From the IMG/VR virus record IMGVR_UViG_3300028602_000006: a stretch of 64,000 nucleotides of DNA. One strand, written 5' to 3'. The notes under the pieces are model-generated. The model ran no database searches. It saw only the letters and a program-made list of their open reading frames with translations, and was not told where the DNA came from. The stretch comes from a virus (lineage: Duplodnaviria; Heunggongvirae; Uroviricota; Caudoviricetes). Both the position numbers and the translations under genes were made by a program. Each line of letters begins with the position of its first letter. The stretch's first letter is position 1. This document shows positions 1 through 64,000 of the stretch, one piece after another.

Positions 1-33
1 AAAAAATAAGAGGGGTAGGCCGAAGAAAACATC

Positions 34-60
34 TTGACTTATTTAATATCTTATGATAGG
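34..60 (+). promoter_or_regulatory. Promoter-like motif TTGACT-N12-TATGATAGG upstream of first ORF
   Basis: TTGACT at 34-39, TATGAT at 52-57, 11 nt before the ATG at 69. Same architecture recurs at 2280, 51043, 53064, 54085 and 55413. Confidence 0.4.
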
Positions 61-68
61 CTTTAGAT

Positions 69-1037
69 ATGAAAAATGGAAAAATAAAATTGATTACGAA
101 GAGTAGTCCTTTAACTGAAATAACTCCTAAATTTGATAAAGTTATTGGGCAAGCTTCAGCGATAAAGAAAATGGCGTTTTTTATAGAGACGCATGATATG
201 AGTACTCCGTTGCCAACATTTTTGCTGACGGGTTCTCATGGATTAGGGAAAACGTATATCGCCGAAAAGATTGCCAATTGTATGGGTAGGCGTTTTATTG
301 AAGTAAATAGTGGTATGTTAGATGATCAAGAAGATCTTGTCAATGAGATTCTTCTTGGTAGAGTTATAGGTGATACTCCTGCGACATTATTCTTTGATGA
401 ATCGCATCGTTTGAATTCAGAGGTGACAACGGCGCTCTTATCGTTGCTTAACCCGTCTTCTGATCATAAAAATTATTTGAACTATAAAGAGTGGAGTATA
501 GAGTTTGATATGCGAAATATAAATGTTATTTTCGCAACAACAGATGCCCATCGTATGTTCGGGCCATTAGTTAATCGTTGCGAAAGAATCTTTTTTGATT
601 CGTACAACCACGATGATTTGTTGGCAATGCTTCATCTTTATTGTCCTGATGCGTATTTTTGTTGCAATAAAGAAGACCTTACTAATGCTTGCAGGGGAAG
701 AGGTAGAGACGCCTTTCAATTGGCCGGAAAGATATCTCGCTATCTTAACCAAAAGAATACTCCTATCCTTTCTAAAATAGGTTGGGGAAGATTGAAGAAT
801 ATCTTTGAGATTTATCCTCTTGGTTTAAACCGTCAGGAAGTTGAGCTTCTTCATATCGTTAGCACTTGCGGACCAATTTCTGTTGCCAACATAGCGCTAT
901 CTATGATGCTTAACACTGACAATATCGAATCTGAAATTGAAGTTCGTCCTAGGGAACTTGGGTTACTCCAAAGTACGACGAGAGGGCGAGTTCTTACTGA
1001 GAAAGGCGAAAAATATATTAAGAAAATTAAATTTTGA
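69..1037 (+). CDS. RuvB-like AAA+ ATPase
   Basis: Walker A LLTGSHGLGKTYIA, Walker B LFFDESHRL and sensor ATTDAHR are colinear with RuvB (LLxGPPGLGKTTLA / LFIDEIHRL). Length 322 aa matches RuvB. Confidence 0.6.
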   Translation: MKNGKIKLITKSSPLTEITPKFDKVIGQASAIKKMAFFIETHDMSTPLPTFLLTGSHGLGKTYIAEKIANCMGRRFIEVNSGMLDDQEDLVNEILLGRVIGDTPATLFFDESHRLNSEVTTALLSLLNPSSDHKNYLNYKEWSIEFDMRNINVIFATTDAHRMFGPLVNRCERIFFDSYNHDDLLAMLHLYCPDAYFCCNKEDLTNACRGRGRDAFQLAGKISRYLNQKNTPILSKIGWGRLKNIFEIYPLGLNRQEVELLHIVSTCGPISVANIALSMMLNTDNIESEIEVRPRELGLLQSTTRGRVLTEKGEKYIKKIKF

Positions 1038-1223
1038 TAATGTGAAATGGGAGTAAAAAGTGGAAAAGAATGGCAAATCTGACTTGGCTGAAAAAATTGT
1101 ATCTGATATAGTAGAGGATCTAACTGATCGAAGCGGGATTGGAGATGCCTTTGAAGACTGCGATGAAGACATTCAGAAAGAAATAAAAGATACATGGGAA
1201 AGAATAGTTAGGAGACATATAAA

Positions 1224-1844
1224 ATGAATTGCTGGGAAGAATATAAAGTGAGTGACGTACCCGAGGGATCATCCGGCGAATGGAAGATAGATAGATTTGA
1301 GATAACCGCAGAAGATGCTAAATTTCAGAATATAAGAGCATCATTTTCTTTTGGCGGAAGAGGATCTTTTTTTGTTCCGGGAAAATACACTCGTTTAACT
1401 AGAGGCGGCTTGGTAATTATGTCCGATACATTTGATGAAATTAGTGATCATCTTGGGGCAATTTATCAAGCGAAAGGACATTGCTTAGTCGGAGGGCTGG
1501 GATTGGGAGTCGTTATTAATGGTTGTCTTATGAATCCTGAAGTTGACCATGTAACGGTTATAGATTTGAGCAAAGATGTTATTAATCTTGTTGGCGATCA
1601 TTATCAAAAGAAATTCGGGGATCGTTTAACCATCATTAATGACAACATAATGACTTGGAAACCGCCTAAAGGAGCGCATTATGGAATGGCTTGGTTTGAT
1701 ATATGGGATGAAATCTGCGAAGATAATCTAGAATCCATGGCCGTTTTAAATCGTCGTTTCGCTCGTAAATCGGATTGGAAGGGATGCTGGAAACAGGAAA
1801 CAATTAAATATTATAGAGACTGCAATAAAAGAAGGGGATGGTAG
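1224..1844 (+). CDS. Rossmann-fold SAM-dependent methyltransferase-like protein
   Basis: Gly-rich motif I-like VGGLGLGV, followed by an acidic beta-strand end (VTVIDLSKD) and IINDNIM. Weak assignment. Confidence 0.35.
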   Translation: MNCWEEYKVSDVPEGSSGEWKIDRFEITAEDAKFQNIRASFSFGGRGSFFVPGKYTRLTRGGLVIMSDTFDEISDHLGAIYQAKGHCLVGGLGLGVVINGCLMNPEVDHVTVIDLSKDVINLVGDHYQKKFGDRLTIINDNIMTWKPPKGAHYGMAWFDIWDEICEDNLESMAVLNRRFARKSDWKGCWKQETIKYYRDCNKRRGW

Positions 1845-2051
1845 AAATGGGTAATAGCGTCAAAATAGATTATGCATACAAAGATATATCTGAAGTTGAA
1901 GAAATTTTGGGATATACAGTAAATGAATCATTTAAAACAGGGTTTAGTATGGCAAGAATGACTAATCCCATGTTCGGAAAATTGGATAAGGCGCATAAAC
2001 AGAGGAAGAAATCGAAATCACATAAATAGTCTTTAATTAGCGGAGATAATA

Positions 2052-2303
2052 ATGCCCAATAATATTAAAGACATTATGGATGAAGAGGGTAAATGGTGCA
2101 GAATAGACGGATGTAACGGGGCAATGGAGTTGCAATGGCCATTCGGAGAAGAATGCACCTGCCATCTTGGACATCCACCATGTCATGCTTGCATTAATAT
2201 GAGGCTTACCTGTACTAAATGCGGGCATGTCATAGAAGACGAGAATTACGAAGACGACGAAGAATATAAGGGAAATGTCTTGACTCATTACATTAATTTA
2301 TGA
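2052..2303 (+). CDS. Small Cys/His-rich (zinc-binding?) hypothetical protein
   Basis: SD-like GGAGATAATAATG. Multiple CxxC/HxxC pairs (CRIDGCNG, CTCHLGHPPCHAC, CTKCGH). Confidence 0.45.
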   Translation: MPNNIKDIMDEEGKWCRIDGCNGAMELQWPFGEECTCHLGHPPCHACINMRLTCTKCGHVIEDENYEDDEEYKGNVLTHYINL

Positions 2304-2306
2304 TAG
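2280..2306 (+). promoter_or_regulatory. Promoter-like motif TTGACT-N13-TATGATAGG
   Basis: Near-identical to the motif at 34-60 (TATGATAGG shared). Lies 11 nt upstream of the small leader ORF at 2317. Confidence 0.4.
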
Positions 2307-2316
2307 GATTTGTTTT

Positions 2317-2424
2317 ATGATGGAAGTACAAAAATATATTAGGGAAAACGGTCTCGATAAACTTCGGGAAGAATTTTCGATAATTGTTACCGATTATCCT
2401 GACCGAATTGGAGCAATATTATGA
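2317..2424 (+). other. 35-aa leader ORF homologous to the N-terminus of the RNA-ligase-like gene at 7102, translationally coupled (ATGA) to the nuclease-helicase gene
   Basis: Hand translation gives MMEVQKYIRENGLDKLREEFSIIVTDYPDRIGAIL. This aligns with MTMHVQKYLREKGLKSLIDEFHIDVREYDDRIV of the 7102 ORF at roughly 60 percent identity. Its stop TGA at 2422-2424 overlaps the ATG at 2421. Confidence 0.5.
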
Positions 2425-4619
2425 ATACTATTAAACTTACGCATCCTTTTATAAATAAATGTCCTGACATTGATGAATTATTCTTCAATAAAGATGGCGA
2501 AGTTGTTTGTACGATTAACGCCTTTTGTGGTAAAATTAAAACTTTGTCAGCAAAGTACTCCGACAGGATGGATGAAAATAAATTCAAAGGTGATGCTTTA
2601 GAGTTGTTTACTGAATTTATGATCCGAACAGCGCCTGAAGACAATCGTATTGGTATTTACAACTACAAACCTATTACTGATGCAGAAGACGATGATGTCG
2701 GCGTTGATGGATTTGGGGCAGGCGAAGATGGAAATCCAGCTACAGTTCAGGTGAAGTACAGGGCCGGTAATTATGTCTTGACAGCAAATGCAGATCACCT
2801 TTCTAATTTTCTTACTGCGTCTTGGAATGACTTCGCAGTTCCTATCAATTCAAAAACAAATATGCTTATTGTCACAACAGGCCAAAAGGTAGATGAAAGA
2901 ACTCGTCAAAAGATGCTCAAAGACAAAGTGAGAGTACTTAACAGAGATTCTTTACGAAGAATGTACGATAATCGTCCTGAATGGTGGAAACGATTTTACG
3001 AATCAGTAAAAAATAACCGTTTTGCTCCTAGCCACAAACGTACCCCCATCGTTTTAAGACAGCATCAAAAAGAAGCAAAAGACGCAATCAAAAATGATAA
3101 AAACGGTAAGGGTAAAGTACTTCTTCCCACTGGAACAGGGAAAACCATAATTGAGGTCCATACAGCAATTGATTCAATCAAAGCGCTAAGGCGTAAAAAA
3201 GTAATCGCCCCCATCATTAAAGTTAATTCGAGTCGTATTCTTCTTTGCTTCCAATTAGCTGATGATTTTATTAAAGAATTCGCTATGGCAAAAATAAATG
3301 CTCGATATGTTAATTTCAATTCGGGCAAAAAAGATGAAACAGAATATGCTGAATTGATGCAACAAGAAGGGTGGGGGTATAGAAAAATTCTATCCACTAC
3401 AAATCCCCAAGAAGTTGCTAAGGTCTATGAGGATTGTAAAAAGAAAAATATGCCTTTGGTTATCTTCAGCACTTATCATTCCTCTGAAAGACTGGCTGAA
3501 AGTGGATTGGTTCCCAATATGACAATTAATGACGAAGCTCATAATCTAGTTTCTAGAAATTTTCATAGGGCCGCTAAATTACCTACTGATAGTAATATCT
3601 TCTTCACTGCGACTGAAAAGGTAACAGATTCCGATGACGGTTTGGGCATGAACAACGAGGACGTGTTTGATAATATAATTTACACAAAATCTGCAAAGGA
3701 ATTGATTGACGCAGGAGAAATGGTTCCTCCTTATCTTCATGTTGTTCGATCTTCTAACGAATGCCGCATTGATACGGATTACGAAATGATGTTTCAATCT
3801 ATCGTAGAAGCATTTAAACATCATGAAAATAAGATAAAAGAAGTGTCTTATGATGCTGAAAATATAGGCGCTAAAGTTCTTGTCGTTTGTAGAGGACAGC
3901 AGGATCTACTTCAGATGTTTAAGACAAAAGCGCTTGAACATTTTAAGACAAATTACCCTGATATCCATCTATTTGCCTTATCTTCTGAATTTGGGATGGT
4001 TAATGATGGAGAGTTCTTTGAACCTCCTGTAACAAATATCAAGAAATATCATATGTTGAAAAAACTTAAAGCTATGGGTCATAACGAGAGGGCTTTGATT
4101 TTTCATGTCGATATGATTGGGGAAGGGATTGATGTCCCCGGTGTTACAGGAATAATGCCATTTAGGAATTGTGAAGAGTCTAAATTAATTCAGAATATTG
4201 GCAGGTCAACTAGACTTCATCCTGAAGATCGTAAGCGTTTTTACAATGAAGAAATTAGCCCTAATGACCGAACAATAGGATGGATTAAACCTTATGCATG
4301 GGTTATCATCCCATCATATATGATCGATTCTGAAGGTATCGAGGCTCGTTTTAGATTTATTATAGATCGTGTCAGAAGAGAGTACGGCTACATCCCTCAA
4401 CAGCATACAGTTATAGATAATGTTGAGGGTTTAAGCGATGAAGACGAAATTGATACTGTCAATAAAATCACTAAGAAAAAGAAACAAGTAAAATCTCATA
4501 TAGAAGAATTCAAACATGAATATGAAAAAGTTTGTGTTATGGAGAAAATTATCATGGAAGATAAGTTGACTCAAAAAGAGAAGGATGTATGGGATGAACT
4601 TAAGGCTATGGGATTGTAA
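2421..4619 (+). CDS. PD-(D/E)xK-like nuclease domain fused to SF2 (DEAH) helicase; restriction-enzyme-like motor subunit
   Basis: N-terminal GVDGFG...VQVKY (D...QxK variant of PD-(D/E)xK). Helicase motifs I LLPTGTGKT, II NDEAHN, III FFTAT, and a QNIGRSTR arginine finger. Confidence 0.7.
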   Translation: MNTIKLTHPFINKCPDIDELFFNKDGEVVCTINAFCGKIKTLSAKYSDRMDENKFKGDALELFTEFMIRTAPEDNRIGIYNYKPITDAEDDDVGVDGFGAGEDGNPATVQVKYRAGNYVLTANADHLSNFLTASWNDFAVPINSKTNMLIVTTGQKVDERTRQKMLKDKVRVLNRDSLRRMYDNRPEWWKRFYESVKNNRFAPSHKRTPIVLRQHQKEAKDAIKNDKNGKGKVLLPTGTGKTIIEVHTAIDSIKALRRKKVIAPIIKVNSSRILLCFQLADDFIKEFAMAKINARYVNFNSGKKDETEYAELMQQEGWGYRKILSTTNPQEVAKVYEDCKKKNMPLVIFSTYHSSERLAESGLVPNMTINDEAHNLVSRNFHRAAKLPTDSNIFFTATEKVTDSDDGLGMNNEDVFDNIIYTKSAKELIDAGEMVPPYLHVVRSSNECRIDTDYEMMFQSIVEAFKHHENKIKEVSYDAENIGAKVLVVCRGQQDLLQMFKTKALEHFKTNYPDIHLFALSSEFGMVNDGEFFEPPVTNIKKYHMLKKLKAMGHNERALIFHVDMIGEGIDVPGVTGIMPFRNCEESKLIQNIGRSTRLHPEDRKRFYNEEISPNDRTIGWIKPYAWVIIPSYMIDSEGIEARFRFIIDRVRREYGYIPQQHTVIDNVEGLSDEDEIDTVNKITKKKKQVKSHIEEFKHEYEKVCVMEKIIMEDKLTQKEKDVWDELKAMGL

Positions 4620-4684
4620 ATATTATTGACATTGCTTGTCGGATATGTTAATCTTTTCATATCTTAAATGGTAAAGGATATTTA

Positions 4685-5881
4685 ATGAGTCAAGAAAAAA
4701 TATTGGATGCTCAAGCTGTTAGAAGTGTTTATGAGAAGTTTTCTATAGATTTGCCAAATATAGGCAATCTACAGAACGTTTTTACTCCTTATTCGCTTTG
4801 CAAGGATATGATTGGACGCCTGAAGAAGTATAAGAGGAAGTTTGAAGGAGCGAACTTCTCTGTTTTTAATCTTGAATTTGCTGAAGTTTTAATGTATGAT
4901 TATGGAGTTAAGGCAAATCAGATTTGGTTCTTTACTGATTGTGTTGAGAAGAGCAAATTCGCTCAGTTGAATAGGTATGCGGGGTTGAATGTCGAATTGG
5001 TTAATTTAAGCCGATTCTTACGGGAGAAGATTACTATGAAATTTGATGTTGTTATTATGAATCCGCCTTATCAGGCCCCTAAAGCCAAAGAGCACGAAGG
5101 GAGAGGAAAATGTGGAACATCGCTGTGGGAAGATTTTGTTAGGAAATCCTTTGAATTGGCGAAAGATGATGGATATGTTTGTGCTATTCACCCTAATAGG
5201 TGGAGAAGACCCGAGGGCAAAATTGGCGAATTAATTAAGTCAAAACAAATTCATTATCTTGAAATGCATGGACTGGAAGACGGAAGGAAAACATTTTCTT
5301 GCCAAACCGATTATGATTGGTATATTGCTCAAAACAAAAAATCAGAGACCAATACGCAAGTTGTAGACTATGATGGTGAATCAAATTCAATTGATTTGAA
5401 AAACGCTCCTTTCATTCCCAACTCCAATGTGAAAGATGTTTTGTCTCTCGTCGCAAAAGAAGGAGAAGAAAAAGTCAATTTGTTATGGAACTGTGAATAT
5501 CATACTCAAGCAAGAGCAAAAGACGGAACGATGTCACCAATACAAACCGATGAATTTAAATACCCTTGTGTTTATTCTGTAACAATCAAAGGAGAAGTTA
5601 AGTTTTGGTACTCAAGCAAAAAAGAACAATTTTTTGGAATTCCTAAGGTCATATGTTGCAATGGTCATACTATGCCAATTGTTGACAAAAATGGGGAGTA
5701 CGGATTAACTCAATTCGCATTTGGAATAGCTGATAAAAAAACAAATTTAGAAAAAATACAAAATGTTATGAATTCTGATGAATTCAGGAAAACAATAATG
5801 GGTTATAGAGATAATGGTGGCAATGTTTATGACAAGAACATGATAGCAACTTTCCGCAAAGATTTTTGGAACGAAATATGA
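4685..5881 (+). CDS. N6-adenine DNA methyltransferase (NPPY) with C-terminal putative target-recognition region
   Basis: VVIMNPPYQAP is a motif IV. Upstream NVFTPYSLCKDMI is a motif X-like element. No clear FxGxG motif I in this ORF. Confidence 0.6.
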   Translation: MSQEKILDAQAVRSVYEKFSIDLPNIGNLQNVFTPYSLCKDMIGRLKKYKRKFEGANFSVFNLEFAEVLMYDYGVKANQIWFFTDCVEKSKFAQLNRYAGLNVELVNLSRFLREKITMKFDVVIMNPPYQAPKAKEHEGRGKCGTSLWEDFVRKSFELAKDDGYVCAIHPNRWRRPEGKIGELIKSKQIHYLEMHGLEDGRKTFSCQTDYDWYIAQNKKSETNTQVVDYDGESNSIDLKNAPFIPNSNVKDVLSLVAKEGEEKVNLLWNCEYHTQARAKDGTMSPIQTDEFKYPCVYSVTIKGEVKFWYSSKKEQFFGIPKVICCNGHTMPIVDKNGEYGLTQFAFGIADKKTNLEKIQNVMNSDEFRKTIMGYRDNGGNVYDKNMIATFRKDFWNEI

Positions 5882-6453
5882 AAACCACCACAAAAACTTG
5901 TACCAAACGCCAAAATCGAAAAAAACAAACTGCTGAGGATTTTACTCCGGCATGGTTGGTTAATCAAATGCTCGACAAGTTAAATGAATATGGAAAAGAA
6001 TCATGGGAAGAAGGGAAAACTTTTCTTGATCCTGCTTGCGGGAATGGAAATATGCTCGTATGTGTTTTGAAGCGTAAAATAAAACTAGGACATGATCCAT
6101 CAGAGGCATTGAAAACTATCTATGGAACCGACATAATGGATGATAATATCAAAGAGTGTCGCTTAAGGCTCCTTAAAATTATTCAAGAAGAAGGAATTAA
6201 AATAACACTTGAGCACATTAAATCTGTGTTTAATAATATTATTGTAACGAGATTGAGTAGATACAAAAGTGGATCTCTTGACTATAATTTCAAATTCAAA
6301 AACAAAGCATCGCATAAAGATGTTATTAAGTGGTTAGACGGAATACAGAACCACAACTGGCTTGAGTTAGTGGGACACGAAAACATTAATGCCATCATAA
6401 AAAATGACGTTGAAGCTAGTTTTGTTGAAGAGAAATTTGCCGCATTCTTTTAA
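5866..6453 (+). CDS. Methyltransferase N-terminal-like fragment (motif X + motif I + post-I, no NPPY)
   Basis: FTPAWLVNQML, LDPACGNGNMLV (FxGxG-type) and IYGTDIMDD. Overlaps the previous ORF by 16 nt in another frame. Confidence 0.45.
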   Translation: MERNMKTTTKTCTKRQNRKKQTAEDFTPAWLVNQMLDKLNEYGKESWEEGKTFLDPACGNGNMLVCVLKRKIKLGHDPSEALKTIYGTDIMDDNIKECRLRLLKIIQEEGIKITLEHIKSVFNNIIVTRLSRYKSGSLDYNFKFKNKASHKDVIKWLDGIQNHNWLELVGHENINAIIKNDVEASFVEEKFAAFF

Positions 6454-6531
6454 AGGAGTTTTGTTGGCTTTTCTTGTATAATATGTACATGAGAGCGACC
6501 AATAAACTCGTAGAAATTAGATATTTAATAA

Positions 6532-6596
6532 GGCTCTACCTAAGTAGGATCTGGGAGTTTGGTCGCTTTCACCTACTTGGGGACGAGCCTTTTTTA
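6532..6596 (+). terminator. Long-stem rho-independent terminator
   Basis: GGCTC...CTAAGTAGG...CCTACTTGG...GAGCC nested stems are followed by TTTTTTATT. It also carries three copies of AGCGACCAA (two direct, one inverted). Confidence 0.5.
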
Positions 6597-6775
6597 TTCC
6601 AGTTAAGGAGAGCGACCAAAAATGAAAGACGAAATAGAAATTGTAGTGCGATTGAGCGAAATTGCATCGAAAAGATTAGATAAATTGCGAATAGATGGGA
6701 TTGATATAATATTCGACTTACACAACGATGTAGAAGAATATGTTAATGTTTGGCTGATAGGATTAGAGGTCAATT

Positions 6776-7055
6776 ATGCAAACTAAAACATGTTCAATTT
6801 GTAAAGAAGATCTATCTATACATAACTTTTACAAAGATAAGAAGTCTCCTGACAGGCATAGTTATCGATATTTTCGGATGGTATGAAGTGGTCAAACTAT
6901 GGAGGTAGAACGGGATGGCAAATAGATCATATCATTCCTTGTGCAAAATTTGACTTGACAGATGTAAAAGAACAGCAAAAATGTTTTCATTATTTAAATT
7001 TACGACCTTTATGGGGAAAGGACAATCAGAATAAAGCTGCAAAAATTGCTTGACA
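6776..7055 (+). pseudogene. HNH endonuclease, apparently frameshifted (zinc-finger N-part and HNH core in different frames)
   Basis: Frame 1 reads MQTKTCSICKEDLSIHNFYKDKKSPDRHSYRYFRMV*. The +1 frame continues ...GGRTGWQIDHIIPCAKFDLTDV...NLRPLWGKDNQNK* (HNH D-H-I...N...N). The shift lies near the T-run ATTTTC at about 6878. Confidence 0.45.
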
Positions 7056-7078
7056 TTTATCATCGAATCATATACAAT
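7050..7078 (+). promoter_or_regulatory. Sigma70-like promoter (TTGACA-17-TACAAT)
   Basis: TTGACA at 7050-7055 with a 17-nt spacer to TACAAT at 7073-7078. Lies 24 nt upstream of the rnl-like ATG. Confidence 0.55.
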
Positions 7079-7101
7079 GACGTAAACAATGGAGAAATAT
7101 T

Positions 7102-8343
7102 ATGACAATGCATGTTCAAAAGTATTTACGAGAAAAAGGTCTTAAATCTCTGATAGATGAATTCCATATAGACGTTCGTGAATATGATGACCGAATTGTC
7201 TTGAATTACGATCAAATAGAATCGCCGAGGTTTCATCCTATTTGTGATGAATGCCGAGCGCTTATTCTCCGTAAGTCTGATTGGTCAGTAATGGCTCGCT
7301 CGTTCGATAGGTTCTATAATTGGGGAGAAGGCGTAGAAGATCGTGTTCTTAAAGAAAATCCTTTAATGCAAAGAATTACTATCGATCCTTTTTCATCTAC
7401 AATATACGATGGAAATAACAAGTTTATGCCGTTCCCCTTGCAAAACTCTCTAGTGCAAGAAAAACTAGATGGGTCTCTCATATCTGTATATTGGGACGGA
7501 GAAGATTGGTGCGCTTCAACTAGAAAGATGGCCCATGCTGAGGGTCAAACTAATTTCGGAACCACATTTTCTGAAATATTCTGGGGCGTAGATAAGGATT
7601 TGAAAGAAAAACTTTCCAAGTCTAATTGCCATCAGCAAACTATTGTTTTTGAACTAACGGGGCCAGCGAATAGGATCGTGACCGCTTATCCTAATACAGG
7701 AATAACTTTAATCGGAGGCCGGTGGAACCTAGAGAGCCTTGACTATAAGGAACTAACTGCCAAAGAGCTAGATGACTTGGAAAAATCATGGGGTATAACC
7801 CGACCAAAAAATTACGAGGTCGATGATGCTACTAATTTAATCTCATTAGTTCATGGATTTCCCGCCATGGACGAGGGAGTTGTCTTGGTATATGAAAATA
7901 CAAATGGCTCTCATTTTCGTGTGAAGGTGAAAAACCCTCGTTATGTAGCTATCGCTAATATGAGGGCTAATGGAGGTATTTCACCTAAGCGAATTCTCTT
8001 TCTTATTATGGAGAATGAACATCACGAGTATTTGAAATATTTTGAGGAAGATCTCAAATACTTCAAATTTGTTGAGGAAGAATATCTCGAAGCAATAAAT
8101 CGTATTACAAATACATGGAATAAGGTAAAAGACATTAAAGATCAGAAAGAGTTCGCTTTGACAATGATGCCTCTTACTGAATATTCATTTGAAAAAGGTT
8201 TATTGTTTTCCGTCAGAAAAAACGGGACAACTGTTGAACAAGAACTTAAGAAAATAGAACCGAAGAAAATTGCGTTATCAATGAATCTTAAGGGGAAATT
8301 CGCCAAAGAATTTGGTGTACAAACGGAGGAAGAAGATGAGTAA
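7102..8343 (+). CDS. ATP-dependent RNA ligase-like nucleotidyltransferase (Rnl1-like)
   Basis: Motif I KxDG in QEKLDGSLISVYW. Size 413 aa. SD GGAGAAATATTATG. Confidence 0.5.
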   Translation: MTMHVQKYLREKGLKSLIDEFHIDVREYDDRIVLNYDQIESPRFHPICDECRALILRKSDWSVMARSFDRFYNWGEGVEDRVLKENPLMQRITIDPFSSTIYDGNNKFMPFPLQNSLVQEKLDGSLISVYWDGEDWCASTRKMAHAEGQTNFGTTFSEIFWGVDKDLKEKLSKSNCHQQTIVFELTGPANRIVTAYPNTGITLIGGRWNLESLDYKELTAKELDDLEKSWGITRPKNYEVDDATNLISLVHGFPAMDEGVVLVYENTNGSHFRVKVKNPRYVAIANMRANGGISPKRILFLIMENEHHEYLKYFEEDLKYFKFVEEEYLEAINRITNTWNKVKDIKDQKEFALTMMPLTEYSFEKGLLFSVRKNGTTVEQELKKIEPKKIALSMNLKGKFAKEFGVQTEEEDE

Positions 8344-8546
8344 AAATACAGTATTTGACATATCTACGGACATTGCAAATTGTTTTCCTGTATCTATGGA
8401 ATACAAACGGAAAATCAGGAATATGATACTTCGAGCCGCTAAACAAGCTATTCTAGAGCAGCAATTGGATAATACTACAATTGATTCAATAAATAGGTGG
8501 ATAGAGGCTGGCTAATATTCACTAAAATAAACTTTGCTTAAATTAC

Positions 8547-8574
8547 TTGATTTTTGGTCTAGTTATAGTATAAT
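8547..8574 (+). promoter_or_regulatory. Sigma70-like promoter (TTGATT-16-TATAAT)
   Basis: TTGATT at 8547 with a 16-nt spacer to a perfect TATAAT at 8569-8574. Lies upstream of 8602. Confidence 0.5.
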
Positions 8575-8601
8575 GGGGTTGTTGAATAAGATTGAATATA
8601 A

Positions 8602-9411
8602 TTGAAAGGAATAAATATGAAGATACATTTGTTGACGATTGATCCTCAGCGAGATTTCTGTAGTCCAAACGGCGCTCTTTTTGTTCAGGATGCAGATCAA
8701 GACATGATTCGTTTAGCGGCAATGGTTGACCGTTTGCGCAATAAAATTGATGATATCCACGTTACGCTGGATAGCCACAATGAAGTAGACATTGCTCACC
8801 CTATATTCTGGATTGATTCTAACGGAGCGCATCCTAATCCCTTTACTATTATTACAGAAGAGGATGTTGTCAAGGGTGTATGGACAACTACTAGGCCAAC
8901 ATGCCGCCAGCGAGCAGTTGATTATGTTAAAGCCTTAGCTTCCAACGGGCGCTACCCTCTTTGTATTTGGCCTCCTCACTGTATTATCGGTACAGAAGGA
9001 TGGACAATTCAGCAGCCTCTTGCTGACTCATTGTCAAATTGGTGCAAAGATCGCTTTAAGAAAGTAGATTATCAGGTTAAGGGTTCAAACGTATTTACTG
9101 AGCACTATAGCGTTTTCAGGGCAGATGTAATAGATCCGTCTGATCCATCAACGATGTTAAACACTGATCTCATTAAGGTTATTTCTGAAGCTGACGAAAT
9201 TTTGATCGCTGGCGAAGCAAGAAGCCATTGTGTCAATCATAGTTTTCGTGATCTTATCGGGGAACTTGGCAAGGAACACGCTCAGAAGTTCATTCTTCTT
9301 GAGGACGCTATGAGTGATGTAACGGGATTCGAAAATCTTGGAAAACAGTTTTTCGATGATATGATAGCTCTCGGCGTAAAATCAACCACAACTAAAGATT
9401 ATCTTGCATAA
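8602..9411 (+). CDS. Isochorismatase-family cysteine hydrolase (nicotinamidase PncA-like)
   Basis: N-terminal LLTIDPQRDFC (Asp of the D-K-C triad) and C-terminal GEARSHCVNHS (catalytic Cys context). Confidence 0.5.
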   Translation: MKGINMKIHLLTIDPQRDFCSPNGALFVQDADQDMIRLAAMVDRLRNKIDDIHVTLDSHNEVDIAHPIFWIDSNGAHPNPFTIITEEDVVKGVWTTTRPTCRQRAVDYVKALASNGRYPLCIWPPHCIIGTEGWTIQQPLADSLSNWCKDRFKKVDYQVKGSNVFTEHYSVFRADVIDPSDPSTMLNTDLIKVISEADEILIAGEARSHCVNHSFRDLIGELGKEHAQKFILLEDAMSDVTGFENLGKQFFDDMIALGVKSTTTKDYLA

Positions 9412-9447
9412 TAAGGATTTATCTTTAATTAACTAAAGGGGTAAAAT

Positions 9448-10221
9448 ATGCCTGATATTACAAATGAAACTACTGATATGACGAATCTACAGACGGCTTC
9501 CCGTTATGGATTCAGCGCTGTAGGACTTGATTCCTTGGGCGCTTCTGAATATACATTGGCTACCGTTGTTGTGGATGTCTCAGGATCAGTATCTGGATGG
9601 GTTAAACAACTAGAAGATTGTCTTAAGGCGATTCTTAAATCATGCCAAAGTTCACCTAGAGCAGATAACCTTCTACTGCGTTTAGTTTCTTTCGGAGATA
9701 ACGTCAACGAAGTTCATGGGTTTCGTCTTTTGGGCGACATTGATCCCAATGAATATGACAATTGTTTGACAATAAAAGGATGTACCGCTCTATTTGACGC
9801 AACGCACACTTCTGTTGAAGCTACAGCAGATTATGGCAAGTTGCTTATAGATCAGGGCGATATGACTGCGAATGCGGTTATCTATGTATTGACGGATGGA
9901 GGAGATAATGCCTCGAAGAATACTGCTTCTACTATTAAGAAATTATTGCAAAAAGTTAGATCGGATGAAAAACTGGAATCAATAGCAGTTATTCTAATTG
10001 GGGTGGGGTATGACGAAGATCATCTAAAGATATATCTTGATAAGTTCAAAAATACTGCCGAACTAGATCAGTTTGTCGATTTAACTGAATTGTTTAATAA
10101 TAGCTCGCCCGACAAGGCATTAGCTAAACTTGCAGGATATGTTAGTAAAAGTATATCGTCTACTTCACAGGCGCTTGCTAGCGGATCTTCTGCCGTATCA
10201 TCTTCATTATTGACATTTTAA
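9448..10221 (+). CDS. von Willebrand factor A (vWA) domain protein, TerY-like
   Basis: MIDAS motif VVVDVSGSVSG, downstream TDGGDN, about 250 aa. Confidence 0.6.
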   Translation: MPDITNETTDMTNLQTASRYGFSAVGLDSLGASEYTLATVVVDVSGSVSGWVKQLEDCLKAILKSCQSSPRADNLLLRLVSFGDNVNEVHGFRLLGDIDPNEYDNCLTIKGCTALFDATHTSVEATADYGKLLIDQGDMTANAVIYVLTDGGDNASKNTASTIKKLLQKVRSDEKLESIAVILIGVGYDEDHLKIYLDKFKNTAELDQFVDLTELFNNSSPDKALAKLAGYVSKSISSTSQALASGSSAVSSSLLTF

Positions 10222-10259
10222 GCGGAAACAAATTAAGTTTCTGACATGGTGAGGAGCTT

Positions 10260-10294
10260 GGGGTGGAGTAGTACTGAACTCTCCACCCCTTCTT
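10260..10294 (+). terminator. Hairpin terminator candidate
   Basis: GGGGTGGAG-loop-CTCCACCCC (9-bp stem) followed by TTCTT. Confidence 0.4.
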
Positions 10295-10310
10295 ACAATA
10301 GGAGCGAAAT

Positions 10311-10607
10311 ATGATTAAGTATAAAAACGGATTTGCAGGCCATATCGAAACATTAGAAATTGGCGATAGAATGTCTGTATTTTCTGGCCAAAGTTTTTAT
10401 CCTAATTGTTTGTTTATTAAAGTTACTTCGAAAGGGTTCAACATACTTAATGTCGATACGAATAGAGTGGTTCTGAAAAGGCATTTATATATGAGAGGAA
10501 TGGGTGGTAAACAATACCCTAAATATGGAGTCATTAAAGGAAATTTTGTTATTCCATCATGGTTATCTATACAGAAGAAATCACAAGAAAGAGAAATTGC
10601 GTCATAA
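10311..10607 (+). CDS. Hypothetical protein
   Basis: SD GGAGCGAAATATG. No recognised motif. Confidence 0.4.
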   Translation: MIKYKNGFAGHIETLEIGDRMSVFSGQSFYPNCLFIKVTSKGFNILNVDTNRVVLKRHLYMRGMGGKQYPKYGVIKGNFVIPSWLSIQKKSQEREIAS

Positions 10608-10618
10608 AGCGAGGAGTA

Positions 10619-11100
10619 ATATGAGTATATATAGCGATATCAAAAAGAGAATTTTAGAGTGTATGAAGTCTGGCGAAGCAGAAGAGCGAGACATTTTAAG
10701 GACGCTTATAGGAGAAATCCAATCTAAGATGTCTCGTGAAGGGAAAAACGAAGCCGATGATACGATGGTTGAAAAAACACTCATTTCTTTTAAAGAAAAC
10801 GCTTATCAAAGCACACTTGAAGGGATATCTGAAAAAATTGGCGCTGAGTCCTGTACCGATGCTTGGCTGGAATCTGACAAAAGAGCAAAGATAGAAATAG
10901 CGATCTATGAAAAGTTCTTGCCCAGTTATGAATCTGTAGAAAATATTATAGTTCTATTAGAAGAGTTCAGGGATAGAATTTTATCGGCAAAATCAGATGG
11001 CCCCGCTGTAGGCATGGCGATGGGATTTTTGAAGAGTGCGGGTAAGAAAGTACAGGGCAAGGACGTATCTGAGGCCGTTGCTATTATCAGGAAGGTTTAA
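10619..11100 (+). CDS. GatB/YqeY-domain protein
   Basis: Start placed at the ATG with SD GAGGAG. IKKRILECMKSGEAEERDILRTLIGEIQ and YEKFLPSYESVENI...GPAVGMAMGFLKSAGKKVQGKDVS match the YqeY pattern. Confidence 0.5.
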
Positions 11101-11309
11101 AAAATGAAAATTAAATCTAAAAAACAAAAATATGATTCGGGGAGCGGGTCATTGTTTTTTATGTTCTATGGGTCATCCGAAGATGAGGATAAGTGGGGGA
11201 AGCTTCTTACTGTCAAGTTCGGATTCAGGAAAATAAAGAGTAATATCTTTGTTAAGCCCTAATAATTCACGGAAGATATTTAGTATTGGCGCATAAATAG
11301 GCAATAAAT

Positions 11310-12185
11310 ATGAATACAGATAGCTATTTTGAAATAGGTAACTCTCATGAAGTTTGCCAAGATTTTGCAATTTCCGGCAATATTAATGAGAATATAAGTT
11401 TTGCCATTGTAACGGACGGATGCACGACGTCTCATAATCAGTGCGCCCAAGTAGATACAGGGGCCAGAATTTTAGCCTATTCCGCAAGAGAAGCCTTAAA
11501 AAAGATTTGGGCAGATAAGGATTCAACAATATTCGAAAACACGACTCAAGAAATGGTTAGTGAATTTTTACGGAACCAATCAATTGTTACAACTAGATTG
11601 ATTGAACGTCAACTTGGTCTAGATCCATTATGTGCCGACTGTACGCTTGTTGTGGCTGTTGCAGATAAATTCGGGAATGCTCATTCTTTTGTATACGGTG
11701 ACGGATCTGTTTTTGTACAATTAAAGGATGGGTCGCAACATATGATGGATGTGACATTTTTGAGTGGAGCGCCTCTTTATTTGTCCTATCAAACAGATGA
11801 ACCCAGAAAAATTGCATATATGGGTGTTTATGGTAATCTTCCAGTCCTTATTGATCGTTATATTTTGGACGGAGGAGAAATAGAAACAAAAAACTCTAAC
11901 CAGATTTTAGCATATGATTATGGTTTATATGGAGCTTGCAATTCTCAATGGAAGGACGTTGATTTTATATCTGTAACATCCGATGGCGCTAAAAGTTTCT
12001 TGAAAAATGAGGGAAATGAAACAAACACAGTCCCTCATATTAAAATAATGAACGAATTCAATGCTATCAAAAACAGAAATGGAGTTTTCATTCAAAGAAG
12101 AATGAAGACGATGGGGAAGTCTAATAAGAAATTAAATATCTCTCATTACGATGATATTTCTATATCTGCCATTTTAGTTGGATAA
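11310..12185 (+). CDS. PP2C-family Ser/Thr phosphatase-like protein
   Basis: FAIVTDGCTTSH resembles the PP2C metal-binding xxDGHGG motif. GDGSVF lies downstream. Placed between the vWA and kinase genes. Confidence 0.45.
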   Translation: MNTDSYFEIGNSHEVCQDFAISGNINENISFAIVTDGCTTSHNQCAQVDTGARILAYSAREALKKIWADKDSTIFENTTQEMVSEFLRNQSIVTTRLIERQLGLDPLCADCTLVVAVADKFGNAHSFVYGDGSVFVQLKDGSQHMMDVTFLSGAPLYLSYQTDEPRKIAYMGVYGNLPVLIDRYILDGGEIETKNSNQILAYDYGLYGACNSQWKDVDFISVTSDGAKSFLKNEGNETNTVPHIKIMNEFNAIKNRNGVFIQRRMKTMGKSNKKLNISHYDDISISAILVG

Positions 12186-12188
12186 ATC

Positions 12189-13877
12189 ATGCCAAAAATC
12201 GCATATAATATTGAGGGAATTGGAAATGTTGTCGTAACAGACAATAATTACCTTGGGGCTGGCGGCGAGGCGAATGTCTATGCGAAGAATGATCTTGCAA
12301 TAAAGATATATCACGATCCCTCTCGGATGATACCCATTCAAAAGATAGAAGAATTGCGGGAGATTAAAGACAAACGAGTCCTCGTACCAAAGCATATTGT
12401 TTATAAATCAGGAAGCTCCCCTGTAGGGTATGCAACTCCTTTCAAACCTGATACGCATCCTTTATGTAAACTCTTCACAAAGACATTTAAAGTTAAAAGT
12501 GGGATTAGCGATGACATGATAAATAATCTCGTTGTTGAAATGCAGCAAACTATTAAGAACATACATAAGGCAAATTGCTTAGTAGTTGACTTGAATGAAA
12601 TGAACGAGCTGGTTTCTCCTAAATTCGATAACATATATTTTATTGATGTCGATAGCTATGAAACCCCATCATTCAGGGCTACGGCGATAATGGAAAGCGT
12701 CAGAGATAGGCAGATTAGAAAACAGCGATGGAATGAAGGAAGCGATTGGTATTCATTTGCCATTTTATCGTTTCAGATGTGGATTGGCATACATCCTTAT
12801 AAAGGCAAACATCCCGATTATAAACCCGCTGAGTGGACAAATCGCATGGATGAAGGCGTATCTGTATTCGATCCTAAAGTTATTTTACCTAGAACTTGCT
12901 CGGATTTGTCTGTTATACCCAAAAGTCATATAGAATGGTTGCGAGATATTTTTGTCAATGGAGCTAGATGCTCTCCGCCTGATATGTCAGACAATTTACT
13001 TATAGTTGTCCCAAATTCATTTAAATTTATTACGGCTAGTAAATCTTTTGAAACAAAACTTATAGAAACTTGTTCTGAGCTAATTAATCGAGTCTTTAAC
13101 TTTATTGGGGTTAACTATTTAATAGGCAAAACTAATATACACAGGGGCAGGGCAATCGTACCTGTTAATATTGATGGGGCAGATGAAGTGTTAATGTGCG
13201 AATCGGAGGGAGTTGACCCTATAATTTGTATTCAAAAAAACGGGATAGCCAGATTTTATTGCGAGAAAGGTCAAGAGTTTGGTTCAATATCTGCAAATTC
13301 CATGATGGCTAGAAACGGCTGTATTTATACAATATATGACGGACGTTTAATGGAAAACACATTTAGCCGCATGGGGAATAAGCTTATACATTCCTGTAGG
13401 CAATCCGCTTCTGTAATGGACTTATCGACGCAAATGTTTAATGGGGTTATAATTCAAGATATATTAAACAAGAAGTATGTTACGTTACCCTATGCGAAAG
13501 GTCTCTGCGCTCATCTTCCAGTAAAAGAACTTGATGGTTATCGCATTCTAGGCGCAAAATCCGAGCGAAATGTTTGTGCTATTATGGCTGAAAAAAGTGG
13601 TAAATATTATCGCTTTGTATTATCGTTTGGCGCAACATATTCTAATTATACTGTTAGAGTTGTTGCGGATGTTCCCTATGCCGACATCAATTTAACAGTA
13701 ATGCCCAATGGAGTCGCAGTTCTTGCCTTAGAAGATTCTGTAGAAATATTTAAAGATGAAGGTGTTAAGATAATTGACAATCCCCCATTCGACGCTACAA
13801 AAAGAATATTTAATATCTCCGGGGTTATACATTATATTGATGGGAAAGAATTATATACTGCAAAAATGAAGAGTTGA
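12189..13877 (+). CDS. Ser/Thr protein kinase-like protein with large C-terminal extension
   Basis: Gly loop GAGGEANVY, AIK lysine, catalytic-loop-like HKANCLVVDLNEMN, DFG-like IDVDSYE. Confidence 0.55.
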   Translation: MPKIAYNIEGIGNVVVTDNNYLGAGGEANVYAKNDLAIKIYHDPSRMIPIQKIEELREIKDKRVLVPKHIVYKSGSSPVGYATPFKPDTHPLCKLFTKTFKVKSGISDDMINNLVVEMQQTIKNIHKANCLVVDLNEMNELVSPKFDNIYFIDVDSYETPSFRATAIMESVRDRQIRKQRWNEGSDWYSFAILSFQMWIGIHPYKGKHPDYKPAEWTNRMDEGVSVFDPKVILPRTCSDLSVIPKSHIEWLRDIFVNGARCSPPDMSDNLLIVVPNSFKFITASKSFETKLIETCSELINRVFNFIGVNYLIGKTNIHRGRAIVPVNIDGADEVLMCESEGVDPIICIQKNGIARFYCEKGQEFGSISANSMMARNGCIYTIYDGRLMENTFSRMGNKLIHSCRQSASVMDLSTQMFNGVIIQDILNKKYVTLPYAKGLCAHLPVKELDGYRILGAKSERNVCAIMAEKSGKYYRFVLSFGATYSNYTVRVVADVPYADINLTVMPNGVAVLALEDSVEIFKDEGVKIIDNPPFDATKRIFNISGVIHYIDGKELYTAKMKS

Positions 13878-13909
13878 AAATTACATAAAATAAGGGAGCA
13901 GTTAGAAAA

Positions 13910-15109
13910 ATGAACAACGAGAATAAATCCGGTTTAACCTTATTCACTGTTATGATAATGCTGGCGTTTTTATCTATAGTGGGGGTATATGCATACAACG
14001 CTATGAGGACGGACATCTATATTTCTAACAATTATAGAGAAGGAGTTGAAGCTTTTTGTCAGGCCGATGCGGGTATTTTTTATGTTAGGGGATTAATAGA
14101 GCAACAGCTTAAAGAGGATACTCTTATATTTGTGGATGGGGATAACTCAGTTTTTTATGAGCCTCCCGAAGGATTTACATTCTTGCCTATCACTAATATA
14201 CATAAGATATCTGAGGGTATATATTGCTATGAATGTACAGGAAAGAAGAATAATTCTAGCGCTACGGTTAAGGTGGTTGTGGCCAGAAAACCTCTCCTTA
14301 TGGCAGGGCTGTTGGGGGATTTAAGATTAAACATACAACCTTTGGTGAATATTTATAGCTATGATTCCATAAGTACATTTAATCCTATTCCTTCAGACAG
14401 TTCATCAGAAGCAACCATCGGTTCAAATTTTTTAATAGAAATATCTCCCGGAGTATTTATCGACGGAGAGATAGAGATTGGACAGTCACCTGATGGGATA
14501 CCTGCTGTAATTGTGGGGGATTTAGCAGCTCCAATAGTTGATTTTGGAAGATTTGAAGAAGATCCGCTCGGCGCTATTGGAGGAGAAATTGAATCACAAT
14601 TTATCGAATATATGCAACCTGTTAATAATAACAATTTATTGGTAGATCCTCCTCAGGCAGTAGTCGGTACGGAACTATTTATGAAGAAAAATACTGCAAC
14701 TCAATTTGTTACACTAGAGGCGGGAAATTATTATCTCACTGATATTCAAATCGGTCCAGACTGTGTATTAACAATTGATGACTCAAACGGTCCCGTTAAC
14801 ATTTATCTGGACGGAGAAATGTATGCAGGCCCAGGTAGCGACATAAATAGCCCATCGCCATTGTCTTTCAGTATTTTTTCTAGGGCAGAAGATCCTATTT
14901 TAGTGCAACCAAACGGGAGTTTTGACGGGTTTATATATGCGCCATTTTCAGAAGTTACTATGAAACCGGGGAATGATGGTCATGGTGTTGTATGGGGAGA
15001 TAAAGTATATTTGTATCCTCAGGGCGATTGGTATATTGATATAAATCTTTTAAAGAGATTTTTGTCGAAAGAATTATATTTTATGAGCTGGAAAGAAATT
15101 AGAAACTGA
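13910..15109 (+). CDS. PilX-like (type IV pilus minor pilin/assembly) N-terminal domain protein
   Basis: GLTLFTVMIMLAFLSIVGVYAYNAMRTDIYISNNYREGVEAFCQADAGIFY resembles the PilX_N pattern (hydrophobic helix ... AfqAAEAGl). Confidence 0.35.
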   Translation: MNNENKSGLTLFTVMIMLAFLSIVGVYAYNAMRTDIYISNNYREGVEAFCQADAGIFYVRGLIEQQLKEDTLIFVDGDNSVFYEPPEGFTFLPITNIHKISEGIYCYECTGKKNNSSATVKVVVARKPLLMAGLLGDLRLNIQPLVNIYSYDSISTFNPIPSDSSSEATIGSNFLIEISPGVFIDGEIEIGQSPDGIPAVIVGDLAAPIVDFGRFEEDPLGAIGGEIESQFIEYMQPVNNNNLLVDPPQAVVGTELFMKKNTATQFVTLEAGNYYLTDIQIGPDCVLTIDDSNGPVNIYLDGEMYAGPGSDINSPSPLSFSIFSRAEDPILVQPNGSFDGFIYAPFSEVTMKPGNDGHGVVWGDKVYLYPQGDWYIDINLLKRFLSKELYFMSWKEIRN

Positions 15110-15119
15110 TTATTATATC

Positions 15120-15147
15120 TTGACTTAAAGCCCATATATGATATAGT
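15120..15147 (+). promoter_or_regulatory. Promoter (TTGACT ... TATGAT / TATAGT)
   Basis: TTGACT at 15120, N11, TATGAT at 15137-15142, then TATAGT. Lies about 40 nt upstream of nadE. Confidence 0.45.
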
Positions 15148-15186
15148 AACTAGAAAATTATGATTGTATCGATAAGGATTTGAATT

Positions 15187-17250
15187 ATGTCAATTGAACA
15201 AAAAATAAGTATATGTTTCGGGCAAATTGAGGTCGCTCCCGGTCTCCCTAGGGTCAACACTGAAAAAATGTTGAAGTATATCAAAGAAGCTAAAGCTGAA
15301 GCATCGGATCTATTGATATTCCCAGAATTATGCATTCCGGGATACCTTCTTGGAGATATGTGGGAACGTCCTGATTTTCTAGAAGATTGTGAAGAATGCG
15401 GTAAGAAAATAATTGAAGCTTCTCAAGGAATAACTATAGCCTTCGGGAATGTCAAAACAGATCCTAAAAATAAAAACGAAGACGGCAGAATCCGTAAATA
15501 TAATTGCTGTTTTATAGCATCAAACGGGCAATTGGTCACAACTGTCACAAAAACTTTACAGCCAAACTACAGGGAATTTGATGATAATCGCCACTTTTAT
15601 GACAAGCGTAAGCAATTGACTGATTCATATCTTTCAGAGCCAAGTACAAAGGTTTCATTTTCTGAATTCATTGATAAGGCCTATGAGCCATCCTTAACAA
15701 TAAATGGAATTAAGATTGGATTCTTACTCTGTGAAGACGCTTGGGATACAGATTATTCATTCTCTCCTATAGATGTACTCGCACCCAAATGCGATCTGAT
15801 AGTCAATATGAGTTGTTCTCCGTTTACCATGGGGAAGAACCAAAAAAGGAACAGGCTTTTCTCTCAAAGAGCTAAAAATAATAATGTTATGATTGCCTAT
15901 ATAAATAATGTGGGCATTCAAAATAACGGGAAAACAATTTATACTTTCGATGGGAATAGTTGTCTTTATGATATTAATGGTGCGCAGTTTGACCTTTCTG
16001 CTCCTTTTGAAGAAAGCCTTGAAGTTTTAAGCTTGGATTTAGATGCTCGTACAGGATCATATGAAGAGAGCGCCATTGGTTCGTCAAGCGATGATATTGA
16101 AGATTTGTATTCATCAATTTGTTATGGAATCGAAAAATTTCTTCAGCAGATAGGAGTTAATAAAGTAGTAATTGGTGTATCCGGCGGGATTGATTCGGCT
16201 GTTGTTGCGGCGTTGTTTTCTGAAATTCTTCCTCCGGAAAATATTTATCTTATTAACATGCCTAGCTCTTTTAATTCTCAAACCACAAAAGACTTGGCAA
16301 AAGACTTGGCTAAAAATCTGGGATGTAAATATAGTATAATTCCTATTGGATGTAGTATTGATCACACTAGAGAACAATTATTAAAAGAAGGATTTGATGT
16401 TAGTAAATTCGTTTTCGAGAACATTCAGGCAAGAGATCGTTCTTCCAGAATTCTTGCGGCCATTGCTTCTTCAGTAGGCGGGGTTTTCACTTGCAACGCC
16501 AATAAGTCTGAGGCAACCGTAGGGTATACGACTCTCTATGGGGATTTGTCCGGATTTTTGTGCCCATTAGCTGACGTATGGAAGACAGACGTGTACAAGC
16601 TTGCTGAGTATATAAATGATAGTAGTGATGAGATGATCATTCCCTATGGCATACTCGCAGTTAAGCCTTCGGCAGAATTAAACAACGATCAAAATGTCGA
16701 TGAGGGGAAGGGAGACCCTATTATTTACCCCTATCATGATTTGCTATTTAGAAGTTGGGTAGAAAAGTGGGAGAGGGCAACCCCCGCTGACATTCTACAA
16801 TGGGTCATAGATGATGATTTAGAAGGGAAATTAGGCTTTGAGGATGGGGATATAGTTGCCAAGTATTTTGGAGGAGATAAAAGAGCTTTTGTTGCCGACT
16901 TGGAAAGATGGTGGAATCTATATGACGGATTTGCTTATGCGAAAAGAATTCAGGCTCCTCCTGTTCTTGCGATCAGCCGCAGAAGTTACGGATTCGATCA
17001 CAGAGAAAGTTTAACCGCTCCATTTTATAGCCAAAAATATTACAAACTTCGTATGCAATATTTGGGAGAAGATTTGTCCATGAAAGAGGTTTATGACAAT
17101 TTAAAAACTATAAAAGAGAATGTCATTTTTGTTATGGCGAAAGAAGCTGGATTAGATATGGGAAAGTTTACAACCAAGGATTTAGCTCTTAAGGGATTCA
17201 TGTCCAAGATCTATGATTTATCCGATGAAGATATGGTTCATTGGGAGTGA
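15187..17250 (+). CDS. nadE: Glutamine-dependent NAD+ synthetase (nitrilase/CN-hydrolase domain + NAD synthase PP-loop domain)
   Basis: N-domain FPELCIPGY (Glu) and LLCEDAWD (Cys). C-domain PP-loop VIGVSGGIDSAVVAAL. 687 aa, typical of the fused form. Confidence 0.8.
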   Translation: MSIEQKISICFGQIEVAPGLPRVNTEKMLKYIKEAKAEASDLLIFPELCIPGYLLGDMWERPDFLEDCEECGKKIIEASQGITIAFGNVKTDPKNKNEDGRIRKYNCCFIASNGQLVTTVTKTLQPNYREFDDNRHFYDKRKQLTDSYLSEPSTKVSFSEFIDKAYEPSLTINGIKIGFLLCEDAWDTDYSFSPIDVLAPKCDLIVNMSCSPFTMGKNQKRNRLFSQRAKNNNVMIAYINNVGIQNNGKTIYTFDGNSCLYDINGAQFDLSAPFEESLEVLSLDLDARTGSYEESAIGSSSDDIEDLYSSICYGIEKFLQQIGVNKVVIGVSGGIDSAVVAALFSEILPPENIYLINMPSSFNSQTTKDLAKDLAKNLGCKYSIIPIGCSIDHTREQLLKEGFDVSKFVFENIQARDRSSRILAAIASSVGGVFTCNANKSEATVGYTTLYGDLSGFLCPLADVWKTDVYKLAEYINDSSDEMIIPYGILAVKPSAELNNDQNVDEGKGDPIIYPYHDLLFRSWVEKWERATPADILQWVIDDDLEGKLGFEDGDIVAKYFGGDKRAFVADLERWWNLYDGFAYAKRIQAPPVLAISRRSYGFDHRESLTAPFYSQKYYKLRMQYLGEDLSMKEVYDNLKTIKENVIFVMAKEAGLDMGKFTTKDLALKGFMSKIYDLSDEDMVHWE

Positions 17251-17456
17251 AATAGTGAAAGAAGAAAAAGAACATTTTCAGAAAAAGAAAGTAAACAAAC
17301 TCAACATCCAAGAGGCGAGAGATATGATGGATCTATTGAGGAAATGTGATCAAACTTTAAGCAAGAAATTCAGGCATGTCAGGGAAAGAGTAGAATACCT
17401 AGAAAAATCTAATACTTAGTAGAGGGAAAAGGGCGATCTTGCTTGAATAAAAATAC

Positions 17457-17939
17457 ATGAGCAAGATCATAAAAACTCAAATAGATGGAGTCCCCGTAGA
17501 ACTGGAAATCAGAAATGTCGGTCCTGCCTCCATTGACGAAATTCAACGCTTAAGCGAGAATTTGGCAAAAGAATCAAGCGTCCGTAATCCGTCCTCAACA
17601 GAAGTTAGAGTAATTAGAGTAGGGGATGAAAATAGGCCAGCTACGCCGGAAGAAGTTGAGAAAATTGAAGGCCAAATTAAAGATACTCCTGTTGAATTAG
17701 TGGGAGACCTTATTGAAAGCTTAAGTAACGTATCTGAAGGTAAAGAGTGGTGGCAGTCGAAGATAGTTTGGACAAATATTGCGGCCATAGTTACAGCGAT
17801 TACAGCACTATTTGGATTGCCCATTCAAATCAACCCTGAGATAGCAATGGTGCTTTTCCCTGTTATACTCGGTTTGGTAAATGTTTTTCTTAGGGGTAAG
17901 ACGGATAAGGCGATCAAGCCAATTTTTAAGAAAAATTAA
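17457..17939 (+). CDS. Hypothetical protein with C-terminal transmembrane anchor
   Basis: Hydrophobic stretch WTNIAAIVTAITALFGL...VLFPVILGLVNVF at the C-terminus. Confidence 0.4.
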   Translation: MSKIIKTQIDGVPVELEIRNVGPASIDEIQRLSENLAKESSVRNPSSTEVRVIRVGDENRPATPEEVEKIEGQIKDTPVELVGDLIESLSNVSEGKEWWQSKIVWTNIAAIVTAITALFGLPIQINPEIAMVLFPVILGLVNVFLRGKTDKAIKPIFKKN

Positions 17940-18020
17940 TTTCTTTTATTCTCCATCTTATGTATAATAATTTTGTCGATTCATTGATGGAATTTAGTTA
18001 TAAATCAAAGGAGAAAAAAT

Positions 18021-18206
18021 ATGAGAGAAATTTTTGGATTATTACTTATTTTAGCGGTTATACTTGTTATAATTTTTGGTCCTTTCATAACTATATGGAG
18101 TCTCAATACATTATTCCCATCCCTAGCAATAGCATATACCTTTAATACATGGGTCGCATCTCTTCTGCTATTCGGAGGCGGACTAATAGTATTCATTAAA
18201 CGCTAA
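18021..18206 (+). CDS. Small two-TM membrane protein (holin-like topology)
   Basis: 61 aa with two hydrophobic helices and a basic C-terminus (FIKR). SD GGAGAAAAAATATG. Confidence 0.35.
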   Translation: MREIFGLLLILAVILVIIFGPFITIWSLNTLFPSLAIAYTFNTWVASLLLFGGGLIVFIKR

Positions 18207-18227
18207 CGCTCAAATAATTATATTAGA

Positions 18228-18261
18228 AAAAAACGGTAGATATTTTTCTACCGTTTTTTCT
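18228..18261. terminator. Bidirectional rho-independent terminator
   Basis: AAAAAACGGTAGA-TATTTT-TCTACCGTTTTTTC. Perfect 7-bp stem flanked by an A-run and a T-run. Confidence 0.7.
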
Positions 18262-18323
18262 TGTTTTTGCGGGAATATGTAGTAGAATATTTAGCAGATG
18301 ATTAATAACCATAGGAGAAAAAA

Positions 18324-18689
18324 ATGACAGAAGAAAATAAGTCTAATTTTACATTAGGAACAGATGAAGAAATGGAAGTAGTAACTCCGGAGGCACAGGT
18401 TATATCCGAAGTTAAGAGCTATACAGACAATGAGGGACGCTCAATAACAGGTTTGTATCCTCTTGACGGATCGGTGGCGACATTTATAGGCGGATTTGTC
18501 GTTCAATCTAATATGGGTCCAATTCGTATGAGGATTGATTTCCCAGAAGGATTGAAGCTTGAAGAATGCTTCGACCAATTTGACTTTTTGGCGCAGGAAA
18601 CAATGCAAAAAGCGCAGGAAGAGGCAGAGAATAGAAGCCGTATTATCACACCCGATCAGGCCAGAAAATCCGGCATAATTGTTCCATAA
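18324..18689 (+). CDS. Hypothetical protein
   Basis: SD AGGAGAAAAAAATG. No motif. Confidence 0.4.
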   Translation: MTEENKSNFTLGTDEEMEVVTPEAQVISEVKSYTDNEGRSITGLYPLDGSVATFIGGFVVQSNMGPIRMRIDFPEGLKLEECFDQFDFLAQETMQKAQEEAENRSRIITPDQARKSGIIVP

Positions 18690-18857
18690 GTGATATCAGC
18701 GGAGATATAGACGGAGGGACTTTTAGCACAAAGCAATTCATGAAGGTATATGAGATTATTTGCAATAATTTCTTAAAAAGATGCTTGACATTCAGTCTGC
18801 TATATGCGAAGATGCTGAATAATTGATAGTTGAATAATAATTAGAAAGGATATAATC

Positions 18858-20192
18858 ATGGCATCGTTAGTTGAGAAAGTACATCTGATAAAGTCTGACC
18901 CAGTAAACAATAACAATAAGTTTTGGATTGGAGAATTATATGATGATGATTCCGTGGTTTGTAGATGGGGAAGAGTCGGAGATACTGGGCAAAGTAAATC
19001 ATTCCCCAGCGGAGGAAAGAAATTTTTAGATTCAAAAGTCCGCTCTAAAAAGAAATCAGGACGTAATGGTGAAATCGCATATCGAGAAATAGAAATTATA
19101 GACGGAGCAAGCGTTCCTGCACCCAAAACATCCTCTACAAAAACTACCAGCGGTAGCCAACTATCTCAAATCGCCAAAAAGCAAATTCAAACTGGTGGTA
19201 ATCCTGAGGCACTTAAACTCATTGATTACCTTGTTAAAGTTAACGCTCATCAAATCGCAAGTATGACGGGTGGCCAAATTACTTATAACTATGATACAGG
19301 TCTTTTCCAAACTCCGATGGGTCTTGTTTCTCAGGCTAATATTGATGAAGCGAGAGATAAAATTACAGGTATTGGTGATATTGTAGCAAAGAAAAAGTAC
19401 AATGATCCTAATCTTATGGAACTTACTAGGGATTATCTTATGCTTGTCCCTCAGGATATTGGGCGTAAAAGGCTTGAACTTGATGATTTTTGGTGCGATC
19501 TAACTGCCGTTCAGAAACAGGATGCTATTCTTGACGGGCTTCAAGCTTCTTTAACGCAAGCAGCTAAAACCCCCGTAAAGTCCGTCAAAGATAATAAGCC
19601 CGAAGAGCAAATATTTCAAACTAAGCTCGAACTCGTTTCCGATCCTAAGGCGATTAAGAAAATAAAGGACTTATACCATAAAACTCGTCAGTCTATGCAT
19701 AATTGTTATCACCTTGATGTCAAAAAAGTATATACAATTGATATTAATACGGTTCAAGATGCGTTCAAAAGAGACGGCGCTAAGATGGATAATGTTTGGG
19801 ATCTTTGGCATGGGACTAGAGCGAGTAATCTACTCTCCATTCTTAAGGGCGGATTGATTATTCCGCCGTCAAATGCATCAAATGTTACTGGGCGTATGTT
19901 CGGAAATGGGGTTTACGCTTCTGATCAGTCCACAAAGGCTCTTAACTATGCTTATGGATATTGGGGCGGGGGCAAATCAGATGACAACTGCTTTATGTTC
20001 CTTCTTAAAATGGCCATGGGTAATTATTACACTCCTAAAAGTCCGTTTTCAGCTAACTCTGCTCCCAAAGGCTATGATTCCACCTTTGCACAGGCTCATA
20101 AGAGCGGGGTATATAATAACGAAATGATTGTATATAGGACATCCCAAATAAATCTTAGGTATTTGGTGGAATTTAGTCCGAATGGTAAATAA
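18858..20192 (+). CDS. Poly(ADP-ribose) polymerase-like protein (WGR domain + PARP catalytic domain)
   Basis: N-terminal WGR (FWIGELYDD...CRWGRVGDTGQ). Catalytic H-Y-E triad context HGTRASN...GIYFA-like GNGVYASDQ...YNNEMIVY. Confidence 0.75.
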   Translation: MASLVEKVHLIKSDPVNNNNKFWIGELYDDDSVVCRWGRVGDTGQSKSFPSGGKKFLDSKVRSKKKSGRNGEIAYREIEIIDGASVPAPKTSSTKTTSGSQLSQIAKKQIQTGGNPEALKLIDYLVKVNAHQIASMTGGQITYNYDTGLFQTPMGLVSQANIDEARDKITGIGDIVAKKKYNDPNLMELTRDYLMLVPQDIGRKRLELDDFWCDLTAVQKQDAILDGLQASLTQAAKTPVKSVKDNKPEEQIFQTKLELVSDPKAIKKIKDLYHKTRQSMHNCYHLDVKKVYTIDINTVQDAFKRDGAKMDNVWDLWHGTRASNLLSILKGGLIIPPSNASNVTGRMFGNGVYASDQSTKALNYAYGYWGGGKSDDNCFMFLLKMAMGNYYTPKSPFSANSAPKGYDSTFAQAHKSGVYNNEMIVYRTSQINLRYLVEFSPNGK

Positions 20193-20276
20193 AAAAGAAG
20201 AAGGGATAAATGTAATGCGAGAAGTAGAAATTTTCCCGCTCATGGAAGAACTTTGTAAATAAGATTTATTAAAAAA

Positions 20277-20408
20277 CGTCGGGTAGCTTAGTTGGGAAGG
20301 TAAATGTAACCCTGTCGTTCGTCACTCATGATATCATGATGACGACTTCAAAGCGTAGGGCAAGGAACGGCTCTAAGATCGGTGGTTCGAATCCATCCCC
20401 GACGACCA
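20277..20408 (+). tRNA. tRNA-like gene, atypically long (132 nt) with about 56-nt insertion; isotype undetermined
   Basis: 7-bp acceptor CGTCGGG/CCCGACG, discriminator A, CCA encoded. D-arm GCTT-AGTTGGGA-AGGT. Canonical T-arm GGTGG-TTCGAAT-CCATC. Central palindromic hairpin TCATGATATCATGA interrupts the anticodon region. Confidence 0.5.
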
Positions 20409-20456
20409 AAATAGAGATATGAAAGAATTATAGTCGCAAAGAATAGAGATTAGCTA

Positions 20457-21629
20457 ATGATACCATTTTACCTATTGCTCATTATTTATTGCTTCGTAAC
20501 GATGTTCATCCATTTTAAGTTCCATACTATTACTTGGTATGAATGGCTGGGTGTATGTCTGATTGGATTTGCTGTAACTGGAGTATTTCATGCTATTGCC
20601 GTTCATGGAATGACGGCAGACAATGAAATTTGGTCAGGTCAAATTACACGAGCAGTTCATTATCCAAGGTGGATTGAAGAATATCAAGTCGCTATATATA
20701 AAACAGTAACACATACTCGTAGTGATGGCTCTACATATACAACATCAGAATTCTCCCATTATGAAACCCGGCATAGAACTCATCCTGAACATTGGCAAGC
20801 AGAAACATCTATAACCCGACCAAAGGAAATTGATAAAAAGTTCTTCAATGAGATTGTTCAGAATTTTGGAGATCTTACCACAGAAAAGCCTCATAAAAGC
20901 GGATTCGATAGCGGCGATCCAAACATCTATGTAGCCTATAACAAAACTGGTTATGTCTATCCCATTACTGATATTCGATCATTCAAGAACAAGATCAAAG
21001 CATCCCCATCTGTATTTAGCTTCTCTAAAGTGCCAGAAGGAACACCAGTTTATGAATATCCTTATAGTCATTGGCTGGTATCTGCACGATTGATTGGAAC
21101 TGCATCGACGGTGATTGACATAACTGAATTTGATCGTCTTAATAGCCGACTCGGGCCTACTAAGAGGGTCAATGTCATTATTGTTGGGTTCAACTCATTA
21201 GATTCTCAATTGGGTCAATGGCAAGAGGCAAAATGGATCGGTGGAAAGAAAAATGATCTCGTGATTTGTTATGGTGGAACGACTAATGCAAATTGGGCGT
21301 ATTGCTTTGGATGGACAGAACAAGAGATAGTAAAGCGAAATATTGAGACTATTTTCTTGAAATTTCCCGTAAATGATGATATACTATTAAAAATAGAAAA
21401 TGAGATTAGAAAGAATTATGTCATTAAAGATTGGTCAAAATTTGATTACATTAGAGTGGAACCACCAAGATGGGCATTCATGATATTGGTTATTATTTTT
21501 ATTGGTACGCAGGGCGGGTTATGGGCATTTGCTCATTATAATGATTTTACTGATGAAGATAGGCCAATTATATCAGCACGGGAAAGAGAACGATTAATGA
21601 AAAAATATGGTTATAGGAGAATGAGGTAA
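20457..21629 (+). CDS. Membrane protein (N- and C-terminal TM segments), hypothetical
   Basis: Hydrophobic N-terminus (FYLLLIIYCFVTMFI...) and C-terminal TM (FMILVIIFIGT). Confidence 0.4.
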   Translation: MIPFYLLLIIYCFVTMFIHFKFHTITWYEWLGVCLIGFAVTGVFHAIAVHGMTADNEIWSGQITRAVHYPRWIEEYQVAIYKTVTHTRSDGSTYTTSEFSHYETRHRTHPEHWQAETSITRPKEIDKKFFNEIVQNFGDLTTEKPHKSGFDSGDPNIYVAYNKTGYVYPITDIRSFKNKIKASPSVFSFSKVPEGTPVYEYPYSHWLVSARLIGTASTVIDITEFDRLNSRLGPTKRVNVIIVGFNSLDSQLGQWQEAKWIGGKKNDLVICYGGTTNANWAYCFGWTEQEIVKRNIETIFLKFPVNDDILLKIENEIRKNYVIKDWSKFDYIRVEPPRWAFMILVIIFIGTQGGLWAFAHYNDFTDEDRPIISARERERLMKKYGYRRMR

Positions 21630-21630
21630 T

Positions 21631-22047
21631 ATGAATCTACGTGACATAAGACTATTAACTGACCCCATAGGCAATTTTTTAATGCTTGCGTTGGGAATTT
21701 TTATGATGTTTTTTACTATGTCAATGACCCAATTTGCATATTGGAATGGTTATCATATTACATTCATTGTTTTTGGTTTACTTACATTAGGGGTTGTTTT
21801 ACTTTTTGCGCATCACATAAGGGTTATAAAGGAAGCACAAAAGCTTCGTGATGAATATCGAAAGAGAACTGATCCTATTGGATGGAAATATTCTAGAGAT
21901 GGAGTGGAAGTTACAGGCGAAGTAATTGAAGATCTTACCAAATATACATTTAATGGTAAAGAAATTGTTTTGAATGATAAAGAATTTGATGGGATAATGG
22001 CAGTCAATAACATGATATGGCAAGAAAAACAACTGAGGAAAGTATAA
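21631..22047 (+). CDS. Membrane protein, hypothetical
   Basis: Two N-terminal TM helices. ATG overlaps the previous stop (TAATATG). Confidence 0.4.
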   Translation: MNLRDIRLLTDPIGNFLMLALGIFMMFFTMSMTQFAYWNGYHITFIVFGLLTLGVVLLFAHHIRVIKEAQKLRDEYRKRTDPIGWKYSRDGVEVTGEVIEDLTKYTFNGKEIVLNDKEFDGIMAVNNMIWQEKQLRKV

Positions 22048-22227
22048 TGGGAAATACAACAAAACGTATATTGAAAAACGAGAATTACTTGGGGACAAAT
22101 ATTGGAAAGACCCTAGATGGAAGAAAGTAAGAAAGCTAAGAGATGCGGGGAAACTGCGTGAAGCTAATAAAATTGTTTGTGAGATAAGATATAGTTATGG
22201 TTTGTAATAAGTAAAGGAAAATAAAAA

Positions 22228-22764
22228 ATGAAGACATGGATAGTATTAGGTAGTTTGGTTGCGGTATTGGTTATGTTTGGTGTGTTTGCAGTGGGATTGC
22301 TGAATAGTGAGGCTCGATTGGCTATTGCCGTTGAATCCAAACAAACGGATCAAACCAGCGAGTTTGATAATCTGACGAAAAAGATTTCACAGATGGCACA
22401 AATTCCAGAAGCCAAGAAGGATGCTCTAAAGGAAATCTTCGTGGAGTATGCCTCCGCACGTTCTGGCGACAAGACATCAGGTTCTTTGGCAAATTGGATT
22501 CATGAGGCTGTGCCGAATGTTGATATGAAGGAATTTGAGAATCTTCAGAATATCATTGTAGCTTCTAGGGATGCATGGACGATGAGACAGAAGGAACTGA
22601 TTGATTTGGATCGGGAGCATGATGCTATGTTTGTGGAATTTCCTACTGGTCAGATTCTTCGTATGTTTGGGCGCAAGAGGACTGAGATTGTAGTTATTAC
22701 ATCCAGCAAGACTGAGAAGGCCTTTGAGACTGGCAAAGATGATGATGTCCAGTTATTTAATTGA
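22228..22764 (+). CDS. LemA-family-like membrane-anchored protein
   Basis: N-terminal TM followed by LNSEARLAIAVESKQTDQ...FVEYASARS, which resembles the LemA block YNSLV...EQ...FTEVAEARS. Confidence 0.4.
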   Translation: MKTWIVLGSLVAVLVMFGVFAVGLLNSEARLAIAVESKQTDQTSEFDNLTKKISQMAQIPEAKKDALKEIFVEYASARSGDKTSGSLANWIHEAVPNVDMKEFENLQNIIVASRDAWTMRQKELIDLDREHDAMFVEFPTGQILRMFGRKRTEIVVITSSKTEKAFETGKDDDVQLFN

Positions 22765-23004
22765 TGGGATATATCAGAATGAAAACATTCGCACTAACAG
22801 TAAAAGCAGATTTAGAAAAATTGACATGTGGAGATGATTGCCCCTTTCGTCATTATGTTTCGTCTTCTAGTAAACAGAAATGCCTTCTTTACAATGATGT
22901 TTTAGAAGACTATTATGTGTATAACTCAAAAGAGGGAGTTAGAATGTGTGATAAATGTGTTAAAGTTCTTAGGAACATAAAGCAGTAAATACTAAGGAGA
23001 AATA

Positions 23005-23310
23005 ATGAAGAGTAGAATAACGTTAATAATAGCATTTCTAATAATCAGTACGTTGGTATATATTGGGGTGCAATTCGGAATTGATGTCGGATCGGTTCCA
23101 GTTCAAAATGAGATAGCGCTATCTCAGGTTGAGTCTAATAATAACACAGGTGATTGGATTGCAACTAACACGGCAAATCGAGCATCTGAAATGATTGGAG
23201 ATGTAGGGACTTATATTTATTACGCCATATTGCTTATTGGCGGATATAAGTTGGTTAAAATAGGCGTAGAAGTAAAGAACAAAAAAGAAAAGGAAAACAA
23301 AAATGCGTAA
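23005..23310 (+). CDS. Small membrane protein, hypothetical
   Basis: Signal/TM helix (ITLIIAFLIISTLVYIGV) and a second hydrophobic stretch. Confidence 0.4.
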   Translation: MKSRITLIIAFLIISTLVYIGVQFGIDVGSVPVQNEIALSQVESNNNTGDWIATNTANRASEMIGDVGTYIYYAILLIGGYKLVKIGVEVKNKKEKENKNA

Positions 23311-23611
23311 ATTAATTATTAGTCTATTCACAGTGGCAATTCTGATGCAAGGAACAACTGGATGCATTATTCGTCCATACAAAAAGGCATTACTTGAAGA
23401 ATTTGAGTCAAACGAAACAGTCTTCATGATTATGCTTGAAGGCAGTAGCGAGGATCAGGCAAAGTTTTCAAGTGTTGATTTGCTTGAAAGGCAAAGGTAT
23501 CTAGTAAACGGGTCGAAATTCCACAGCGATGGCTTCCTCTTGGAAGGCTTCGCAATCATGGGAAATGGATTCCATCTGCTAAGATTATCAAAGTTAATAG
23601 GTCGCCAGTAG
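23303..23611 (+). CDS. Lipoprotein-like N-terminal segment (possible detached N-terminus of the downstream SPFH gene)
   Basis: Signal peptide plus Cys (LFTVAILMQGTTGC). Ends where the SPFH reading frame is already open in another frame. Confidence 0.35.
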   Translation: MRKLIISLFTVAILMQGTTGCIIRPYKKALLEEFESNETVFMIMLEGSSEDQAKFSSVDLLERQRYLVNGSKFHSDGFLLEGFAIMGNGFHLLRLSKLIGRQ

Positions 23612-24333
23612 CTCGTCGATGGACACCCGAAGTTGAGTCCGGGACTTCCAGATCTAAACAGGGGCTTTCCGCAGAATCAAAGGATAGTATTGGTGTAACA
23701 TCTGGATTTGCTATTACGGCTTATATTAAAGAAATTGATGCAGCAAAATATCTGTATTACTTCCCGAATAGCCATCTTAGTGAAGTAATCGACAATCAGG
23801 TTTTCAATGCAGCGCAAGCAGTATATACGGCATGGGCAGCAAAATATAATCTGGATGAACTTCGTGAAAAGAAGTCAGAGATTACAGACGCCATGAGAGA
23901 AGAACTTATTCCCAAGTTTGCCGAAATGGGTATAACAATTGATAATACAATGGGATTAATTGGCGGTCTGTATTACGAAAATATAGATATTCAGAAGGCT
24001 ATTGATCAGGTCTTTATCTCTCAGACATTGGAAGAAAAGGCAGATGCTGAGCGTCTTGCACAGATTAAGGAGAACGAGAGAATTCTATCTATTGAACAGA
24101 ATCAAGCATCGATGCGTAAGGTAAAGGCTGATGCTGAAGCATATGAGATTACAAAGAAAGCCGAAGCTGTATCAAAGGGCGGAGATTCGTATATCAAATT
24201 GCTTGAACTTGAAGTCGAAATTCTCAGGATCGGCAAGTGGAATGGTACAGTTCCTCAGTTTAGCGGTGGGGATGGCGCTGGTGTAATCGGTCATGTTGTT
24301 GCGGGTAATGCGGCTCCTATCATAAATAAATAA
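23488..24333 (+). CDS. SPFH/band-7 (stomatin/prohibitin-like) domain ORF; no in-frame ATG/GTG/TTG before 23893
   Basis: Stop-to-stop frame from 23488 encodes ...TSGFAITAYIKEIDAAKYLYY...AVYTAWAAKYNLDELREKKSEITDAMREELIPKFAEMGITID...AEAYEITKKAEA. These are SPFH core and C-terminal motifs. The ORF track starts only at M23893. Confidence 0.5.
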   Translation, partial: KAKVSSKRVEIPQRWLPLGRLRNHGKWIPSAKIIKVNRSPVARRWTPEVESGTSRSKQGLSAESKDSIGVTSGFAITAYIKEIDAAKYLYYFPNSHLSEVIDNQVFNAAQAVYTAWAAKYNLDELREKKSEITDAMREELIPKFAEMGITIDNTMGLIGGLYYENIDIQKAIDQVFISQTLEEKADAERLAQIKENERILSIEQNQASMRKVKADAEAYEITKKAEAVSKGGDSYIKLLELEVEILRIGKWNGTVPQFSGGDGAGVIGHVVAGNAAPIINK

Positions 24334-24393
24334 CAATAAAAATTGCGAGGGGATGGAATTACCCATCCTCTCGCAAAACGCTGATAGGTAATT

Positions 24394-24888
24394 ATGAGCA
24401 TTAAAGAAATATTTTCAAAAGACCCTTGCGGATTTGTAATAGATTGTGATGTATGTCACGAACGCAAGGAGGATAATAAAATAGCGGAAAGGTTATGCAA
24501 TAATAGAATACATATTTGCGAATCTTGTCGAAAAATGATTCCCGATGATCTAGTTGATGCCCTAAGACAGTCTAATTATCCTCGAATTGATAAAGAATGG
24601 AGATGTAAAGCCGCTCGTCATTTCTTATTTAATATTCATGATAGTGATGATTCGTTCGTTTATGAATTAAGAACTCCGTCCAATTTGAAGGTCGGGACTT
24701 GGGCGGTTTACGGGAATGATTATTCTGAGGAATTTACAATACAAAGCGTCGAAAGCATCGAAAAATTGGAGGAGCGTACTGGTTATTTTGAGTTTAAATA
24801 TCGTGAAGGCCCGCTACATCTTTTGGGAGTGTTGAATGATGGCAAGCTTAGAAATTTTGTTTTGAAGTGGTCATTGGAGGAAGAATGA
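24394..24888 (+). CDS. Cys-rich hypothetical protein
   Basis: CGFVIDCDVCHER...CNNRIHICESCRK zinc-binding-like cluster. Confidence 0.4.
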   Translation: MSIKEIFSKDPCGFVIDCDVCHERKEDNKIAERLCNNRIHICESCRKMIPDDLVDALRQSNYPRIDKEWRCKAARHFLFNIHDSDDSFVYELRTPSNLKVGTWAVYGNDYSEEFTIQSVESIEKLEERTGYFEFKYREGPLHLLGVLNDGKLRNFVLKWSLEEE

Positions 24889-25202
24889 GCGAAAAGATGA
24901 AAAGTTATTGTAGCAAGATCATATGTCTGTTTGCGCTCGCTATATTCATTATATTATATACTGTTGTTTTACCTTCAGCTTTAACTGTGTTTTTTGTATG
25001 CCATGTATTTCAACTAGCTGATTATTGGATGATACTTTTTGGTTGCTTATTTGAAATAATATTAGTTTGCTTTATGATTATTCCGTTAAAAAGGCATTTA
25101 ATTGTGCCTCTATGGAATGATTACAAGTTTAAAAAAGAGCTTATATGTACGGCATCAAAAATTAACGAACCTGTATTGGATCACGTAGAGAGGGGAGAAT
25201 AA
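24867..25202 (+). CDS. Membrane protein, hypothetical
   Basis: Three hydrophobic segments. Confidence 0.35.
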   Translation: MVIGGRMSEKMKSYCSKIICLFALAIFIILYTVVLPSALTVFFVCHVFQLADYWMILFGCLFEIILVCFMIIPLKRHLIVPLWNDYKFKKELICTASKINEPVLDHVERGE

Positions 25203-25203
25203 A

Positions 25204-25482
25204 ATGATTAAAGTAATATTGGCATCAGTTACATTAGGGTTGATTCTTTACTTTGCGATAGTTTGGGTATCTTTTAATTTGCTTTTTGACACCATGCCAT
25301 ATATACCAAAGCTTCCATCTGGCTATTCTATGTATGTGAATGAGTTCGATGATTACAAATTTGTAGATCCAGACGGATACACATCAGAGACATATGACAA
25401 TAAGAAGTTCTGTATTAATGCGGCTATCGATCATTATAAAGAGAATCATTCGTCTAATATAATATGGAGGGCTGTAGACTAA
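25204..25482 (+). CDS. Small membrane-anchored hypothetical protein
   Basis: N-terminal TM. ATG follows the previous stop by 1 nt. Confidence 0.35.
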   Translation: MIKVILASVTLGLILYFAIVWVSFNLLFDTMPYIPKLPSGYSMYVNEFDDYKFVDPDGYTSETYDNKKFCINAAIDHYKENHSSNIIWRAVD

Positions 25483-26033
25483 TGAATACAGCATTGATTA
25501 GAATATGTAAAGGTTGTGGCGTAGTAACTGCGATAGATATGGATAATACGCCCGAGCATAAGAAGGACATGGAACTCCACGGCCATACTATATGCGAAGT
25601 ACCACAAGAGGACGCAATGACATATTGGAAGAGTGCAGGAAAATGCAAATGTAAAACAATAATTGAAGAAAATGCCGAAGAACCGCCATATATAGAGGCG
25701 ATTAGGGTATCAATAATTAAAGAAAGTAAATACAATCCGAAATATGGCAATACTAAACTTTGCAAATGCGGACATCCATACTATAGACATTTTGATACAT
25801 CTGAGGATATGGAGGCGGTGGGTTGTAAACATTGTTTTTGTATGGGATTCGAAGAAGGGAATGACCAAGCAAATGGAGGCGGAATAGAACAGGAAGAGAT
25901 TTTGACAGTTGACGAATTTAAAGAAAAATTGAGAAATTCTAAATACACCAACATACATGATTTTTATACGGATTTTGTTAAATGCAATCCTAGCGCCAAT
26001 GATATTCAAGAAATTAATAAAATTATAGGATAA
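25464..26033 (+). CDS. Cys-rich hypothetical protein
   Basis: CKGCG...CKCK...CKCGH...CKHCFC motifs. Confidence 0.4.
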   Translation: MEGCRLMNTALIRICKGCGVVTAIDMDNTPEHKKDMELHGHTICEVPQEDAMTYWKSAGKCKCKTIIEENAEEPPYIEAIRVSIIKESKYNPKYGNTKLCKCGHPYYRHFDTSEDMEAVGCKHCFCMGFEEGNDQANGGGIEQEEILTVDEFKEKLRNSKYTNIHDFYTDFVKCNPSANDIQEINKIIG

Positions 26034-26041
26034 TTTGCATC

Positions 26042-26386
26042 ATGAATAATCCAAATCCCAATGACAAAAATAACATCAAAATAGCCAAGTTTTGTGGATA
26101 CGAAGAAACTATTCTTTCTAACTGGCCGACTCAGCTACTTAATACTAAGACTGGTTTAGTAGAGACTATTCCTGATTATTGTGATGATTTAAACGCCATG
26201 CATAACGCTGAAGGCGTATTATTAAATAATGGGAGTATGTGGGATGATTATTGTGACTTATTAATGGATAACCTAGTCAAAAAGCAAGGATATCAGGCAG
26301 GAGAATTACTTATACATTCTTCGGCAAAACAACGGTCAGTTGCATTTTTAGAAATAATTGAGAGAGAAAATGGAAACGGTAATTGA
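26042..26386 (+). CDS. Hypothetical protein
   Basis: ORF in operon context. No motif. Confidence 0.35.
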   Translation: MNNPNPNDKNNIKIAKFCGYEETILSNWPTQLLNTKTGLVETIPDYCDDLNAMHNAEGVLLNNGSMWDDYCDLLMDNLVKKQGYQAGELLIHSSAKQRSVAFLEIIERENGNGN

Positions 26387-26675
26387 TTTGTCTGAACAAT
26401 CATTCAAAAATTCGCTCCATACTAATGAACGAACAAACATGAGTACCATTGATGATGACTATATGTTTGTTGCTTCAACTGATATGCCCGCATTATTGCC
26501 CAAACGGAAATTGGAAATATATCATAAGTGTTTATTGCCGGGTTGCGAAAATATGACATCACATAATGGAGGATATTGTAGCGCAGAACATTGTCGTCTG
26601 CATCGTAAAGGGATTAGTTTTCCACCTCTGAAGCCCCCTCATCAAGTAGCTCTTGTTCATCCGGCAATAGAATAG
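26358..26675 (+). CDS. Hypothetical protein with C-terminal zinc-ribbon-like motif
   Basis: CLLPGCEN...GGYCSAEHCRLH. Confidence 0.35.
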   Translation: MREKMETVIDLSEQSFKNSLHTNERTNMSTIDDDYMFVASTDMPALLPKRKLEIYHKCLLPGCENMTSHNGGYCSAEHCRLHRKGISFPPLKPPHQVALVHPAIE

Positions 26676-26937
26676 ACAGGAGTTTTTGCAATTCACCAAC
26701 ATGGACTTTCTCTTCATCTGCAATATCCTGTAGAGTTTTTTTCACAGTTTCATTGTCAGTTGAATCAACTACAGTCTCATATTGCTTTATTGCATCTTCT
26801 TCGGCTATGATGGCGTCCCTGATCGCCCTTGTAAGCTCTCTATCATTAAGCATTTCCATCGTTTCGACATTATCTAAATGTTGCGCTTTTCTTAATAAAA
26901 TCATATTTCCTGAATCTATATGCATGGTTTTCTCCAA
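26614..26937 (-). CDS. Ferritin-like/rubrerythrin-like four-helix-bundle protein
   Basis: Only clear minus-strand gene in the first 47 kb. Paired ExxH-type segments AIIAEEDAIKQYE and ADEEKVHVGEL. Followed by an AT-rich gap. Confidence 0.45.
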   Translation of the reverse strand: MEKTMHIDSGNMILLRKAQHLDNVETMEMLNDRELTRAIRDAIIAEEDAIKQYETVVDSTDNETVKKTLQDIADEEKVHVGELQKLLSILLPDEQELLDEGASEVEN

Positions 26938-27383
26938 ACAAGTGTTAACTATATTACCCTATATAATTCTATATTTTGACGGAGGCTTCCTTTGTCATAT
27001 TCTATGAATTAAAACTTGAAATGTCATATCATTTATACTATATTAATATAAGGAAATTTGGTGATTATTAAAGATATAACGATTGGGGAATATAGATATG
27101 GCAACAATGAGTTCTTTTCATGAACAATGTCGGAATAAACAGGCTGATTCCGCTGGCAGGCGGCGGATTAGGTTCGATTGGAAGAGTTTCCGTTTTAAAT
27201 GTGGTCGTTTTTTTCATATAATTCATCCTGTCAAGGGATACAAAGACTATATTTGGTGGGAATGGGAAGATAAATGATTTTTTCCGTAGATTTTATGTAT
27301 AATAGTAAAGGTTTAAAAAAAATATTAATGAATATTATTGATGCATCTTAATTATTAGATGTTAGGAGAACAAAAAAACTTAT

Positions 27384-28553
27384 ATGGAAATAAAATCTTT
27401 GTTGGTCGATGAACCTCCGTCTATTATTGCTGATTCTGTAATGGAATCAGCAATAACTTTACCTATCCAAAACGAAATCAAACGAATTGAGCGATGGGAC
27501 AACTGGCAATGGCAAATGCAAAACCGCATTAGAACAGTTTCTCAATTAAACAAGCAGTTTCCTTACCTAAATACGAGTGGCATATATGATGCATCTGTGA
27601 AATTTCCGTTTGCAATTACTCCGTATTACGCATCTTTAATTAGGAATGCCGATTTGTCAGACCCCATATTTGCAATGAGTGTTCCTCAGGCGGAAGAACT
27701 ATTGAATCCATCTTATTTGAAAGAAGACCCGCTTGAAGAAGAAAAGTACATGCCTGTTCCGGGATTAGTCCATAGATACCCAGACAGAGCGTTGTTAATC
27801 ACAACATCGTCCTGCGCCATGTATTGCCGTCATTGTACTAGGAAAAGAGTTGCGGGTAAAAGAGATACTTGCGTTAATGAATCTCAGCTTAGTAAAATGA
27901 TAGATTATTTGAGGATTCACCCAGAAATCCATGATGTAATTATATCTGGAGGAGATCCGCTAACAATGTCCACTGGTAAATTGGAATCGATAATTAAACA
28001 AGTCAGATCTGTTGAGAGCGTTGATATTATCAGAATAGGAACTAGGACTCCTGTTGTCCTCCCAATGAGAATAACATCCGTATTGGTCAATATGTTGAAG
28101 AAATATCATCCAATATATATTAACACTCATTTCAATCACCCAAATGAATTAACTCCGCAGGCTCTTGAGGCCTGTTCAAAATTAGTAAATGCAGGTATTG
28201 TTCTCGGTAATCAGTCTGTTTTATTAAAGGGTGTTAATGACGACGCTACAACAATGGAAACCCTGCTCCGTGGGTTATTAAAAGCAAGAGTAAAACCATA
28301 TTATTTATTCCAATGTGACTTAATAAGCGGTACAGAGCATTTTAGAACCCCGATATCAAAGGGAATTGAAATTATGGAGTATCTAAGGGGAAGACTAAGC
28401 GGATTGGCTATCCCATCTTATATTGTTGATCTTCCCAATGGAGGGGGTAAAATTCCAGTCCTTCCTAGCTATATTGTGGCATTTAAAGATGAATATACCT
28501 TATTCAGGAACCCAGAGGGCGATTTGATCCGCTATCCTTGCCCCATCCACTAA
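27384..28553 (+). CDS. Lysine 2,3-aminomutase family radical SAM enzyme (KamA/EpmB-like)
   Basis: CAMYCRHCTRK (CxxxCxxC) and ISGGDPLT signature. 389 aa. Confidence 0.75.
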   Translation: MEIKSLLVDEPPSIIADSVMESAITLPIQNEIKRIERWDNWQWQMQNRIRTVSQLNKQFPYLNTSGIYDASVKFPFAITPYYASLIRNADLSDPIFAMSVPQAEELLNPSYLKEDPLEEEKYMPVPGLVHRYPDRALLITTSSCAMYCRHCTRKRVAGKRDTCVNESQLSKMIDYLRIHPEIHDVIISGGDPLTMSTGKLESIIKQVRSVESVDIIRIGTRTPVVLPMRITSVLVNMLKKYHPIYINTHFNHPNELTPQALEACSKLVNAGIVLGNQSVLLKGVNDDATTMETLLRGLLKARVKPYYLFQCDLISGTEHFRTPISKGIEIMEYLRGRLSGLAIPSYIVDLPNGGGKIPVLPSYIVAFKDEYTLFRNPEGDLIRYPCPIH

Positions 28554-28573
28554 CTAAAAAGTCTTATTTTATT

Positions 28574-28597
28574 CTTGCATTATCATGGCATATATAG
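28574..28597 (+). promoter_or_regulatory. Promoter-like TTGCAT-N12-TATAGT
   Basis: Same N12 spacing as the TTGACT-N12-TATGA(G/T) family. Lies upstream of 28610. Confidence 0.3.
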
Positions 28598-28609
28598 TAA
28601 TATATTACC

Positions 28610-28867
28610 ATGAAGATAGAAGAAAAATTATGGCGGACTTTAATCAGGGTAGAACGATATGACAGCAAGAATATCTACGTGGTAATTCCGGGATATAACG
28701 TTAATGAAGAAATTACAATACCAAAATCAATAATTCCCGAAGATGTCTTAGTGGTTATTGAAACTGAAATTGACGAAGAAGAAATTTATCGTTTTCATGT
28801 ACAATGCAATATCGGGGCAAAAAGCAAAGAAGACTTGATTTTTGCTCCTCCTTGGGAATGCGAATGA
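28610..28867 (+). CDS. Hypothetical protein
   Basis: Stop overlaps the GNAT start (ATGA). Confidence 0.35.
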   Translation: MKIEEKLWRTLIRVERYDSKNIYVVIPGYNVNEEITIPKSIIPEDVLVVIETEIDEEEIYRFHVQCNIGAKSKEDLIFAPPWECE

Positions 28868-29304
28868 AAGACTTTGCCATAGAACACTACTCGGATCAGT
28901 GTAAGATTGACGATTTATGGGATTTCATAGAAGATAACCTATCGCTAAAAGGATTCCCAAGCCCTGCGTTCTGGATTACTAAACGGGCATTAGAACTGCG
29001 AAGAAAAAATAATGAGATTTTGCTTGCAATGATCGATAATAAAATGATAGGATGTATTGTATTAAATAGAAGCCTTATTGAAATCTTATGCATTAAAAGG
29101 AGATACAGAAAGCGTGGAATAGGTAATAAGCTAGTAAGATATGCGGAAGAATTACTTAAAAAAGACGCTAGAAGGAAATACTTAAGAGTTGATAGCTTTA
29201 AACCTTTTAAAGCTAAAAACTTTTATGATAAGATGGGGTTCGAAACATATAATCAAAGCGAATACTGCGATACATGGCACTTTAGGAGAAAACTAAATGA
29301 ATGA
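28858..29304 (+). CDS. GNAT-family N-acetyltransferase
   Basis: Acetyl-CoA motif A CIKRRYRKRGIGNKLVRYAEELL (R/Q-x-x-G-x-G/A). Start at 28858 or 28864 assumed rather than 28804. Confidence 0.6.
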   Translation: MRMKDFAIEHYSDQCKIDDLWDFIEDNLSLKGFPSPAFWITKRALELRRKNNEILLAMIDNKMIGCIVLNRSLIEILCIKRRYRKRGIGNKLVRYAEELLKKDARRKYLRVDSFKPFKAKNFYDKMGFETYNQSEYCDTWHFRRKLNE

Positions 29305-29617
29305 CGGAAGCATAGCTGGTCAAATTATATTGAGTATTGTTTTTGCGATACTATTGGTTGTTTCATATAATAAATCCACCAAAGCAGATCAAGCTGTTTA
29401 TGATCGCTATGAGGCGCTTAGTTCAGGAACGGTAGAGCGTGAAGATACCCCTTATAAAGACTCGGTTGTTAATCGTTACGAGGGGCAACGTGAATTTTGG
29501 GGCGGAATGATGTTCGCCAGTATAATGATTTTATGCCTCGTTTGCCCTATCTTCCGCTATCTTATATTTTCCATCCTCGGAGTGGCATTATTGGGAATGT
29601 TTGGGAGTAAGGATTAA
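29297..29617 (+). CDS. Membrane protein, hypothetical
   Basis: Three TM helices. Confidence 0.35.
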   Translation: MNDGSIAGQIILSIVFAILLVVSYNKSTKADQAVYDRYEALSSGTVEREDTPYKDSVVNRYEGQREFWGGMMFASIMILCLVCPIFRYLIFSILGVALLGMFGSKD

Positions 29618-29640
29618 CCATACTTTTCTCTTGCTTTTTA

Positions 29641-30165
29641 TTGGGTAATACTTATAATTTTGACATGAATATTTTTGCTACAGATAAATGTCCGGTAGAG
29701 TCTGCGAAGGCTCTTCCGAATATTTTGGTTAATAAAATGATTGTAGAATCCGCTCAATTGCTTAGCACTGCTCACTATGTATTGGATAAAAACATGAAGG
29801 GATACAAAGCCACTCATATAAATCATCCATGCGCTAAATGGTGTAGGGAATCGAAAGGCAATTATGATTGGCTATTCAATCATTTCGATGCTCTCTGCGA
29901 CGAATATGAGGCTCGAAATGGTAAAACTCATAAATCGAGCGAGCTAAAAGATATATTGTCTGTATGCCCATCTTCCATAGCACAAAAAGGCGTTACAGAA
30001 TTTGCGAAAGCAATGCCTGACACTTTTAAGGAGAAAGGCTCTGCAATAGATTGTTATATTGCTTACTTAATATCAAAATTTGAAGGATGGGAAACTAGAA
30101 CGGATAAAAGGAAAATAACGCCAAGCTGGGGATGTCGCAACGCTCCTAAGTGGCTCAGGAGGTAA
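29641..30165 (+). CDS. Hypothetical protein
   Basis: No motif recognised. Confidence 0.35.
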   Translation: MGNTYNFDMNIFATDKCPVESAKALPNILVNKMIVESAQLLSTAHYVLDKNMKGYKATHINHPCAKWCRESKGNYDWLFNHFDALCDEYEARNGKTHKSSELKDILSVCPSSIAQKGVTEFAKAMPDTFKEKGSAIDCYIAYLISKFEGWETRTDKRKITPSWGCRNAPKWLRR

Positions 30166-30166
30166 C

Positions 30167-30907
30167 ATGGCAACTTTTTGGTTTATTAGACATGGGGAAT
30201 CTACAGCGCAGGCCAAGCCCGATGTAATAGGTGGTAGATCTCCGGACGCCGAAATAACCACCGTAGGTGCTTCGCAAGCTAGGGCGTTGGGATACTGCTT
30301 GGGGAAGGATAAAACACTTATTGGTGGATTTGATGACCTATGGAGATCAACGCTTATTCGAGCCAAGCAAACTTGTGATCTTATGATGGCAGAGATGGGA
30401 AGTTCATGCGAGCGCCCCATGAATACCCCGTCACCAATAGTAGATTCACGTCTAATTGAACTTGATCAAGGTAAATGGCAAGGGGAAGATAGAAAAAGTG
30501 TATATACTCCGCATATGATCCAACTGATAGAATCGAATACGTTGCATTTTTGCGCTCCGGGAGGAGAATCACAATTTCAAGTAACAGAGAGAATGCTTTC
30601 TTGGTTATATGATGCTTTACGCTTGGCTAGAACCAATCGAACTTTAAGAGAATCAATAATGCCATCGTTACGCAGTTTAAATGAATCTGATTACAATATA
30701 GCAGTCGTAGGACATGGATATGCGATTAGATGTTTATTGTGCAATCTATTTGATATACCAAACCGACAGGCCTTTCATATTAAGATCGATAACTGCTCAA
30801 TTACGAAAGTAAGAATATGGAGTGACGATTTCGACCATTTGGAAAATAATCTAAAATGTAATTTGGATTGCCTAAATTTTGTGTACCCTGATGTTAAATA
30901 TGCTTGA
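30167..30907 (+). CDS. Histidine phosphatase (phosphoglycerate mutase-like superfamily)
   Basis: N-terminal RHGE motif FWFIRHGESTAQ. Second His context VVGHGYAIR. Confidence 0.6.
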   Translation: MATFWFIRHGESTAQAKPDVIGGRSPDAEITTVGASQARALGYCLGKDKTLIGGFDDLWRSTLIRAKQTCDLMMAEMGSSCERPMNTPSPIVDSRLIELDQGKWQGEDRKSVYTPHMIQLIESNTLHFCAPGGESQFQVTERMLSWLYDALRLARTNRTLRESIMPSLRSLNESDYNIAVVGHGYAIRCLLCNLFDIPNRQAFHIKIDNCSITKVRIWSDDFDHLENNLKCNLDCLNFVYPDVKYA

Positions 30908-30931
30908 CAATGTATTTATTTACGATATACT
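30904..30931 (+). promoter_or_regulatory. Sigma70-like promoter (TTGACA-16-TATACT)
   Basis: TTGACA at 30904 and TATACT at 30926. Lies upstream of 30943. Confidence 0.45.
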
Positions 30932-30942
30932 CTTTGTAAATA

Positions 30943-31281
30943 ATGAAGGGAAGTATTATGGAACTAAAAATACCAGAAATGAGAAAAGAAGGTGGAGTAA
31001 CAATTTATTCTTTGCATAATGCGAAACTGTTAATAAATAAGTTTGGCAAACCTGATCGGGTTATTCTTAACTATGTTGTTGATCCATGGGATTATGTTTG
31101 TATAGCTGAATGGGGAAATGATTCATTTACATTTTCAGGATTTTCGTGGGGGTATTATGGTGAAGGATCTCGTGGTCTTGCTGAATTCCTTAATCTCTGT
31201 AGGCCTAAAACAGATACAGATACATGGTTTAAAAAAGTAACATCGCTAGAGAGAGAAATTAACGATTATAAAATCATATAA
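30943..31281 (+). CDS. Hypothetical protein
   Basis: SD GAAGGGAAGTATTATG. Confidence 0.4.
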   Translation: MKGSIMELKIPEMRKEGGVTIYSLHNAKLLINKFGKPDRVILNYVVDPWDYVCIAEWGNDSFTFSGFSWGYYGEGSRGLAEFLNLCRPKTDTDTWFKKVTSLEREINDYKII

Positions 31282-31583
31282 CTAATGAAATGATGGATGC
31301 ATGGGTAAATTACAAAGGGGAATGAAATGACTGATCGAATAAAGGGATTGACCGTAACAATAGAAAATATGCGAGAAGATGATGCTGAAAATATAATTAA
31401 CGCCGTCAGAATGATAAAAGGTGTTGTTGACGTAAATGCGCATGTTGCCGATATGGATCACTACATGGCCGTTGAAACAGTAAGGCATCAAATGCGAATG
31501 CAGATATTGGATATTATTATTCGTCCAAATGATGATTCGGGAAAGAAGACCGTTTAAATAACTAAAAAGAAAGGTAATGTCAA

Positions 31584-32366
31584 ATGAGTAATTCAATAGA
31601 TCAGGTAATTCGGGATGTAATTGATAAATTTGTGTCGGACGGTTTCATGTTTACCGCTTTCGATGTAACTCGTACCGTCAGGGAAGAAGTTGGGAAGAGC
31701 ACCTCTGTTTCTCATAATGATGTTAAAGTAATTATTCAGAATGCTTTTAATAATGGTGAGCTGGGCCAGTATGTACGTGATTTGATTAACGTAGGAACTA
31801 AAGTAGAGCCTTTTGTCTATTATCATCCATATAGCGATATAGTAAATTATGATCCCAAATGGATTCTAAATGATCCTAAACAGGACAATATGAAGGCCGA
31901 TTTATCCAAAGTGCCGTCAACTCCTGTAAACCCTGTTACTCCGTCCACTTCTGGCGGTTATCAGCCTCCAATACTTGATCTTGATGAAGACGATACTACT
32001 CCTGTTTCTGCGGCACCATCATCCACAGCAGGATCGCTTGCCATTTCAAATGCCATTCAACCCAAAAATAATCTCGGCAAGAACCAGCACCGATTGACGA
32101 GAGAAGGGCGTTTGCAAATTCCTATAAACATTGTTCGAGAGGCTGGATTTCAGGTCAACCAGAATACTTCTGTTATTAATGACAATGGAAAATTAACTAT
32201 TATGGGACAAGCAATCCCCGCAGTGAATTCAGAAATTGTCAGGGTTAATAAAGATGGCCGCATTAGAATATGCCACTCCATCTTAAAGTCAATCACTAGT
32301 AATCCCAAGAATGAAGTGTTTAAAGTTGAACGAAATAACGGAGAAATTATTATTGAAACTGTTTAA
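31584..32366 (+). CDS. Hypothetical protein with two C-terminal AbrB/SpoVT-like swapped-hairpin motifs
   Basis: GRLQIPINIVREAGF and DGRIRICHSILKSI resemble AbrB/MazE-type motifs. Low-complexity Pro/Ser/Thr linker in the middle. Confidence 0.35.
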   Translation: MSNSIDQVIRDVIDKFVSDGFMFTAFDVTRTVREEVGKSTSVSHNDVKVIIQNAFNNGELGQYVRDLINVGTKVEPFVYYHPYSDIVNYDPKWILNDPKQDNMKADLSKVPSTPVNPVTPSTSGGYQPPILDLDEDDTTPVSAAPSSTAGSLAISNAIQPKNNLGKNQHRLTREGRLQIPINIVREAGFQVNQNTSVINDNGKLTIMGQAIPAVNSEIVRVNKDGRIRICHSILKSITSNPKNEVFKVERNNGEIIIETV

Positions 32367-32384
32367 ATGGATTTGATAGATTGA

Positions 32385-32433
32385 CGAAAAAGTCCCTTGG
32401 AGAATTGTATAATGATCCAAGGGACTTTTTTCA
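32385..32433. terminator. Bidirectional rho-independent terminator
   Basis: AAAAAGTCCCTTGG-loop-CCAAGGGACTTTTTTC. Perfect 11-bp stem with an A-run and a T-run. Confidence 0.7.
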
Positions 32434-32455
32434 GACGGAAAGCGAGAAATAAGAA

Positions 32456-33028
32456 ATGAATGAAACAAACAGAGATATTTTGAAAAACCATTTTAGTCGT
32501 ATTGATTTTGACCCTAGGTTTAAATCAGATAACATTATTTATTGGTTTGACGGAACAGAATACTCATTCTTGAGCAATTTTCATATGCACCCCATAAAAT
32601 ATAATGGGAAAGTTTATGCATCAACGGAACACGCCTTTCAAGCCGCAAAAACCCTCGATGATATGTGGAAAGAAGCTATCCGTATTACAAAAACTCCCGG
32701 AGAAGCTAAGAGAAAGGGAGGTTTATGCCCCTTGAGACCCGATTGGGAGGAAGTAAAAAATTCAGTCATGGCCGAAGTATTGGAAATAAAGTTTCAAGGC
32801 CCTTATCTACAAGACGCATTACTTAACACCTATCCGAATTATCTTGTTGAAGGTACGCTATGGCATGATAACTGGTGGGGGATTTGCCTATTGAAAGATT
32901 GCAAGAAATGTGAAGATAAGAAGGCGTTAAACATGTTAGGAATTCTTTTAATGGAATTGAGAGAAAAAATACTAACAAGACGATTACAGGAAGAGGTTGA
33001 TCTAGTTAGGGGCATTGAAGGTAATTAA
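32456..33028 (+). CDS. NADAR (YbiA-like, DUF1768) domain protein
   Basis: YWFDGTEYSFLSNFHMHPI...ASTEHAFQAAKT...WHDNWWG are hallmark NADAR blocks. Confidence 0.7.
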   Translation: MNETNRDILKNHFSRIDFDPRFKSDNIIYWFDGTEYSFLSNFHMHPIKYNGKVYASTEHAFQAAKTLDDMWKEAIRITKTPGEAKRKGGLCPLRPDWEEVKNSVMAEVLEIKFQGPYLQDALLNTYPNYLVEGTLWHDNWWGICLLKDCKKCEDKKALNMLGILLMELREKILTRRLQEEVDLVRGIEGN

Positions 33029-33508
33029 ATGGGAATGACTGAACAACAGAAGAAACGGTGGAGAGAATATAAACATCGTGATTATAAGCGATCTCGCATC
33101 TTCCAAAAAATGAAAGAGTGCAAAGATGAAATAATTAAACTCCACAAAGACAATGAAATAATTTATGAGGATAGGGTTTATAGATTCTACCATGCTTCTT
33201 TTAAGATTTTTTGGCTGCAAAACCAAATCGAAGATATCTTAAAATTGCTCAAGAAATTAAACCCGCATCGTCCATACAAATTTGACGAATGGTTCCTTAA
33301 AATCATAAAAGAAGCTCAGGATAAAGGTCAATTTAACATAGATTATAATGAAGATTTTAGCGCCCATGCAAGGCCAGTCTTGGAAGCTTATCTACATTGT
33401 AAGTATTTTCTTGATATGTTAAGGGAATGTATTAAAATAAAACAAGAACCAAAATCCTGCATAACTTCGGGATGGGCAGCGATATTAGAACTATATAACT
33501 TAAGGTAA
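33029..33508 (+). CDS. Hypothetical protein
   Basis: ATG follows the previous stop directly. No motif. Confidence 0.35.
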   Translation: MGMTEQQKKRWREYKHRDYKRSRIFQKMKECKDEIIKLHKDNEIIYEDRVYRFYHASFKIFWLQNQIEDILKLLKKLNPHRPYKFDEWFLKIIKEAQDKGQFNIDYNEDFSAHARPVLEAYLHCKYFLDMLRECIKIKQEPKSCITSGWAAILELYNLR

Positions 33509-33511
33509 AAT

Positions 33512-33964
33512 ATGACAGATAAAAGCAAAAATCAATTGATAATATTCATAACTCTATTCTTCACACTTGTGGCATCATTTTTATATCAAAAGTATAGCGG
33601 AGATCCTAACGGAGAATTAATAAGTAATATATTGGGGGGAAATGAAACATTATCCAACATGGTAAGCGTTGTATGGGATGAAAGTGATGTTAAAGATGTT
33701 AACCCATCAAATGTGATCTTGGAACTTGAATATGGGAAAATTATTGAAGCAGGAGTCTACAGTAATGATCTTGGAATAGCAACACGGTATATTTATTTCC
33801 CTAATTGGCCTTTCCCCTCAAATCAAGTGGTCGAATGCAGTAAATTATCTCTCAAGGATTCTATTACTGGTAAGGACTTAACCAATGTTATCTCATTTGT
33901 TTTAACTCCGTCTAATAAATCGTTAGAAGTACTCATTGTTCCTTATGACGGGAAATTATTTTAA
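33512..33964 (+). CDS. Hypothetical membrane-anchored protein
   Basis: N-terminal TM (LIIFITLFFTLVASFLY). Confidence 0.35.
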   Translation: MTDKSKNQLIIFITLFFTLVASFLYQKYSGDPNGELISNILGGNETLSNMVSVVWDESDVKDVNPSNVILELEYGKIIEAGVYSNDLGIATRYIYFPNWPFPSNQVVECSKLSLKDSITGKDLTNVISFVLTPSNKSLEVLIVPYDGKLF

Positions 33965-33975
33965 AGGAGGATATT

Positions 33976-34410
33976 ATGGAAACAATAGAATTCAGAGTTT
34001 GGAGTAGGCCTCTTAAACGATGGTTGACAGATTCGGACGGGAGTCTTCATTGTCGCAGTAATTGGATGATGGATATCTTTACCGGAGAAATTGTTGATTG
34101 GGTGAATAGTAGAGGCGGCGAAGAAGAATATTACTCGCCAGAAAGAGAGCGTATATATGCTGAGAATAGTTCGGGAAAAATAAGTACATTTATAAAGCAA
34201 ATGTATACTGGGATTGATGACAAAAATGACCAAAAAATATATGATGGGGATATCGTTGACTTTAATGGCACTAAGGTATTGATAGAATGGAATGCTTCCG
34301 AAGGTTGTTTTTGGGGCGGTTGCAATAAGCAACGGCACATCTTGCAGTATTGGGACATGTTGAGGGTTATCGGGAATATAATTGAAAACCCCAATTTGTT
34401 AGAAAGTTAA
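33976..34410 (+). CDS. Hypothetical protein
   Basis: SD AAAGGAGGATATTATG. Confidence 0.4.
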   Translation: METIEFRVWSRPLKRWLTDSDGSLHCRSNWMMDIFTGEIVDWVNSRGGEEEYYSPERERIYAENSSGKISTFIKQMYTGIDDKNDQKIYDGDIVDFNGTKVLIEWNASEGCFWGGCNKQRHILQYWDMLRVIGNIIENPNLLES

Positions 34411-34651
34411 AACATATGCTCACGAATGAACAAATAGTTAAAGCAGATCAGTGGAGGATTTTGCATGCCGAGCATGTTACGGAGCTATTAAAAGAAAATG
34501 ATCCTTCATATCCTCCAAACAAAGAAGACGCTTCGCATCCAGAGTTATGGAAGGCTGGCCACTGGAAGTGGTTTCTAATAAACGCATAAAGCGAAAATCA
34601 ATTTTAAATTTTTAAAAATTGTGAAAATATTATATTTTGGAGTTATAAATA

Positions 34652-35149
34652 ATGGTTGAAAAATTTAATAAGAAAGAACTGGATCTTCCTTGGGCTAAAT
34701 CAGAAGAAATTGACCGTCATATATATTCAGAGAAATACGGACTTGTAATCCATTGTTGTCACAGAAATTTTAGTGATTTTATTTTAGAAGCGGTAAATAA
34801 CTATCATGATTTAATGGCTCTTAAAGAAGAGTATGAGAGTGCAAAAGAATTCGTTCTAGATGATAAGTGTTCTGAATCGGAACAACATTGCGGATGCGTA
34901 TCGGTATTAAGACCGGAGACAAAAAAGCTGGAAAAAGAAAATAAGGATTTAAAGGACAGGGTTAAAAATCTTTTGAAATTTCGAATCAGCGTTTCTGACG
35001 AATACAGAAAGAAAGCGCAAAGATGTTTTAATGAAGAATGTCCTCATTATAACGTTAATATACCTACTTTTTGCGACTCTTTAAGCATTAAACAAATGAG
35101 AAAATGTACTAAACTTAGGGCTGAAGAATCTGAGGTAGATAATGGGTGA
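34652..35149 (+). CDS. Cys-rich hypothetical protein
   Basis: CCHRN...CSESEQHCGC...CFNEECPHY. Confidence 0.35.
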   Translation: MVEKFNKKELDLPWAKSEEIDRHIYSEKYGLVIHCCHRNFSDFILEAVNNYHDLMALKEEYESAKEFVLDDKCSESEQHCGCVSVLRPETKKLEKENKDLKDRVKNLLKFRISVSDEYRKKAQRCFNEECPHYNVNIPTFCDSLSIKQMRKCTKLRAEESEVDNG

Positions 35150-35336
35150 GGACAAAAATAAAGATAACTGTTTAATCGGTAATCATTTCATAGGAATCGC
35201 AAGTGATGGGTTCGATCTTCATGATTTTGTTCATACATACGATGACCTAAACGAAATATATAAGCTGGGGATGAAAATGACTTGTAAATTCAAATTCTGC
35301 CCACATTGCGGAATAATAGTGAACGGAGGAGAATAA

Positions 35337-35699
35337 ATGAAATCGGGATGCGGGTTTAATGAGGCGCAAACAGATAATGAAAAGCTTTGGAGATCAGAAT
35401 GGGAACAAATCTCTAAAATTGCAAAAGAATTACAAGAAGAAAATGATCGTCTAAAGATTCTTTTGAAGATAGCAATATGCCCGAATTGTGATGGAAGCGG
35501 CGCTATCCCAGTTCAAACTTGCGCTCGCCAATATGTTACACATGATATGGCGATGGATGCTTGTTGTCCCGAAATGGAAGGAAGTTTATACTGTGATGAT
35601 GAATGGGAAGCAACGCAATGTCAATGGTGTTACGAAAAAGATGAAATATTAAAGACAACTGAAGATAAGAAAATTAAGGAGGATGATCTCCCCTTTTAA
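35337..35699 (+). CDS. Cys-rich hypothetical protein
   Basis: CPNCDGSG...CCPEMEGSLYCDDEWEATQCQWC. Confidence 0.35.
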   Translation: MKSGCGFNEAQTDNEKLWRSEWEQISKIAKELQEENDRLKILLKIAICPNCDGSGAIPVQTCARQYVTHDMAMDACCPEMEGSLYCDDEWEATQCQWCYEKDEILKTTEDKKIKEDDLPF

Positions 35700-35900
35700 T
35701 ACTAAATTAAAGGAGGCGAATAATGATTATTGAAAGTGATGAAGTTATATACTCTCTTCAAGATCCACCCGATAAGGATGAACAAATAACTGTTAGAGCA
35801 ATACGTTCTGCATATTCGGATGAATGGATTATTTTTACAGAGAATGACTATGGTGAATTAGATATTAGTTTAATAAGTGAAGCAGAGTTGGTAGAGCAAA

Positions 35901-36197
35901 ATGGCGAAATACCAAAAGACTGATTTTGTCTGTCCGATTTGCGAAAGAAAAGTTCCCGAAGGACTTATAGAGAAACATCATCTCATTCCTAAATGCAAAA
36001 AGGGAAGAGTGACCATAATGTTATGCGTGAATTGTGGAGATATCATACATAAGTTAATACCGCTAAATGAGTTAAAGAATAAGTATAATTCGATAGAAAG
36101 TCTGAAGTCGCATTCGTCTATTAAGAAATGGGCGGCATGGATTAAGAAGCGAAATGATTTTTCAGTTTGCATGGCGAGAAAGAAAAGAAAGAAGTAA
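35901..36197 (+). CDS. Small HNH nuclease-family protein
   Basis: CPICERK...EKHHLIPKCKKG...LCVNCGDIIH (HNH His-Asn-His with flanking Cys pairs). Confidence 0.55.
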   Translation: MAKYQKTDFVCPICERKVPEGLIEKHHLIPKCKKGRVTIMLCVNCGDIIHKLIPLNELKNKYNSIESLKSHSSIKKWAAWIKKRNDFSVCMARKKRKK

Positions 36198-36226
36198 TTT
36201 AGGATAAATAGAAGAAGGAAAGAAAA

Positions 36227-36544
36227 ATGAAATCAGATATGATAGATATTATTCAAGAACTGGTACACCTCTGTCCTGAGACAAACCCCAATTTCAGAGC
36301 TTTAATACTACTTGGAGAAGAATTTAGGAAACATGATCTTCCCATAAAGTATATCGGGAAAATAAAAATAGATGTTGATGAGAATTTTTTCGAAGATAAA
36401 CCTCAAGTTGAAGAATTCATGCGTATAATGGGAGAAGTTATTTCAAAAATTTATAAGGCTATTGTAGATGAATTCGGGGAAGAAGACGCAAAATATATTT
36501 TTTCTGATATGATGGAAGATTTCTCCATTATTCACAAACTCTGA
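36227..36544 (+). CDS. Hypothetical acidic protein
   Basis: SD GAAGGAAAGAAAAATG. Confidence 0.4.
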   Translation: MKSDMIDIIQELVHLCPETNPNFRALILLGEEFRKHDLPIKYIGKIKIDVDENFFEDKPQVEEFMRIMGEVISKIYKAIVDEFGEEDAKYIFSDMMEDFSIIHKL

Positions 36545-36548
36545 TTTG

Positions 36549-36577
36549 ATCGAAATCAAAAAAATATGTATAATAAT
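36549..36577 (+). promoter_or_regulatory. Extended -10 promoter (TTGATC-15-TGTATAAT)
   Basis: TTGATC...TG-TATAAT with 17-nt overall spacing. No SD-led ORF for about 170 nt downstream. Confidence 0.45.
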
Positions 36578-36980
36578 TAGAAATGAGTATTCCATTTTTA
36601 AATCTTACGCTAAAAATACAGCGAATTTTGCGCTCACTTGCCGGCGCTGCTATAAACACTTTTGTCTACCTTACGTATTTTAAACAAATTCGAGAGGAAG
36701 TTATTAGACCATTAGGAAAAGAAAACAGTCCAACCCAAAAGGCAAGCGGATATGAATACAGAACAAACTTTAGAAGATCTTATTGTTAAGGCGAAAGAAT
36801 GCGATTTGTTTTATAAAGATCCTCCCGCACCTGAAACATGCGAGTTTCTATCTTGCGAAAATCCTGCCGTCTTGTACCTAGAACGATTTCATGTCTGCGT
36901 TGCCCATGGATTTAGATTAATTCAATGCTTGACAGAAAAGCCATTAAATGATACTGTAGATCAGAATAGTAATAATATAA

Positions 36981-37439
36981 ATGATTGCAACCATAAAGAA
37001 TAATATTATGAATGAAACAAGTTCATTTTTTACGCAGTATCTTAACGAAACCGTCGATAAAGCGGGTACGCCATTTTCGACATTGAATTGGCTAAAACAT
37101 CTTGATACCGACAGCTTAGAGATGTTATGCGGATATATTGACAATTTCGATGAAAGAACCCCAATGGAAAAAGTCGATGAAAATGAGGCCAAGGATATGT
37201 TCCAGCTCGTTCATCAACTAATTATTCTCGAAACAGATAAGAAAGAATGGGAATCTGACTATCCCGACGATATTTCCGCTCTGCAAGCTTTATCTGGGTT
37301 GATCGTGATGGAAGGTATGCGAAGAAAGGGGATTATAGAAATTAAAGGCGATGGACTTATTACGAAAAAGAATACTTTCTCAAAGCTTACTAAACTTGGG
37401 GCAGAAGTTCAAAAAGAATTGAAGGCAAAATCACATTGA
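36981..37439 (+). CDS. Hypothetical protein
   Basis: No motif. Confidence 0.35.
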   Translation: MIATIKNNIMNETSSFFTQYLNETVDKAGTPFSTLNWLKHLDTDSLEMLCGYIDNFDERTPMEKVDENEAKDMFQLVHQLIILETDKKEWESDYPDDISALQALSGLIVMEGMRRKGIIEIKGDGLITKKNTFSKLTKLGAEVQKELKAKSH

Positions 37440-37523
37440 TTAAAACATTGACAAATAAAGCTTTATATTGTCTGATCATACGATAATATATTGCTTGAAT
37501 GATAGAAATAGAGGAGAGAAAAA

Positions 37524-38075
37524 ATGATTTTTATAGTGCTTAGCGTTTTACTTACTATTTTCGGGATAGCATTAATTATTTGTGCATTCAGAGAATTCTT
37601 TGACGGCGTTTATACAGTAATGGGACGTATAGTATCTGCTGGGCTTATGGTTATTCTTATCTTCTTTATTTTTGCGCTTTGGGTGCTTGGGATTTATGGC
37701 ATACAATCTTTTTGTGAATACCAGTTTAGATATACGACATGCGTTGAAGATAAAATTGAAACCATAGTATCTTTGGACAAATCCCCTTCTATTAATGGGC
37801 GCTTTATTCTCGGAAGTGGATCTATTAACGGGCAATCACAGTACACCTTCTTCGTAGAAAAAGGAACGAATCAATATTTGCGATCCAATCTTCCTGCATC
37901 AGAGACTTTAGTTCAGGAGCATGAAAATATGAAATGCCCGAATGTATCTTATGAAAGAAGTTATTACGATGTACCTTGGTGGTCGACCTCAGAATGCAAA
38001 CTAGAACCTTTTAAAGACCATAATTATGTTTTGAATGTGCCAACTGGAACTATCATTAGGGCGATTGAATTGTAA
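37524..38075 (+). CDS. Membrane protein with extracytoplasmic Cys-containing domain
   Basis: Two N-terminal TM helices. SD AGGAGAGAAAAAATG. Confidence 0.4.
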   Translation: MIFIVLSVLLTIFGIALIICAFREFFDGVYTVMGRIVSAGLMVILIFFIFALWVLGIYGIQSFCEYQFRYTTCVEDKIETIVSLDKSPSINGRFILGSGSINGQSQYTFFVEKGTNQYLRSNLPASETLVQEHENMKCPNVSYERSYYDVPWWSTSECKLEPFKDHNYVLNVPTGTIIRAIEL

Positions 38076-38088
38076 TGCGGGGAAAATA

Positions 38089-38424
38089 ATGAAAGCAATG
38101 ACTAAAGATTTAAAGCCCCTAGGATTTAAGGGCGATAATATATTTGGATCAAATTGTCATAATATATATCATCTTGCTATTCCAAAAACAAGAAAGATAA
38201 TTGTTGTCGATAATTTGAACCAAGCTATATATACTTATGCGTTGACACCTACGCAATGGACTCAATGGGAGACTAATAAGCTTTCGATTGTACCTATGAA
38301 TTCAATCACAGTAACAGGGGGCAAATGCATTGGTAAATATAAAATAGAGCATAAGGGTGATTTCAAAAAAACTTTTAAGACTCAGAAATCTTTAATAGAA
38401 TACATAACAGGGGTAACTAAATAG
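38089..38424 (+). CDS. Hypothetical protein
   Basis: Start set at MKAMTKD (SD GGGGAAAATAATG) rather than the upstream in-frame ATG. Confidence 0.35.
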   Translation: MKAMTKDLKPLGFKGDNIFGSNCHNIYHLAIPKTRKIIVVDNLNQAIYTYALTPTQWTQWETNKLSIVPMNSITVTGGKCIGKYKIEHKGDFKKTFKTQKSLIEYITGVTK

Positions 38425-38425
38425 C

Positions 38426-39682
38426 ATGTCAAAAAAGATCAAGTTTTTCAAAATAAATAACGTTCAAGTAGTGCATATACCTTCCGAAAGCAATATATCG
38501 GCATTCGGAGTCCAAGTTGTAGCGGGAGCAAGATATGAAAACTTCTCCAACGCAGGTGTTGCTCATTTTGCAGAGCATATGTTTTTCAAAGGGACAGGGC
38601 TATATGATTGGAAACAGCAAGATCGATTATTCGCAAAAGCTGGCGCATCTCAGAACGCTTACACAGGTAATGATCTTGTTATGTACCATGCAACATTCCC
38701 AGAGATAAATAAAGACAAAGTTATACATCTTATAATGGACATGTTCTTTAACGCTACATTCCCCGAAGATGAAATGGAAAAAGAACGTCAAGTAATAATG
38801 GAGGAGAAACGAAGACTTTTAGATGATGCGGATGGTTTCTTTTACGACTCAATCGGAGAGAACCTTTTAGAATGGCAAATAGGTCATTCAACCATAGGAA
38901 CATTTGAAACCATAAAATCATTAAAGAGGAAAGATATTATTGAATTTCTTAACTCAAGATGCGGTATCGAAACCATAACAATTATTTATGTTGGCAAGGA
39001 AAGCAATGATCTCAATAAAATAATTGAAGACAATATTCCTGCCAATCATCCGTATCTCAGCAACGGGAAAACTATTTTGTATGGGCAGAAGTTGTGGAAT
39101 AGATCGTCGGTAGATAACGCAGATAAAATAAAATTAACTGTCCATCGAAATGATATAACTCAAGCTCAGCTAAACATGTCGATTGCAGGACTTCCATTTA
39201 ATTCTAAACACCGGTTTGCAGAAAAGATTTTGCTTCGGGGTCTTGGAGGAGGGATGTACTCAAAATTATTTTCACGTATTCGCCAAGAACTAGGATTATG
39301 TTATAGCGTTGGGTTTTCTTCTTATGATCTAGCTCTCCCTGAATATCAGATGGTCTTTTTGTATGGCGGAACCGCTCCAGAAAATATTCCTCAGTTTATG
39401 GAAGAATCGGAAAAAGTAATCGACACCGTAATTAGAGATGGGATGGAAGAAGAGATATTTGAATGCGCAAAAGCTGATCTTTTAGCATCCACTCTTCGTT
39501 CAACAGAAACATCAATGGGCAAACTAGAGTATTACAATTCCAGAGCGGCTTTTGGAGAATGTAAACCGATTGATGGTATTGTTCACAATATACAAAATAT
39601 AACGATTGATGAATGCAATGAAGTTGCCAATATTTTGTTTAGCGGTAATCGGAATTGGTCGGTCATGATCCCATTGGAGTAA
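38426..39682 (+). CDS. M16-family (insulinase/pitrilysin-like) zinc peptidase
   Basis: Inverted zinc motif HxxEH in GVAHFAEHMFFKGT. Downstream EEKRRLLDD (Glu ligand region). Confidence 0.7.
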   Translation: MSKKIKFFKINNVQVVHIPSESNISAFGVQVVAGARYENFSNAGVAHFAEHMFFKGTGLYDWKQQDRLFAKAGASQNAYTGNDLVMYHATFPEINKDKVIHLIMDMFFNATFPEDEMEKERQVIMEEKRRLLDDADGFFYDSIGENLLEWQIGHSTIGTFETIKSLKRKDIIEFLNSRCGIETITIIYVGKESNDLNKIIEDNIPANHPYLSNGKTILYGQKLWNRSSVDNADKIKLTVHRNDITQAQLNMSIAGLPFNSKHRFAEKILLRGLGGGMYSKLFSRIRQELGLCYSVGFSSYDLALPEYQMVFLYGGTAPENIPQFMEESEKVIDTVIRDGMEEEIFECAKADLLASTLRSTETSMGKLEYYNSRAAFGECKPIDGIVHNIQNITIDECNEVANILFSGNRNWSVMIPLE

Positions 39683-39889
39683 TATTTCTAAAGAAAGGGC
39701 TTGAAAAATGATAGATAAAGAGTTAGAATACTTATCAAACAAAGTTCGCAAGGGAATTCCTATTGGCATTCCTGATATATTAAGAGTAATTAAATATCAA
39801 AAAAGAAAGAAATCAATTAAAGATAGAATTATTTCAAATTGGTATTATATGAAAGGGTTGACGGGCGAAGAAAATGAGGAGTAAAAAAT

Positions 39890-40444
39890 ATGAAACAATA
39901 TAGTTTAAGCAAAGTGTTTGGGAATATAGCATTCGCAATTAAGAATGCATTAATATTCTTTGTCAAGTTTATCGTTCCGGGTGCGCTCATTTTAGCAATT
40001 ATACTTGCGCTCATTCTCAGAATATTCTTCTTGTCTTTTGTGGATAAACATGAACTTGGTTATTGCTATAACAAGATCACTGGCGAAATTGTAAAATTCG
40101 AACGCACAGGGTACTTTTTATTTCCTCCTTGGTTCTACTCAGTTCACTCTATCGATTTAAGGCCAATGCAATTACAGATAACAGCCAATTCATTCGGTAA
40201 TACAAGCGCCATGGATATGGTCAATCAGCGAGTTCTTAATGCTAAACTCGTATCCTTCAATCCTGACGGTCTTGAAACTTTCATCGAATGGCATGGGCGT
40301 AACGCTGGAGATAGGAGAACAGAGCTTGCTGAAATTCTAAGATGTTATGCCTTTGACAGAGAGGGAGGTAAGAATTGTCCTTTCCTGACGATTGAGAGAG
40401 AACTTAGCCCCGCTCAAACTCCCGATAAAGAAACGGATGAATAA
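39890..40444 (+). CDS. Membrane protein with SPFH-like N-terminal segment (paralog A)
   Basis: TM followed by GYFLFPPWFYSVHSIDLRPMQLQIT. Paralogous to the next ORF. Confidence 0.4.
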   Translation: MKQYSLSKVFGNIAFAIKNALIFFVKFIVPGALILAIILALILRIFFLSFVDKHELGYCYNKITGEIVKFERTGYFLFPPWFYSVHSIDLRPMQLQITANSFGNTSAMDMVNQRVLNAKLVSFNPDGLETFIEWHGRNAGDRRTELAEILRCYAFDREGGKNCPFLTIERELSPAQTPDKETDE

Positions 40445-40989
40445 TGGAATCACCGCTGAAACTATTATTGATTGAATTAAAGACTGATGTGATGAAAACA
40501 TTTCCGTTTTTGGAAAGAGGAGTCGCATTCTTTAAGACTTCGTTATGGAAATGGATCAAGAGAACTATGATCGCCATTTTTATATGGCTATTCTTATGGG
40601 TTAACCTTATAACACATATAGAGCCGACAGAAGCAGGGATAGGAATTAATTGGTTTAATGGTAACTTACAGCTTCTAGATCGTTCTGGATGGCATGTTAC
40701 TCCTCCTTGGGTGTGGGTATGTAAAATTGAAACAACTCCCATGAGAGTTAGCGTGTCAACTGCCAGTCGAGGTTATAGTTCTAAACTAATACAATTCAAT
40801 AAAGAATTTTACAAAGAATTTGTTGAAACAGAAGGATGGTATTTTTATTGGTGGTATAATCGGCTTTCCTTTAATATAGGATATGATCGCAATGAGGAAT
40901 ATCGTGGGTTTAGGGATATTATGAGGGCTTACGCATATTCTGCCAAAAAATATCAGTTTATTACGACGCTGAAAGAGTATGAGGATTGA
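40444..40989 (+). CDS. Membrane protein with SPFH-like N-terminal segment (paralog B)
   Basis: TM followed by GWHVTPPWVWVCKIETTPMRVSVST. Start overlaps the previous stop (TAATGG). Confidence 0.4.
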   Translation: MESPLKLLLIELKTDVMKTFPFLERGVAFFKTSLWKWIKRTMIAIFIWLFLWVNLITHIEPTEAGIGINWFNGNLQLLDRSGWHVTPPWVWVCKIETTPMRVSVSTASRGYSSKLIQFNKEFYKEFVETEGWYFYWWYNRLSFNIGYDRNEEYRGFRDIMRAYAYSAKKYQFITTLKEYED

Positions 40990-41413
40990 AATGGGTGCAA
41001 TTATAAAAAGAGTGAATGATAAATTTTTAGTTACAAATACTGTTTCTGATGACACTTCTGCTCCTCTCACTCTTAAAGAGGCTATTGCCAGAGTATCAGC
41101 CTCTGAAATATTGAATCATCGTGAAAAGATCATCGAGTATTATATGACGTTTCCGCATGGTTGGGGCAAACATGGCATGCGGATATGGACATGCAATGAG
41201 CAGGGACGCAATGACTATTTCGAGTTCATATTAGCCGTATTAAAGAAAAAAGATTACTGGAAAATTATTGAAGAAACTTACAACGAGATATACGACATAC
41301 TTAACGATGATAATTCCGATTATAAACCCTACCGTGAAATAAAATGGATCGGAGAAATATTAAATCAAACTTTAAAAGAGAAGAACCATGAAAAAAAAGC
41401 CATACCTTGTTGA
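40979..41413 (+). CDS. Hypothetical protein
   Basis: No motif. Confidence 0.35.
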   Translation: MRIEMGAIIKRVNDKFLVTNTVSDDTSAPLTLKEAIARVSASEILNHREKIIEYYMTFPHGWGKHGMRIWTCNEQGRNDYFEFILAVLKKKDYWKIIEETYNEIYDILNDDNSDYKPYREIKWIGEILNQTLKEKNHEKKAIPC

Positions 41414-41726
41414 TGTGAATTTCGAAGGCGAAGGTACATTTCTAGTATTTGCAACCGACGAACGTGACGCAAAAAATACGATTGATGTGACTTGCGAGGA
41501 TGTAGATATGGAATGTTATGAGAAAGTACGTCTAGTAGAAAGCGAAAAGAATATTCCTGATTACATTATGGATAAAAATGGTGATATTAATCCAGAATAC
41601 GTTTATGGGCTTGAGAATGGAGAAACTGCGCTAGAATATTTTGAAGATTTAGCAAAGAAAATAAAAATGAGACAATTGGACGAAAAGCATTACCATTTTG
41701 ATTTCTGGGGGAAAGAGGAACAATAA
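41388..41726 (+). CDS. Hypothetical acidic protein
   Basis: Overlaps the previous ORF by 26 nt. Confidence 0.35.
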   Translation: MKKKPYLVDVNFEGEGTFLVFATDERDAKNTIDVTCEDVDMECYEKVRLVESEKNIPDYIMDKNGDINPEYVYGLENGETALEYFEDLAKKIKMRQLDEKHYHFDFWGKEEQ

Positions 41727-42330
41727 TGCCTTCAGCAGTAATTGTTTTAGTTTTTATAACGGGATGTTTATTGGCATCCATTCATATAACGAGAGATAAC
41801 GATAAAAAACATTTGCATAAAATGTTGGTACGGGAAGTGGAGAAGACGAATTTAACATTCAACATAACAGAATAAGGTAAGCTATGACTCCGAATGAGAT
41901 AGAAAAAATGATGAATGATGCAAAATGGGGCAAAACAATTAGACAGATATGGAATGCTATTAATCTTGCGTATTCAAGCACAGATGACAAAATAGTTGCC
42001 TTCAAAAGTTATGTAAAATTATTGCATGAAGATACCGGAATGATTTTAAAGATGATGGAAAATTGAAAGGAAAATAAATGAAGAAATTTAATGTAAAAGT
42101 CCAGCGTACAGAATATAAAGAACATATTTTTTAGGTAGAGGCTGAAAGCGAGGCCGAAGCCAAAGAAAAGGCTCTCGATGAGCATTCTTTTGATTATGGT
42201 TGGAATGATGATGTTCTCTATGGTGCGGATGAGGTCATAGAAGACGTTAAAGTAAAGAAAAATAAAAGACCTTGTTGATGTTTTAGGAGAATCATCTCGG
42301 GTAAAAAATAGTGATAATTGAATATAAGGA

Positions 42331-43032
42331 ATGGAGACAAAAATGTCAAATATACTCAAGCCAGTAGAAAGATATCCAGAATTTGATCTTACAGACAGGA
42401 GCAATGACCATATCGGATATTACGCCGAGATTAATGATGATGAATTTACTATATTAAAGAGGATATTCCTAGAAGAATTTGAGGTCAAACCAACTGCCAT
42501 ATTAAAAGGCGCGTTGTGCAAAGGCATCCTAGATATGGAATATGTAAAGAGCATGGTTAATTGCCTGAATAAAAACCACAATGAAGAAGTAGAGGACGTG
42601 GAAGCAATAAAAGAAACATCTTCTGAAAACACATACGATAATATGGAAGGAGATGAAATAGATGAAATTCCTAAGCTTCTACAAGAGGAAGAGTTTAAGG
42701 CAATCATCAATAATCTAATTGATGATATTGCAACAGACCTTATTAAGCGAAAACTTGGATTAAGCCTTCTTATTGGAGCTAATGAAGAAGGTAAATTGCA
42801 AGTGATAGGATATCAGAGTAACGGAACTGTTTATCACGTCTCTAACGCTTTCGATGTGATCAGAATTTATGGATCTTCATTCGGACAGTCTGGGATGCAT
42901 TCAATTGGGAACTTCTTTAATGATGGGAGAAAGAAAAAATATAATGAAAAAATGGAGAAAGAAAAGACCCTTGTAGAAGAAAAAAAGCCTGTCAAAAGGT
43001 CACTTATTAAAAGATTCTTTAGGATGAATTAA
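42331..43032 (+). CDS. Hypothetical acidic protein
   Basis: SD AAGGAATGGAGACAAAAATG. Confidence 0.4.
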   Translation: METKMSNILKPVERYPEFDLTDRSNDHIGYYAEINDDEFTILKRIFLEEFEVKPTAILKGALCKGILDMEYVKSMVNCLNKNHNEEVEDVEAIKETSSENTYDNMEGDEIDEIPKLLQEEEFKAIINNLIDDIATDLIKRKLGLSLLIGANEEGKLQVIGYQSNGTVYHVSNAFDVIRIYGSSFGQSGMHSIGNFFNDGRKKKYNEKMEKEKTLVEEKKPVKRSLIKRFFRMN

Positions 43033-43330
43033 ATATAGTCTGAGAACGCATGAGGTAATGGAAAAGAAAGGATAATTTTATGAAAAAGATAACACCAAGA
43101 ACAATTATTTATAGCGGAGCATTGTTAATTTCTGTTGGCATTGGTATTGGAGCCGGATCTTTAATTACTATGTTCTCTTCCATATGTATATTATTGGGAT
43201 TATGCGCAATTATTGACGGTATAATGCAGGCAATAAACTGCTGCTGAATTATCTTGTTTTATTTAAACTTTATACTATATTAACTAAGTATAAAATAAGG
43301 GGTATAGATCTATCAAATAAGGCATTAGTT

Positions 43331-43792
43331 ATGAAAAAGTGGTTTAAAAATATATTCTTTAGTTTGTTCCCATGTAATGAAACCTGTCTGTCTAAATATA
43401 GATGGTATAGAAAATGGCATGGTGGTGTATGGAACTTATGGCTTACTGATTTTTGCGGACGAATATGGGTTCACTATGGTTCCGTCTATGTCCCTCAATC
43501 ATCTAAGCTAATAAAAATAGAAAATTATAATAACCACAATAATATTGAGATAGACCCTCTTAAAAATGAGTTAATGGGAATAGTATCAGCACAGATAGGT
43601 GTAAGTAAAAACAATATAGATACTACCTCCGATTTAATAGATATTGGAGGAGATTCTCTAGATTATATTAGTATCATAATGCATGTGGAGGAGGAATTTA
43701 ACGTAGAGATCCCGGACGATAAATTGTCATCTTTAAAGTCTATAGACGATATGTACGATTATCTCATTAGTAAAGGTGTAAAGATTTCCTAA
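43331..43792 (+). CDS. Carrier-protein (ACP/PCP-like) domain protein with Trp-rich N-terminal extension
   Basis: C-terminal LIDIGGDSLDYISIIMHVEEEFNVEIPD matches the phosphopantetheine attachment motif (GxDSL). Confidence 0.55.
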   Translation: MKKWFKNIFFSLFPCNETCLSKYRWYRKWHGGVWNLWLTDFCGRIWVHYGSVYVPQSSKLIKIENYNNHNNIEIDPLKNELMGIVSAQIGVSKNNIDTTSDLIDIGGDSLDYISIIMHVEEEFNVEIPDDKLSSLKSIDDMYDYLISKGVKIS

Positions 43793-44820
43793 GAGTGGGC
43801 ATTCGAAATAATTAAAGTAGATAAAAATAGAGTTATGGACATCAGATTGCAATACCAATGTTCTCTGATGGATGCCAAAAGAATCGTTATGAAAGAAGCC
43901 TTGCTTGACGCTACTAAAAACGCAAAATCTATAGAAGACATAAAACAAGTAATTGAAGATACTGCGCTATGAAAGGCTAAGAGGCAACTTAATCCATCAA
44001 TGGTGGTAGAATTGATAAAACTTGAAACGAGCGTTCCAGATAAAAATGGGATGACTTTGTGTTAATTAAACTCTCCCAACATAAGGAGAAATATGAAATC
44101 TGAAACGAACGAAGTACCGGGAAAAACTTACCGTGAAGCGCCTTACTGGGTCTATGTATTTCTCCATCCTTTGATGTGGATGCGATGGAAGAGAACATCC
44201 CAACGTGTGCTTTCAACGCCCGACAACCAGTATGTGACTTTCTTAGCATACATTAGGGGGCATCGATAAAAACTAAAGGATTTTGCGATAAAAATAATTC
44301 CGCAATAGGAGAATTACAATGATAGTTACAATATTCATTATTTTATTGATTGTCTGCTTACTTATTGTACGCAAGAGAGAAACCGGAATACAATATCTGC
44401 CACTCAGAATGATTATAGAGGAAATAGAACATATGATTCACGAGGATAAGATGACGGCAATCGCATCAATAAAATACCTAGAAATATTAAACGCAATGAG
44501 CGAAATGCTATGTACGAGACTCAATCACCAAGATTCTCTGTATGCATGCCAATATAATTTATTTTTTTTAACTTATGTACTTTCAAAATACACGAAAGAT
44601 GATTTATACACAGCATACGAAAATCTAGGAGTCTAATGAAAACAGAAATAACTATCCTAAAAGTAGAAAAGTTAACAATAGAACACCCCGAATCATGGAT
44701 GAAAGGTGAACTCAAGCAACTGGCTCAACAATATTGCGAATCCAATGGTTCTGTCAGCAAGCGATGGGATCTTACCGGCATTAATATAGAAAGAAATTGC
44801 ATTATCGAAAAAATACTTGA

Positions 44821-45357
44821 GTGAATAACAATAAAAGGATAAATAATATGAAAAACAATACACTTATACCAATAATACTGATTGTATCTCTCGTATCTCT
44901 GTCAATGCTCTTAACAGGATGTAATCTAAATAAACTTATTGAACCGATTCTTGAAAAATCATACGAGGTCGTCATTTATGTGGAGCAAATTGTCAGTAAT
45001 GAAAGTCCCGAAGATTTGATGTCTAAAATGAATAATATAGACCAAGCCCTAGTCGTCCTGTCGCAAAGTCTATCTTTTATAAACAAAAATATAAATAATC
45101 CGCAAACGCAAGACATAATACTTGAAGTGATCAACAAAATAGATGAAGTACATAACTATATACAAGAAACCGATATAGATGATGTTGCGGAAATAAAACA
45201 AAAAATTATGGATACTATGAGTGATGTTAAAGGGGCTATAGAATCTATCGCAGACAAACTTGGTATCATCCTAGATGTAACTGTTAAAAAGAATTCCAAT
45301 ACTGTAGATTTACTCAATCAATCAATAAATGAATTGGAAAAACTGATCGAAGAATGA
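44821..45357 (+). CDS. Lipoprotein, hypothetical
   Basis: Signal peptide plus lipobox LLTGC. Coiled-coil-like remainder. Confidence 0.5.
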   Translation: MNNNKRINNMKNNTLIPIILIVSLVSLSMLLTGCNLNKLIEPILEKSYEVVIYVEQIVSNESPEDLMSKMNNIDQALVVLSQSLSFINKNINNPQTQDIILEVINKIDEVHNYIQETDIDDVAEIKQKIMDTMSDVKGAIESIADKLGIILDVTVKKNSNTVDLLNQSINELEKLIEE

Positions 45358-45372
45358 AGAGGAGAATAAACT

Positions 45373-45612
45373 ATGAAGTGCATTAAGAAAAATGATGAAG
45401 TCCGTAAAGTGGACGATAAAGAAGCTAGAGAAAAAGTATTGAATGGATGGGAATATTGTTCTAGGGAGAGCTGGAGGAAAGCCAATAATGCCTCTGGCCC
45501 TAAGCCTTCGGAAAAAGATGAAAAAGCAGAGATTACTCCCAAAAAGAAAAAACACGCTCGTAATGATAGGAAGGGGCAAAAATCGGTCAAGAATTCTGAT
45601 GTTGTGAAATAA
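45373..45612 (+). CDS. Small basic (Lys/Arg-rich) hypothetical protein
   Basis: SD GAGGAGAATAAACTATG. KKKKHARNDRKGQK tail. Confidence 0.4.
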   Translation: MKCIKKNDEVRKVDDKEAREKVLNGWEYCSRESWRKANNASGPKPSEKDEKAEITPKKKKHARNDRKGQKSVKNSDVVK

Positions 45613-46774
45613 ATTTGAATAAAGGAAGGCTCAAAGAGTAATATGGCCATTAAAGGTCGGCATCCGACCTCCTTATAAATCAATTGGTTCATATACTCAC
45701 CATCCCTTCTGACGGGTAGCGAACGTTTGAGATAGCTCCCGTATTAATTATTGCAATTCAAGTAAATGACAATTAAATCTACAACTATATTGCCTGCTGA
45801 TTCATTCAAAATAGGAAAGAAATACTTTAAATATTTGTCTCCTCCTTCATCTTCTCTTTTGGGGGAGAATGAAGAATGGGTACTGGGGATTGTCCCTTTA
45901 AATACCTATTATATCGCTTTAAATTTTGATAGCCCTGAACATAAGGGGAGCGAGCTTAGATCAGATAGGAATCCTCCGTATAATGGGGATATGAACGGAA
46001 TGAGATGGTACAAAGCAAAATCTTAAAAATGATTAAGATGAGAATAGATTTTGAAGAAAAAAAATAAAGCTACAAAAACATGGTAGCATTATGGGATATT
46101 GTGTTGTTAAAGAAAAAAATCTATCAGGACTTATTAAGAAAGTTAATTCACTTTCTTGTGATGGATATAGGCCTGTTGGCGGAATAGCGGTTATTCAAGA
46201 ATCTGAGGTTTATCAAGTATACATGTATTATCAGGCAATGTTTAAGAAGGACGATGTATGCGCAGAAGAGTTTTAGAGATGGTCTAGTTGGGATTAATGA
46301 TTCGGAGATCACCATCAATGAATAATAGAGAAAAATCAATACAGAAAATACGACGTTGGCTTAAAAAGAATGATATGACCTATGATGATATAGGAGGCGT
46401 AGGCCAATTGTCCAAAGCATCAGATGAAATTATCTCCGAAATATTAGAAGATATAGCGGAAGATGAAGCTAAAGACATGGGCAGACGCTATGAGGAACAA
46501 GAAGCCCTAAAATATATGTCAGAAGAAGATTCGTTATGAAAACCAATCAATGATATAAGAAAAATTAGAGATATAACGGCAGAACAGGTAACAAAATGAA
46601 TAATAGATATTCTTTTGATGATTGGGGCATAGGCAGATTAAAGAATAGTGGAAGAAGCCTAACGAGTCATGATATTGCTCGTCCTAATGGCATAGATAAG
46701 TCTGATTGGTACAAGTTTGCATGTGAAGTAATCAAGATTCTTAATTCTTGTGACAAAACGAAAGAAGGTAACTA

Positions 46775-47044
46775 ATGAGAGTGGATTATGAAATTGTTTA
46801 TTTAAAAGAGGGCAAACTTTTATTCAAGCAGTTTTCCTATGAAATGGACGAAACAAATATTCCCTTTAACTCACATCTACCTGACGACGCTTATGAGTTT
46901 TATAAACGATTACATGACGCTAATGTTCCTGTAATAGTTCTTATTGGTGAATTGGAACGAGGATCTGGCTTGATAAGATATTCGGGTGCTGATCCTGTTA
47001 GTGACTTAACGACAGAAGGTAACAAAGAGGGCGAAAATGATTAA
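46775..47044 (+). CDS. Hypothetical protein ending in TTEGNKEGEND
   Basis: Its C-terminus lies in the repeated TAACGACAGAAGGTAACAAAG element. Confidence 0.4.
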   Translation: MRVDYEIVYLKEGKLLFKQFSYEMDETNIPFNSHLPDDAYEFYKRLHDANVPVIVLIGELERGSGLIRYSGADPVSDLTTEGNKEGEND

Positions 47045-47400
47045 GACGCAAAAAGAGTTATATGAGAACCTAAAAAGCATCAGAGAGAATGAAGCTCTCT
47101 CAAAATATCTTGAAGAGATATTTCAAATACTTCATAATAAGTTTAGTGACATAACGACAGAAGGTAAAAAAATTCTTGACATAGAATAAACAGAGGCTAT
47201 ATTAGTAGCAACAAAGGTAGATATGTTAATAGCTTTTATATTACTAGTATTTCTTTATGGAATACAAACATGGAGAGTTAAAAAGTGGAAGTGGAACTAT
47301 GAGCGTCTACTTAGGGATTATCACAGATTAGAAGAAAGGTATATAACGGAATAATGACTAAAAATAAACAGATTGTATAGTCAAATACATAACGACAGAA
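47007..47400 (+). repeat. Three dispersed copies of TAACGACAGAAGGTAA(C/A)AAAG at successive small-gene junctions
   Basis: Copies at 47007-47027, 47152-47172 and 47380-47400, with a partial copy at 46755-46776. Each encodes a -TTEG(N/K)K C-terminus and supplies the GAAGGT SD for the next small ORF (ATGs at 47037, 47223, 47421). Confidence 0.6.
47176..47203 (+). promoter_or_regulatory. Sigma70-like promoter (TTGACA-16-TATATT)
   Basis: TTGACA at 47176 and TATATT at 47198. Confidence 0.4.
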
Positions 47401-47501
47401 GGTAACAAAGGCGAATAAAAATGGTTGATGTATATAATTGTCAGGAAGGTTGTCATCCCTTTGCAGATTCATGTGAAGAATATATGAAATCTATGAATGA
47501 A

Positions 47502-48731
47502 CTACCCAGACACTAAAGATGTCTGGGTTTCGTGACTCGCAGGCTCGTCTAACGACAACGCCTCCTCACGTTTTTGTTTTGATTCCGACTGTATTCCACA
47601 ACCAGAATTGTAAATCATTAATCCTTGACTGAGGGCTTCGCCTGCAAGTCTCAGCCCTTGCTCCAATATATTTTTTGAAGCATTGATGTCTCTATCTAGT
47701 TTAGCACCACAAACAGGACAAACCCATTTTCTATCTTTCAATGTCAAATCCTGATTAACAAACTTACACTTGTTACAGGTTTTGCTTGAAGGGAAGAACT
47801 TATCTATTTGAATTAGGTTTCGTTCATTCCATTCCGATTTATACTTCAGTTGTCTTAGGAATTCGCTCCAAGAACAATCTGAAATACTTTTTGCTAGGTT
47901 ATGGTTTTTCATCATATTTGCAACAGATAAGTCCTCAACACAGATCGTTTGATTCTCACGAACTATTTGAGTTGTTATGTTATGGATATGATTTAGCCTA
48001 CTGTTTGTGATTTTCTCATGAACTCTAGCAACTTTGATTCGTTGTCTATTCCTACTACTTGATCCTTTTTGTTTTTTACTGAGTTGTTTCTGCTCATAAG
48101 AAAGTTTTTTAGCATACTTATTAGTAGTTTTTATGTTCTCATAGATTTTGCCATCAGAACATATTGCTAAATCTTTAATTCCTAAATCAACTCCTACTTG
48201 ATTTTTGTTCTTTTTATATGGAGCGTGTTCGGTTTCACAGGTAATAGAAACAAAATACTTACCTGATGGATTTTTGGAAATGGTTGAAAAGAGTATTGTT
48301 CCTTCAAGTGGTCTATCCTCTTTTACCTTGATGGGTTGTTTGAATTTAGGTATCTCTAGTTTCCCATTCTCATACTTAGTTGATTGAGGAATACGAAATG
48401 ATTGTTTGTCTTTCTTGGATTTGAATCGTGGGAACTTACCTTGTTTTGAAAAGAATCGGTTGTAAGCTACTTCTAAGTCTCTTAATGAAGCTTGAACTGA
48501 CTGAGAGTTAGTTTCTTTAAGCCAACTATATTCGTCTTGTTTCTTTAGCTTAGTGAGAGAGGATGCATTGTCATAATAGTTTAAAGAAGTGTTGTTTTCA
48601 AGATAGGCGTTTTTTCGTTCATTAAGAAAATGGTTCCATACAAATCTTTTAGCCCCGAAGTGTTTAGCCAATAGGACTTCTTGATCCTTAGTTGGGTATA
48701 TTCGATATTTAAATGACTTCTTTATTTTCAT
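47502..48731 (-). CDS. tnpB: TnpB (IS200/IS605-family OrfB, RuvC-like plus zinc finger)
   Basis: C-terminal CNKCKFVNQD...WVCPVCGAKLDRDINASKNI. The 3' end overlaps the perfect hairpin CCCAGACA-CTAAAGA-TGTCTGGG (47505-47527). No adjacent tnpA. Confidence 0.75.
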   Translation of the reverse strand: MKIKKSFKYRIYPTKDQEVLLAKHFGAKRFVWNHFLNERKNAYLENNTSLNYYDNASSLTKLKKQDEYSWLKETNSQSVQASLRDLEVAYNRFFSKQGKFPRFKSKKDKQSFRIPQSTKYENGKLEIPKFKQPIKVKEDRPLEGTILFSTISKNPSGKYFVSITCETEHAPYKKNKNQVGVDLGIKDLAICSDGKIYENIKTTNKYAKKLSYEQKQLSKKQKGSSSRNRQRIKVARVHEKITNSRLNHIHNITTQIVRENQTICVEDLSVANMMKNHNLAKSISDCSWSEFLRQLKYKSEWNERNLIQIDKFFPSSKTCNKCKFVNQDLTLKDRKWVCPVCGAKLDRDINASKNILEQGLRLAGEALSQGLMIYNSGCGIQSESKQKREEALSLDEPASHETQTSLVSG

Positions 48732-48734
48732 GTG

Positions 48735-49202
48735 TTATTTATAATTTTTATCCAAAATAGATACATTTTTACCACTAAATACGCAACATGTTAGTATCCC
48801 GCTTTCTAATATCTTTACACCATCATATTTATGAATATCTTGAATGACATTGTTTATAACCCAACTTGTGCTAACATCATCTATATCTGGTCTAGATAGC
48901 AATTGCGTTTCGACATTAGAATCGTTAAATTTTATCCCGATGTCAGAAAATAGGAATTCAATGTCTCCGTCATCTATATTTATTGTATCATCCATATCAT
49001 ACGCTGTTAAATCTAAGTAGTTAGAGGCGGATAATCTCACGGTATATAGGACGTTTGCCTTTTTGCCTTCTGTAGACCAACTAATATAGTCAGATGCCAT
49101 ATTTTTATCACTAGTAAACCAACTGTAATCATTAAATTGATCAAAATCTTTTACTGATCCATGATACCATAACTCGGCAGATGCTATTTTATATATTCTC
49201 AT
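48735..49202 (-). CDS. Hypothetical protein directly upstream of the solo tnpB
   Basis: Same strand as tnpB, 3-nt gap. No HuH motif, so not TnpA. Confidence 0.4.
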   Translation of the reverse strand: MRIYKIASAELWYHGSVKDFDQFNDYSWFTSDKNMASDYISWSTEGKKANVLYTVRLSASNYLDLTAYDMDDTINIDDGDIEFLFSDIGIKFNDSNVETQLLSRPDIDDVSTSWVINNVIQDIHKYDGVKILESGILTCCVFSGKNVSILDKNYK

Positions 49203-49348
49203 GCTTAATAATTCACTAAAAATTTAATTTATACCTTCTTATTCTAAAAATATTTACAAAATCCTTCTTTTTTTGCAGGAATTTTCCACTTTATTTTTGA
49301 ATAATATATTGGTACTTGAAAACATTAAGGAATCCTGTATAATATAAA

Positions 49349-49708
49349 ATGAAAACAAAAGAATGCCGATTCAGTAAAAAATGCCCCTTATGGGATATGA
49401 CTTTGAACGGGGCAGAATGGTGCGATGGCGATGCAATTGGTATAGATTTTGAGAGATGTCCAAAGCCTAAAAAGTGCAAGGAGGCATTGAAATCTTTGAC
49501 TGCGGGAAAAATGAGCGACTTTCATCTATATTATAAGCTTCCTTATTGTGCAAGCATGGTTAATGGAGAGTCTGAAAATCGATGTCAGATTCTTCGTTCA
49601 GATACAGAAAAAATTGTTACCTATGCATCCACCCCAAAGAAAGCTGAACAAATTTGTAAAAAGTTTTCTAAAACAGGAATCCTTCCAAAAATGAATAATT
49701 GTAACTAA
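49349..49708 (+). CDS. Cys-rich hypothetical protein
   Basis: Several Cys pairs (CRFSKKCPLW, CDGD, CPKPKKC). Confidence 0.35.
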   Translation: MKTKECRFSKKCPLWDMTLNGAEWCDGDAIGIDFERCPKPKKCKEALKSLTAGKMSDFHLYYKLPYCASMVNGESENRCQILRSDTEKIVTYASTPKKAEQICKKFSKTGILPKMNNCN

Positions 49709-49735
49709 GTTAAAAACTTTAAAAGGATAAATGAA

Positions 49736-50527
49736 ATGAAAATGCAAAAATGGTATAAAATAAACGAAGATGATCCATGGAATAACAACGAATTAATAGG
49801 ACTGGTCGCTGGCATTGATGAATATGGCTACACGACATGGTTCTCAAAAGCGTTTTACTGGGCGGGCGGTCAAAACAGTATAGAGGACTGGAGTAAAACA
49901 TACGATAATTTCCACGAATGCTCAGAAGAAAAAGCGATGACATTTATCAAGGCACAAAAATGGTATAAAGAAGGATGTGATGCCGATAAACTACCAACCC
50001 CTCTTATCTCAAACGAAGAATTTAAACTAATTGGGGGTAAGTTTGAAATATGCTGGTGCGAAACATGTAAGTCTTATTATGTAAAATGTCCTCGATGCGG
50101 GAATAACTGCTGTAACGGAGGATATGGAGATAATGGGCATTGCGATTTTTGTAAATACGCCTACGAATTCCAAGATGTAATTAATAGAATATTGAAAGAA
50201 AGAGATATTTCTCCATCATTTGAGAAGAGCGGGGATTTGTCGGATGATACGGCAGAAAAAATAGAAAAATGGCCGTATACATTAATGGATGAGATTTGGG
50301 ATTATATTGATAAATGCTGGAATCATGAATATGGAAAAATAGAAATAAGATCGGAAGTAAGAGAGATCCATTTTTCTACCGGCGGTTGGAGAGACAATGA
50401 GTTAATAATTGACTCCCTGCATAAAAATTCCCAATTCTGGCACGTTCACTGGTTGTCTTCCCATAAAGGCGGTAGATATATTTTTAGATATCCTGAAAGT
50501 CTATTATCCAACGAGGTGAAATCATGA
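49736..50527 (+). CDS. Cys-rich hypothetical protein
   Basis: CWCETCKSYYVKCPRCGNNCCNGGYGDNGHCDFC. Confidence 0.4.
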   Translation: MKMQKWYKINEDDPWNNNELIGLVAGIDEYGYTTWFSKAFYWAGGQNSIEDWSKTYDNFHECSEEKAMTFIKAQKWYKEGCDADKLPTPLISNEEFKLIGGKFEICWCETCKSYYVKCPRCGNNCCNGGYGDNGHCDFCKYAYEFQDVINRILKERDISPSFEKSGDLSDDTAEKIEKWPYTLMDEIWDYIDKCWNHEYGKIEIRSEVREIHFSTGGWRDNELIIDSLHKNSQFWHVHWLSSHKGGRYIFRYPESLLSNEVKS

Positions 50528-51042
50528 TGGGAATTAGATCTCCTAGCCTGTTTAATGCCAAAGAAAAAGAATTAAAGCTACTATTAAGCATTACTGCACA
50601 AACATCTGACGGGAAATGGATATTGGCTAGACCCTATGGCTTAATCGGATTATATTTGGGAAGACGCCTTAAATATGCGTGGAATGTTTTTATTGGAAAA
50701 TATGATGTCCTGAAATGGGAGGAATGATATCAACAGCATTAAGCCATCGTTCTTTATAGCATTCTCTATTATGTTTTTTGTAGGGAGGAATTCAAAATGA
50801 AAATTGAAAAAGGTGTTAATTATGTAGTGCGATGCATCCGAGACAATAATAATCGCTTTGGATTCGGTTATCGGCATAAAAAAGGTCAGTTTGTTACCTA
50901 TATAGGAAAAGGATCTTTTGACATCAATGAAGCCCATATCTACAAACATAATAAAAACGGAGATATGGTATTCGATGAAACAACTGATTTATGGGAAAAA
51001 TATTACGAATATGTACCCCTAATTATTCTTACAAAATTAAGC

Positions 51043-51075
51043 TTGACTAATTGAAAAGAATATGAGATGATGTTG
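51043..51075 (+). promoter_or_regulatory. Promoter-like motif TTGACTAATT-N8-TATGAGATGATGTT
   Basis: Near-identical to 53064-53095 and 55413-55440. Lies upstream of 51108. Confidence 0.45.
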
Positions 51076-51107
51076 TCTGTAATAGCTGAGAAAGAAGTAA
51101 AAAGGAA

Positions 51108-51431
51108 ATGGAGAAAATAATGAATGTAAGATATATTGTGATGTTAGCGGTATCGTTTGCCCTTATGGGTTGTCAGCCGGATACAAAGGTACTTGATGCT
51201 GGTAAAAAGGTAAAAGCTGCCTTTGGATTTTTTGCTCCTAAAAATTTGAATGACTTAAGAAGCAGAGGGCAAGAGGTAACAGAAGCACAATGGAGAAATA
51301 CATCTGCAAGTAATGAATATTTGTTCGGTGCAGGTGTTGGTAAAATCGGAAATATGGGCATAGTACAGCCACAGCAAGTTATAGTATTAAATCAAGTAGC
51401 CACAAATATTGTTGAAGCAGGAGAAAAATAA
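51108..51431 (+). CDS. Secreted/lipoprotein-like hypothetical protein
   Basis: Signal peptide plus LMGCQ lipobox-like. Confidence 0.4.
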   Translation: MEKIMNVRYIVMLAVSFALMGCQPDTKVLDAGKKVKAAFGFFAPKNLNDLRSRGQEVTEAQWRNTSASNEYLFGAGVGKIGNMGIVQPQQVIVLNQVATNIVEAGEK

Positions 51432-51638
51432 TGGCAGAAGTCCAAGAAATTAATATTATTGGTGATACGGAATCCCCCCTTGAAGTAATGGGAATTGCTA
51501 TATTTGTAAATAAAAATCCCGAACTTGTTTTCCGCAAAAGAATCGGGATGAGAGAGTCAGTCCTCCTTGATTTTAGGGGCGGCGATGACAGTATTTATTC
51601 GGGAGTAGATATACAGTTTGATGTAAAGTTATAAGATA

Positions 51639-53057
51639 ATGGGGACTAATATGAACTGCAAATATATCATTGTATTATTTTTGATTGCTGGCTCTTGTTA
51701 TGGAATCACGAACAGGTTTGATAAATTGGTGACGCTTGAAGGAGCGGAATATTTAAAGGCAAAAATAACCGAAAGCCATATTCAAACAAACAGATATGGG
51801 CATGTCTACGGAAGTATGACGATTATTTATAATGGCGGCGTGGGCGATATATTAGTTAATAGTTTGCCAGATGATGTTCGTGTATCTATCGGCTTACCTT
51901 CTCGTGAACAGGTTAGGGCGAGTATAGAAAAGTGCAAAGAAAATCGCAGAAAAGACAGGGAAAGCATTCGTGAGTCAAATAGGAAAAGGGCGCAGGAACA
52001 TCAGAATCAATTGGAAGGTTATGATCTGGAATATGAGCGACAGTTAGAAGAATATAATCAGAAATATGCAATATGGGACTACGAAATAAGGCAGATTGTA
52101 TCCCAGATTGAAATAAGAAATCGCTATAATGATAATCTTCGTCAAGAAGCCAATAAACGAATCGAATTGGAAAATGCTGAGGCCATAAGGAATGGGAGGA
52201 TTAAACTAAGTAATAAAATTAGAACTCTTGGTCTTTATCCATTATCAAAAATAAACTATAGAGATCTTCAAAGTGATTGTTATAACGACGAAGAATTTGC
52301 GAGCAAAAAAGATAGAAGATTTGAGTTAAATTATCTCGGCAAGGTTATAGAATGGGTTGGTGTTATTGAGGACAGTGGCATATTCTCTAACACTGGAGAA
52401 CCGTATTTGAAAATCAAAACATCAGGTGATTACTTGGGGGATGATTCTAGCACCATTATAGTAGAGTTGGAAGGTACGTCAGAAATTGATAAAATCTCTG
52501 GTAAAGCTGGCGAGATTATTATGTTTCGTGGAATTATGCAGAGCAGAACCACAACTCCCGCCCTCATTAATATTCCCAAAATATTGGGTATTACGCTAGA
52601 AAATGATAACAATACCTTACAGTTAGGTAATTGTATTATTATTGCCAGATTATCTCCCATGAATTACGGGGCGATGGAGGAGACCATAGATATTGATTCT
52701 ATTCAAACTAAATCAGTTAAGCCAATTATGCCCGTAAAACTACCGCCGGCGGCTTCACCCAGAGTAATTGATTTGCCAGTGGAAATTACAGATAGGATGG
52801 CGTTTGAAGAGCCTACCATTTCTATGCCATATTTACCCAATCAGCCCGTAGTAGCTTCTTTAAGAGGTACTATTCGATGCCCTGCTTGCCGTGGTACTGG
52901 ACAAGGCGTACAATCGTCACAGCAGAGGATTGTTTGTGATAAATGTGTGAATGGAAATCGAAATTGTACTTATTGTAAGGGAACTGGATGGAGATATGAT
53001 ACTCCCGCCACGCCTCCCTGTTCAAGATGTAACGGATCAGGGAAAATCAGACAATAA
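51639..53057 (+). CDS. Signal-peptide protein with coiled-coil region and C-terminal DnaJ-type CxxCxGxG zinc-finger repeats
   Basis: CPACRGTG, CTYCKGTG and CSRCNGSG repeats at the C-terminus. N-terminal hydrophobic signal. Confidence 0.5.
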   Translation: MGTNMNCKYIIVLFLIAGSCYGITNRFDKLVTLEGAEYLKAKITESHIQTNRYGHVYGSMTIIYNGGVGDILVNSLPDDVRVSIGLPSREQVRASIEKCKENRRKDRESIRESNRKRAQEHQNQLEGYDLEYERQLEEYNQKYAIWDYEIRQIVSQIEIRNRYNDNLRQEANKRIELENAEAIRNGRIKLSNKIRTLGLYPLSKINYRDLQSDCYNDEEFASKKDRRFELNYLGKVIEWVGVIEDSGIFSNTGEPYLKIKTSGDYLGDDSSTIIVELEGTSEIDKISGKAGEIIMFRGIMQSRTTTPALINIPKILGITLENDNNTLQLGNCIIIARLSPMNYGAMEETIDIDSIQTKSVKPIMPVKLPPAASPRVIDLPVEITDRMAFEEPTISMPYLPNQPVVASLRGTIRCPACRGTGQGVQSSQQRIVCDKCVNGNRNCTYCKGTGWRYDTPATPPCSRCNGSGKIRQ

Positions 53058-53063
53058 ATCTTA

Positions 53064-53095
53064 TTGACTAATTCCCCAAAGCATGAGATGATGTT
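53064..53095 (+). promoter_or_regulatory. Promoter-like motif TTGACTAATT-N8-CATGAGATGATGTT
   Basis: Copy of the 51043 motif. Lies upstream of 53121. Confidence 0.45.
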
Positions 53096-53120
53096 CAGAA
53101 ATAATTGAAAAGGAACTGAT

Positions 53121-53558
53121 ATGAAAAAATTAACTATGGCATGGAAAAAGGGGGAGAAGGAGTTTCATTCTATTTATGGCGTAAAAAATGATTTTGCCCT
53201 TGAACTTCTTATTATGAAAGCTATTCCAATCTCTATGAAAGATGCAAGTAAGTTAGGTCTTAAAAATACCTCTTCAGATCAAATTGTAACATTTATAACC
53301 GCAAAAGAAGCATCTAAATATCTTGAATCAAAAGGGTGGAAGTGGGTTAATATTATTAAAGGACGACAAATGAGCAAGAAAACAGACGATTTTAAAGAGT
53401 GGGGAGATGCATGGGTATATTGCAATCAGCATCTTCGGGTACATAAGACGGGTTGGTGTACCGTTAGTGTTAATAACAAGGTCTGCGTATGCTCTGGCGA
53501 AAAGACAGAGGATGAAGCTGAAAAGAAATGCAAAAAATGGGGGTTCAAAATTGTATGA
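53121..53558 (+). CDS. Hypothetical protein
   Basis: No motif. Confidence 0.35.
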   Translation: MKKLTMAWKKGEKEFHSIYGVKNDFALELLIMKAIPISMKDASKLGLKNTSSDQIVTFITAKEASKYLESKGWKWVNIIKGRQMSKKTDDFKEWGDAWVYCNQHLRVHKTGWCTVSVNNKVCVCSGEKTEDEAEKKCKKWGFKIV

Positions 53559-54084
53559 GCAAGAAAACAGACGCATTTAATTCACTTCCTGACTTTCAAA
53601 AATGGAAGACACAGAAAGAACAAAAGGGGAATGAATAGTGCAACTTGATATTGATGTAGATGTTTTAATACAAAGTATCTCTATAGGTAGAAGTATAAAT
53701 AATGAAGACGCTTTTGCTTTAATAGCAGGTATTGACGAAAGAATAGCCGATTATGACTTCACTAAAAGGTTGGCAGATCATTTCACAAATATTATTAAAA
53801 AAGAAGACGAAATCAAGGACTAATGTGAAAATATTTGGAAGAACATTTCTTTTCCCCATATTGATACATAAGACAGAGAGTGGTTATAGCGGGCAACCCA
53901 ATCTAACTGTACGATGGAACAAGAGTCGTATGGCGGGAACTATGAAAACCACAAGTTATACTCTTGAAATATGTACCAAGACAAAAAAATGGCAATGGGC
54001 ATTTGTTTGGAGGCCAGATGTTACTCGTCATTGGTGGGTCACAAGTAAGAAAAAAATACCTAATTATTCTTATAAAATTAAAGC

Positions 54085-54108
54085 TTGACTTATCTCCCCA
54101 AATATGGT
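54085..54108 (+). promoter_or_regulatory. Promoter-like motif TTGACT-N12-TATGGT
   Basis: Same architecture. Lies upstream of 54141. Confidence 0.35.
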
Positions 54109-54140
54109 CTAATGTCTTTAAAGAATAAAGAAAGGCAGAT

Positions 54141-54638
54141 ATGAAAGAAGTAAAAATGACCGCACATGTTCTTAACACCATAGACACATTCTTGAAAAAT
54201 GGAAAGGATGCCCTAATGGACGTTTCTAATGGCTATAAACCATCTCCAAAATGGCGTGATTGTACTCTAAATGATTTTTATAATGCCGTACATATATGCC
54301 ACCTCCTGCAAAATGAGAAATTCGAAAAAGCAAATGAACTTCTCGAATCAGTAGATGCCTCAATATTGCCGTGGACTATCAGAAAGTGGATAGATAAATG
54401 GTTTGAGGCGCATATAAAACAAATGAAAGATCATCCGTTTGACAAAAATTTAGCGCCAAAAGGATATTATGCGGTAATCCAAAGTAAAGTGGAACGAGAA
54501 GAGTCTTCATGTTCAGGCTGTGCTTTTAATGTATTTAATGTAAGTTCTTCTTGCGGACCGGATCGCCCCTGTTGCCAAGATGAAAGACCCGATAAACAAT
54601 TCGTCATTTTTAAGAAAAGAAAGACAAGTAAACATTAA
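54141..54638 (+). CDS. Hypothetical protein
   Basis: SD AAAGGCAGATATG. Confidence 0.35.
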   Translation: MKEVKMTAHVLNTIDTFLKNGKDALMDVSNGYKPSPKWRDCTLNDFYNAVHICHLLQNEKFEKANELLESVDASILPWTIRKWIDKWFEAHIKQMKDHPFDKNLAPKGYYAVIQSKVEREESSCSGCAFNVFNVSSSCGPDRPCCQDERPDKQFVIFKKRKTSKH

Positions 54639-55412
54639 TTAAAGTCAGCGCCAAATAAGATAATTTCGAAAACGTCTTATGCGGCCTTCAAGCAGGGTTC
54701 CCCGGATTAATTTCCGGTTGGCTGACAGTTGTTATATGGAATGATATCTAAAAACATATGATTACCGTAACCCGCACCAATTTTTAATCAAGGAGAATAT
54801 ATGATGCGAGAATCACAAAAAGAAAAAATAGCCCATTATAATGATCGAATGGGCTGTCAATTGCGGTGGATTCTCAGAAAAAGAACTCTTCCAAGGTAGA
54901 AGGCAATAATATGGAAAATCAATATAATTTAAGCGATGACGATATCGGAGACTTGCTTACTGGATATGCCGATGGAGAACGACGAGTAATGCAAGAAACA
55001 GGAATGGAAATTGATGAGATTGAGGAATGGGGATTGAATCATAATATCGAAAAATGCCCTACTTGCGGTTGCTGGACTGAATCTCATAACTTGTTACCCG
55101 ATGAACCCGATGACAGCGACGAACCTGACGGATTTTGTGACAATTGCCGTTAAAATTAAGAGGAAAAAAGAATGAAACTCTATGGAACTATAGGCCCAAA
55201 TTGCGAACACTTCCGATTTATACGAGGAAGACATACCGGAGGAGGAACATATCTGTGGCAACGAGTCGAATGTAAATGCCTCTTCCATCTATTCGGATTA
55301 AACTGGGGTAAGAAAAAATGGAGAATCACTGGATCACCCATTAGAGAACACGAATGTAATTATTACGAAATAAATAGCTAATGTCCAAAGGTAAAAGAAC
55401 TCAATAAATGGC

Positions 55413-55440
55413 TTGACTAATTCCAAATAATATGAGATGC
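55413..55440 (+). promoter_or_regulatory. Promoter-like motif TTGACTAATT-N8-TATGAGATGC with no downstream + gene before the IS element
   Basis: Third copy of the 51043-type motif. Followed by a GC-rich patch and then the IS200/IS605 element. Confidence 0.35.
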
Positions 55441-55798
55441 CCCGCCCCCAAACCGCCCACTACCTCCATCTTTATCTTCTAAATACAATATTGATTTTTG
55501 TGAAGGATAAAATATTATCAAAACCATCAGTAAGAATGAATATAGATTATATAGGAACATATGATAGGCCGGGTCTATGGGAAAAATAATCCATTGGCAG
55601 TACATCGACATCCCTCTTTGTGACTCTGTAATAGTAGCGATGCGGCGACTTGTAAGATATAATCCTTTATAATCTTTAGCTTCTTCAGGATCTTCCACAA
55701 ATATACACTCCCGTTCAAAATAATCCTAGAAAAATAAAGGATTTGTTATTTATATATAGAATAAATAACATAAACGATAACTGCGTGGAGTTAAAATA

Positions 55799-56212
55799 AT
55801 GGAGCTAAAAAATCCGAATAGAATATTTCATGAAGAAAAAAAATATGTGTACTCTTGCCAGTATCATGTAATCTTTTGCCCAAAGTACCGAAGAAGTGTA
55901 CTAATAAATGGAATAGAGAAAAGGTTGAAGGAACTTATCCATGAGAAGCAAAAGGAATATAACTATGAAGTAATAGACATAGAAGTAATGCCAAACCATG
56001 TGCATCTTCTATTAGATATAAATCCTAAAATGGGGATATGGTCTATTATTAGCAAAATTAAAGGATATACATCTAACACACTTCGTAAAGAATTTCCTGT
56101 TCTAAGATCTAGATTACCTACACTATGGTCTGGTTCAAAATTTATCGGTACAGTCGGATCTATATCACTAGATGTTATCAAAAAATATATTGAGGAACAA
56201 AAGAACAAATGA
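55799..56212 (+). CDS. tnpA: IS200-type Y1 HuH transposase TnpA
   Basis: CQYHVIFCPKYRRSVL, HuH MPNHVHLLL, catalytic Tyr region KGYTSNTL. 137 aa. Confidence 0.85.
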   Translation: MELKNPNRIFHEEKKYVYSCQYHVIFCPKYRRSVLINGIEKRLKELIHEKQKEYNYEVIDIEVMPNHVHLLLDINPKMGIWSIISKIKGYTSNTLRKEFPVLRSRLPTLWSGSKFIGTVGSISLDVIKKYIEEQKNK

Positions 56213-57282
56213 TCCTAACTTATAGAATTAAGCACGATAGAGACTTTAGTTCAGAGCTTAGTAAGGCATTGAAAATCGCTAAGTTCGCTATTCGTACTAA
56301 ATCTCGTTCAAGTAAAGATGTAAGTTTTTTTGGTCTTAAATCAATAATATCTAACCAAATACTTAAAAAATATGCAGGCCAAAAGAACTGTAAATTAATT
56401 CACTCAGTGAAACTAACAATCCCAAATCAGGGTATTAATGTAGATCAAGAAGAGCGCATCGTCAATATTCCATGTATAAAGCTGAAACTACAATACCACT
56501 TCCCAAATAACTTCAATAAAGTCAATCAAATAGAAATAGATAATAAGTATTGTTATATATCATGCCAATTCCCCGATAAACCTGAAATCGAAATAGAAAA
56601 CTACATTGGTTTAGATAGAAATACCACTGGGCATATAGCGGTGGGAGCTATTGTCTCTACAGGTAAGGTTTATAAGTTGGGAAAGAAAGCTTATCATACT
56701 CACCGTAAGTACAAAAAAATTCGAGCACATCTACAAGAGAAAGGCGCTAAGAAAAAACTAAAAAGAATAAGAAAACGAGAGAAAAATATTATCAAAGATA
56801 TTAATCATAAAACTTCTAGAAAGATCGTTGAAATAGCTAAAGATAATAAATGCGGAATAGCTTTAGAGGATTTAAAAGGAATAAGAAAAGGCAAAAGAAG
56901 TAATAAGATAAACAAAACAGGAGAAAGTTTCAAGTCTTCCATAAATAGTTGGGAATTCTATCAATTACAGACTATGATAGAATACAAAGCCAAAATATGT
57001 GGGATACCTTTAGTATATGTTGATCCCAAATACACATCTCAAAAATGTAGTAAATGCGGACTCATTGCTAAGAATAATAGGAAACAAAAAAAGTATACAT
57101 GCACCGAATGCGGTCATGTTGATCATGCGGATGCTAATGCTGCTTTTAATATTTCAGCATTGGCATTTCAAAGAAAATCAATGAGCAATGATCAATCCAT
57201 AGCAGACAGGGATGTTATGGAAGGGAGCACTGATACCCCGCAGTTGGAAACACAACACGAGCTTATAGCGAGTGTTGCTTAA
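56209..57282 (+). CDS. tnpB: TnpB (OrfB) RNA-guided nuclease-family protein
   Basis: Overlaps tnpA by 4 nt. C-terminal CSKCGLIAKNN...YTCTECGHVDHADANAAFNI zinc finger and RuvC-III. Confidence 0.8.
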   Translation: MILTYRIKHDRDFSSELSKALKIAKFAIRTKSRSSKDVSFFGLKSIISNQILKKYAGQKNCKLIHSVKLTIPNQGINVDQEERIVNIPCIKLKLQYHFPNNFNKVNQIEIDNKYCYISCQFPDKPEIEIENYIGLDRNTTGHIAVGAIVSTGKVYKLGKKAYHTHRKYKKIRAHLQEKGAKKKLKRIRKREKNIIKDINHKTSRKIVEIAKDNKCGIALEDLKGIRKGKRSNKINKTGESFKSSINSWEFYQLQTMIEYKAKICGIPLVYVDPKYTSQKCSKCGLIAKNNRKQKKYTCTECGHVDHADANAAFNISALAFQRKSMSNDQSIADRDVMEGSTDTPQLETQHELIASVA

Positions 57283-57568
57283 CCAAGAGCATCCTGTACT
57301 TTAAGGTATGGGTAGTATGTCAGTATGCACTGAATGGCGTGATTATAACCGCCTAAGCCATTTACACTCAAAAAAATCACAGTAAAAATTACTTTTGCAA
57401 TTCGCCTTCAATCACTCTTTTTACTATATATAGTGTTGCGAAAATAGAGTGGGACAAAAAGACGCTAATTTTGTTCACGGAATATTCTTTATGATTCCTT
57501 TGGCGGGGGACAAGTGGGAGGAAGTGGGGTAAAGTGGGGGATAAGTCATATTGAAAACCTACAAAAAA

Positions 57569-57656
57569 TAGATCCACGTAGATCCACAGCATGTTTTTAT
57601 GAGAAAAAACATGTAGAAATTGAAGCATGTTTTTATGAGAAAAAACATGTAGAAAT
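57569..57656. repeat. Tandem direct repeats: TAGATCCAC x2, then 32-nt unit GCATGTTTTTATGAGAAAAAACATGTAGAAAT x2 (4-nt gap), each unit internally palindromic
   Basis: Units at 57589-57620 and 57625-57656 are identical. Each contains the inverted repeat CATGTTTTT-ATGAG-AAAAACATG. Confidence 0.7.
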
Positions 57657-57799
57657 GAGAGAGTTGATTGAGAGAGTTGATATGGATTAGTATCTGGCGT
57701 GAGATTTAGGAAGTAAAAAACGAAAAAAACTCTTGAAAAGGCAATAATAATTTGTAGAATACAGAGCGATTAACGTCCTAAATGGAATAGGAGAATAAT

Positions 57800-58474
57800 A
57801 TGAAAACAGAGATAACTTCTGAAGAGATGGTAAAGGCGACAAGGAAAAAGGTATTTTGGAGGCTATATGGTTTGCCATGGATAATTTGCGTATTTATCTT
57901 GGCGAGTACATGTATAGGATGTTTATTTTATGTACGGGATCTACAAATAAGATTCGACAGGAAAGATAGTTTTAGGGAAAAAGTATTATTGGCCAGTAAA
58001 AAAGGCGGAGAAGTACTTAGGACTGAGCTAGAATCAGAATTAATTAATAGGGGGATAATTTTAGGGGTTGAACGTATTCGGAGGGAAATAGTTGATCGTG
58101 GGTATGGATATTGGGATGTAAATGATAATACATTAGATATTGAATTCAAATGGTATGATATAAAGCAGACATCTATATCTGAAAGTACCAATATAATCTA
58201 TTCACGGAATGTGCGGGATGTGGGGAAGAGAGAACGGGAAGAAAGGGAATATCCTTTTACATGGGATAATTATAAATTTAGTCAAGAGATAGGTTTAGAT
58301 TTTGAGAATCAGTTAATTGGGACTGTACGGTTAACAATTGATCATTTATTTAAGACGAGAGGAATAAAGGATGCACGGAATGATATAGAATTTAGCATTC
58401 ACGTAAAGAATGAGGTAGAGGAATCTATTCGCAAGAGATTTGATGGATTTGAAACTTATAATAGAACTAACTAA
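57800..58474 (+). CDS. Membrane-anchored hypothetical protein
   Basis: N-terminal TM (LPWIICVFILASTCIGCLFYV). SD GGAGAATAATATG. Confidence 0.4.
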   Translation: MKTEITSEEMVKATRKKVFWRLYGLPWIICVFILASTCIGCLFYVRDLQIRFDRKDSFREKVLLASKKGGEVLRTELESELINRGIILGVERIRREIVDRGYGYWDVNDNTLDIEFKWYDIKQTSISESTNIIYSRNVRDVGKREREEREYPFTWDNYKFSQEIGLDFENQLIGTVRLTIDHLFKTRGIKDARNDIEFSIHVKNEVEESIRKRFDGFETYNRTN

Positions 58475-58485
58475 AAGGATATCAA

Positions 58486-59085
58486 ATGGTTAAGAAAATA
58501 ATGAAGAAAAGAGGAAGACCGCCAAAGAAAGCTACAGCGCCAAAGAAAGTGTCCAAGAAGAAGTCATCTAGAGCGAAAAAATCTTTCACGGAATGTGTGC
58601 AGGCAGGTAAGAAAGCGCCAAAGAAAGCGGTAGCGCCAAAGAAAGCGGGGAAGAGGGCAAAGAGCAATAAAGATATATTATCTGATAAGCCAAAACTTTC
58701 AAAGCGTCCAAAATGTCCTAGGGGTAATCCGAATTTTATTAAGAAAAGGAAACCCACGGAATGTAATTTAGAGCCATCGCCAACGCTTAAGGTATTTAAG
58801 ATATTGGGATATTGCTCTGGCACTGAATGTAATGGGATAGTAACTACTGGGGATTATGAGGATAAGAAGAAGGGGATAGTTTGTTGTGTTAGTTGTGGGA
58901 AACGTCAAAAAGTTACTAGATTGAGGAAAAACATTAAAAGGGCTGAAAAACCATCAAAAGATTTTTCACGGAATAATAGAAATGATTTAGATGATATTAC
59001 TATTCCTCATGATGGATTACTTAGAGATATTCCAGATATACCTGATGAATTTCGTAATATAAAAATAGGGGAGGAGTGGGATTAA
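58486..59085 (+). CDS. AT-hook / histone H1-like lysine-rich DNA-binding protein with C-terminal zinc-ribbon
   Basis: KRGRPPKK (AT-hook RGRP core). Repeats APKKVSKKK, APKKAVAPKKAGKRAK. C-terminal CxxC...CCVSCGKRQK. Confidence 0.55.
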   Translation: MVKKIMKKRGRPPKKATAPKKVSKKKSSRAKKSFTECVQAGKKAPKKAVAPKKAGKRAKSNKDILSDKPKLSKRPKCPRGNPNFIKKRKPTECNLEPSPTLKVFKILGYCSGTECNGIVTTGDYEDKKKGIVCCVSCGKRQKVTRLRKNIKRAEKPSKDFSRNNRNDLDDITIPHDGLLRDIPDIPDEFRNIKIGEEWD

Positions 59086-59825
59086 TTATGATATGGCAAT
59101 TAACTTATAAGATAAAAACGGTTGATAAAGCGACTTGTAATTGTAATGTTCTTATTGAGACGCATGAGAAAAATAATAGTCAACATGTAACGAATCTTTT
59201 TTGGCATGGGATTGGGGAATATGTTAGTAATATGCGCCTTAAATTGATAGAGATTATTGATATTGAATGTTTAGGGGTAGTAAGCATAAAAGATGTAGAG
59301 TAATAAGTATTTATCTTTAGGAGGTAATTTTGGGGAAAGGAGCATTATTTTTTAAAGTTACGGGATCTAATCCATCTGATTATGCGGTATACAAGATAAT
59401 TAATTCTATTAGCGGGCGGCGTATTTATATATCTGAGGGGGAGACATGGGATAGGGGGAATAGATGGAACAGGCCCGGCAGGAATAATCGATGGCCATTA
59501 ACTTGGTATTATCCTGATCCTCGGAGTCAAAAAATAGAATATTTAAATGATTTTGATATATTGGATTAAATAATATATTGGAATAGAATATTTTTATGGA
59601 TTAAACGTCTTATTTCATTTTAGAATATAATTAATATCTTTGATGGGGGAGTTCTGACTATTATTTCGAATTAATTAAATTTATATTAAATATTTAGCCT
59701 CATTTACTTTAAAAGGGTATTTAACCGTTGACCTCAAACCTACAAAATCCTACAAACAACTAAAAAATACTTTTATTTAAATAGAGGATTTTTCTGTATA
59801 ATATAGAATAAAAGGAGTATGAAAA

Positions 59826-60065
59826 ATGAAATCATCAAAATTTGCAAGGATAATGAAAGATATGGAAAATAAAAATCATAAGGTCGTTAGAGTCTCTAAA
59901 ACAGAATTTGAACTAGATACGGGAGACATTTACCCAATCCCGTTTGATTTGGGATATGAACCAACGCTAGAAGAATTCCAAAAATTTATAAATGATTCCA
60001 AGTCGCTTATATCTGAATTCATTAAAAAGTCAGAAAAGGAGAAGCGAAATGCTAGAAAAAGATAA
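59826..60065 (+). CDS. Hypothetical protein
   Basis: SD AAAGGAGTATGAAAAATG. Confidence 0.4.
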   Translation: MKSSKFARIMKDMENKNHKVVRVSKTEFELDTGDIYPIPFDLGYEPTLEEFQKFINDSKSLISEFIKKSEKEKRNARKR

Positions 60066-60735
60066 ACTCCTTAGTATGGCAGAAACTTGTTCTCTTCTCA
60101 ATGTATCCCAAGAAACCTTAAGGAATTGGGATGCTGATGGAACTCTAAAGCCAGTTAGAACAAAAGGTGGTCATCGTAGGTATAAGCAGAGCGATATTAA
60201 TTCTTACATGGGAATTAAAGAAGAAGAAATCAATAGGAATCTTCTTCCTGTTGCGACTTATGCTAGAGTGAGTAGTCATGAACAGAAACAAAAAGGCGAT
60301 TTAGATAGACAAAGCCAAAGATTGTCTGAATACTGTGCCAAAAAGAAGTATAGAGTTGAACACATTATTAAGGATGTCGGTTCAGGTCTATCGGACACAA
60401 GAAGTGGATTTAATAAATTATTTGACCTTGTAATCCAGAAAAAAGTATCTAAAGTAATTGTAGAGCATAAAGATAGATTGACTCGTTTCCAATTTAATGT
60501 ATTAGTAAGATTTTTTGAGAGTTATGGTGTTGACATAGAGAAGGTTGAGTCTACGTCTTCTAATGATGAAGAGGAATTAGTTCAAGATATTATGATGCTT
60601 ATGGCTGTTTTCTCAGGGCGACTTTACGGCAAAAGGTCAGCAAAACGAAGAAAAGAGAAAAAATTGCAGAAAGAGCTTGACTTACTCAATGGTTCTGGTA
60701 TGATGACGCCAACAGTTGAGAAAGGAATAGAATGA
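60049..60735 (+). CDS. IS607-type serine recombinase (MerR-like HTH + resolvase catalytic domain)
   Basis: N-terminal HTH LSMAETCSLLNVSQETLRNWDADG. Catalytic YARVSSHEQ, DVGSGLSD, RLTR. Start set at the ATG with SD AAAAGGAGAAGCGAAATG. Confidence 0.7.
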   Translation: MLEKDKLLSMAETCSLLNVSQETLRNWDADGTLKPVRTKGGHRRYKQSDINSYMGIKEEEINRNLLPVATYARVSSHEQKQKGDLDRQSQRLSEYCAKKKYRVEHIIKDVGSGLSDTRSGFNKLFDLVIQKKVSKVIVEHKDRLTRFQFNVLVRFFESYGVDIEKVESTSSNDEEELVQDIMMLMAVFSGRLYGKRSAKRRKEKKLQKELDLLNGSGMMTPTVEKGIE

Positions 60736-61424
60736 AAAACGATAACCAATTAGACAATGATATGTTGGCAACTTCGATAACCCATCCAAGAAATATTGCG
60801 GTTAAATGTTGGGATGTGCTTTTAGAGAAGTGTAGTTCATTGTCTTGTTTTGCGTCCAGAATAGAAAAACAGGCTGGAATTATAGAAAAATCAGAAAAAG
60901 TTGATTTCTTTGATAAATATGGCGAGGATGGAGCCAATTCTTTCAAAGGTGATGTAACAGAGGTTTTTGCAGAATATGTCCTTAAAGGATATGGAAGAAC
61001 ATGGGGAATTTATAACTATGTTCCATTCTTTTCTGTTTGTGGGGAAGATCAAGATGTGGGAGTGGACGGAACAGGCAAGACAAAAGACGGAAGAGTTATT
61101 ACGGTTCAGGTTAAATATGGCAACTGGTCAACTGCCCTTGATCATATTAAAAGAAAATTAAGAACCTTCCATTGGACTTCAATTTCGAAATATGGAGTTG
61201 GAACCACAAGTAGAGATCAAATGTTTGTCTTTACCTTGGCTCACGATATAAATTGGATGACTTTAGGTGGACATTTTCATGGGAGATTGAAATTCATAGC
61301 CCAAGAAGAGTCTGGCGGAATTTATCTTCCAAATAACGATCCAACAGAAGTTTGTTCTTTGAAGTCTGTCTGTGGCAATAATCCTACGTTTTGGAAAACA
61401 TTTTGCGAAATGGTGAAATCATGA
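60732..61424 (+). CDS. PD-(D/E)xK-like nuclease domain protein (paralog of the N-terminus of 2421-4619)
   Basis: QDVGVDGTGKTKDGRVITVQVKY parallels DDVGVDGFGAGEDGNPATVQVKY. ATGA overlap with the recombinase gene. Confidence 0.6.
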   Translation: MKNDNQLDNDMLATSITHPRNIAVKCWDVLLEKCSSLSCFASRIEKQAGIIEKSEKVDFFDKYGEDGANSFKGDVTEVFAEYVLKGYGRTWGIYNYVPFFSVCGEDQDVGVDGTGKTKDGRVITVQVKYGNWSTALDHIKRKLRTFHWTSISKYGVGTTSRDQMFVFTLAHDINWMTLGGHFHGRLKFIAQEESGGIYLPNNDPTEVCSLKSVCGNNPTFWKTFCEMVKS

Positions 61425-63781
61425 AAACAAATCATATATTCAAATTCAAAATTCTTAATGGAAGCGTCTCTAATGCTGGTAATTTGATGCCTTCTGATTT
61501 GTCCTTTGACGGATTTGGACAAAATCTTAGGAAACTTTCACTAGAAAGTAAAACTGCTAAAGACTTTATTGAGAGTGGCTTTCAGTCTTTTGTGGAAGCA
61601 TTGATACTTTATTTTGGAGATAAAATCGGTATCAGTGATTACGAAAATATTAATTCGATTAATCATAAATATAAGGCTCATGGTCTTGGCAAGAGAAATG
61701 GCAAGGTTGTAACTGCTTTCTTCGCCTTTAATGGCAAAGAGTTCATGACAGATGGCAACAGTCAACTTACTGAATATTTTTCTCAATCATGCTATCTTGA
61801 CGGATTTGATTTGTCTGCCGATGAAAAGGTATTCAATATATTTTCTGATTCTGTTGCGATTCATGAAAACACTATAAAGAACTTTGTTTTGCCAGAGAAA
61901 ACAAAATTTTATGGAATTAATGAAATCAAGTCTTTGGTTGATGGCAATATCGGTTTCTGGAAGGCATATAGGGAATCTTTGGAAAATGCCGTCAATGAAG
62001 TTTTATCATGTTCAATGGATTTTGTTCCAGACGCATACCAAGTGGAAGCAATAGATAGGCTATTGGCTATTCGTACAACAGAGTTTATTTCTGGTCAAAA
62101 GATGGAAAGCGAAATAATAAATGAAGTTTGTTTAGATAAGCCTCGATTCAAAATCTCCAACAATAAGATAATTACATTCTATAGACATGAAAAATTAATC
62201 ATTGAAATAGATATGTCTCATAAGAGAGCACAGGTAATATGGCCCACTGGAACGGGAAAAAATGAAATTATGATGGAATTTTCAATACGATTGGCTAAAC
62301 TGCTTAGATCGCAAGGGATGTCAGTTAAAATATTATTCATATCTCCTCGTATTAATTTAGGAGTGCAAGGAATTAGAAAAATTGTCAATAGGCTCAAGCA
62401 GTATGATGCTGATAATGAAGTTGAAATAGTTAATTTTTCGTCAGGAGGCTACGATAATGATAGCCTCGCAAAACTTGATTGCAATATTGATGGAGTAACC
62501 AGCACAACGTCGGTGAATGTTCTCAAAGACATTATCAATAGGTCAAATGGTTGTACTTTTGTTTTCTCCACATATAATTCAGTTGATAAGATTATTGATG
62601 CTGGTATTAAATTTGATCTTATAAATTGTGACGAAGCTCATAATATTGTTAAGGGGAAAAGCATTCCGCAAAAAAGTAGAGAGGCTGTTATTTCTGAACA
62701 GGCTAGACGCCTTTCTCCTTTTACTGTATTTTATACTGCCACACAAGCTCTAACTGGGACTCCAGATGCCCCTATAGAAGATGGGAAAGGAATGGATAAC
62801 CCATCATTATTCGGAGAAGTTATTTCCCGAAAGACTCCCAAGGAAATGATAGAATGTGGAAAAATTGTCCGTCCTCTTTTGTGCCATTTGTCGATTACAA
62901 AAGCTATTTTAAGAAAGCACGTTGACATCTCTTCTGCAACGCAGGAAGAAATAACTAAAAATGCGGAACTTAATGCTTATATAATATGGGAATCTTATTT
63001 AGAAATTGAGAGAATCAACCAAAGACATTCCTTAAATAGTGACCAAAATTGCATCAAAATGTTGGTTAAGTGTCCGGGAGGTAAATCATATTCTGAAATA
63101 ATAAAATCAAAAACATTTCAGCAATATAGCAAGAAATTTCCTAGTGTTGGAATATATGGAATTTCTAGCGATTGGGGTAATTGGATAGACGGAATAAGAT
63201 ATGAATCAAATTCTAAATCAGAAAATCTATTCTTAGACACGTTAAGGGACAAAAAATCAGATGAAAAAGCAATCATTCTTCACATAGCGAAAGTAGGTGA
63301 AGGATGGGATGTACCGGGAATTAATGCTATTCTTCCCTTTGGCGACATGAGCGATATTACTTCAAGTCAGGCTTTGGGTAGGGGAATGAGACTTCATCCT
63401 TTTGATAGAGAAAGATTGTCTAAGAGCTTGATAGTCCCTTCGGATTGCTATAAAGGGAAGTTCTATAAGCCATTCTGTTATGTTATTATGCCAAAATATT
63501 GTGGATTTAGCGATATTAACAGAAACAATATTGAGAGAATGGTGGATCAGATTCAGTCCGATATTGGGTATTGTCCTTATGAGATATTCAATGAGGAGAC
63601 CTATGATGGCAAGATGATTACTGTTCCACCGCCTAGAATTGAAAAGACCTATACTGTTCCTGAAGAGATTGAGCATGAATTTAGTATTATTCTTTCAATT
63701 GAGGAAAGAAAAAAGCAAGAAGAGTTTAGGAAACAAGTGGATAGCGAGAAAGAGGCGTTGCGAAAGGAATTTGCGTTATGA
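61391..63781 (+). CDS. SF2 DEAH-type helicase (paralog of the C-terminal part of 2421-4619), Walker A variant GKN
   Basis: WPTGTGKN, NCDEAHN, FYTATQ and GEGWDVPG...QALGRGMR. Overlaps the nuclease-domain ORF by 34 nt in another frame. Confidence 0.65.
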   Translation: MENILRNGEIMKTNHIFKFKILNGSVSNAGNLMPSDLSFDGFGQNLRKLSLESKTAKDFIESGFQSFVEALILYFGDKIGISDYENINSINHKYKAHGLGKRNGKVVTAFFAFNGKEFMTDGNSQLTEYFSQSCYLDGFDLSADEKVFNIFSDSVAIHENTIKNFVLPEKTKFYGINEIKSLVDGNIGFWKAYRESLENAVNEVLSCSMDFVPDAYQVEAIDRLLAIRTTEFISGQKMESEIINEVCLDKPRFKISNNKIITFYRHEKLIIEIDMSHKRAQVIWPTGTGKNEIMMEFSIRLAKLLRSQGMSVKILFISPRINLGVQGIRKIVNRLKQYDADNEVEIVNFSSGGYDNDSLAKLDCNIDGVTSTTSVNVLKDIINRSNGCTFVFSTYNSVDKIIDAGIKFDLINCDEAHNIVKGKSIPQKSREAVISEQARRLSPFTVFYTATQALTGTPDAPIEDGKGMDNPSLFGEVISRKTPKEMIECGKIVRPLLCHLSITKAILRKHVDISSATQEEITKNAELNAYIIWESYLEIERINQRHSLNSDQNCIKMLVKCPGGKSYSEIIKSKTFQQYSKKFPSVGIYGISSDWGNWIDGIRYESNSKSENLFLDTLRDKKSDEKAIILHIAKVGEGWDVPGINAILPFGDMSDITSSQALGRGMRLHPFDRERLSKSLIVPSDCYKGKFYKPFCYVIMPKYCGFSDINRNNIERMVDQIQSDIGYCPYEIFNEETYDGKMITVPPPRIEKTYTVPEEIEHEFSIILSIEERKKQEEFRKQVDSEKEALRKEFAL

Positions 63782-64000
63782 TTCTGTCAGCAAAACAATT
63801 GGCTCTTAGAGAGTATTATCAAGAAGTATTCAAGGAGTGGGAAACTCTTGATAATAACTTGCAGAATGTTTTTACGCCTTATGATCTTTGTGAGAAAATG
63901 ATAGATAAGGTTTGCAAGTATTGTGAACTAAAGGGCAAAAAGATATTGGTTACGAATTTGGAATTTGCTATAGTTCTTGTTGAAAGAGGGATTGATCCTA
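63779..64000 (+). CDS. Methyltransferase paralog (5' part; continues beyond window)
   Basis: LQNVFTPYDLCEKMI...NLEFAIVLVERG parallels LQNVFTPYSLCKDMI...NLEFAEVLMYDYG of 4685. ATGA overlap with the helicase gene. Confidence 0.5.

Follow-up and report, generated by a model that had tools for sequence, protein, structure and literature searches.

Genomic context of the locus

The window, i.e., the whole stretch of DNA analyzed here (64 kb), is the initial part of a metagenomic contig of 182,571 bp, of which 69 kb were inspected. Nearly all genes in the window are encoded on one strand, the G+C content is 36%, and a search for tRNA genes within it found none. Its gene content includes an RNA ligase, an NAD synthetase, a PARP-WGR protein, a RuvB-like ATPase, and helicase-methylase modules, together with several IS200/IS605 elements. 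Because of this gene orientation, base composition, lack of tRNA genes in the window, and gene content, we infer that the sequence derives from a very large phage or a similar mobile genome. The protein on which we focused is identical to NCBI WC119_00470, whose record is labeled 'MAG Synergistaceae bacterium', and the same reasoning speaks against that Synergistaceae MAG as the source.

The protein is 199 aa long and is encoded on the + strand at 58486-59085, exactly where the initial annotation had placed it. The ORF starts with ATG, is preceded by AAGGA 8 nt upstream, and begins 11 nt after the stop codon of the preceding gene. The locus is flanked by mobile elements, namely an IS200/IS605 tnpA-tnpB pair upstream (55799-57282) and an IS607-type serine recombinase downstream (59992-60735). 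Its features, all on the + strand, are as follows:

57733..57760 (+), sigma-70-like promoter candidate, TTGAAA-16-TAGAAT, 10/12 matches (consensus match only)
57800..58474 (+), conserved upstream partner gene, 224 aa, one N-terminal hydrophobic segment of membrane type (synteny)
58486..59085 (+), gene of the AT-hook/zinc-ribbon/acidic-tail protein (ORF, homologues, and two alignments, A1 and A2)
58486..58665 (+), basic region rich in Lys/Ala/Pro, aa 1-60, net charge +24, three xPKK repeats, predicted disordered
58507..58530 (+), AT-hook KRGRPPKK, aa 8-15, RGRP core at aa 9-12 (sequence)
58717..58731 (+), degenerate second hook PRGNP, aa 78-82 (alignments)
58777..58935 (+), predicted four-cysteine zinc ribbon, aa 98-150 (alignments and AlphaFold)
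58978..59082 (+), acidic C-terminal tail, aa 165-199, net charge -7, ending in IPDEF...GEEWD (composition and alignment)

The promoter candidate precedes a two-gene unit formed by the upstream partner and the gene of interest. This arrangement is conserved among relatives, in which the gene directly 5' of the family gene always codes for a protein of ~190-224 aa whose N-terminus has a membrane-type segment. The partner in the window shares 26-36% identity with its counterparts at this position in four related loci (L002, L004, L009, and L010), and it was assigned to no family in Pfam, PHROG, NCBIfam, or PADLOC. A protein of ~140-170 aa is usually encoded 3' of the family gene in relatives, and in five loci this downstream gene has a conserved TGTATAAT extended -10 element. 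The window lacks this gene and has small ORFs and the IS607-type recombinase in its place. No RNA family was found by Rfam in the 55-61 kb region of the window.

A family of small phage proteins with an AT-hook and a zinc ribbon

An exhaustive HMMER search retrieved 29 homologues of 94-222 aa, with identities of 30-44% and E-values down to 8e-14, while a profile search retrieved 21, some of them additional to the HMMER set. In all, about 45 unnamed metagenomic homologues share the same ribbon. In the two family alignments, of 30 (A1) and 21 (A2) sequences, residues G108, C110, C115, C134, and C137 are invariant, and D123 is invariant in one of them and almost invariant in the second. RGRP hooks occur in 33 of 44 family proteins (one to five per carrier), a SKKEFL-like segment is conserved, and the C-terminal peptide IPDEF...(D/E)(D/E)W(D/E) is kept in most homologues.

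Profile scans of the protein against Pfam, PHROGs, NCBIfam, and PADLOC returned nothing above noise, neither the protein nor the family profile matched any PDB sequence, and a word-indexed sequence search recovered only the protein itself. Likewise, no relatives were found in IMG/VR with either the family or its conserved downstream gene, and no family members in the GTDB representative genomes. This is an undescribed family of small phage proteins with a disordered AT-hook N-terminus, a four-cysteine ribbon, and an acidic, Trp-containing C-terminus; we regard it as new and unnamed, and its members as a novel variety of AT-hook DNA-binding protein. Neither IMG/VR nor the annotation libraries searched contain the corresponding phage clade. 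Phage AT-hook proteins have hardly been documented, and the literature search found no paper that mentions both 'AT-hook' and 'jumbo phage'.

The AT-hook claimed in the initial annotation proved to be real. The R-G-R-P core is flanked by K/R on both sides (KK-RGRP-PKK, aa 7-15), and across the six reading frames of the 64-kb window, ORFs of at least 60 aa contain RGRP just once. The very short Pfam AT_hook profile (PF02178) did not match the protein at E <= 0.1, and among the homologues the sole Pfam domain is a precomputed match of one protein (P0040) to PF02178, flagged as 'faint'. Further downstream, PRGNP aligns with the RGRP of most homologues, and its R79 and G80 are nearly invariant. 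The N-terminal half is strongly basic, with 36 K+R against 5 D+E in aa 1-100 (net +31), and carries (A/S)PKK repeats at aa 18, 44, and 50. These repeats stem from a local duplication of 39 nt (58520-58558 and 58616-58654, 82% identical) and are not conserved in the aligned homologues. The resemblance to histone H1 tails and chlamydial Hc1 that had been noted is thus one of Lys/Ala/Pro composition only, with no linker-histone (GH1, PF00538) or Hc1 (PF07432) domain among the Pfam matches at E <= 0.1.

The protein has five cysteines, at positions 110, 115, 133, 134, and 137. Of the 'CxxC pairs' described earlier, only one has that form (C134 and C137), the other knuckle being C-x4-C (C110 and C115), which gives a ribbon spacing of C-x4-C-x18-C-x2-C. 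AlphaFold run with the family alignment gave block-mean pLDDT values of 90-96 for aa 101-150, with four short predicted strands above 90; only aa ~98-150 were confidently folded and the rest of the protein was disordered. The single-sequence model was uninformative (pLDDT 43). On the basis of the alignments and the model, C110, C115, C134, and C137, together with the invariant G108, define a predicted four-cysteine zinc ribbon. Foldseek searches with the alignment-based model found no specific relative (best E-values of 0.66 against PDB and 0.34 against BFVD). The weak matches (E above 0.3) were to generic folds of the zinc-ribbon and zinc-finger kind, among them Sec23, RNA polymerase Rpa12/Rpb9, ribosomal proteins, the Cas12f TNB domain, and the T7 primase zinc-binding domain, as well as to unrelated proteins. 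With its conserved AT-hooks and ribbon, the protein very probably binds nucleic acid. The motif in the acidic tail is probably a protein-contact peptide. Beyond what had been annotated, the analysis thus added the family membership, the conserved acidic tail with its Trp, and a conserved oriented word of 9-10 nt in the gene and its flanks.

A conserved DNA word in and around the gene

Homologues of the protein are rich in 'STEC/NTEC' tetrapeptides, the DNA counterpart of which in the window is the 8-mer CACGGAAT. This 8-mer occurs seven times in the 64 kb, against 1.3 expected, a number reached in 0/100 shuffles, and six of the seven copies lie on the + strand within 57476-58974. When extended to CAC(G/T)GAATG(T), G-to-T variants included, the word has eight + strand copies within 57328-58974 and none elsewhere on the + strand of the window, and no copies were found between 59 and 69 kb of the contig. 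The word-bearing DNA sequence reads TTCACGGAATGT, and the word as RNA reads CACGGAAUGU. The copies are spaced by about 170-210 nt:

57328..57336 (+), intergenic variant CACTGAATG
57476..57483 (+), intergenic CACGGAAT, 194 nt after the tnpB stop
58203..58212 (+), CACGGAATGT in the upstream gene, encoding SRNV
58374..58382 (+), CACGGAATG in the upstream gene, encoding ARND
58587..58596 (+), CACGGAATGT in the family gene, encoding F-TEC (offset 2)
58755..58764 (+), CACGGAATGT in the family gene, encoding P-TEC (offset 2)
58821..58830 (+), variant CACTGAATGT in the family gene, encoding G-TEC of the first zinc knuckle
58967..58974 (+), CACGGAAT in the family gene, encoding SRN (offset 1)

We obtained the DNA of the homologues through their contigs and counted the word in 12 non-redundant loci. 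It is present in the relatives despite protein identities of only about 30%, with 77 copies on the + strand against a single one on the - strand (p = 5e-22), and all 37 intragenic copies lie on the sense strand. Its density falls from 5.1 copies per kb in the family gene to 1.24 within 1 kb of it and 0.13 farther out, a difference of about 40-fold between the gene and DNA at a distance of more than 1 kb. Motif and gene are inherited together in nine of the 12 loci. No intragenic copy was found in the three most divergent members (L037-L039). Positions 4-5 of the word vary, as in CACTGAATG and CACGTAATG.

Synonymous codons were resampled 2000 times in each of seven loci, following the codon usage of each locus. 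The resampled genes had on average 0.04-0.57 copies against the 3-7 observed, and 0/2000 resamplings reached the observed number in each of the seven loci. The base 5' of ACG-GAA-TGT is invariably C (23/23), whereas C makes up 3-16% of third positions in the background. Among 23 TEC tripeptides the Thr codon is ACG in 15 and ACT in 7, and the preceding residue varies (S, N, R, G, F, P, I, or V) with a codon that always ends in C. The word is selected at the nucleotide level.

Mapping through the protein alignment identified three positionally conserved copies for which the reading frame differs by locus. The copy before the ribbon reads xTEC in some loci and ALN in others, that in the first zinc knuckle G/S-TEC in some and C-HGM in others, and that after the ribbon S/A-RN, so that all three frames are used (TEC, S/A-RN, and HGM). 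Specifically, the position of the copy at 58755-58764 is conserved in homologues and lies in another frame in L002 and L007, whereas the counterpart of 58821-58830 in L002, L007, and L034 is CACGGAATG read as C-HGM. The copy at 58967-58974 has same-frame counterparts at about the same position in L002 and L010, between the ribbon and the SKKEFL segment, and L009 has a same-frame copy of the SRN type slightly downstream of the equivalent position. The protein of L002 is devoid of TEC, and its gene contains three strict copies plus the variant CACAGAAT. As the word is kept there and the frames shift between loci, the peptide repeats are the shadow of a nucleic-acid signal, and not the reverse. 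The locus is a clear example of overlapping codes, in which homologous positions retain a DNA (or RNA) signal through changes of frame, even within a zinc knuckle, and this accounts for the otherwise puzzling 'STEC' peptide repeats.

Arrays and promoter-associated copies in relatives

In relatives, tandem arrays with units of 11-14 nt adjoin the family gene. The array of L004 (2039-2131) has six copies and lies 3' of a pure A/T tract of 32 nt, while that of L007 (1313-1540) has 10 copies of the variant CACGTAAT with a period of 13 nt. Two arrays with a period of 11 nt and three to four copies of GTTCACGGAAT were found in L039 (560-590 and 1352-1393), the second of them 47 nt upstream of the family gene. 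Relative to the TGTATAAT promoter of the downstream gene, arrays may lie after it, before it, or be absent (L006 and L010). The arrays thus have no fixed position with respect to this promoter and therefore travel with the family gene, and their variability and absence in L006 and L010 render a simple operator model incomplete.

In L037-L039, some single copies lie 14-46 nt upstream of start codons, and two come directly after tRNA 3' ends. Some copies fall within promoter spacers, namely in TTGACA-16-TATGAT and TTGACA-16-TACAGT of L038 and in TTGACT-17-TAGATT of L037 (the latter identified by eye).

Comparison with known systems

Among described proteins, HMGA and the HMGA-like C-terminal domain of Myxococcus xanthus CarD also combine a disordered basic RGRP region with an acidic stretch, and a minor-groove contact with A/T that is accessory to other DNA recognition would be expected in common. 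The window protein differs from them in having one intact hook (0-5 in relatives), no sequence homology, a conserved four-cysteine ribbon between hooks and tail, a phage origin, and association with a specific word that is not a plain A/T sequence. As we read it, the protein would operate as an AT-hook accessory of the HMGA/CarD type joined to a zinc-ribbon reader. Assignment to HMGA, which has three AT-hooks and an acidic tail without a folded domain, was rejected on the basis of the single intact hook, the confidently predicted ribbon, and the lack of detected homology. With the C-terminal tail of H1 and with Hc1 the protein shares a Lys/Ala/Pro-rich composition with (A/S)PKK; this assignment was also discarded, given the missing domains, the predicted disorder of the N-terminus, and the origin of the repeats by local duplication.

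Lambda O with its ori and the small-terminase genes that contain pac (P22 gene 3, SPP1 gene 1, and P1 pacA) share with the family oriented sites in their own coding sequence, so that the peptide is partly dictated by DNA sites; N-terminal DNA binding and a C-terminal partner contact would be further common traits. Unlike in those systems, we found here no Phage_rep_O or terminase homology and no adjacent replication or terminase genes; the sites are of 9-10 nt spread over 0.5-1.5 kb, and the word also occurs in promoter spacers of relatives. A small terminase was rejected as no TerS was found in Pfam or PHROGs, the location of sites inside the gene itself being the only feature in common, and in the window as well as in L002, L004, L007, L037, and L038, the Pfam annotation of the called genes within 5-10 kb of the family gene showed no terminase. 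For an initiator of the lambda O type, oriented intragenic repeats are present, but there is neither a Pfam match nor an adjacent loader gene.

Comparable phage regulators are the zinc-finger factors P2 Ogr and P4 Delta and the P1 C1 repressor, small phage-encoded proteins that bind zinc or monomer sites and act at several promoters. The operators of C1 are asymmetric and oriented, as is the word described here. Compared with Ogr/Delta (C-x2-C-x22-C-x4-C), the family has another cysteine spacing, additional AT-hook and acidic modules, and an intragenic cluster of sites, and no match to Ogr_Delta in Pfam or to PHROGs was obtained, for which reason membership was rejected. Boxes of the OmpR/PhoB type (such as the 11-nt units of the PHO box) share the head-to-tail repeats and a phasing of about 11 nt with the GTTCACGGAAT arrays of L039; the regulators there are winged-helix response regulators, whereas here the periods are variable (11-14 nt) and the neighborhood encodes no regulator of this kind.

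Other candidates were also set aside. These were RNA sites of the CsrA type, which have an invariant GGA core that usually sits in a hairpin loop (positions 4-5 of the word, GG, vary and the copies are not predicted to be exposed); anti-phage defense proteins (no PADLOC match for the protein or its upstream partner); a likeness to a parS half-site (TGTTTCACG), seen in the array context only; and evasion of Type III restriction through site orientation (the word is locally enriched, not depleted).

Possible roles of the protein and its word

We tentatively favor a reading in which the protein is a site-specific DNA-binding regulator or organizer, the oriented cluster of words in and around its own gene would be its cognate site, and the local gene block would be what it regulates. 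The link between protein and word is one of co-location, from which we infer the protein as the binder, presumably with DNA and not RNA as its target and with a regulatory outcome. The zinc ribbon would read CAC(G/T)GAATG(T), the AT-hooks would clamp the minor groove of adjacent A/T-rich DNA, and the acidic tail would engage a partner. Same-strand copies would be maintained in and beside the gene itself and, in relatives, also in arrays and promoter spacers. The likeliest output would be control of a local gene block of early type, either through auto-repression or through polar control of transcription across the gene and its neighbors. The conserved synteny with the upstream membrane-type gene counts in favor of this regulator. 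Against it, a function at the RNA level would explain the all-sense-strand copies equally well, no structural relative of the ribbon points to DNA reading, L037-L039 lack intragenic copies, and, with 69 of the 182 kb of the contig inspected, further clusters are possible. An AT-binding minor-groove regulator had been among the earlier suggestions. Its core, a regulator that uses an AT-hook, comes near to the reading favored here, but the presence of an oriented, conserved word in the gene and its flanks argues for sequence-specific and not generic AT-rich binding.

A bolder proposal, about which we are doubtful, is that the gene is a self-referential phage module whose coding sequence serves as the landing platform of its own product and which, with the membrane-type partner, forms an element that organizes the genome in cis. 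The positions of the sites would be fixed and the frame in which they are read would vary, and the output might be polar control of transcription, membrane tethering, or a new origin or packaging signal. Such a module would differ from the described initiator, TerS, and ParB families. In any case, the family offers a testable pair, i.e., a protein of roughly 200 aa and a word of 9-10 nt, and if the cluster is an origin, a pac site, or a regulatory hub, it would aid the annotation of a clade of large uncultivated phages.

The regulator has to be weighed against explanations that assign the word or the protein another role. An unlikely one is that the cluster is a unique cis-acting site (origin iterons, pac, or centromere) inside the gene of its own recognizer, in which case the protein would be an initiator, a small-terminase-like protein, or a centromere-binding protein whose tail recruits a helicase, TerL, or a motor. 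There are precedents for this, as gene O of lambda contains ori, terS/pacA contains pac, and parS is located within parB or close to it. The single cluster in 69 kb, its direct repeats in one orientation, and the location of the sites within the binder's own gene, in a tolerant disordered part, all fit such a site, as do the pure A/T tract beside the array of L004, which resembles an unwinding element, the combination of a DNA-binding N-terminus and a short conserved C-terminal peptide as in lambda O and small terminases, and the helicase gene 2.3 kb downstream in the window. However, no terminase, replication, or ParA-type gene adjoins the family gene in loci of at least 8 kb, Pfam and PHROG returned no TerS, Rep, or ParB match, and the GC skew does not switch at 58 kb. 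The location of copies within promoter spacers and, scattered, ahead of several genes in L037-L039 looks regulatory, and known iteron or pac arrays are far more tightly spaced than the copies in the window (about 170-210 nt). Quite unlikely, in our view, is that the word acts in RNA, with copies in mRNAs and UTRs bound by this or another factor for translational autoregulation, control of stability, or sequestration. Zinc ribbons and basic or RG-rich tails often bind RNA, and extended AT-hooks have been reported to do so. That 77 of 78 copies, including all 37 intragenic ones, lie on the transcribed sense strand agrees with a role in RNA, yet the genes of the region are all on one strand and the bias alone does not discriminate. 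The arrays would fall within the 3' or 5' UTR of the family gene, and single copies in L037-L039 sit just 5' of start codons (14-46 nt) or directly after tRNA 3' ends. The placement of copies precisely between -35 and -10 hexamers suggests recognition of DNA instead, tandem arrays of 11-13 nt cannot place every copy in a hairpin, Rfam gave no match, and the predicted accessibility of the copies in mRNA is below background (mean of 0.050 versus 0.111).

It seems improbable that the protein is a non-specific histone- or HMGA-like factor that coats or condenses AT-rich phage or host DNA, the motif then belonging to some other system. The extremely basic, disordered N-terminus with its AT-hook and PKK repeats is suggestive of this, the genome has 36% G+C, and AT-hooks combined with an acidic tail recall HMGA and Myxococcus CarD. 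Nevertheless, Pfam found no domain of the H1, Hc1, or HU type, it is the ribbon and not the PKK repeats that is conserved, and no structural or virion genes lie nearby; nothing points to the virion or DNA-condensing role that had first been proposed. Coating would also leave the conserved folded ribbon and the co-inheritance of the motif (nine of 12 loci) unexplained. Very hard to sustain is the idea that the word has no function and arose as a by-product when an 'AT-hook + STEC' peptide module was recently duplicated in tandem or underwent gene conversion. Many homologues do have repeated KKRGRPKK-VSTEC units, and the window gene itself bears an internal duplication of 39 nt, but conservation is limited to the 9-10-nt core while the flanks differ, and copies occur in three frames and in intergenic arrays. 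The residue before the Thr varies, yet its codon always ends in C, and L002, without TEC, has its three strict copies and the CACAGAAT variant. Duplication is disfavored because codon choice and frame independence contradict it.

Occurrence of the word elsewhere

A literature search for the motif string returned primer sequences only and nothing relevant. The scan of IMG/VR for pairs of motifs detected 21 loci, none of them encoding a family member, a number that is near chance by a rough estimate. Their contexts were unrelated, e.g., L012 has iterons adjacent to DnaA boxes and L021 an array alongside an integrase and an XRE gene. Among bacterial genomes, a scan for triple tandem copies of the 9-mer detected 43 arrays, mostly in high-GC Acidobacteriota, and these arrays are probably unrelated minisatellites.

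Nature of the contig and its mobile elements

The contig bearing the window (ERZ27250894 k141_2398814) is labeled at NCBI as 'MAG: Synergistaceae bacterium' (WC119_00470), a label that is probably a binning artefact. On the basis of genes packed on one strand, hits to PHROG families and the fact that no cellular core genes were seen in the 64 kb examined, this stretch looks like a huge phage. At least three TnpB genes (Cas12f-like TNB) were detected within 20 kb, one of them paired with an IS200-type Y1 transposase, and IS200/IS605 elements are unusually numerous for a phage-like genome.

Mobile-element genes in the window and in L001, contig DNA reaching past it
Window 47502-48731 (-), TnpB gene
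Window 55799-57282, tnpA-tnpB pair of the IS200/IS605 type
Window 59992-60735, IS607-type serine recombinase with MerR-HTH and Resolvase domains
L001 17030-18118 (contig 65515-66603), TnpB gene

No tnpB adjoins the IS607-type recombinase. This gene and three small orphan ORFs (59088-60065) take the position that is held in related loci by a conserved gene of 140-170 aa, absent from the window, and this arrangement is possibly the product of an insertion or replacement event.

Several repeats were observed in the stretch that separates tnpB from the promoter-like site ahead of the two-gene unit, which comprises a membrane-type gene and the AT-hook/zinc-ribbon family gene. A G-rich run of GTGGG-type repeats (~57500-57545) lies just 5' of a perfect 33-nt direct repeat with a period of 36 (57588-57620 and 57624-57656), each copy of which contains the palindrome CATGTTTTT..AAAAACATG. 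Directly 3' of it is a perfect 13-nt tandem, TGAGAGAGTTGAT twice (57656-57681).

Module present twice and NAD-related genes

A module that combines a ResIII/DEAD helicase and one or more DNA methyltransferases with a phrog_7683 domain is present twice. Its PADLOC matches were weak (Type IIG/III/I restriction-like, PbeA).

Helicase-methyltransferase modules and NAD-related genes
Window 2421-5881, module copy 1, with one fused ORF at 2421-4619
Window 60732-63781, continuing to ~66.5 kb of the contig in L001, module copy 2, with split ORFs of 230 aa and 796 aa at 60732-63781
Window 15187-17250 and 18858-20192, NAD synthetase gene near the gene of a protein with PARP catalytic, WGR and PARP_reg domains

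The last two genes, near one another, suggest manipulation of NAD/ADP-ribose. The PARP of this phage-like genome is eukaryote-like.

Zinc ribbon and motif outside the window

The family homologue P0038 (L004, a related locus, 1129-1971) carries the zinc-ribbon module twice: an extra N-terminal ribbon (VGYCSDCNG...CKTCKTR) and a second, canonical one. This doubling shows that the ribbon is mobile, as a unit, within the family.

Tandem arrays of CACGGAATG, a form of the motif CAC(G/T)GAATG(T) clustered in and around the family gene, were found with a 10-14-nt period at many sites in a few high-GC genomes of Acidobacteriota, Planctomycetota and Actinomycetota (L040-L082; e.g., OZ252293.1, JAHECP01 and CAWEUE01). 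They often merge gradually into CACGGAA-N arrays at gene ends, and no link between these bacterial arrays and the phage family was evident.

In two related contigs, the motif itself occurs within ~7 nt past a putative tRNA 3' end (GGTTCGATTCCAGCC...).

Motif copies after putative tRNA 3' ends
L038, ~160-210
L002, ~10640-10690

A start codon lies 13-30 nt beyond these copies next to the putative tRNAs.

Follow-up and report, generated by a model that had tools for sequence, protein, structure and literature searches.

A phage-borne IS607-family transposon with a putative Type ISP-like restriction-modification cargo in separate polypeptides

Introduction

Insertion sequences of the IS607 family, such as IS607 of Helicobacter pylori, CboIStron and ISFba1, encode a serine recombinase (TnpA) with an N-terminal MerR-like HTH and a TnpB whose domain is of the RuvC/zinc-finger type (Pfam Cas12f1-like_TNB), and the two genes are normally adjacent or overlapping. 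The published target or TnpB target-adjacent motifs are TGGG with a GG core and GAGGG, and the scaffold or right end terminates in ..CGG. For one serine-recombinase-associated branch of TnpB, rare cargo has been noted, though not characterised, and "an ATP-dependent RNA helicase" is among it (PMC10691335). Furthermore, a phage-encoded site-specific nuclease could, according to a review, spread linked genes to co-infecting phages via break repair (PMC13565253). Type ISP restriction-modification enzymes, for their part, comprise an Mrr-family nuclease (D-x-G-h-D...Q-x-K), an SF2 motor, a gamma N6-adenine methyltransferase and a target-recognition domain. Here we describe a phage locus that shares features with both kinds of systems.

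Organization of the element

The genes at 60049-64000 of the window, i.e., the whole 64,000-nucleotide stretch of Caudoviricetes DNA that was analyzed, are the left part (two-thirds) of a 6.94-kb IS607-family transposon spanning about 59718-66654, whose host replicon is a roughly 182-kb phage-like contig (Table 1). Beyond the window, the continuation of this contig (L001) encodes the remainder of the first methyltransferase (MTase1), a second one (MTase2), a 362-aa TnpB and the IS607 right end. The resulting order is orfX, tnpA, the four cargo genes (Mrr nuclease, dead-nuclease plus SF2 motor, MTase1 and MTase2), tnpB, the guide-RNA scaffold and the right end, with all gene junctions either overlapping or 1 nt apart.

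A first-pass annotation of the window had described a tightly coupled operon with ATGA or overlapping junctions headed by an IS607-type recombinase, and both points hold. TnpA scores 204 bits against the NCBIfam model "IS607 family transposase" (NF033518; cut-off 110 bits) and contains the Pfam domains Resolvase (E 5e-22), HTH_17 and MerR; it is thus an IS607 recombinase and not one of another family. In some other phages, however, the module is found without it. The contrast drawn there between the module and the usual partner TnpB does not survive: tnpB begins 1.5 kb past the window end in the same element, and the four-gene module thus lies between tnpA and tnpB. The TnpB sequence contains IGIDTG, VVEGL and DNADINAS along with two CxxC pairs, which probably represent the RuvC acidic residues and the zinc finger. 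The layout of the reading frames stood as annotated, with two starts revised: that of the helicase is most likely the ATG at 61421, overlapping the stop codon of the nuclease in an ATGA, and not the TTG at 61391, and that of MTase1 lies at 63778, again in an ATGA, and not at 63779. Homologues of the small orfX are found upstream of tnpA in canonical relatives (L045 and L005) and also in L061 and L080; its product has no match in Pfam or PHROG.

Table 1. Features of the transposon and of the resident copy of its cargo (window positions unless stated otherwise)
Feature	Position	Strand	Remarks
Resident fused Mrr nuclease and SF2 helicase	2421-4619	+	Active nuclease motif; Walker A GTGKT
Resident MTase1	4685-5881	+	398 aa; NPPY present, motif I non-canonical
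Resident MTase2	5866-6453	+	195 aa; methyltransferase N-terminal half only
GGG	59715-59717	+	Directly left of element; target/TnpB target-adjacent motif
IS607 left end	59718-59825	+	Homology with UViG_2355 copy begins here
Terminal inverted repeat ACCGTT	59724-59729	+	Within left end
Two CCTACAAA subterminal repeats	59739-59746 and 59749-59756	+	Within left end
orfX	59826-60065	+	79-aa accessory gene of IS607 subfamily; 17-nt overlap with tnpA
tnpA	60049-60735	+	IS607-family serine recombinase; MerR-like HTH, then catalytic domain (YARVSS...)
Cargo gene 1, Mrr-family PD-(D/E)xK nuclease	60732-61424	+	Stand-alone, 230 aa, intact catalytic motif
Cargo gene 2, SF2 (DEAH) helicase-like motor	61421-63781	+	786 aa; Pfam ResIII E 6e-12
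Helicase N-terminal domain	61421-62050	+	Degenerate nuclease-domain copy, catalytic residues lost
Cargo gene 3, MTase1	63778-64000, continuing to contig position 64965	+	ATGA overlap at start
MTase2	64967-65518 (contig numbering, past window)		Follows MTase1
tnpB	65515-66603 (contig numbering, past window)		Cas12f1-like_TNB domain
Right end and guide-RNA scaffold	Finishes at 66654 (contig numbering, past window)		Ends ...GGAACGG

The last two G of the GGG beside the left end constitute the GG core dinucleotide common to the right end, and all five independent left junctions compared (those of the window, UViG_2355, L045, L005 and L080) read [A/G]GGG followed by T. Together with the ..CGG terminus, the motif and the core agree with the published IS607 pattern. 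At L001 8993-9016 the left end reads ACCGTT-N6-AAACCTACAAAA, which the right end mirrors on the opposite strand as ACCGTT-N5-AAACCTACAAAA, and the right-end boundary is set by 21 different flanks following the same right end. The guide RNA has no match to any Rfam family, RAGATH-18 included, and its fold is based on five sequences, all overlapping coding DNA.

Mobility and the cargo slot

A second phage (UViG_2355) holds a 92-97% identical copy of the element between unrelated flanks: the homology starts at ..GGGT(N4)AACCGTTGA and stops at ..AAAGGAACGG before a T, with none outside either point, and neither blastn nor tblastx detects similarity between the flanking sequences of one copy and those of the other. 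By this comparison, the whole element has been transferred as one unit between unrelated phages, in keeping with the earlier suggestion of a recombinase-mobilised cargo, the shared unit being bounded by IS607 ends. The tnpA-tnpB interval itself varies among relatives. In the canonical L045 and L005, tnpA adjoins tnpB, while a cargo-free sibling (L067; TnpA 99% and TnpB 96% identical) aligns as two abutting blocks, which points to a clean 4,716-bp deletion leaving the last 72 nt of MTase2, a tail that is native to non-IS MTase2 genes. Others hold different genes in this slot, namely an N6_N4 methylase with a 211-aa ORF in L061 and other ORFs in L078, L080 and L062. On these comparisons, the four cargo genes are passengers of the interval, removable by deletion.

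Transposition is deduced from these comparisons because neither an empty site nor a circle junction of the element was found when looked for. This, and the mosaic interior of the block (identity between the two copies is only 55-81% in the helicase motor region and MTase1, as against 92-97% for the ends), would fit a scenario in which tnpA and tnpB flanked the cassette by chance, through separate insertions or modular phage recombination, and the block were not a transposable unit. We regard such a coincidence as very improbable: the shared block stops exactly at IS607 ends with inverted repeats, GG core and G-rich motif, its flanks in the two phages are unrelated, cargo-free relatives use identical ends at 21 sites, and the same TnpA and TnpB types adjoin in L045, L005 and L067. 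Going by published IS607 biology, TnpA would excise the element as a circle and insert it at the GG core beside [A/G]GGG, and TnpB, directed by a guide RNA whose transcription crosses the right end, would cut vacated or empty sites, whereupon the element and its cargo might be restored or copied into co-infecting genomes.

The cargo and its resident paralogues

At 2421-6453 the phage has a resident version of the cargo system, in fused form. As had been proposed, the IS-borne nuclease and helicase are paralogous to the two halves of the resident fusion: the former aligns with its residues 53-198 (30% identity, E 2e-19) and the latter with residues 230-661 (28%, E 3e-49). The nuclease matches PHROG 7683 and the fusion PHROG 7683 plus PHROG 16. 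The parallel drawn between the two MTase1 genes likewise bears out, with 44% identity over the first 74 aa (E 7e-12) and 40% over the full length (E 1e-87), and the MTase2 proteins share 50% (E 5e-42). MTase1, which displays an Eco57I domain with NPPY, is predicted to be an N6-adenine DNA methyltransferase of the gamma class that includes a target-recognition domain. Its resident paralogue (Eco57I E 1.8e-13) is modeled by AlphaFold (pLDDT 92.7) with an M.TaqI/CamA-like fold, matching CamA, M.BseCI and M.TaqI. In alignments, the glycine-rich motif I is missing throughout the MTase1 family. The resident MTase2 has motifs X, I and II (N6_Mtase at positions 19-110), and NPPY is absent.

The catalytic motif of the separate nuclease, D-V-G-V-D followed after 14 residues by Q-V-K, is identical in kind and spacing to D74-x-G-V77-D78...Q92-x-K94 of LlaGI. 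The helicase additionally possesses its own nuclease-homologous N-terminal domain (profile-profile probability 97.2%, E 2.8e-11 over 187 columns against active nuclease domains), in alignments of which KAHG replaces DxGVDG and AFFAF replaces TVQVK. We accordingly read the helicase from its sequence as a full but catalytically dead nuclease domain plus motor, with the separate nuclease as an additional intact paralogue. This differs from the split suggested earlier, i.e., a frameshift or a simple division into two subunits. That two overlapping ORFs face a fused first copy might indeed evoke a sequencing or assembly frameshift of one gene, but with two nuclease domains in total, and the two-gene layout repeated in at least seven independent assemblies, we consider this practically out of the question. 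The same junction, with a nuclease orthologue upstream of the helicase, is found in L003, L036, L038, L041, L052, L054 and L058, which come from different samples and dispose of a frameshift at the 61391-61424 overlap; in the last six the cassette is conserved without IS607.

The helicase has a 48-aa insertion between the Q motif and Walker A. The Walker A reads P-T-G-T-G-K-N, its Asn being encoded by AAT at 62261-62263, upholding the GKN reported at first pass, though not as an isolated oddity: the Asn recurs in four relatives (59-86% identity), and members of the split lineage have N, S, T, F or G after GK. Given this non-canonical Walker A (N here, F/G in relatives), the motor may not hydrolyse ATP. 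Its AlphaFold model (pLDDT 76) finds its best solved matches in the Type ISP enzyme LlaBIII (4xqk; E 6e-17, 749 columns) and HsdR of EcoR124I.

Predicted function of the cargo

We posit, with a probability of roughly 0.7, that the whole is best explained as an IS607 transposon with a Type ISP-like restriction-modification cargo in pieces. The cargo resembles a Type ISP enzyme broken into separate polypeptides, a biochemical function that we infer from domain content, fold and fusions. MTase1, possibly with MTase2, would mark adenines within a particular sequence, and the motor subunit would translocate along unmarked DNA. Cleavage would fall to the separate Mrr nuclease instead of the inactivated nuclease domain of the motor, probably with host DNA or competing phages as targets. 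The helicase family is nearly absent from reference bacterial and archaeal genomes (n=185,579); hence, this is not a typical cellular defence system.

The near-restriction of the helicase family to phage-like metagenomic contigs would also suit a real element whose cargo is not for restriction-modification, the nuclease and helicase having a role in the DNA metabolism of the phage (in repair, recombination or the breakdown of host DNA) or in counter-defence, the methylases being orphans that shield phage DNA from restriction by the host and the linkage reflecting co-regulation and not one machine. Helicase-only relatives in T4-like cyanophages, in at least one case (S-CAM7) beside a Dmt methylase, the repair helicase RadD among the best structural matches of the motor model and the degenerate Walker A point the same way, as does the MTase1 family, whose 786 hits far exceed the 25 word-index hits of the helicase and many members of which may be orphans. 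We nevertheless judge this unlikely, because the gene order is strictly kept in every context examined, the same helicase family includes proteins in which nuclease, motor and methylase are fused into a single chain, the best structural match, to a Type ISP enzyme, extends over its nuclease as well as its motor, and the nuclease carries an Mrr restriction-type motif. A further possibility, of about the same low probability, is that the IS-borne helicase has lost both nuclease and ATPase activity and is a non-catalytic scaffold recruiting the separate nuclease to methylase-bound sites, with no translocation. The N-terminal nuclease motif is gone from every split-lineage member, and in most of them N, F or G follows GK, where T is invariant in the fused lineage. 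However, the invariance of DEAH, motif III (TAT), motif VI (QxxGRxxR) and the Walker lysine in the split lineage favours a motor that still binds and hydrolyses nucleotide, and S and T persist after GK in P0007, P0008 and P0012.

Comparison with known systems

The element is like other IS607-family insertion sequences in its recombinase and TnpB, GG core at both ends, G-rich left target motif, ..CGG right end, subterminal repeats and absence of target duplication. It departs from them in the 4.7 kb of passenger genes that part tnpA from tnpB, the extra orfX before tnpA, the large phage as host replicon and a guide RNA that does not match the Rfam family RAGATH-18. T-even Seg/Mob homing-endonuclease islands, with their co-converted neighbours, offer a parallel in that a phage nuclease could spread linked genes; here, in contrast, the nuclease is RNA-guided (TnpB), the ends are those of a discrete transposon with its own recombinase, and the linked genes lie inside it.

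The predicted cargo presents the Type ISP components in the same order, with LlaBIII as the best structural match at only about 15% sequence identity. Unlike in Type ISP enzymes, the parts are split into three (resident copy) or four (IS-borne copy) polypeptides, the latter with a dead nuclease domain in the motor, an added free-standing nuclease and the GKN Walker A; the methylase motif I is non-canonical, a half-methylase (MTase2) stands alongside, and the system is encoded by a phage and not by a plasmid or chromosome. As in Type I HsdR (EcoR124I), the SF2 motor comes after an N-terminal PD-(D/E)xK nuclease in a subunit separate from the methylase; unlike in Type I systems, an HsdS gene is absent, target recognition apparently residing inside MTase1 (M.TaqI-like two-domain fold), and the nuclease belongs to the Mrr type (Q-x-K).

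An IS607 element enclosing a four-gene cassette

The contig that opens with the window, identical in its coordinates, is metagenomic and 182,571 bp long (ENA ERZ27250894 k141_2398814). The first-pass annotation had described, near the end of the window, an IS607-type serine recombinase leading into nuclease, helicase and methylase ORFs, with TnpB seemingly missing. The ORFs were found as described, and the recombinase (TnpA) is indeed of IS607 type by the NCBIfam transposase model, a small protein of the serine recombinase class whose MerR-like HTH is N-terminal and whose catalytic domain is C-terminal. The absence of TnpB was a matter of where the window ends: tnpB lies beyond it, downstream of tnpA in the same orientation, and the module sits between the two. 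Hence, the observation is confirmed and its interpretation right in part. The TnpB sequence contains IGIDTG, VVEGL and DNADINAS along with two CxxC pairs, which we take to be the RuvC-type catalytic residues and a zinc finger.

Features of the element and its surroundings, in contig coordinates
Feature	Coordinates	Length	Description
Copy 1 nuclease-helicase	2421-4619		Resident version, fused
Copy 1 MTase1	4685-5881		Resident version
Copy 1 MTase2	5866-6453		Resident version
Third tnpB	47502-49202, minus strand	409 aa	HTH_OrfB_IS605, OrfB_IS605 and Cas12f1-like_TNB domains; PHROG 506, E 1e-134
IS200/IS605-type element	55799-57282		Y1 transposase (137 aa; Y1_Tnp, E 4e-39) overlapping a 357-aa TnpB
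Extra repeat copy	57693-57703		TCTGGCGTG[G/A]G, after the IS605 TnpB region
IS607 element, limits by sequence comparison	about 59718-66654	6.94 kb
orfX	59826-60065	79 aa	Homologous block begins ~107 nt upstream
tnpA	60049-60735		NF033518, 204 bits (cut-off 110); HTH residues 7-54, Resolvase 69-207
Nuclease gene	60732-61424	230 aa	Mrr-type motif
Helicase gene	61421-63781
Helicase insertion	62072-62215	48 aa	Residues about 218-265
MTase1	63778-64965	395 aa	Eco57I-type
MTase2	64967-65518	183 aa
tnpB	65515-66603	362 aa	ATGA overlap with MTase2; Pfam Cas12f1-like_TNB, E 1.3e-16, and OrfB_IS605
Repeat array	66731-67131 (L001 16000-16400)		TCTGGCGTG[G/A]G, six copies, irregular spacing

Ends of the element

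A 186-kb IMG/VR contig, UViG_3300029286_002355 (L003), holds the same unit (hereinafter the UViG copy), with TnpA, nuclease and TnpB each 97% identical. In the DNA alignment of the two, homology begins on the left with ..GGGT, four variable bases and AACCGTTGA.. and ends on the right with ..TTTGTAGGTTTAAAGGAACGG followed by T. The sequences are unrelated further out, and neither blastn nor tblastx relates the flanks of the UViG copy (~9.7 kb on the left, ~13 kb on the right) to the first 71 kb of the contig. The left end has the form ACCGTT-N6-AAACCTACAAAA and contains a second CCTACAAA; the right end carries the inverted counterpart with N5. Relatives of canonical layout share these ends, with GGGT in the left flank and AACGG before T on the right, their orfX and tnpA being followed by an overlapping tnpB of 82% identity (L045) or by a tnpB 312 nt away (L005). 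Left junctions read [A/G]GGG then T at five sites. An exact metagenome search with the right-end 21-mer gave 22 loci, at which it is followed by 21 distinct sequences, every one starting with T, such that ..AACGG is followed by T at 21 sites. The junctions thereby display a GG core, a G-rich left motif and a ..CGG end.

In experiments on IS607 elements, the core dinucleotide was strictly GG, the target was TGGG, which serves at the same time as the target-adjacent motif of TnpB, and the scaffold of the guide RNA ended in ..UCGG, the C at position -3 of which prevents self-targeting (bioRxiv 10.1101/2023.11.20.567912). Other IS607 TnpBs use GAGGG or AGGAG motifs (PMC11061315). The [A/G]GGG left flank and ACGG right end seen here agree with this pattern. 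As the ends, flanks and motifs all match it, the element is delimited, by sequence comparison, to the 6.94-kb span listed in the table, with a GG core common to both junctions. A conserved stem preceding the right end and overlapping the tnpB coding region, with nine compensated pairs in five sequences, is consistent with a guide-RNA scaffold; an Rfam search across the element (E <= 1) gave no match. No empty insertion site was found among viral and metagenome contigs, and a search for an uninterrupted locus through relatives of the downstream flanking gene recovered distant partial matches only. Megablast of 59800-64000 against deposited phages gave no match.

In the UViG copy, the right end abuts a peptide deformylase-like ORF (L003 17121-17720, motif QHEMDHL), the first ~16 codons of which (MMKNNDTDFCRFKGTV) come from the IS607 right end; therefore, the insertion may have replaced or provided the start of that gene.

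Nuclease and helicase

The first-pass annotation had further regarded the module as a diverged second copy (copy 2) of the resident one (copy 1), and pairwise alignment bears this out: the nuclease shares 30% identity with the N-terminal domain of the fused copy 1 protein (E 2e-19), the helicase 28% with its C-terminal part (E 3e-49), and the start of MTase1 44% with its copy 1 parallel. As MTase1 (40% identical) and MTase2 (50% identical) also match their copy 1 equivalents, the paralogy extends beyond the nuclease and helicase to the entire cassette. The three proposed operonic junctions from tnpA to MTase1 all stand as ATGA overlaps; two gene starts had to be moved. The helicase most likely begins at 61421 rather than at the TTG at 61391, which is only a mechanical ORF start (relatives begin at MKTNH, encoded from 61421), and the methylase at 63778.

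The separation of nuclease and helicase had been attributed to either a frameshift or a genuine two-subunit arrangement. Alignment of the helicase family resolves a fused lineage (copy 1 and P0014-P0019) and a split lineage (copy 2 and P0001-P0012). The N-terminal domain of the fused lineage displays D-x-G-V-D-G ... T-V-Q-V-K, whereas split-lineage helicases retain the complete domain with the motif replaced by ..K-A-H-G.. and ..A-F-F-A-F.., and a separate upstream gene codes for a nuclease with the intact motif. Profile-profile comparison relates the N-terminal domains of the two lineages at 97.2% probability (E 2.8e-11, 187 columns). The Mrr motif, D-x-G-h-D ... Q-x-K, occurs with identical spacing in the copy 2 nuclease and the copy 1 fused protein and is absent from the N-terminal domain of the copy 2 helicase. 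In LlaGI, the corresponding Mrr-family motif, D74-x-G-V77-D78 ... Q92-x-K94, was found to be essential by mutagenesis (PMC2790908); that of the copy 2 nuclease equals it, including the 14-residue spacing. Given that the helicase keeps a degenerate nuclease domain while the intact nuclease is encoded separately, the split is neither a frameshift nor a simple fission. The two-subunit alternative holds, with the amendment that the helicase keeps a whole dead nuclease domain. We accordingly interpret the sequences as representing a genuine, conserved multi-subunit design, in which a motor with a dead nuclease domain would be served by an active nuclease in trans.

The helicase contains ResIII and DEAD domains, with the DEAH, TAT and QxxGRxxR motifs and the Walker lysine invariant. 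Its Walker A reads GTGKN, as previously noted, with GKN instead of GKT/S. In split-lineage members, GK is followed by N (the window copy, P0001, P0002, P0004, P0006), S (P0007), T (P0008, P0012), F (P0009, P0010) or G (P0011), always followed by glutamate; the fused lineage has T without exception. Going by this distribution, the magnesium-binding hydroxyl seems to be less constrained in the very lineage whose nuclease residues were lost.

NCBIfam offers no model for either the nuclease or the helicase, and a PDB sequence search with the latter yielded generic SF2 matches around motif I only. The AlphaFold model of the helicase (pLDDT 76, pTM 0.71) best matches the Type ISP enzyme LlaBIII (4xqk; E 6e-17, 749 columns) across both the nuclease fold and the motor, followed by RadD and HsdR of EcoR124I. 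The 48-aa insertion between the Q motif and Walker A, where AlphaFold confidence is low, is found only in copy 2 and P0001 (86% identical), and, compared with the UViG copy, which is nearly identical elsewhere, the surrounding motor region has been swapped.

The methylase pair

MTase1 possesses NPPY and an Eco57I domain, indicating a gamma-class N6-adenine methyltransferase with a target-recognition domain. A PDB search with its sequence returned nothing meaningful. The AlphaFold model of the resident MTase1 (pLDDT 92.7) matches CamA, M.BseCI and M.TaqI across both domains, these being two-domain gamma-class adenine methyltransferases of similar fold with built-in target recognition. Among 55 family members, NPPY, motif X (TP) and the motif II aspartate are kept, with v-F-N-L-E-F at the place of motif I; across 786 relatives, the glycine-rich SAM-binding motif I is universally missing and NPPY retained. 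MTase2 has perfect motifs X, I and II and is devoid of NPPY. The profile search further turned up helicase-family members, 1228-1458 aa long, in which the nuclease-helicase is joined to an N6_Mtase/Eco57I methylase (P0149, P0150, P0160, P0171 and P0191). Such single-chain relatives have one methylase domain, MTase2-like in its first half and MTase1-like in its second. In P0149, which combines an intact Mrr motif, GTGKT, DEAH, canonical motif I and NPPY, residues 833-916 resemble MTase2 (37% identity) and 946-995 MTase1 (46% identity). Fusions of this kind tie the motor to the methylase in functional terms.

The cassette in other contexts

A word-indexed protein search recovered 25 relatives of the helicase, and an exhaustive profile search 570 cluster representatives (E <= 1e-30). 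When 185,579 reference genomes of bacteria and archaea were scanned, a single weak match emerged; hence, the family is essentially phage- or metagenome-borne. Among phage records, the relatives detected by protein search were all distant ones from cyanophages, limited to the helicase. Nuclease (228-244 aa), helicase, MTase1 and MTase2 follow one another in this order, with no IS607 gene present, in several loci (L036, L038/L039, L041, L054-L057 and L058/L059), with the first two genes visible before the contig end in L052; L040 has a fused nuclease-helicase with MTase1 and MTase2 nearby, as in copy 1. Isochorismatase-like and PP2C genes come after the cassette in L054, and genes of these kinds also come after copy 1 (window 8602 and 11310). 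The resident locus in this phage group can therefore hold either version. Directly upstream of the IS607-free cassette in L058 (449-1066) and L059 (316-933) lies a 205-aa tyrosine recombinase with a Phage_integrase domain, thus associating a second kind of recombinase with the module.

A variable slot between tnpA and tnpB

A sibling locus, L067, has TnpA and TnpB 99% and 96% identical to those of the element and no cassette. It aligns as two abutting blocks, contig 60003-60730 and 65447-66655, corresponding to a clean 4,716-bp deletion. The 72 nt kept upstream of its tnpB encode ..IKKIKDGKLLDGLKIE, the C-terminal tail of MTase2, which is also present in the MTase2 of IS607-free cassettes (L054, L058). 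Since the retained tail thus belongs to MTase2 even outside IS607, L067 is a deletion derivative of a cargo-bearing element.

In further siblings, homology to the element ends near 60680 and restarts exactly at the tnpB start codon. One of these (L061 2180-3809; TnpA 90%, TnpB 88%) has in the slot an N6_N4 DNA methylase (333 aa, E 1.6e-37) overlapped by a 211-aa ORF with no family match, which could be a small Type II restriction-modification pair. Others hold four small ORFs (L078), one ORF (L080, L062) or a 139-aa ORF (L046). The UViG copy has an additional 246-aa ORF between MTase1 and MTase2, and its helicase is identical to that of copy 2 at both ends and only ~60% identical in the motor region, with a 48-aa indel. 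This divergence between identical ends indicates that the cargo recombines with other alleles. Solo tnpB relatives (L047-L049) were uninformative as to cargo.

The tnpA/nuclease (60722-60738) and MTase2/tnpB (65505-65521) junctions share AATAGAATGAAAA, of which 11 nt are shared in the UViG copy; it may be a trace of cassette capture or merely reflect similar overlap signals. As both junctions are ATGA overlaps in AT-rich DNA, this 11-13-nt identity, AATAGAATGAA(AA), stays unproven as a capture scar.

Genomic neighborhood

The contig looks like a large phage: almost every gene is on the same strand, small unannotated ORFs are numerous, PHROG matches include a clamp loader and polymerase, and the nearest relatives of the genes studied are on IMG/VR viral contigs. 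NCBI labels its proteins as a Synergistaceae MAG despite this phage-like content, which may be a binning artefact or a host hint. Three tnpB genes lie inside 20 kb of this genome. The IS200/IS605-type element is 2.4 kb upstream of the IS607 left end, and the third tnpB, on the strand opposite to nearly all other genes, adjoins a 155-aa ORF that weakly matches an ADP-ribosyltransferase (ART-PolyVal).

Just beyond the IS607 right end is the repeat array. Two of its repeats lie beside minus-strand promoters that fit the sigma-70 consensus perfectly or nearly so (TTGACA-17-TATAAT, extended by a TG) and face into the element, antisense to tnpB. We considered the TCTGGCGTGGG array as right-end TnpA-binding sites and rejected this because it is located outside the block shared with the UViG copy.

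Proposed mechanism and implications

By analogy with published IS607 work, TnpA would excise the element as a circle and insert it at GG, with a predicted circle junction of ..GGAACGG joined to TATTTAACCGTT and a predicted empty site of ..TTTAAAAGGG joined to TAATGGGGCT. TnpB with its guide RNA (expected guide TAATGGGGCTATTATT.., predicted target TAATGGGGCTATTATTTTGT, target motif RGGG) would then cut the vacated or empty site. Going by domains, folds and fusions, MTase1, with or without MTase2, probably methylates adenine in a sequence-specific manner, the motor would translocate on unmodified DNA, and the free nuclease would do the cutting. It is tempting to speculate that the cargo targets the host chromosome or competing phages and that TnpB homing and cargo act in synergy. 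More broadly, the tnpA-tnpB interval might be a general cargo slot through which methylase and restriction modules travel between large phages unrelated to one another, with TnpB acting as a gene drive through guided cutting of empty sites during co-infection and the cargo penalizing element-free genomes. We hold this reading tentatively, at a probability of about 0.3; if true, it would represent a natural RNA-guided transposon spreading inter-phage warfare genes.

Direct comparison of the loci establishes the boundaries of this IS607 with its 4.7-kb multi-gene cargo and, at the level of sequence, its passage between phages that are not related, the loss of cargo through deletion and the differing slot contents of its siblings. 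The element offers a testable system for whether TnpA can move kilobase-scale passengers and whether TnpB homing spreads these from one co-infecting phage to another. It further brings to light a poorly known family, borne almost exclusively by phages and related to Type ISP restriction enzymes, whose fused, two-part and three-part forms, one with a dead nuclease domain and an active one in trans, constitute a natural experiment in the assembly of such machines. These findings bear on both TnpB/IS607 research and phage-encoded restriction systems.

Comparison with known systems

The usual description of IS200/IS605 and IS607 elements is a minimal one, a transposase and TnpB and nothing more. 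In the IS607 family, tnpA and tnpB are adjacent or overlapping with no passengers, whereas here 4.7 kb and four genes separate them; we found no description of restriction-modification cargo in IS607 in the literature searched. The finding amounts to an IS607-family element, carried by phages, whose defined internal slot houses a sizeable passenger cassette of coherent function, the cassette itself being an architectural variant of Type ISP-like enzymes. PADLOC returned only weak, generic matches to the module, which is therefore not a catalogued defence system. Type I systems have a separate specificity subunit, HsdS, and none was seen in the cassettes examined. Type III Res proteins place the helicase N-terminally and the nuclease C-terminally, in contrast to the N-terminal nuclease domain here, and the Type III model gave weak local matches only. 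Type ISP enzymes combine all domains in one polypeptide, while here they are spread over three or four genes; for this reason we do not file the cassette as a Type ISP member and prefer to call it a Type ISP-like system, divided among three polypeptides in copy 1 and four in copy 2.
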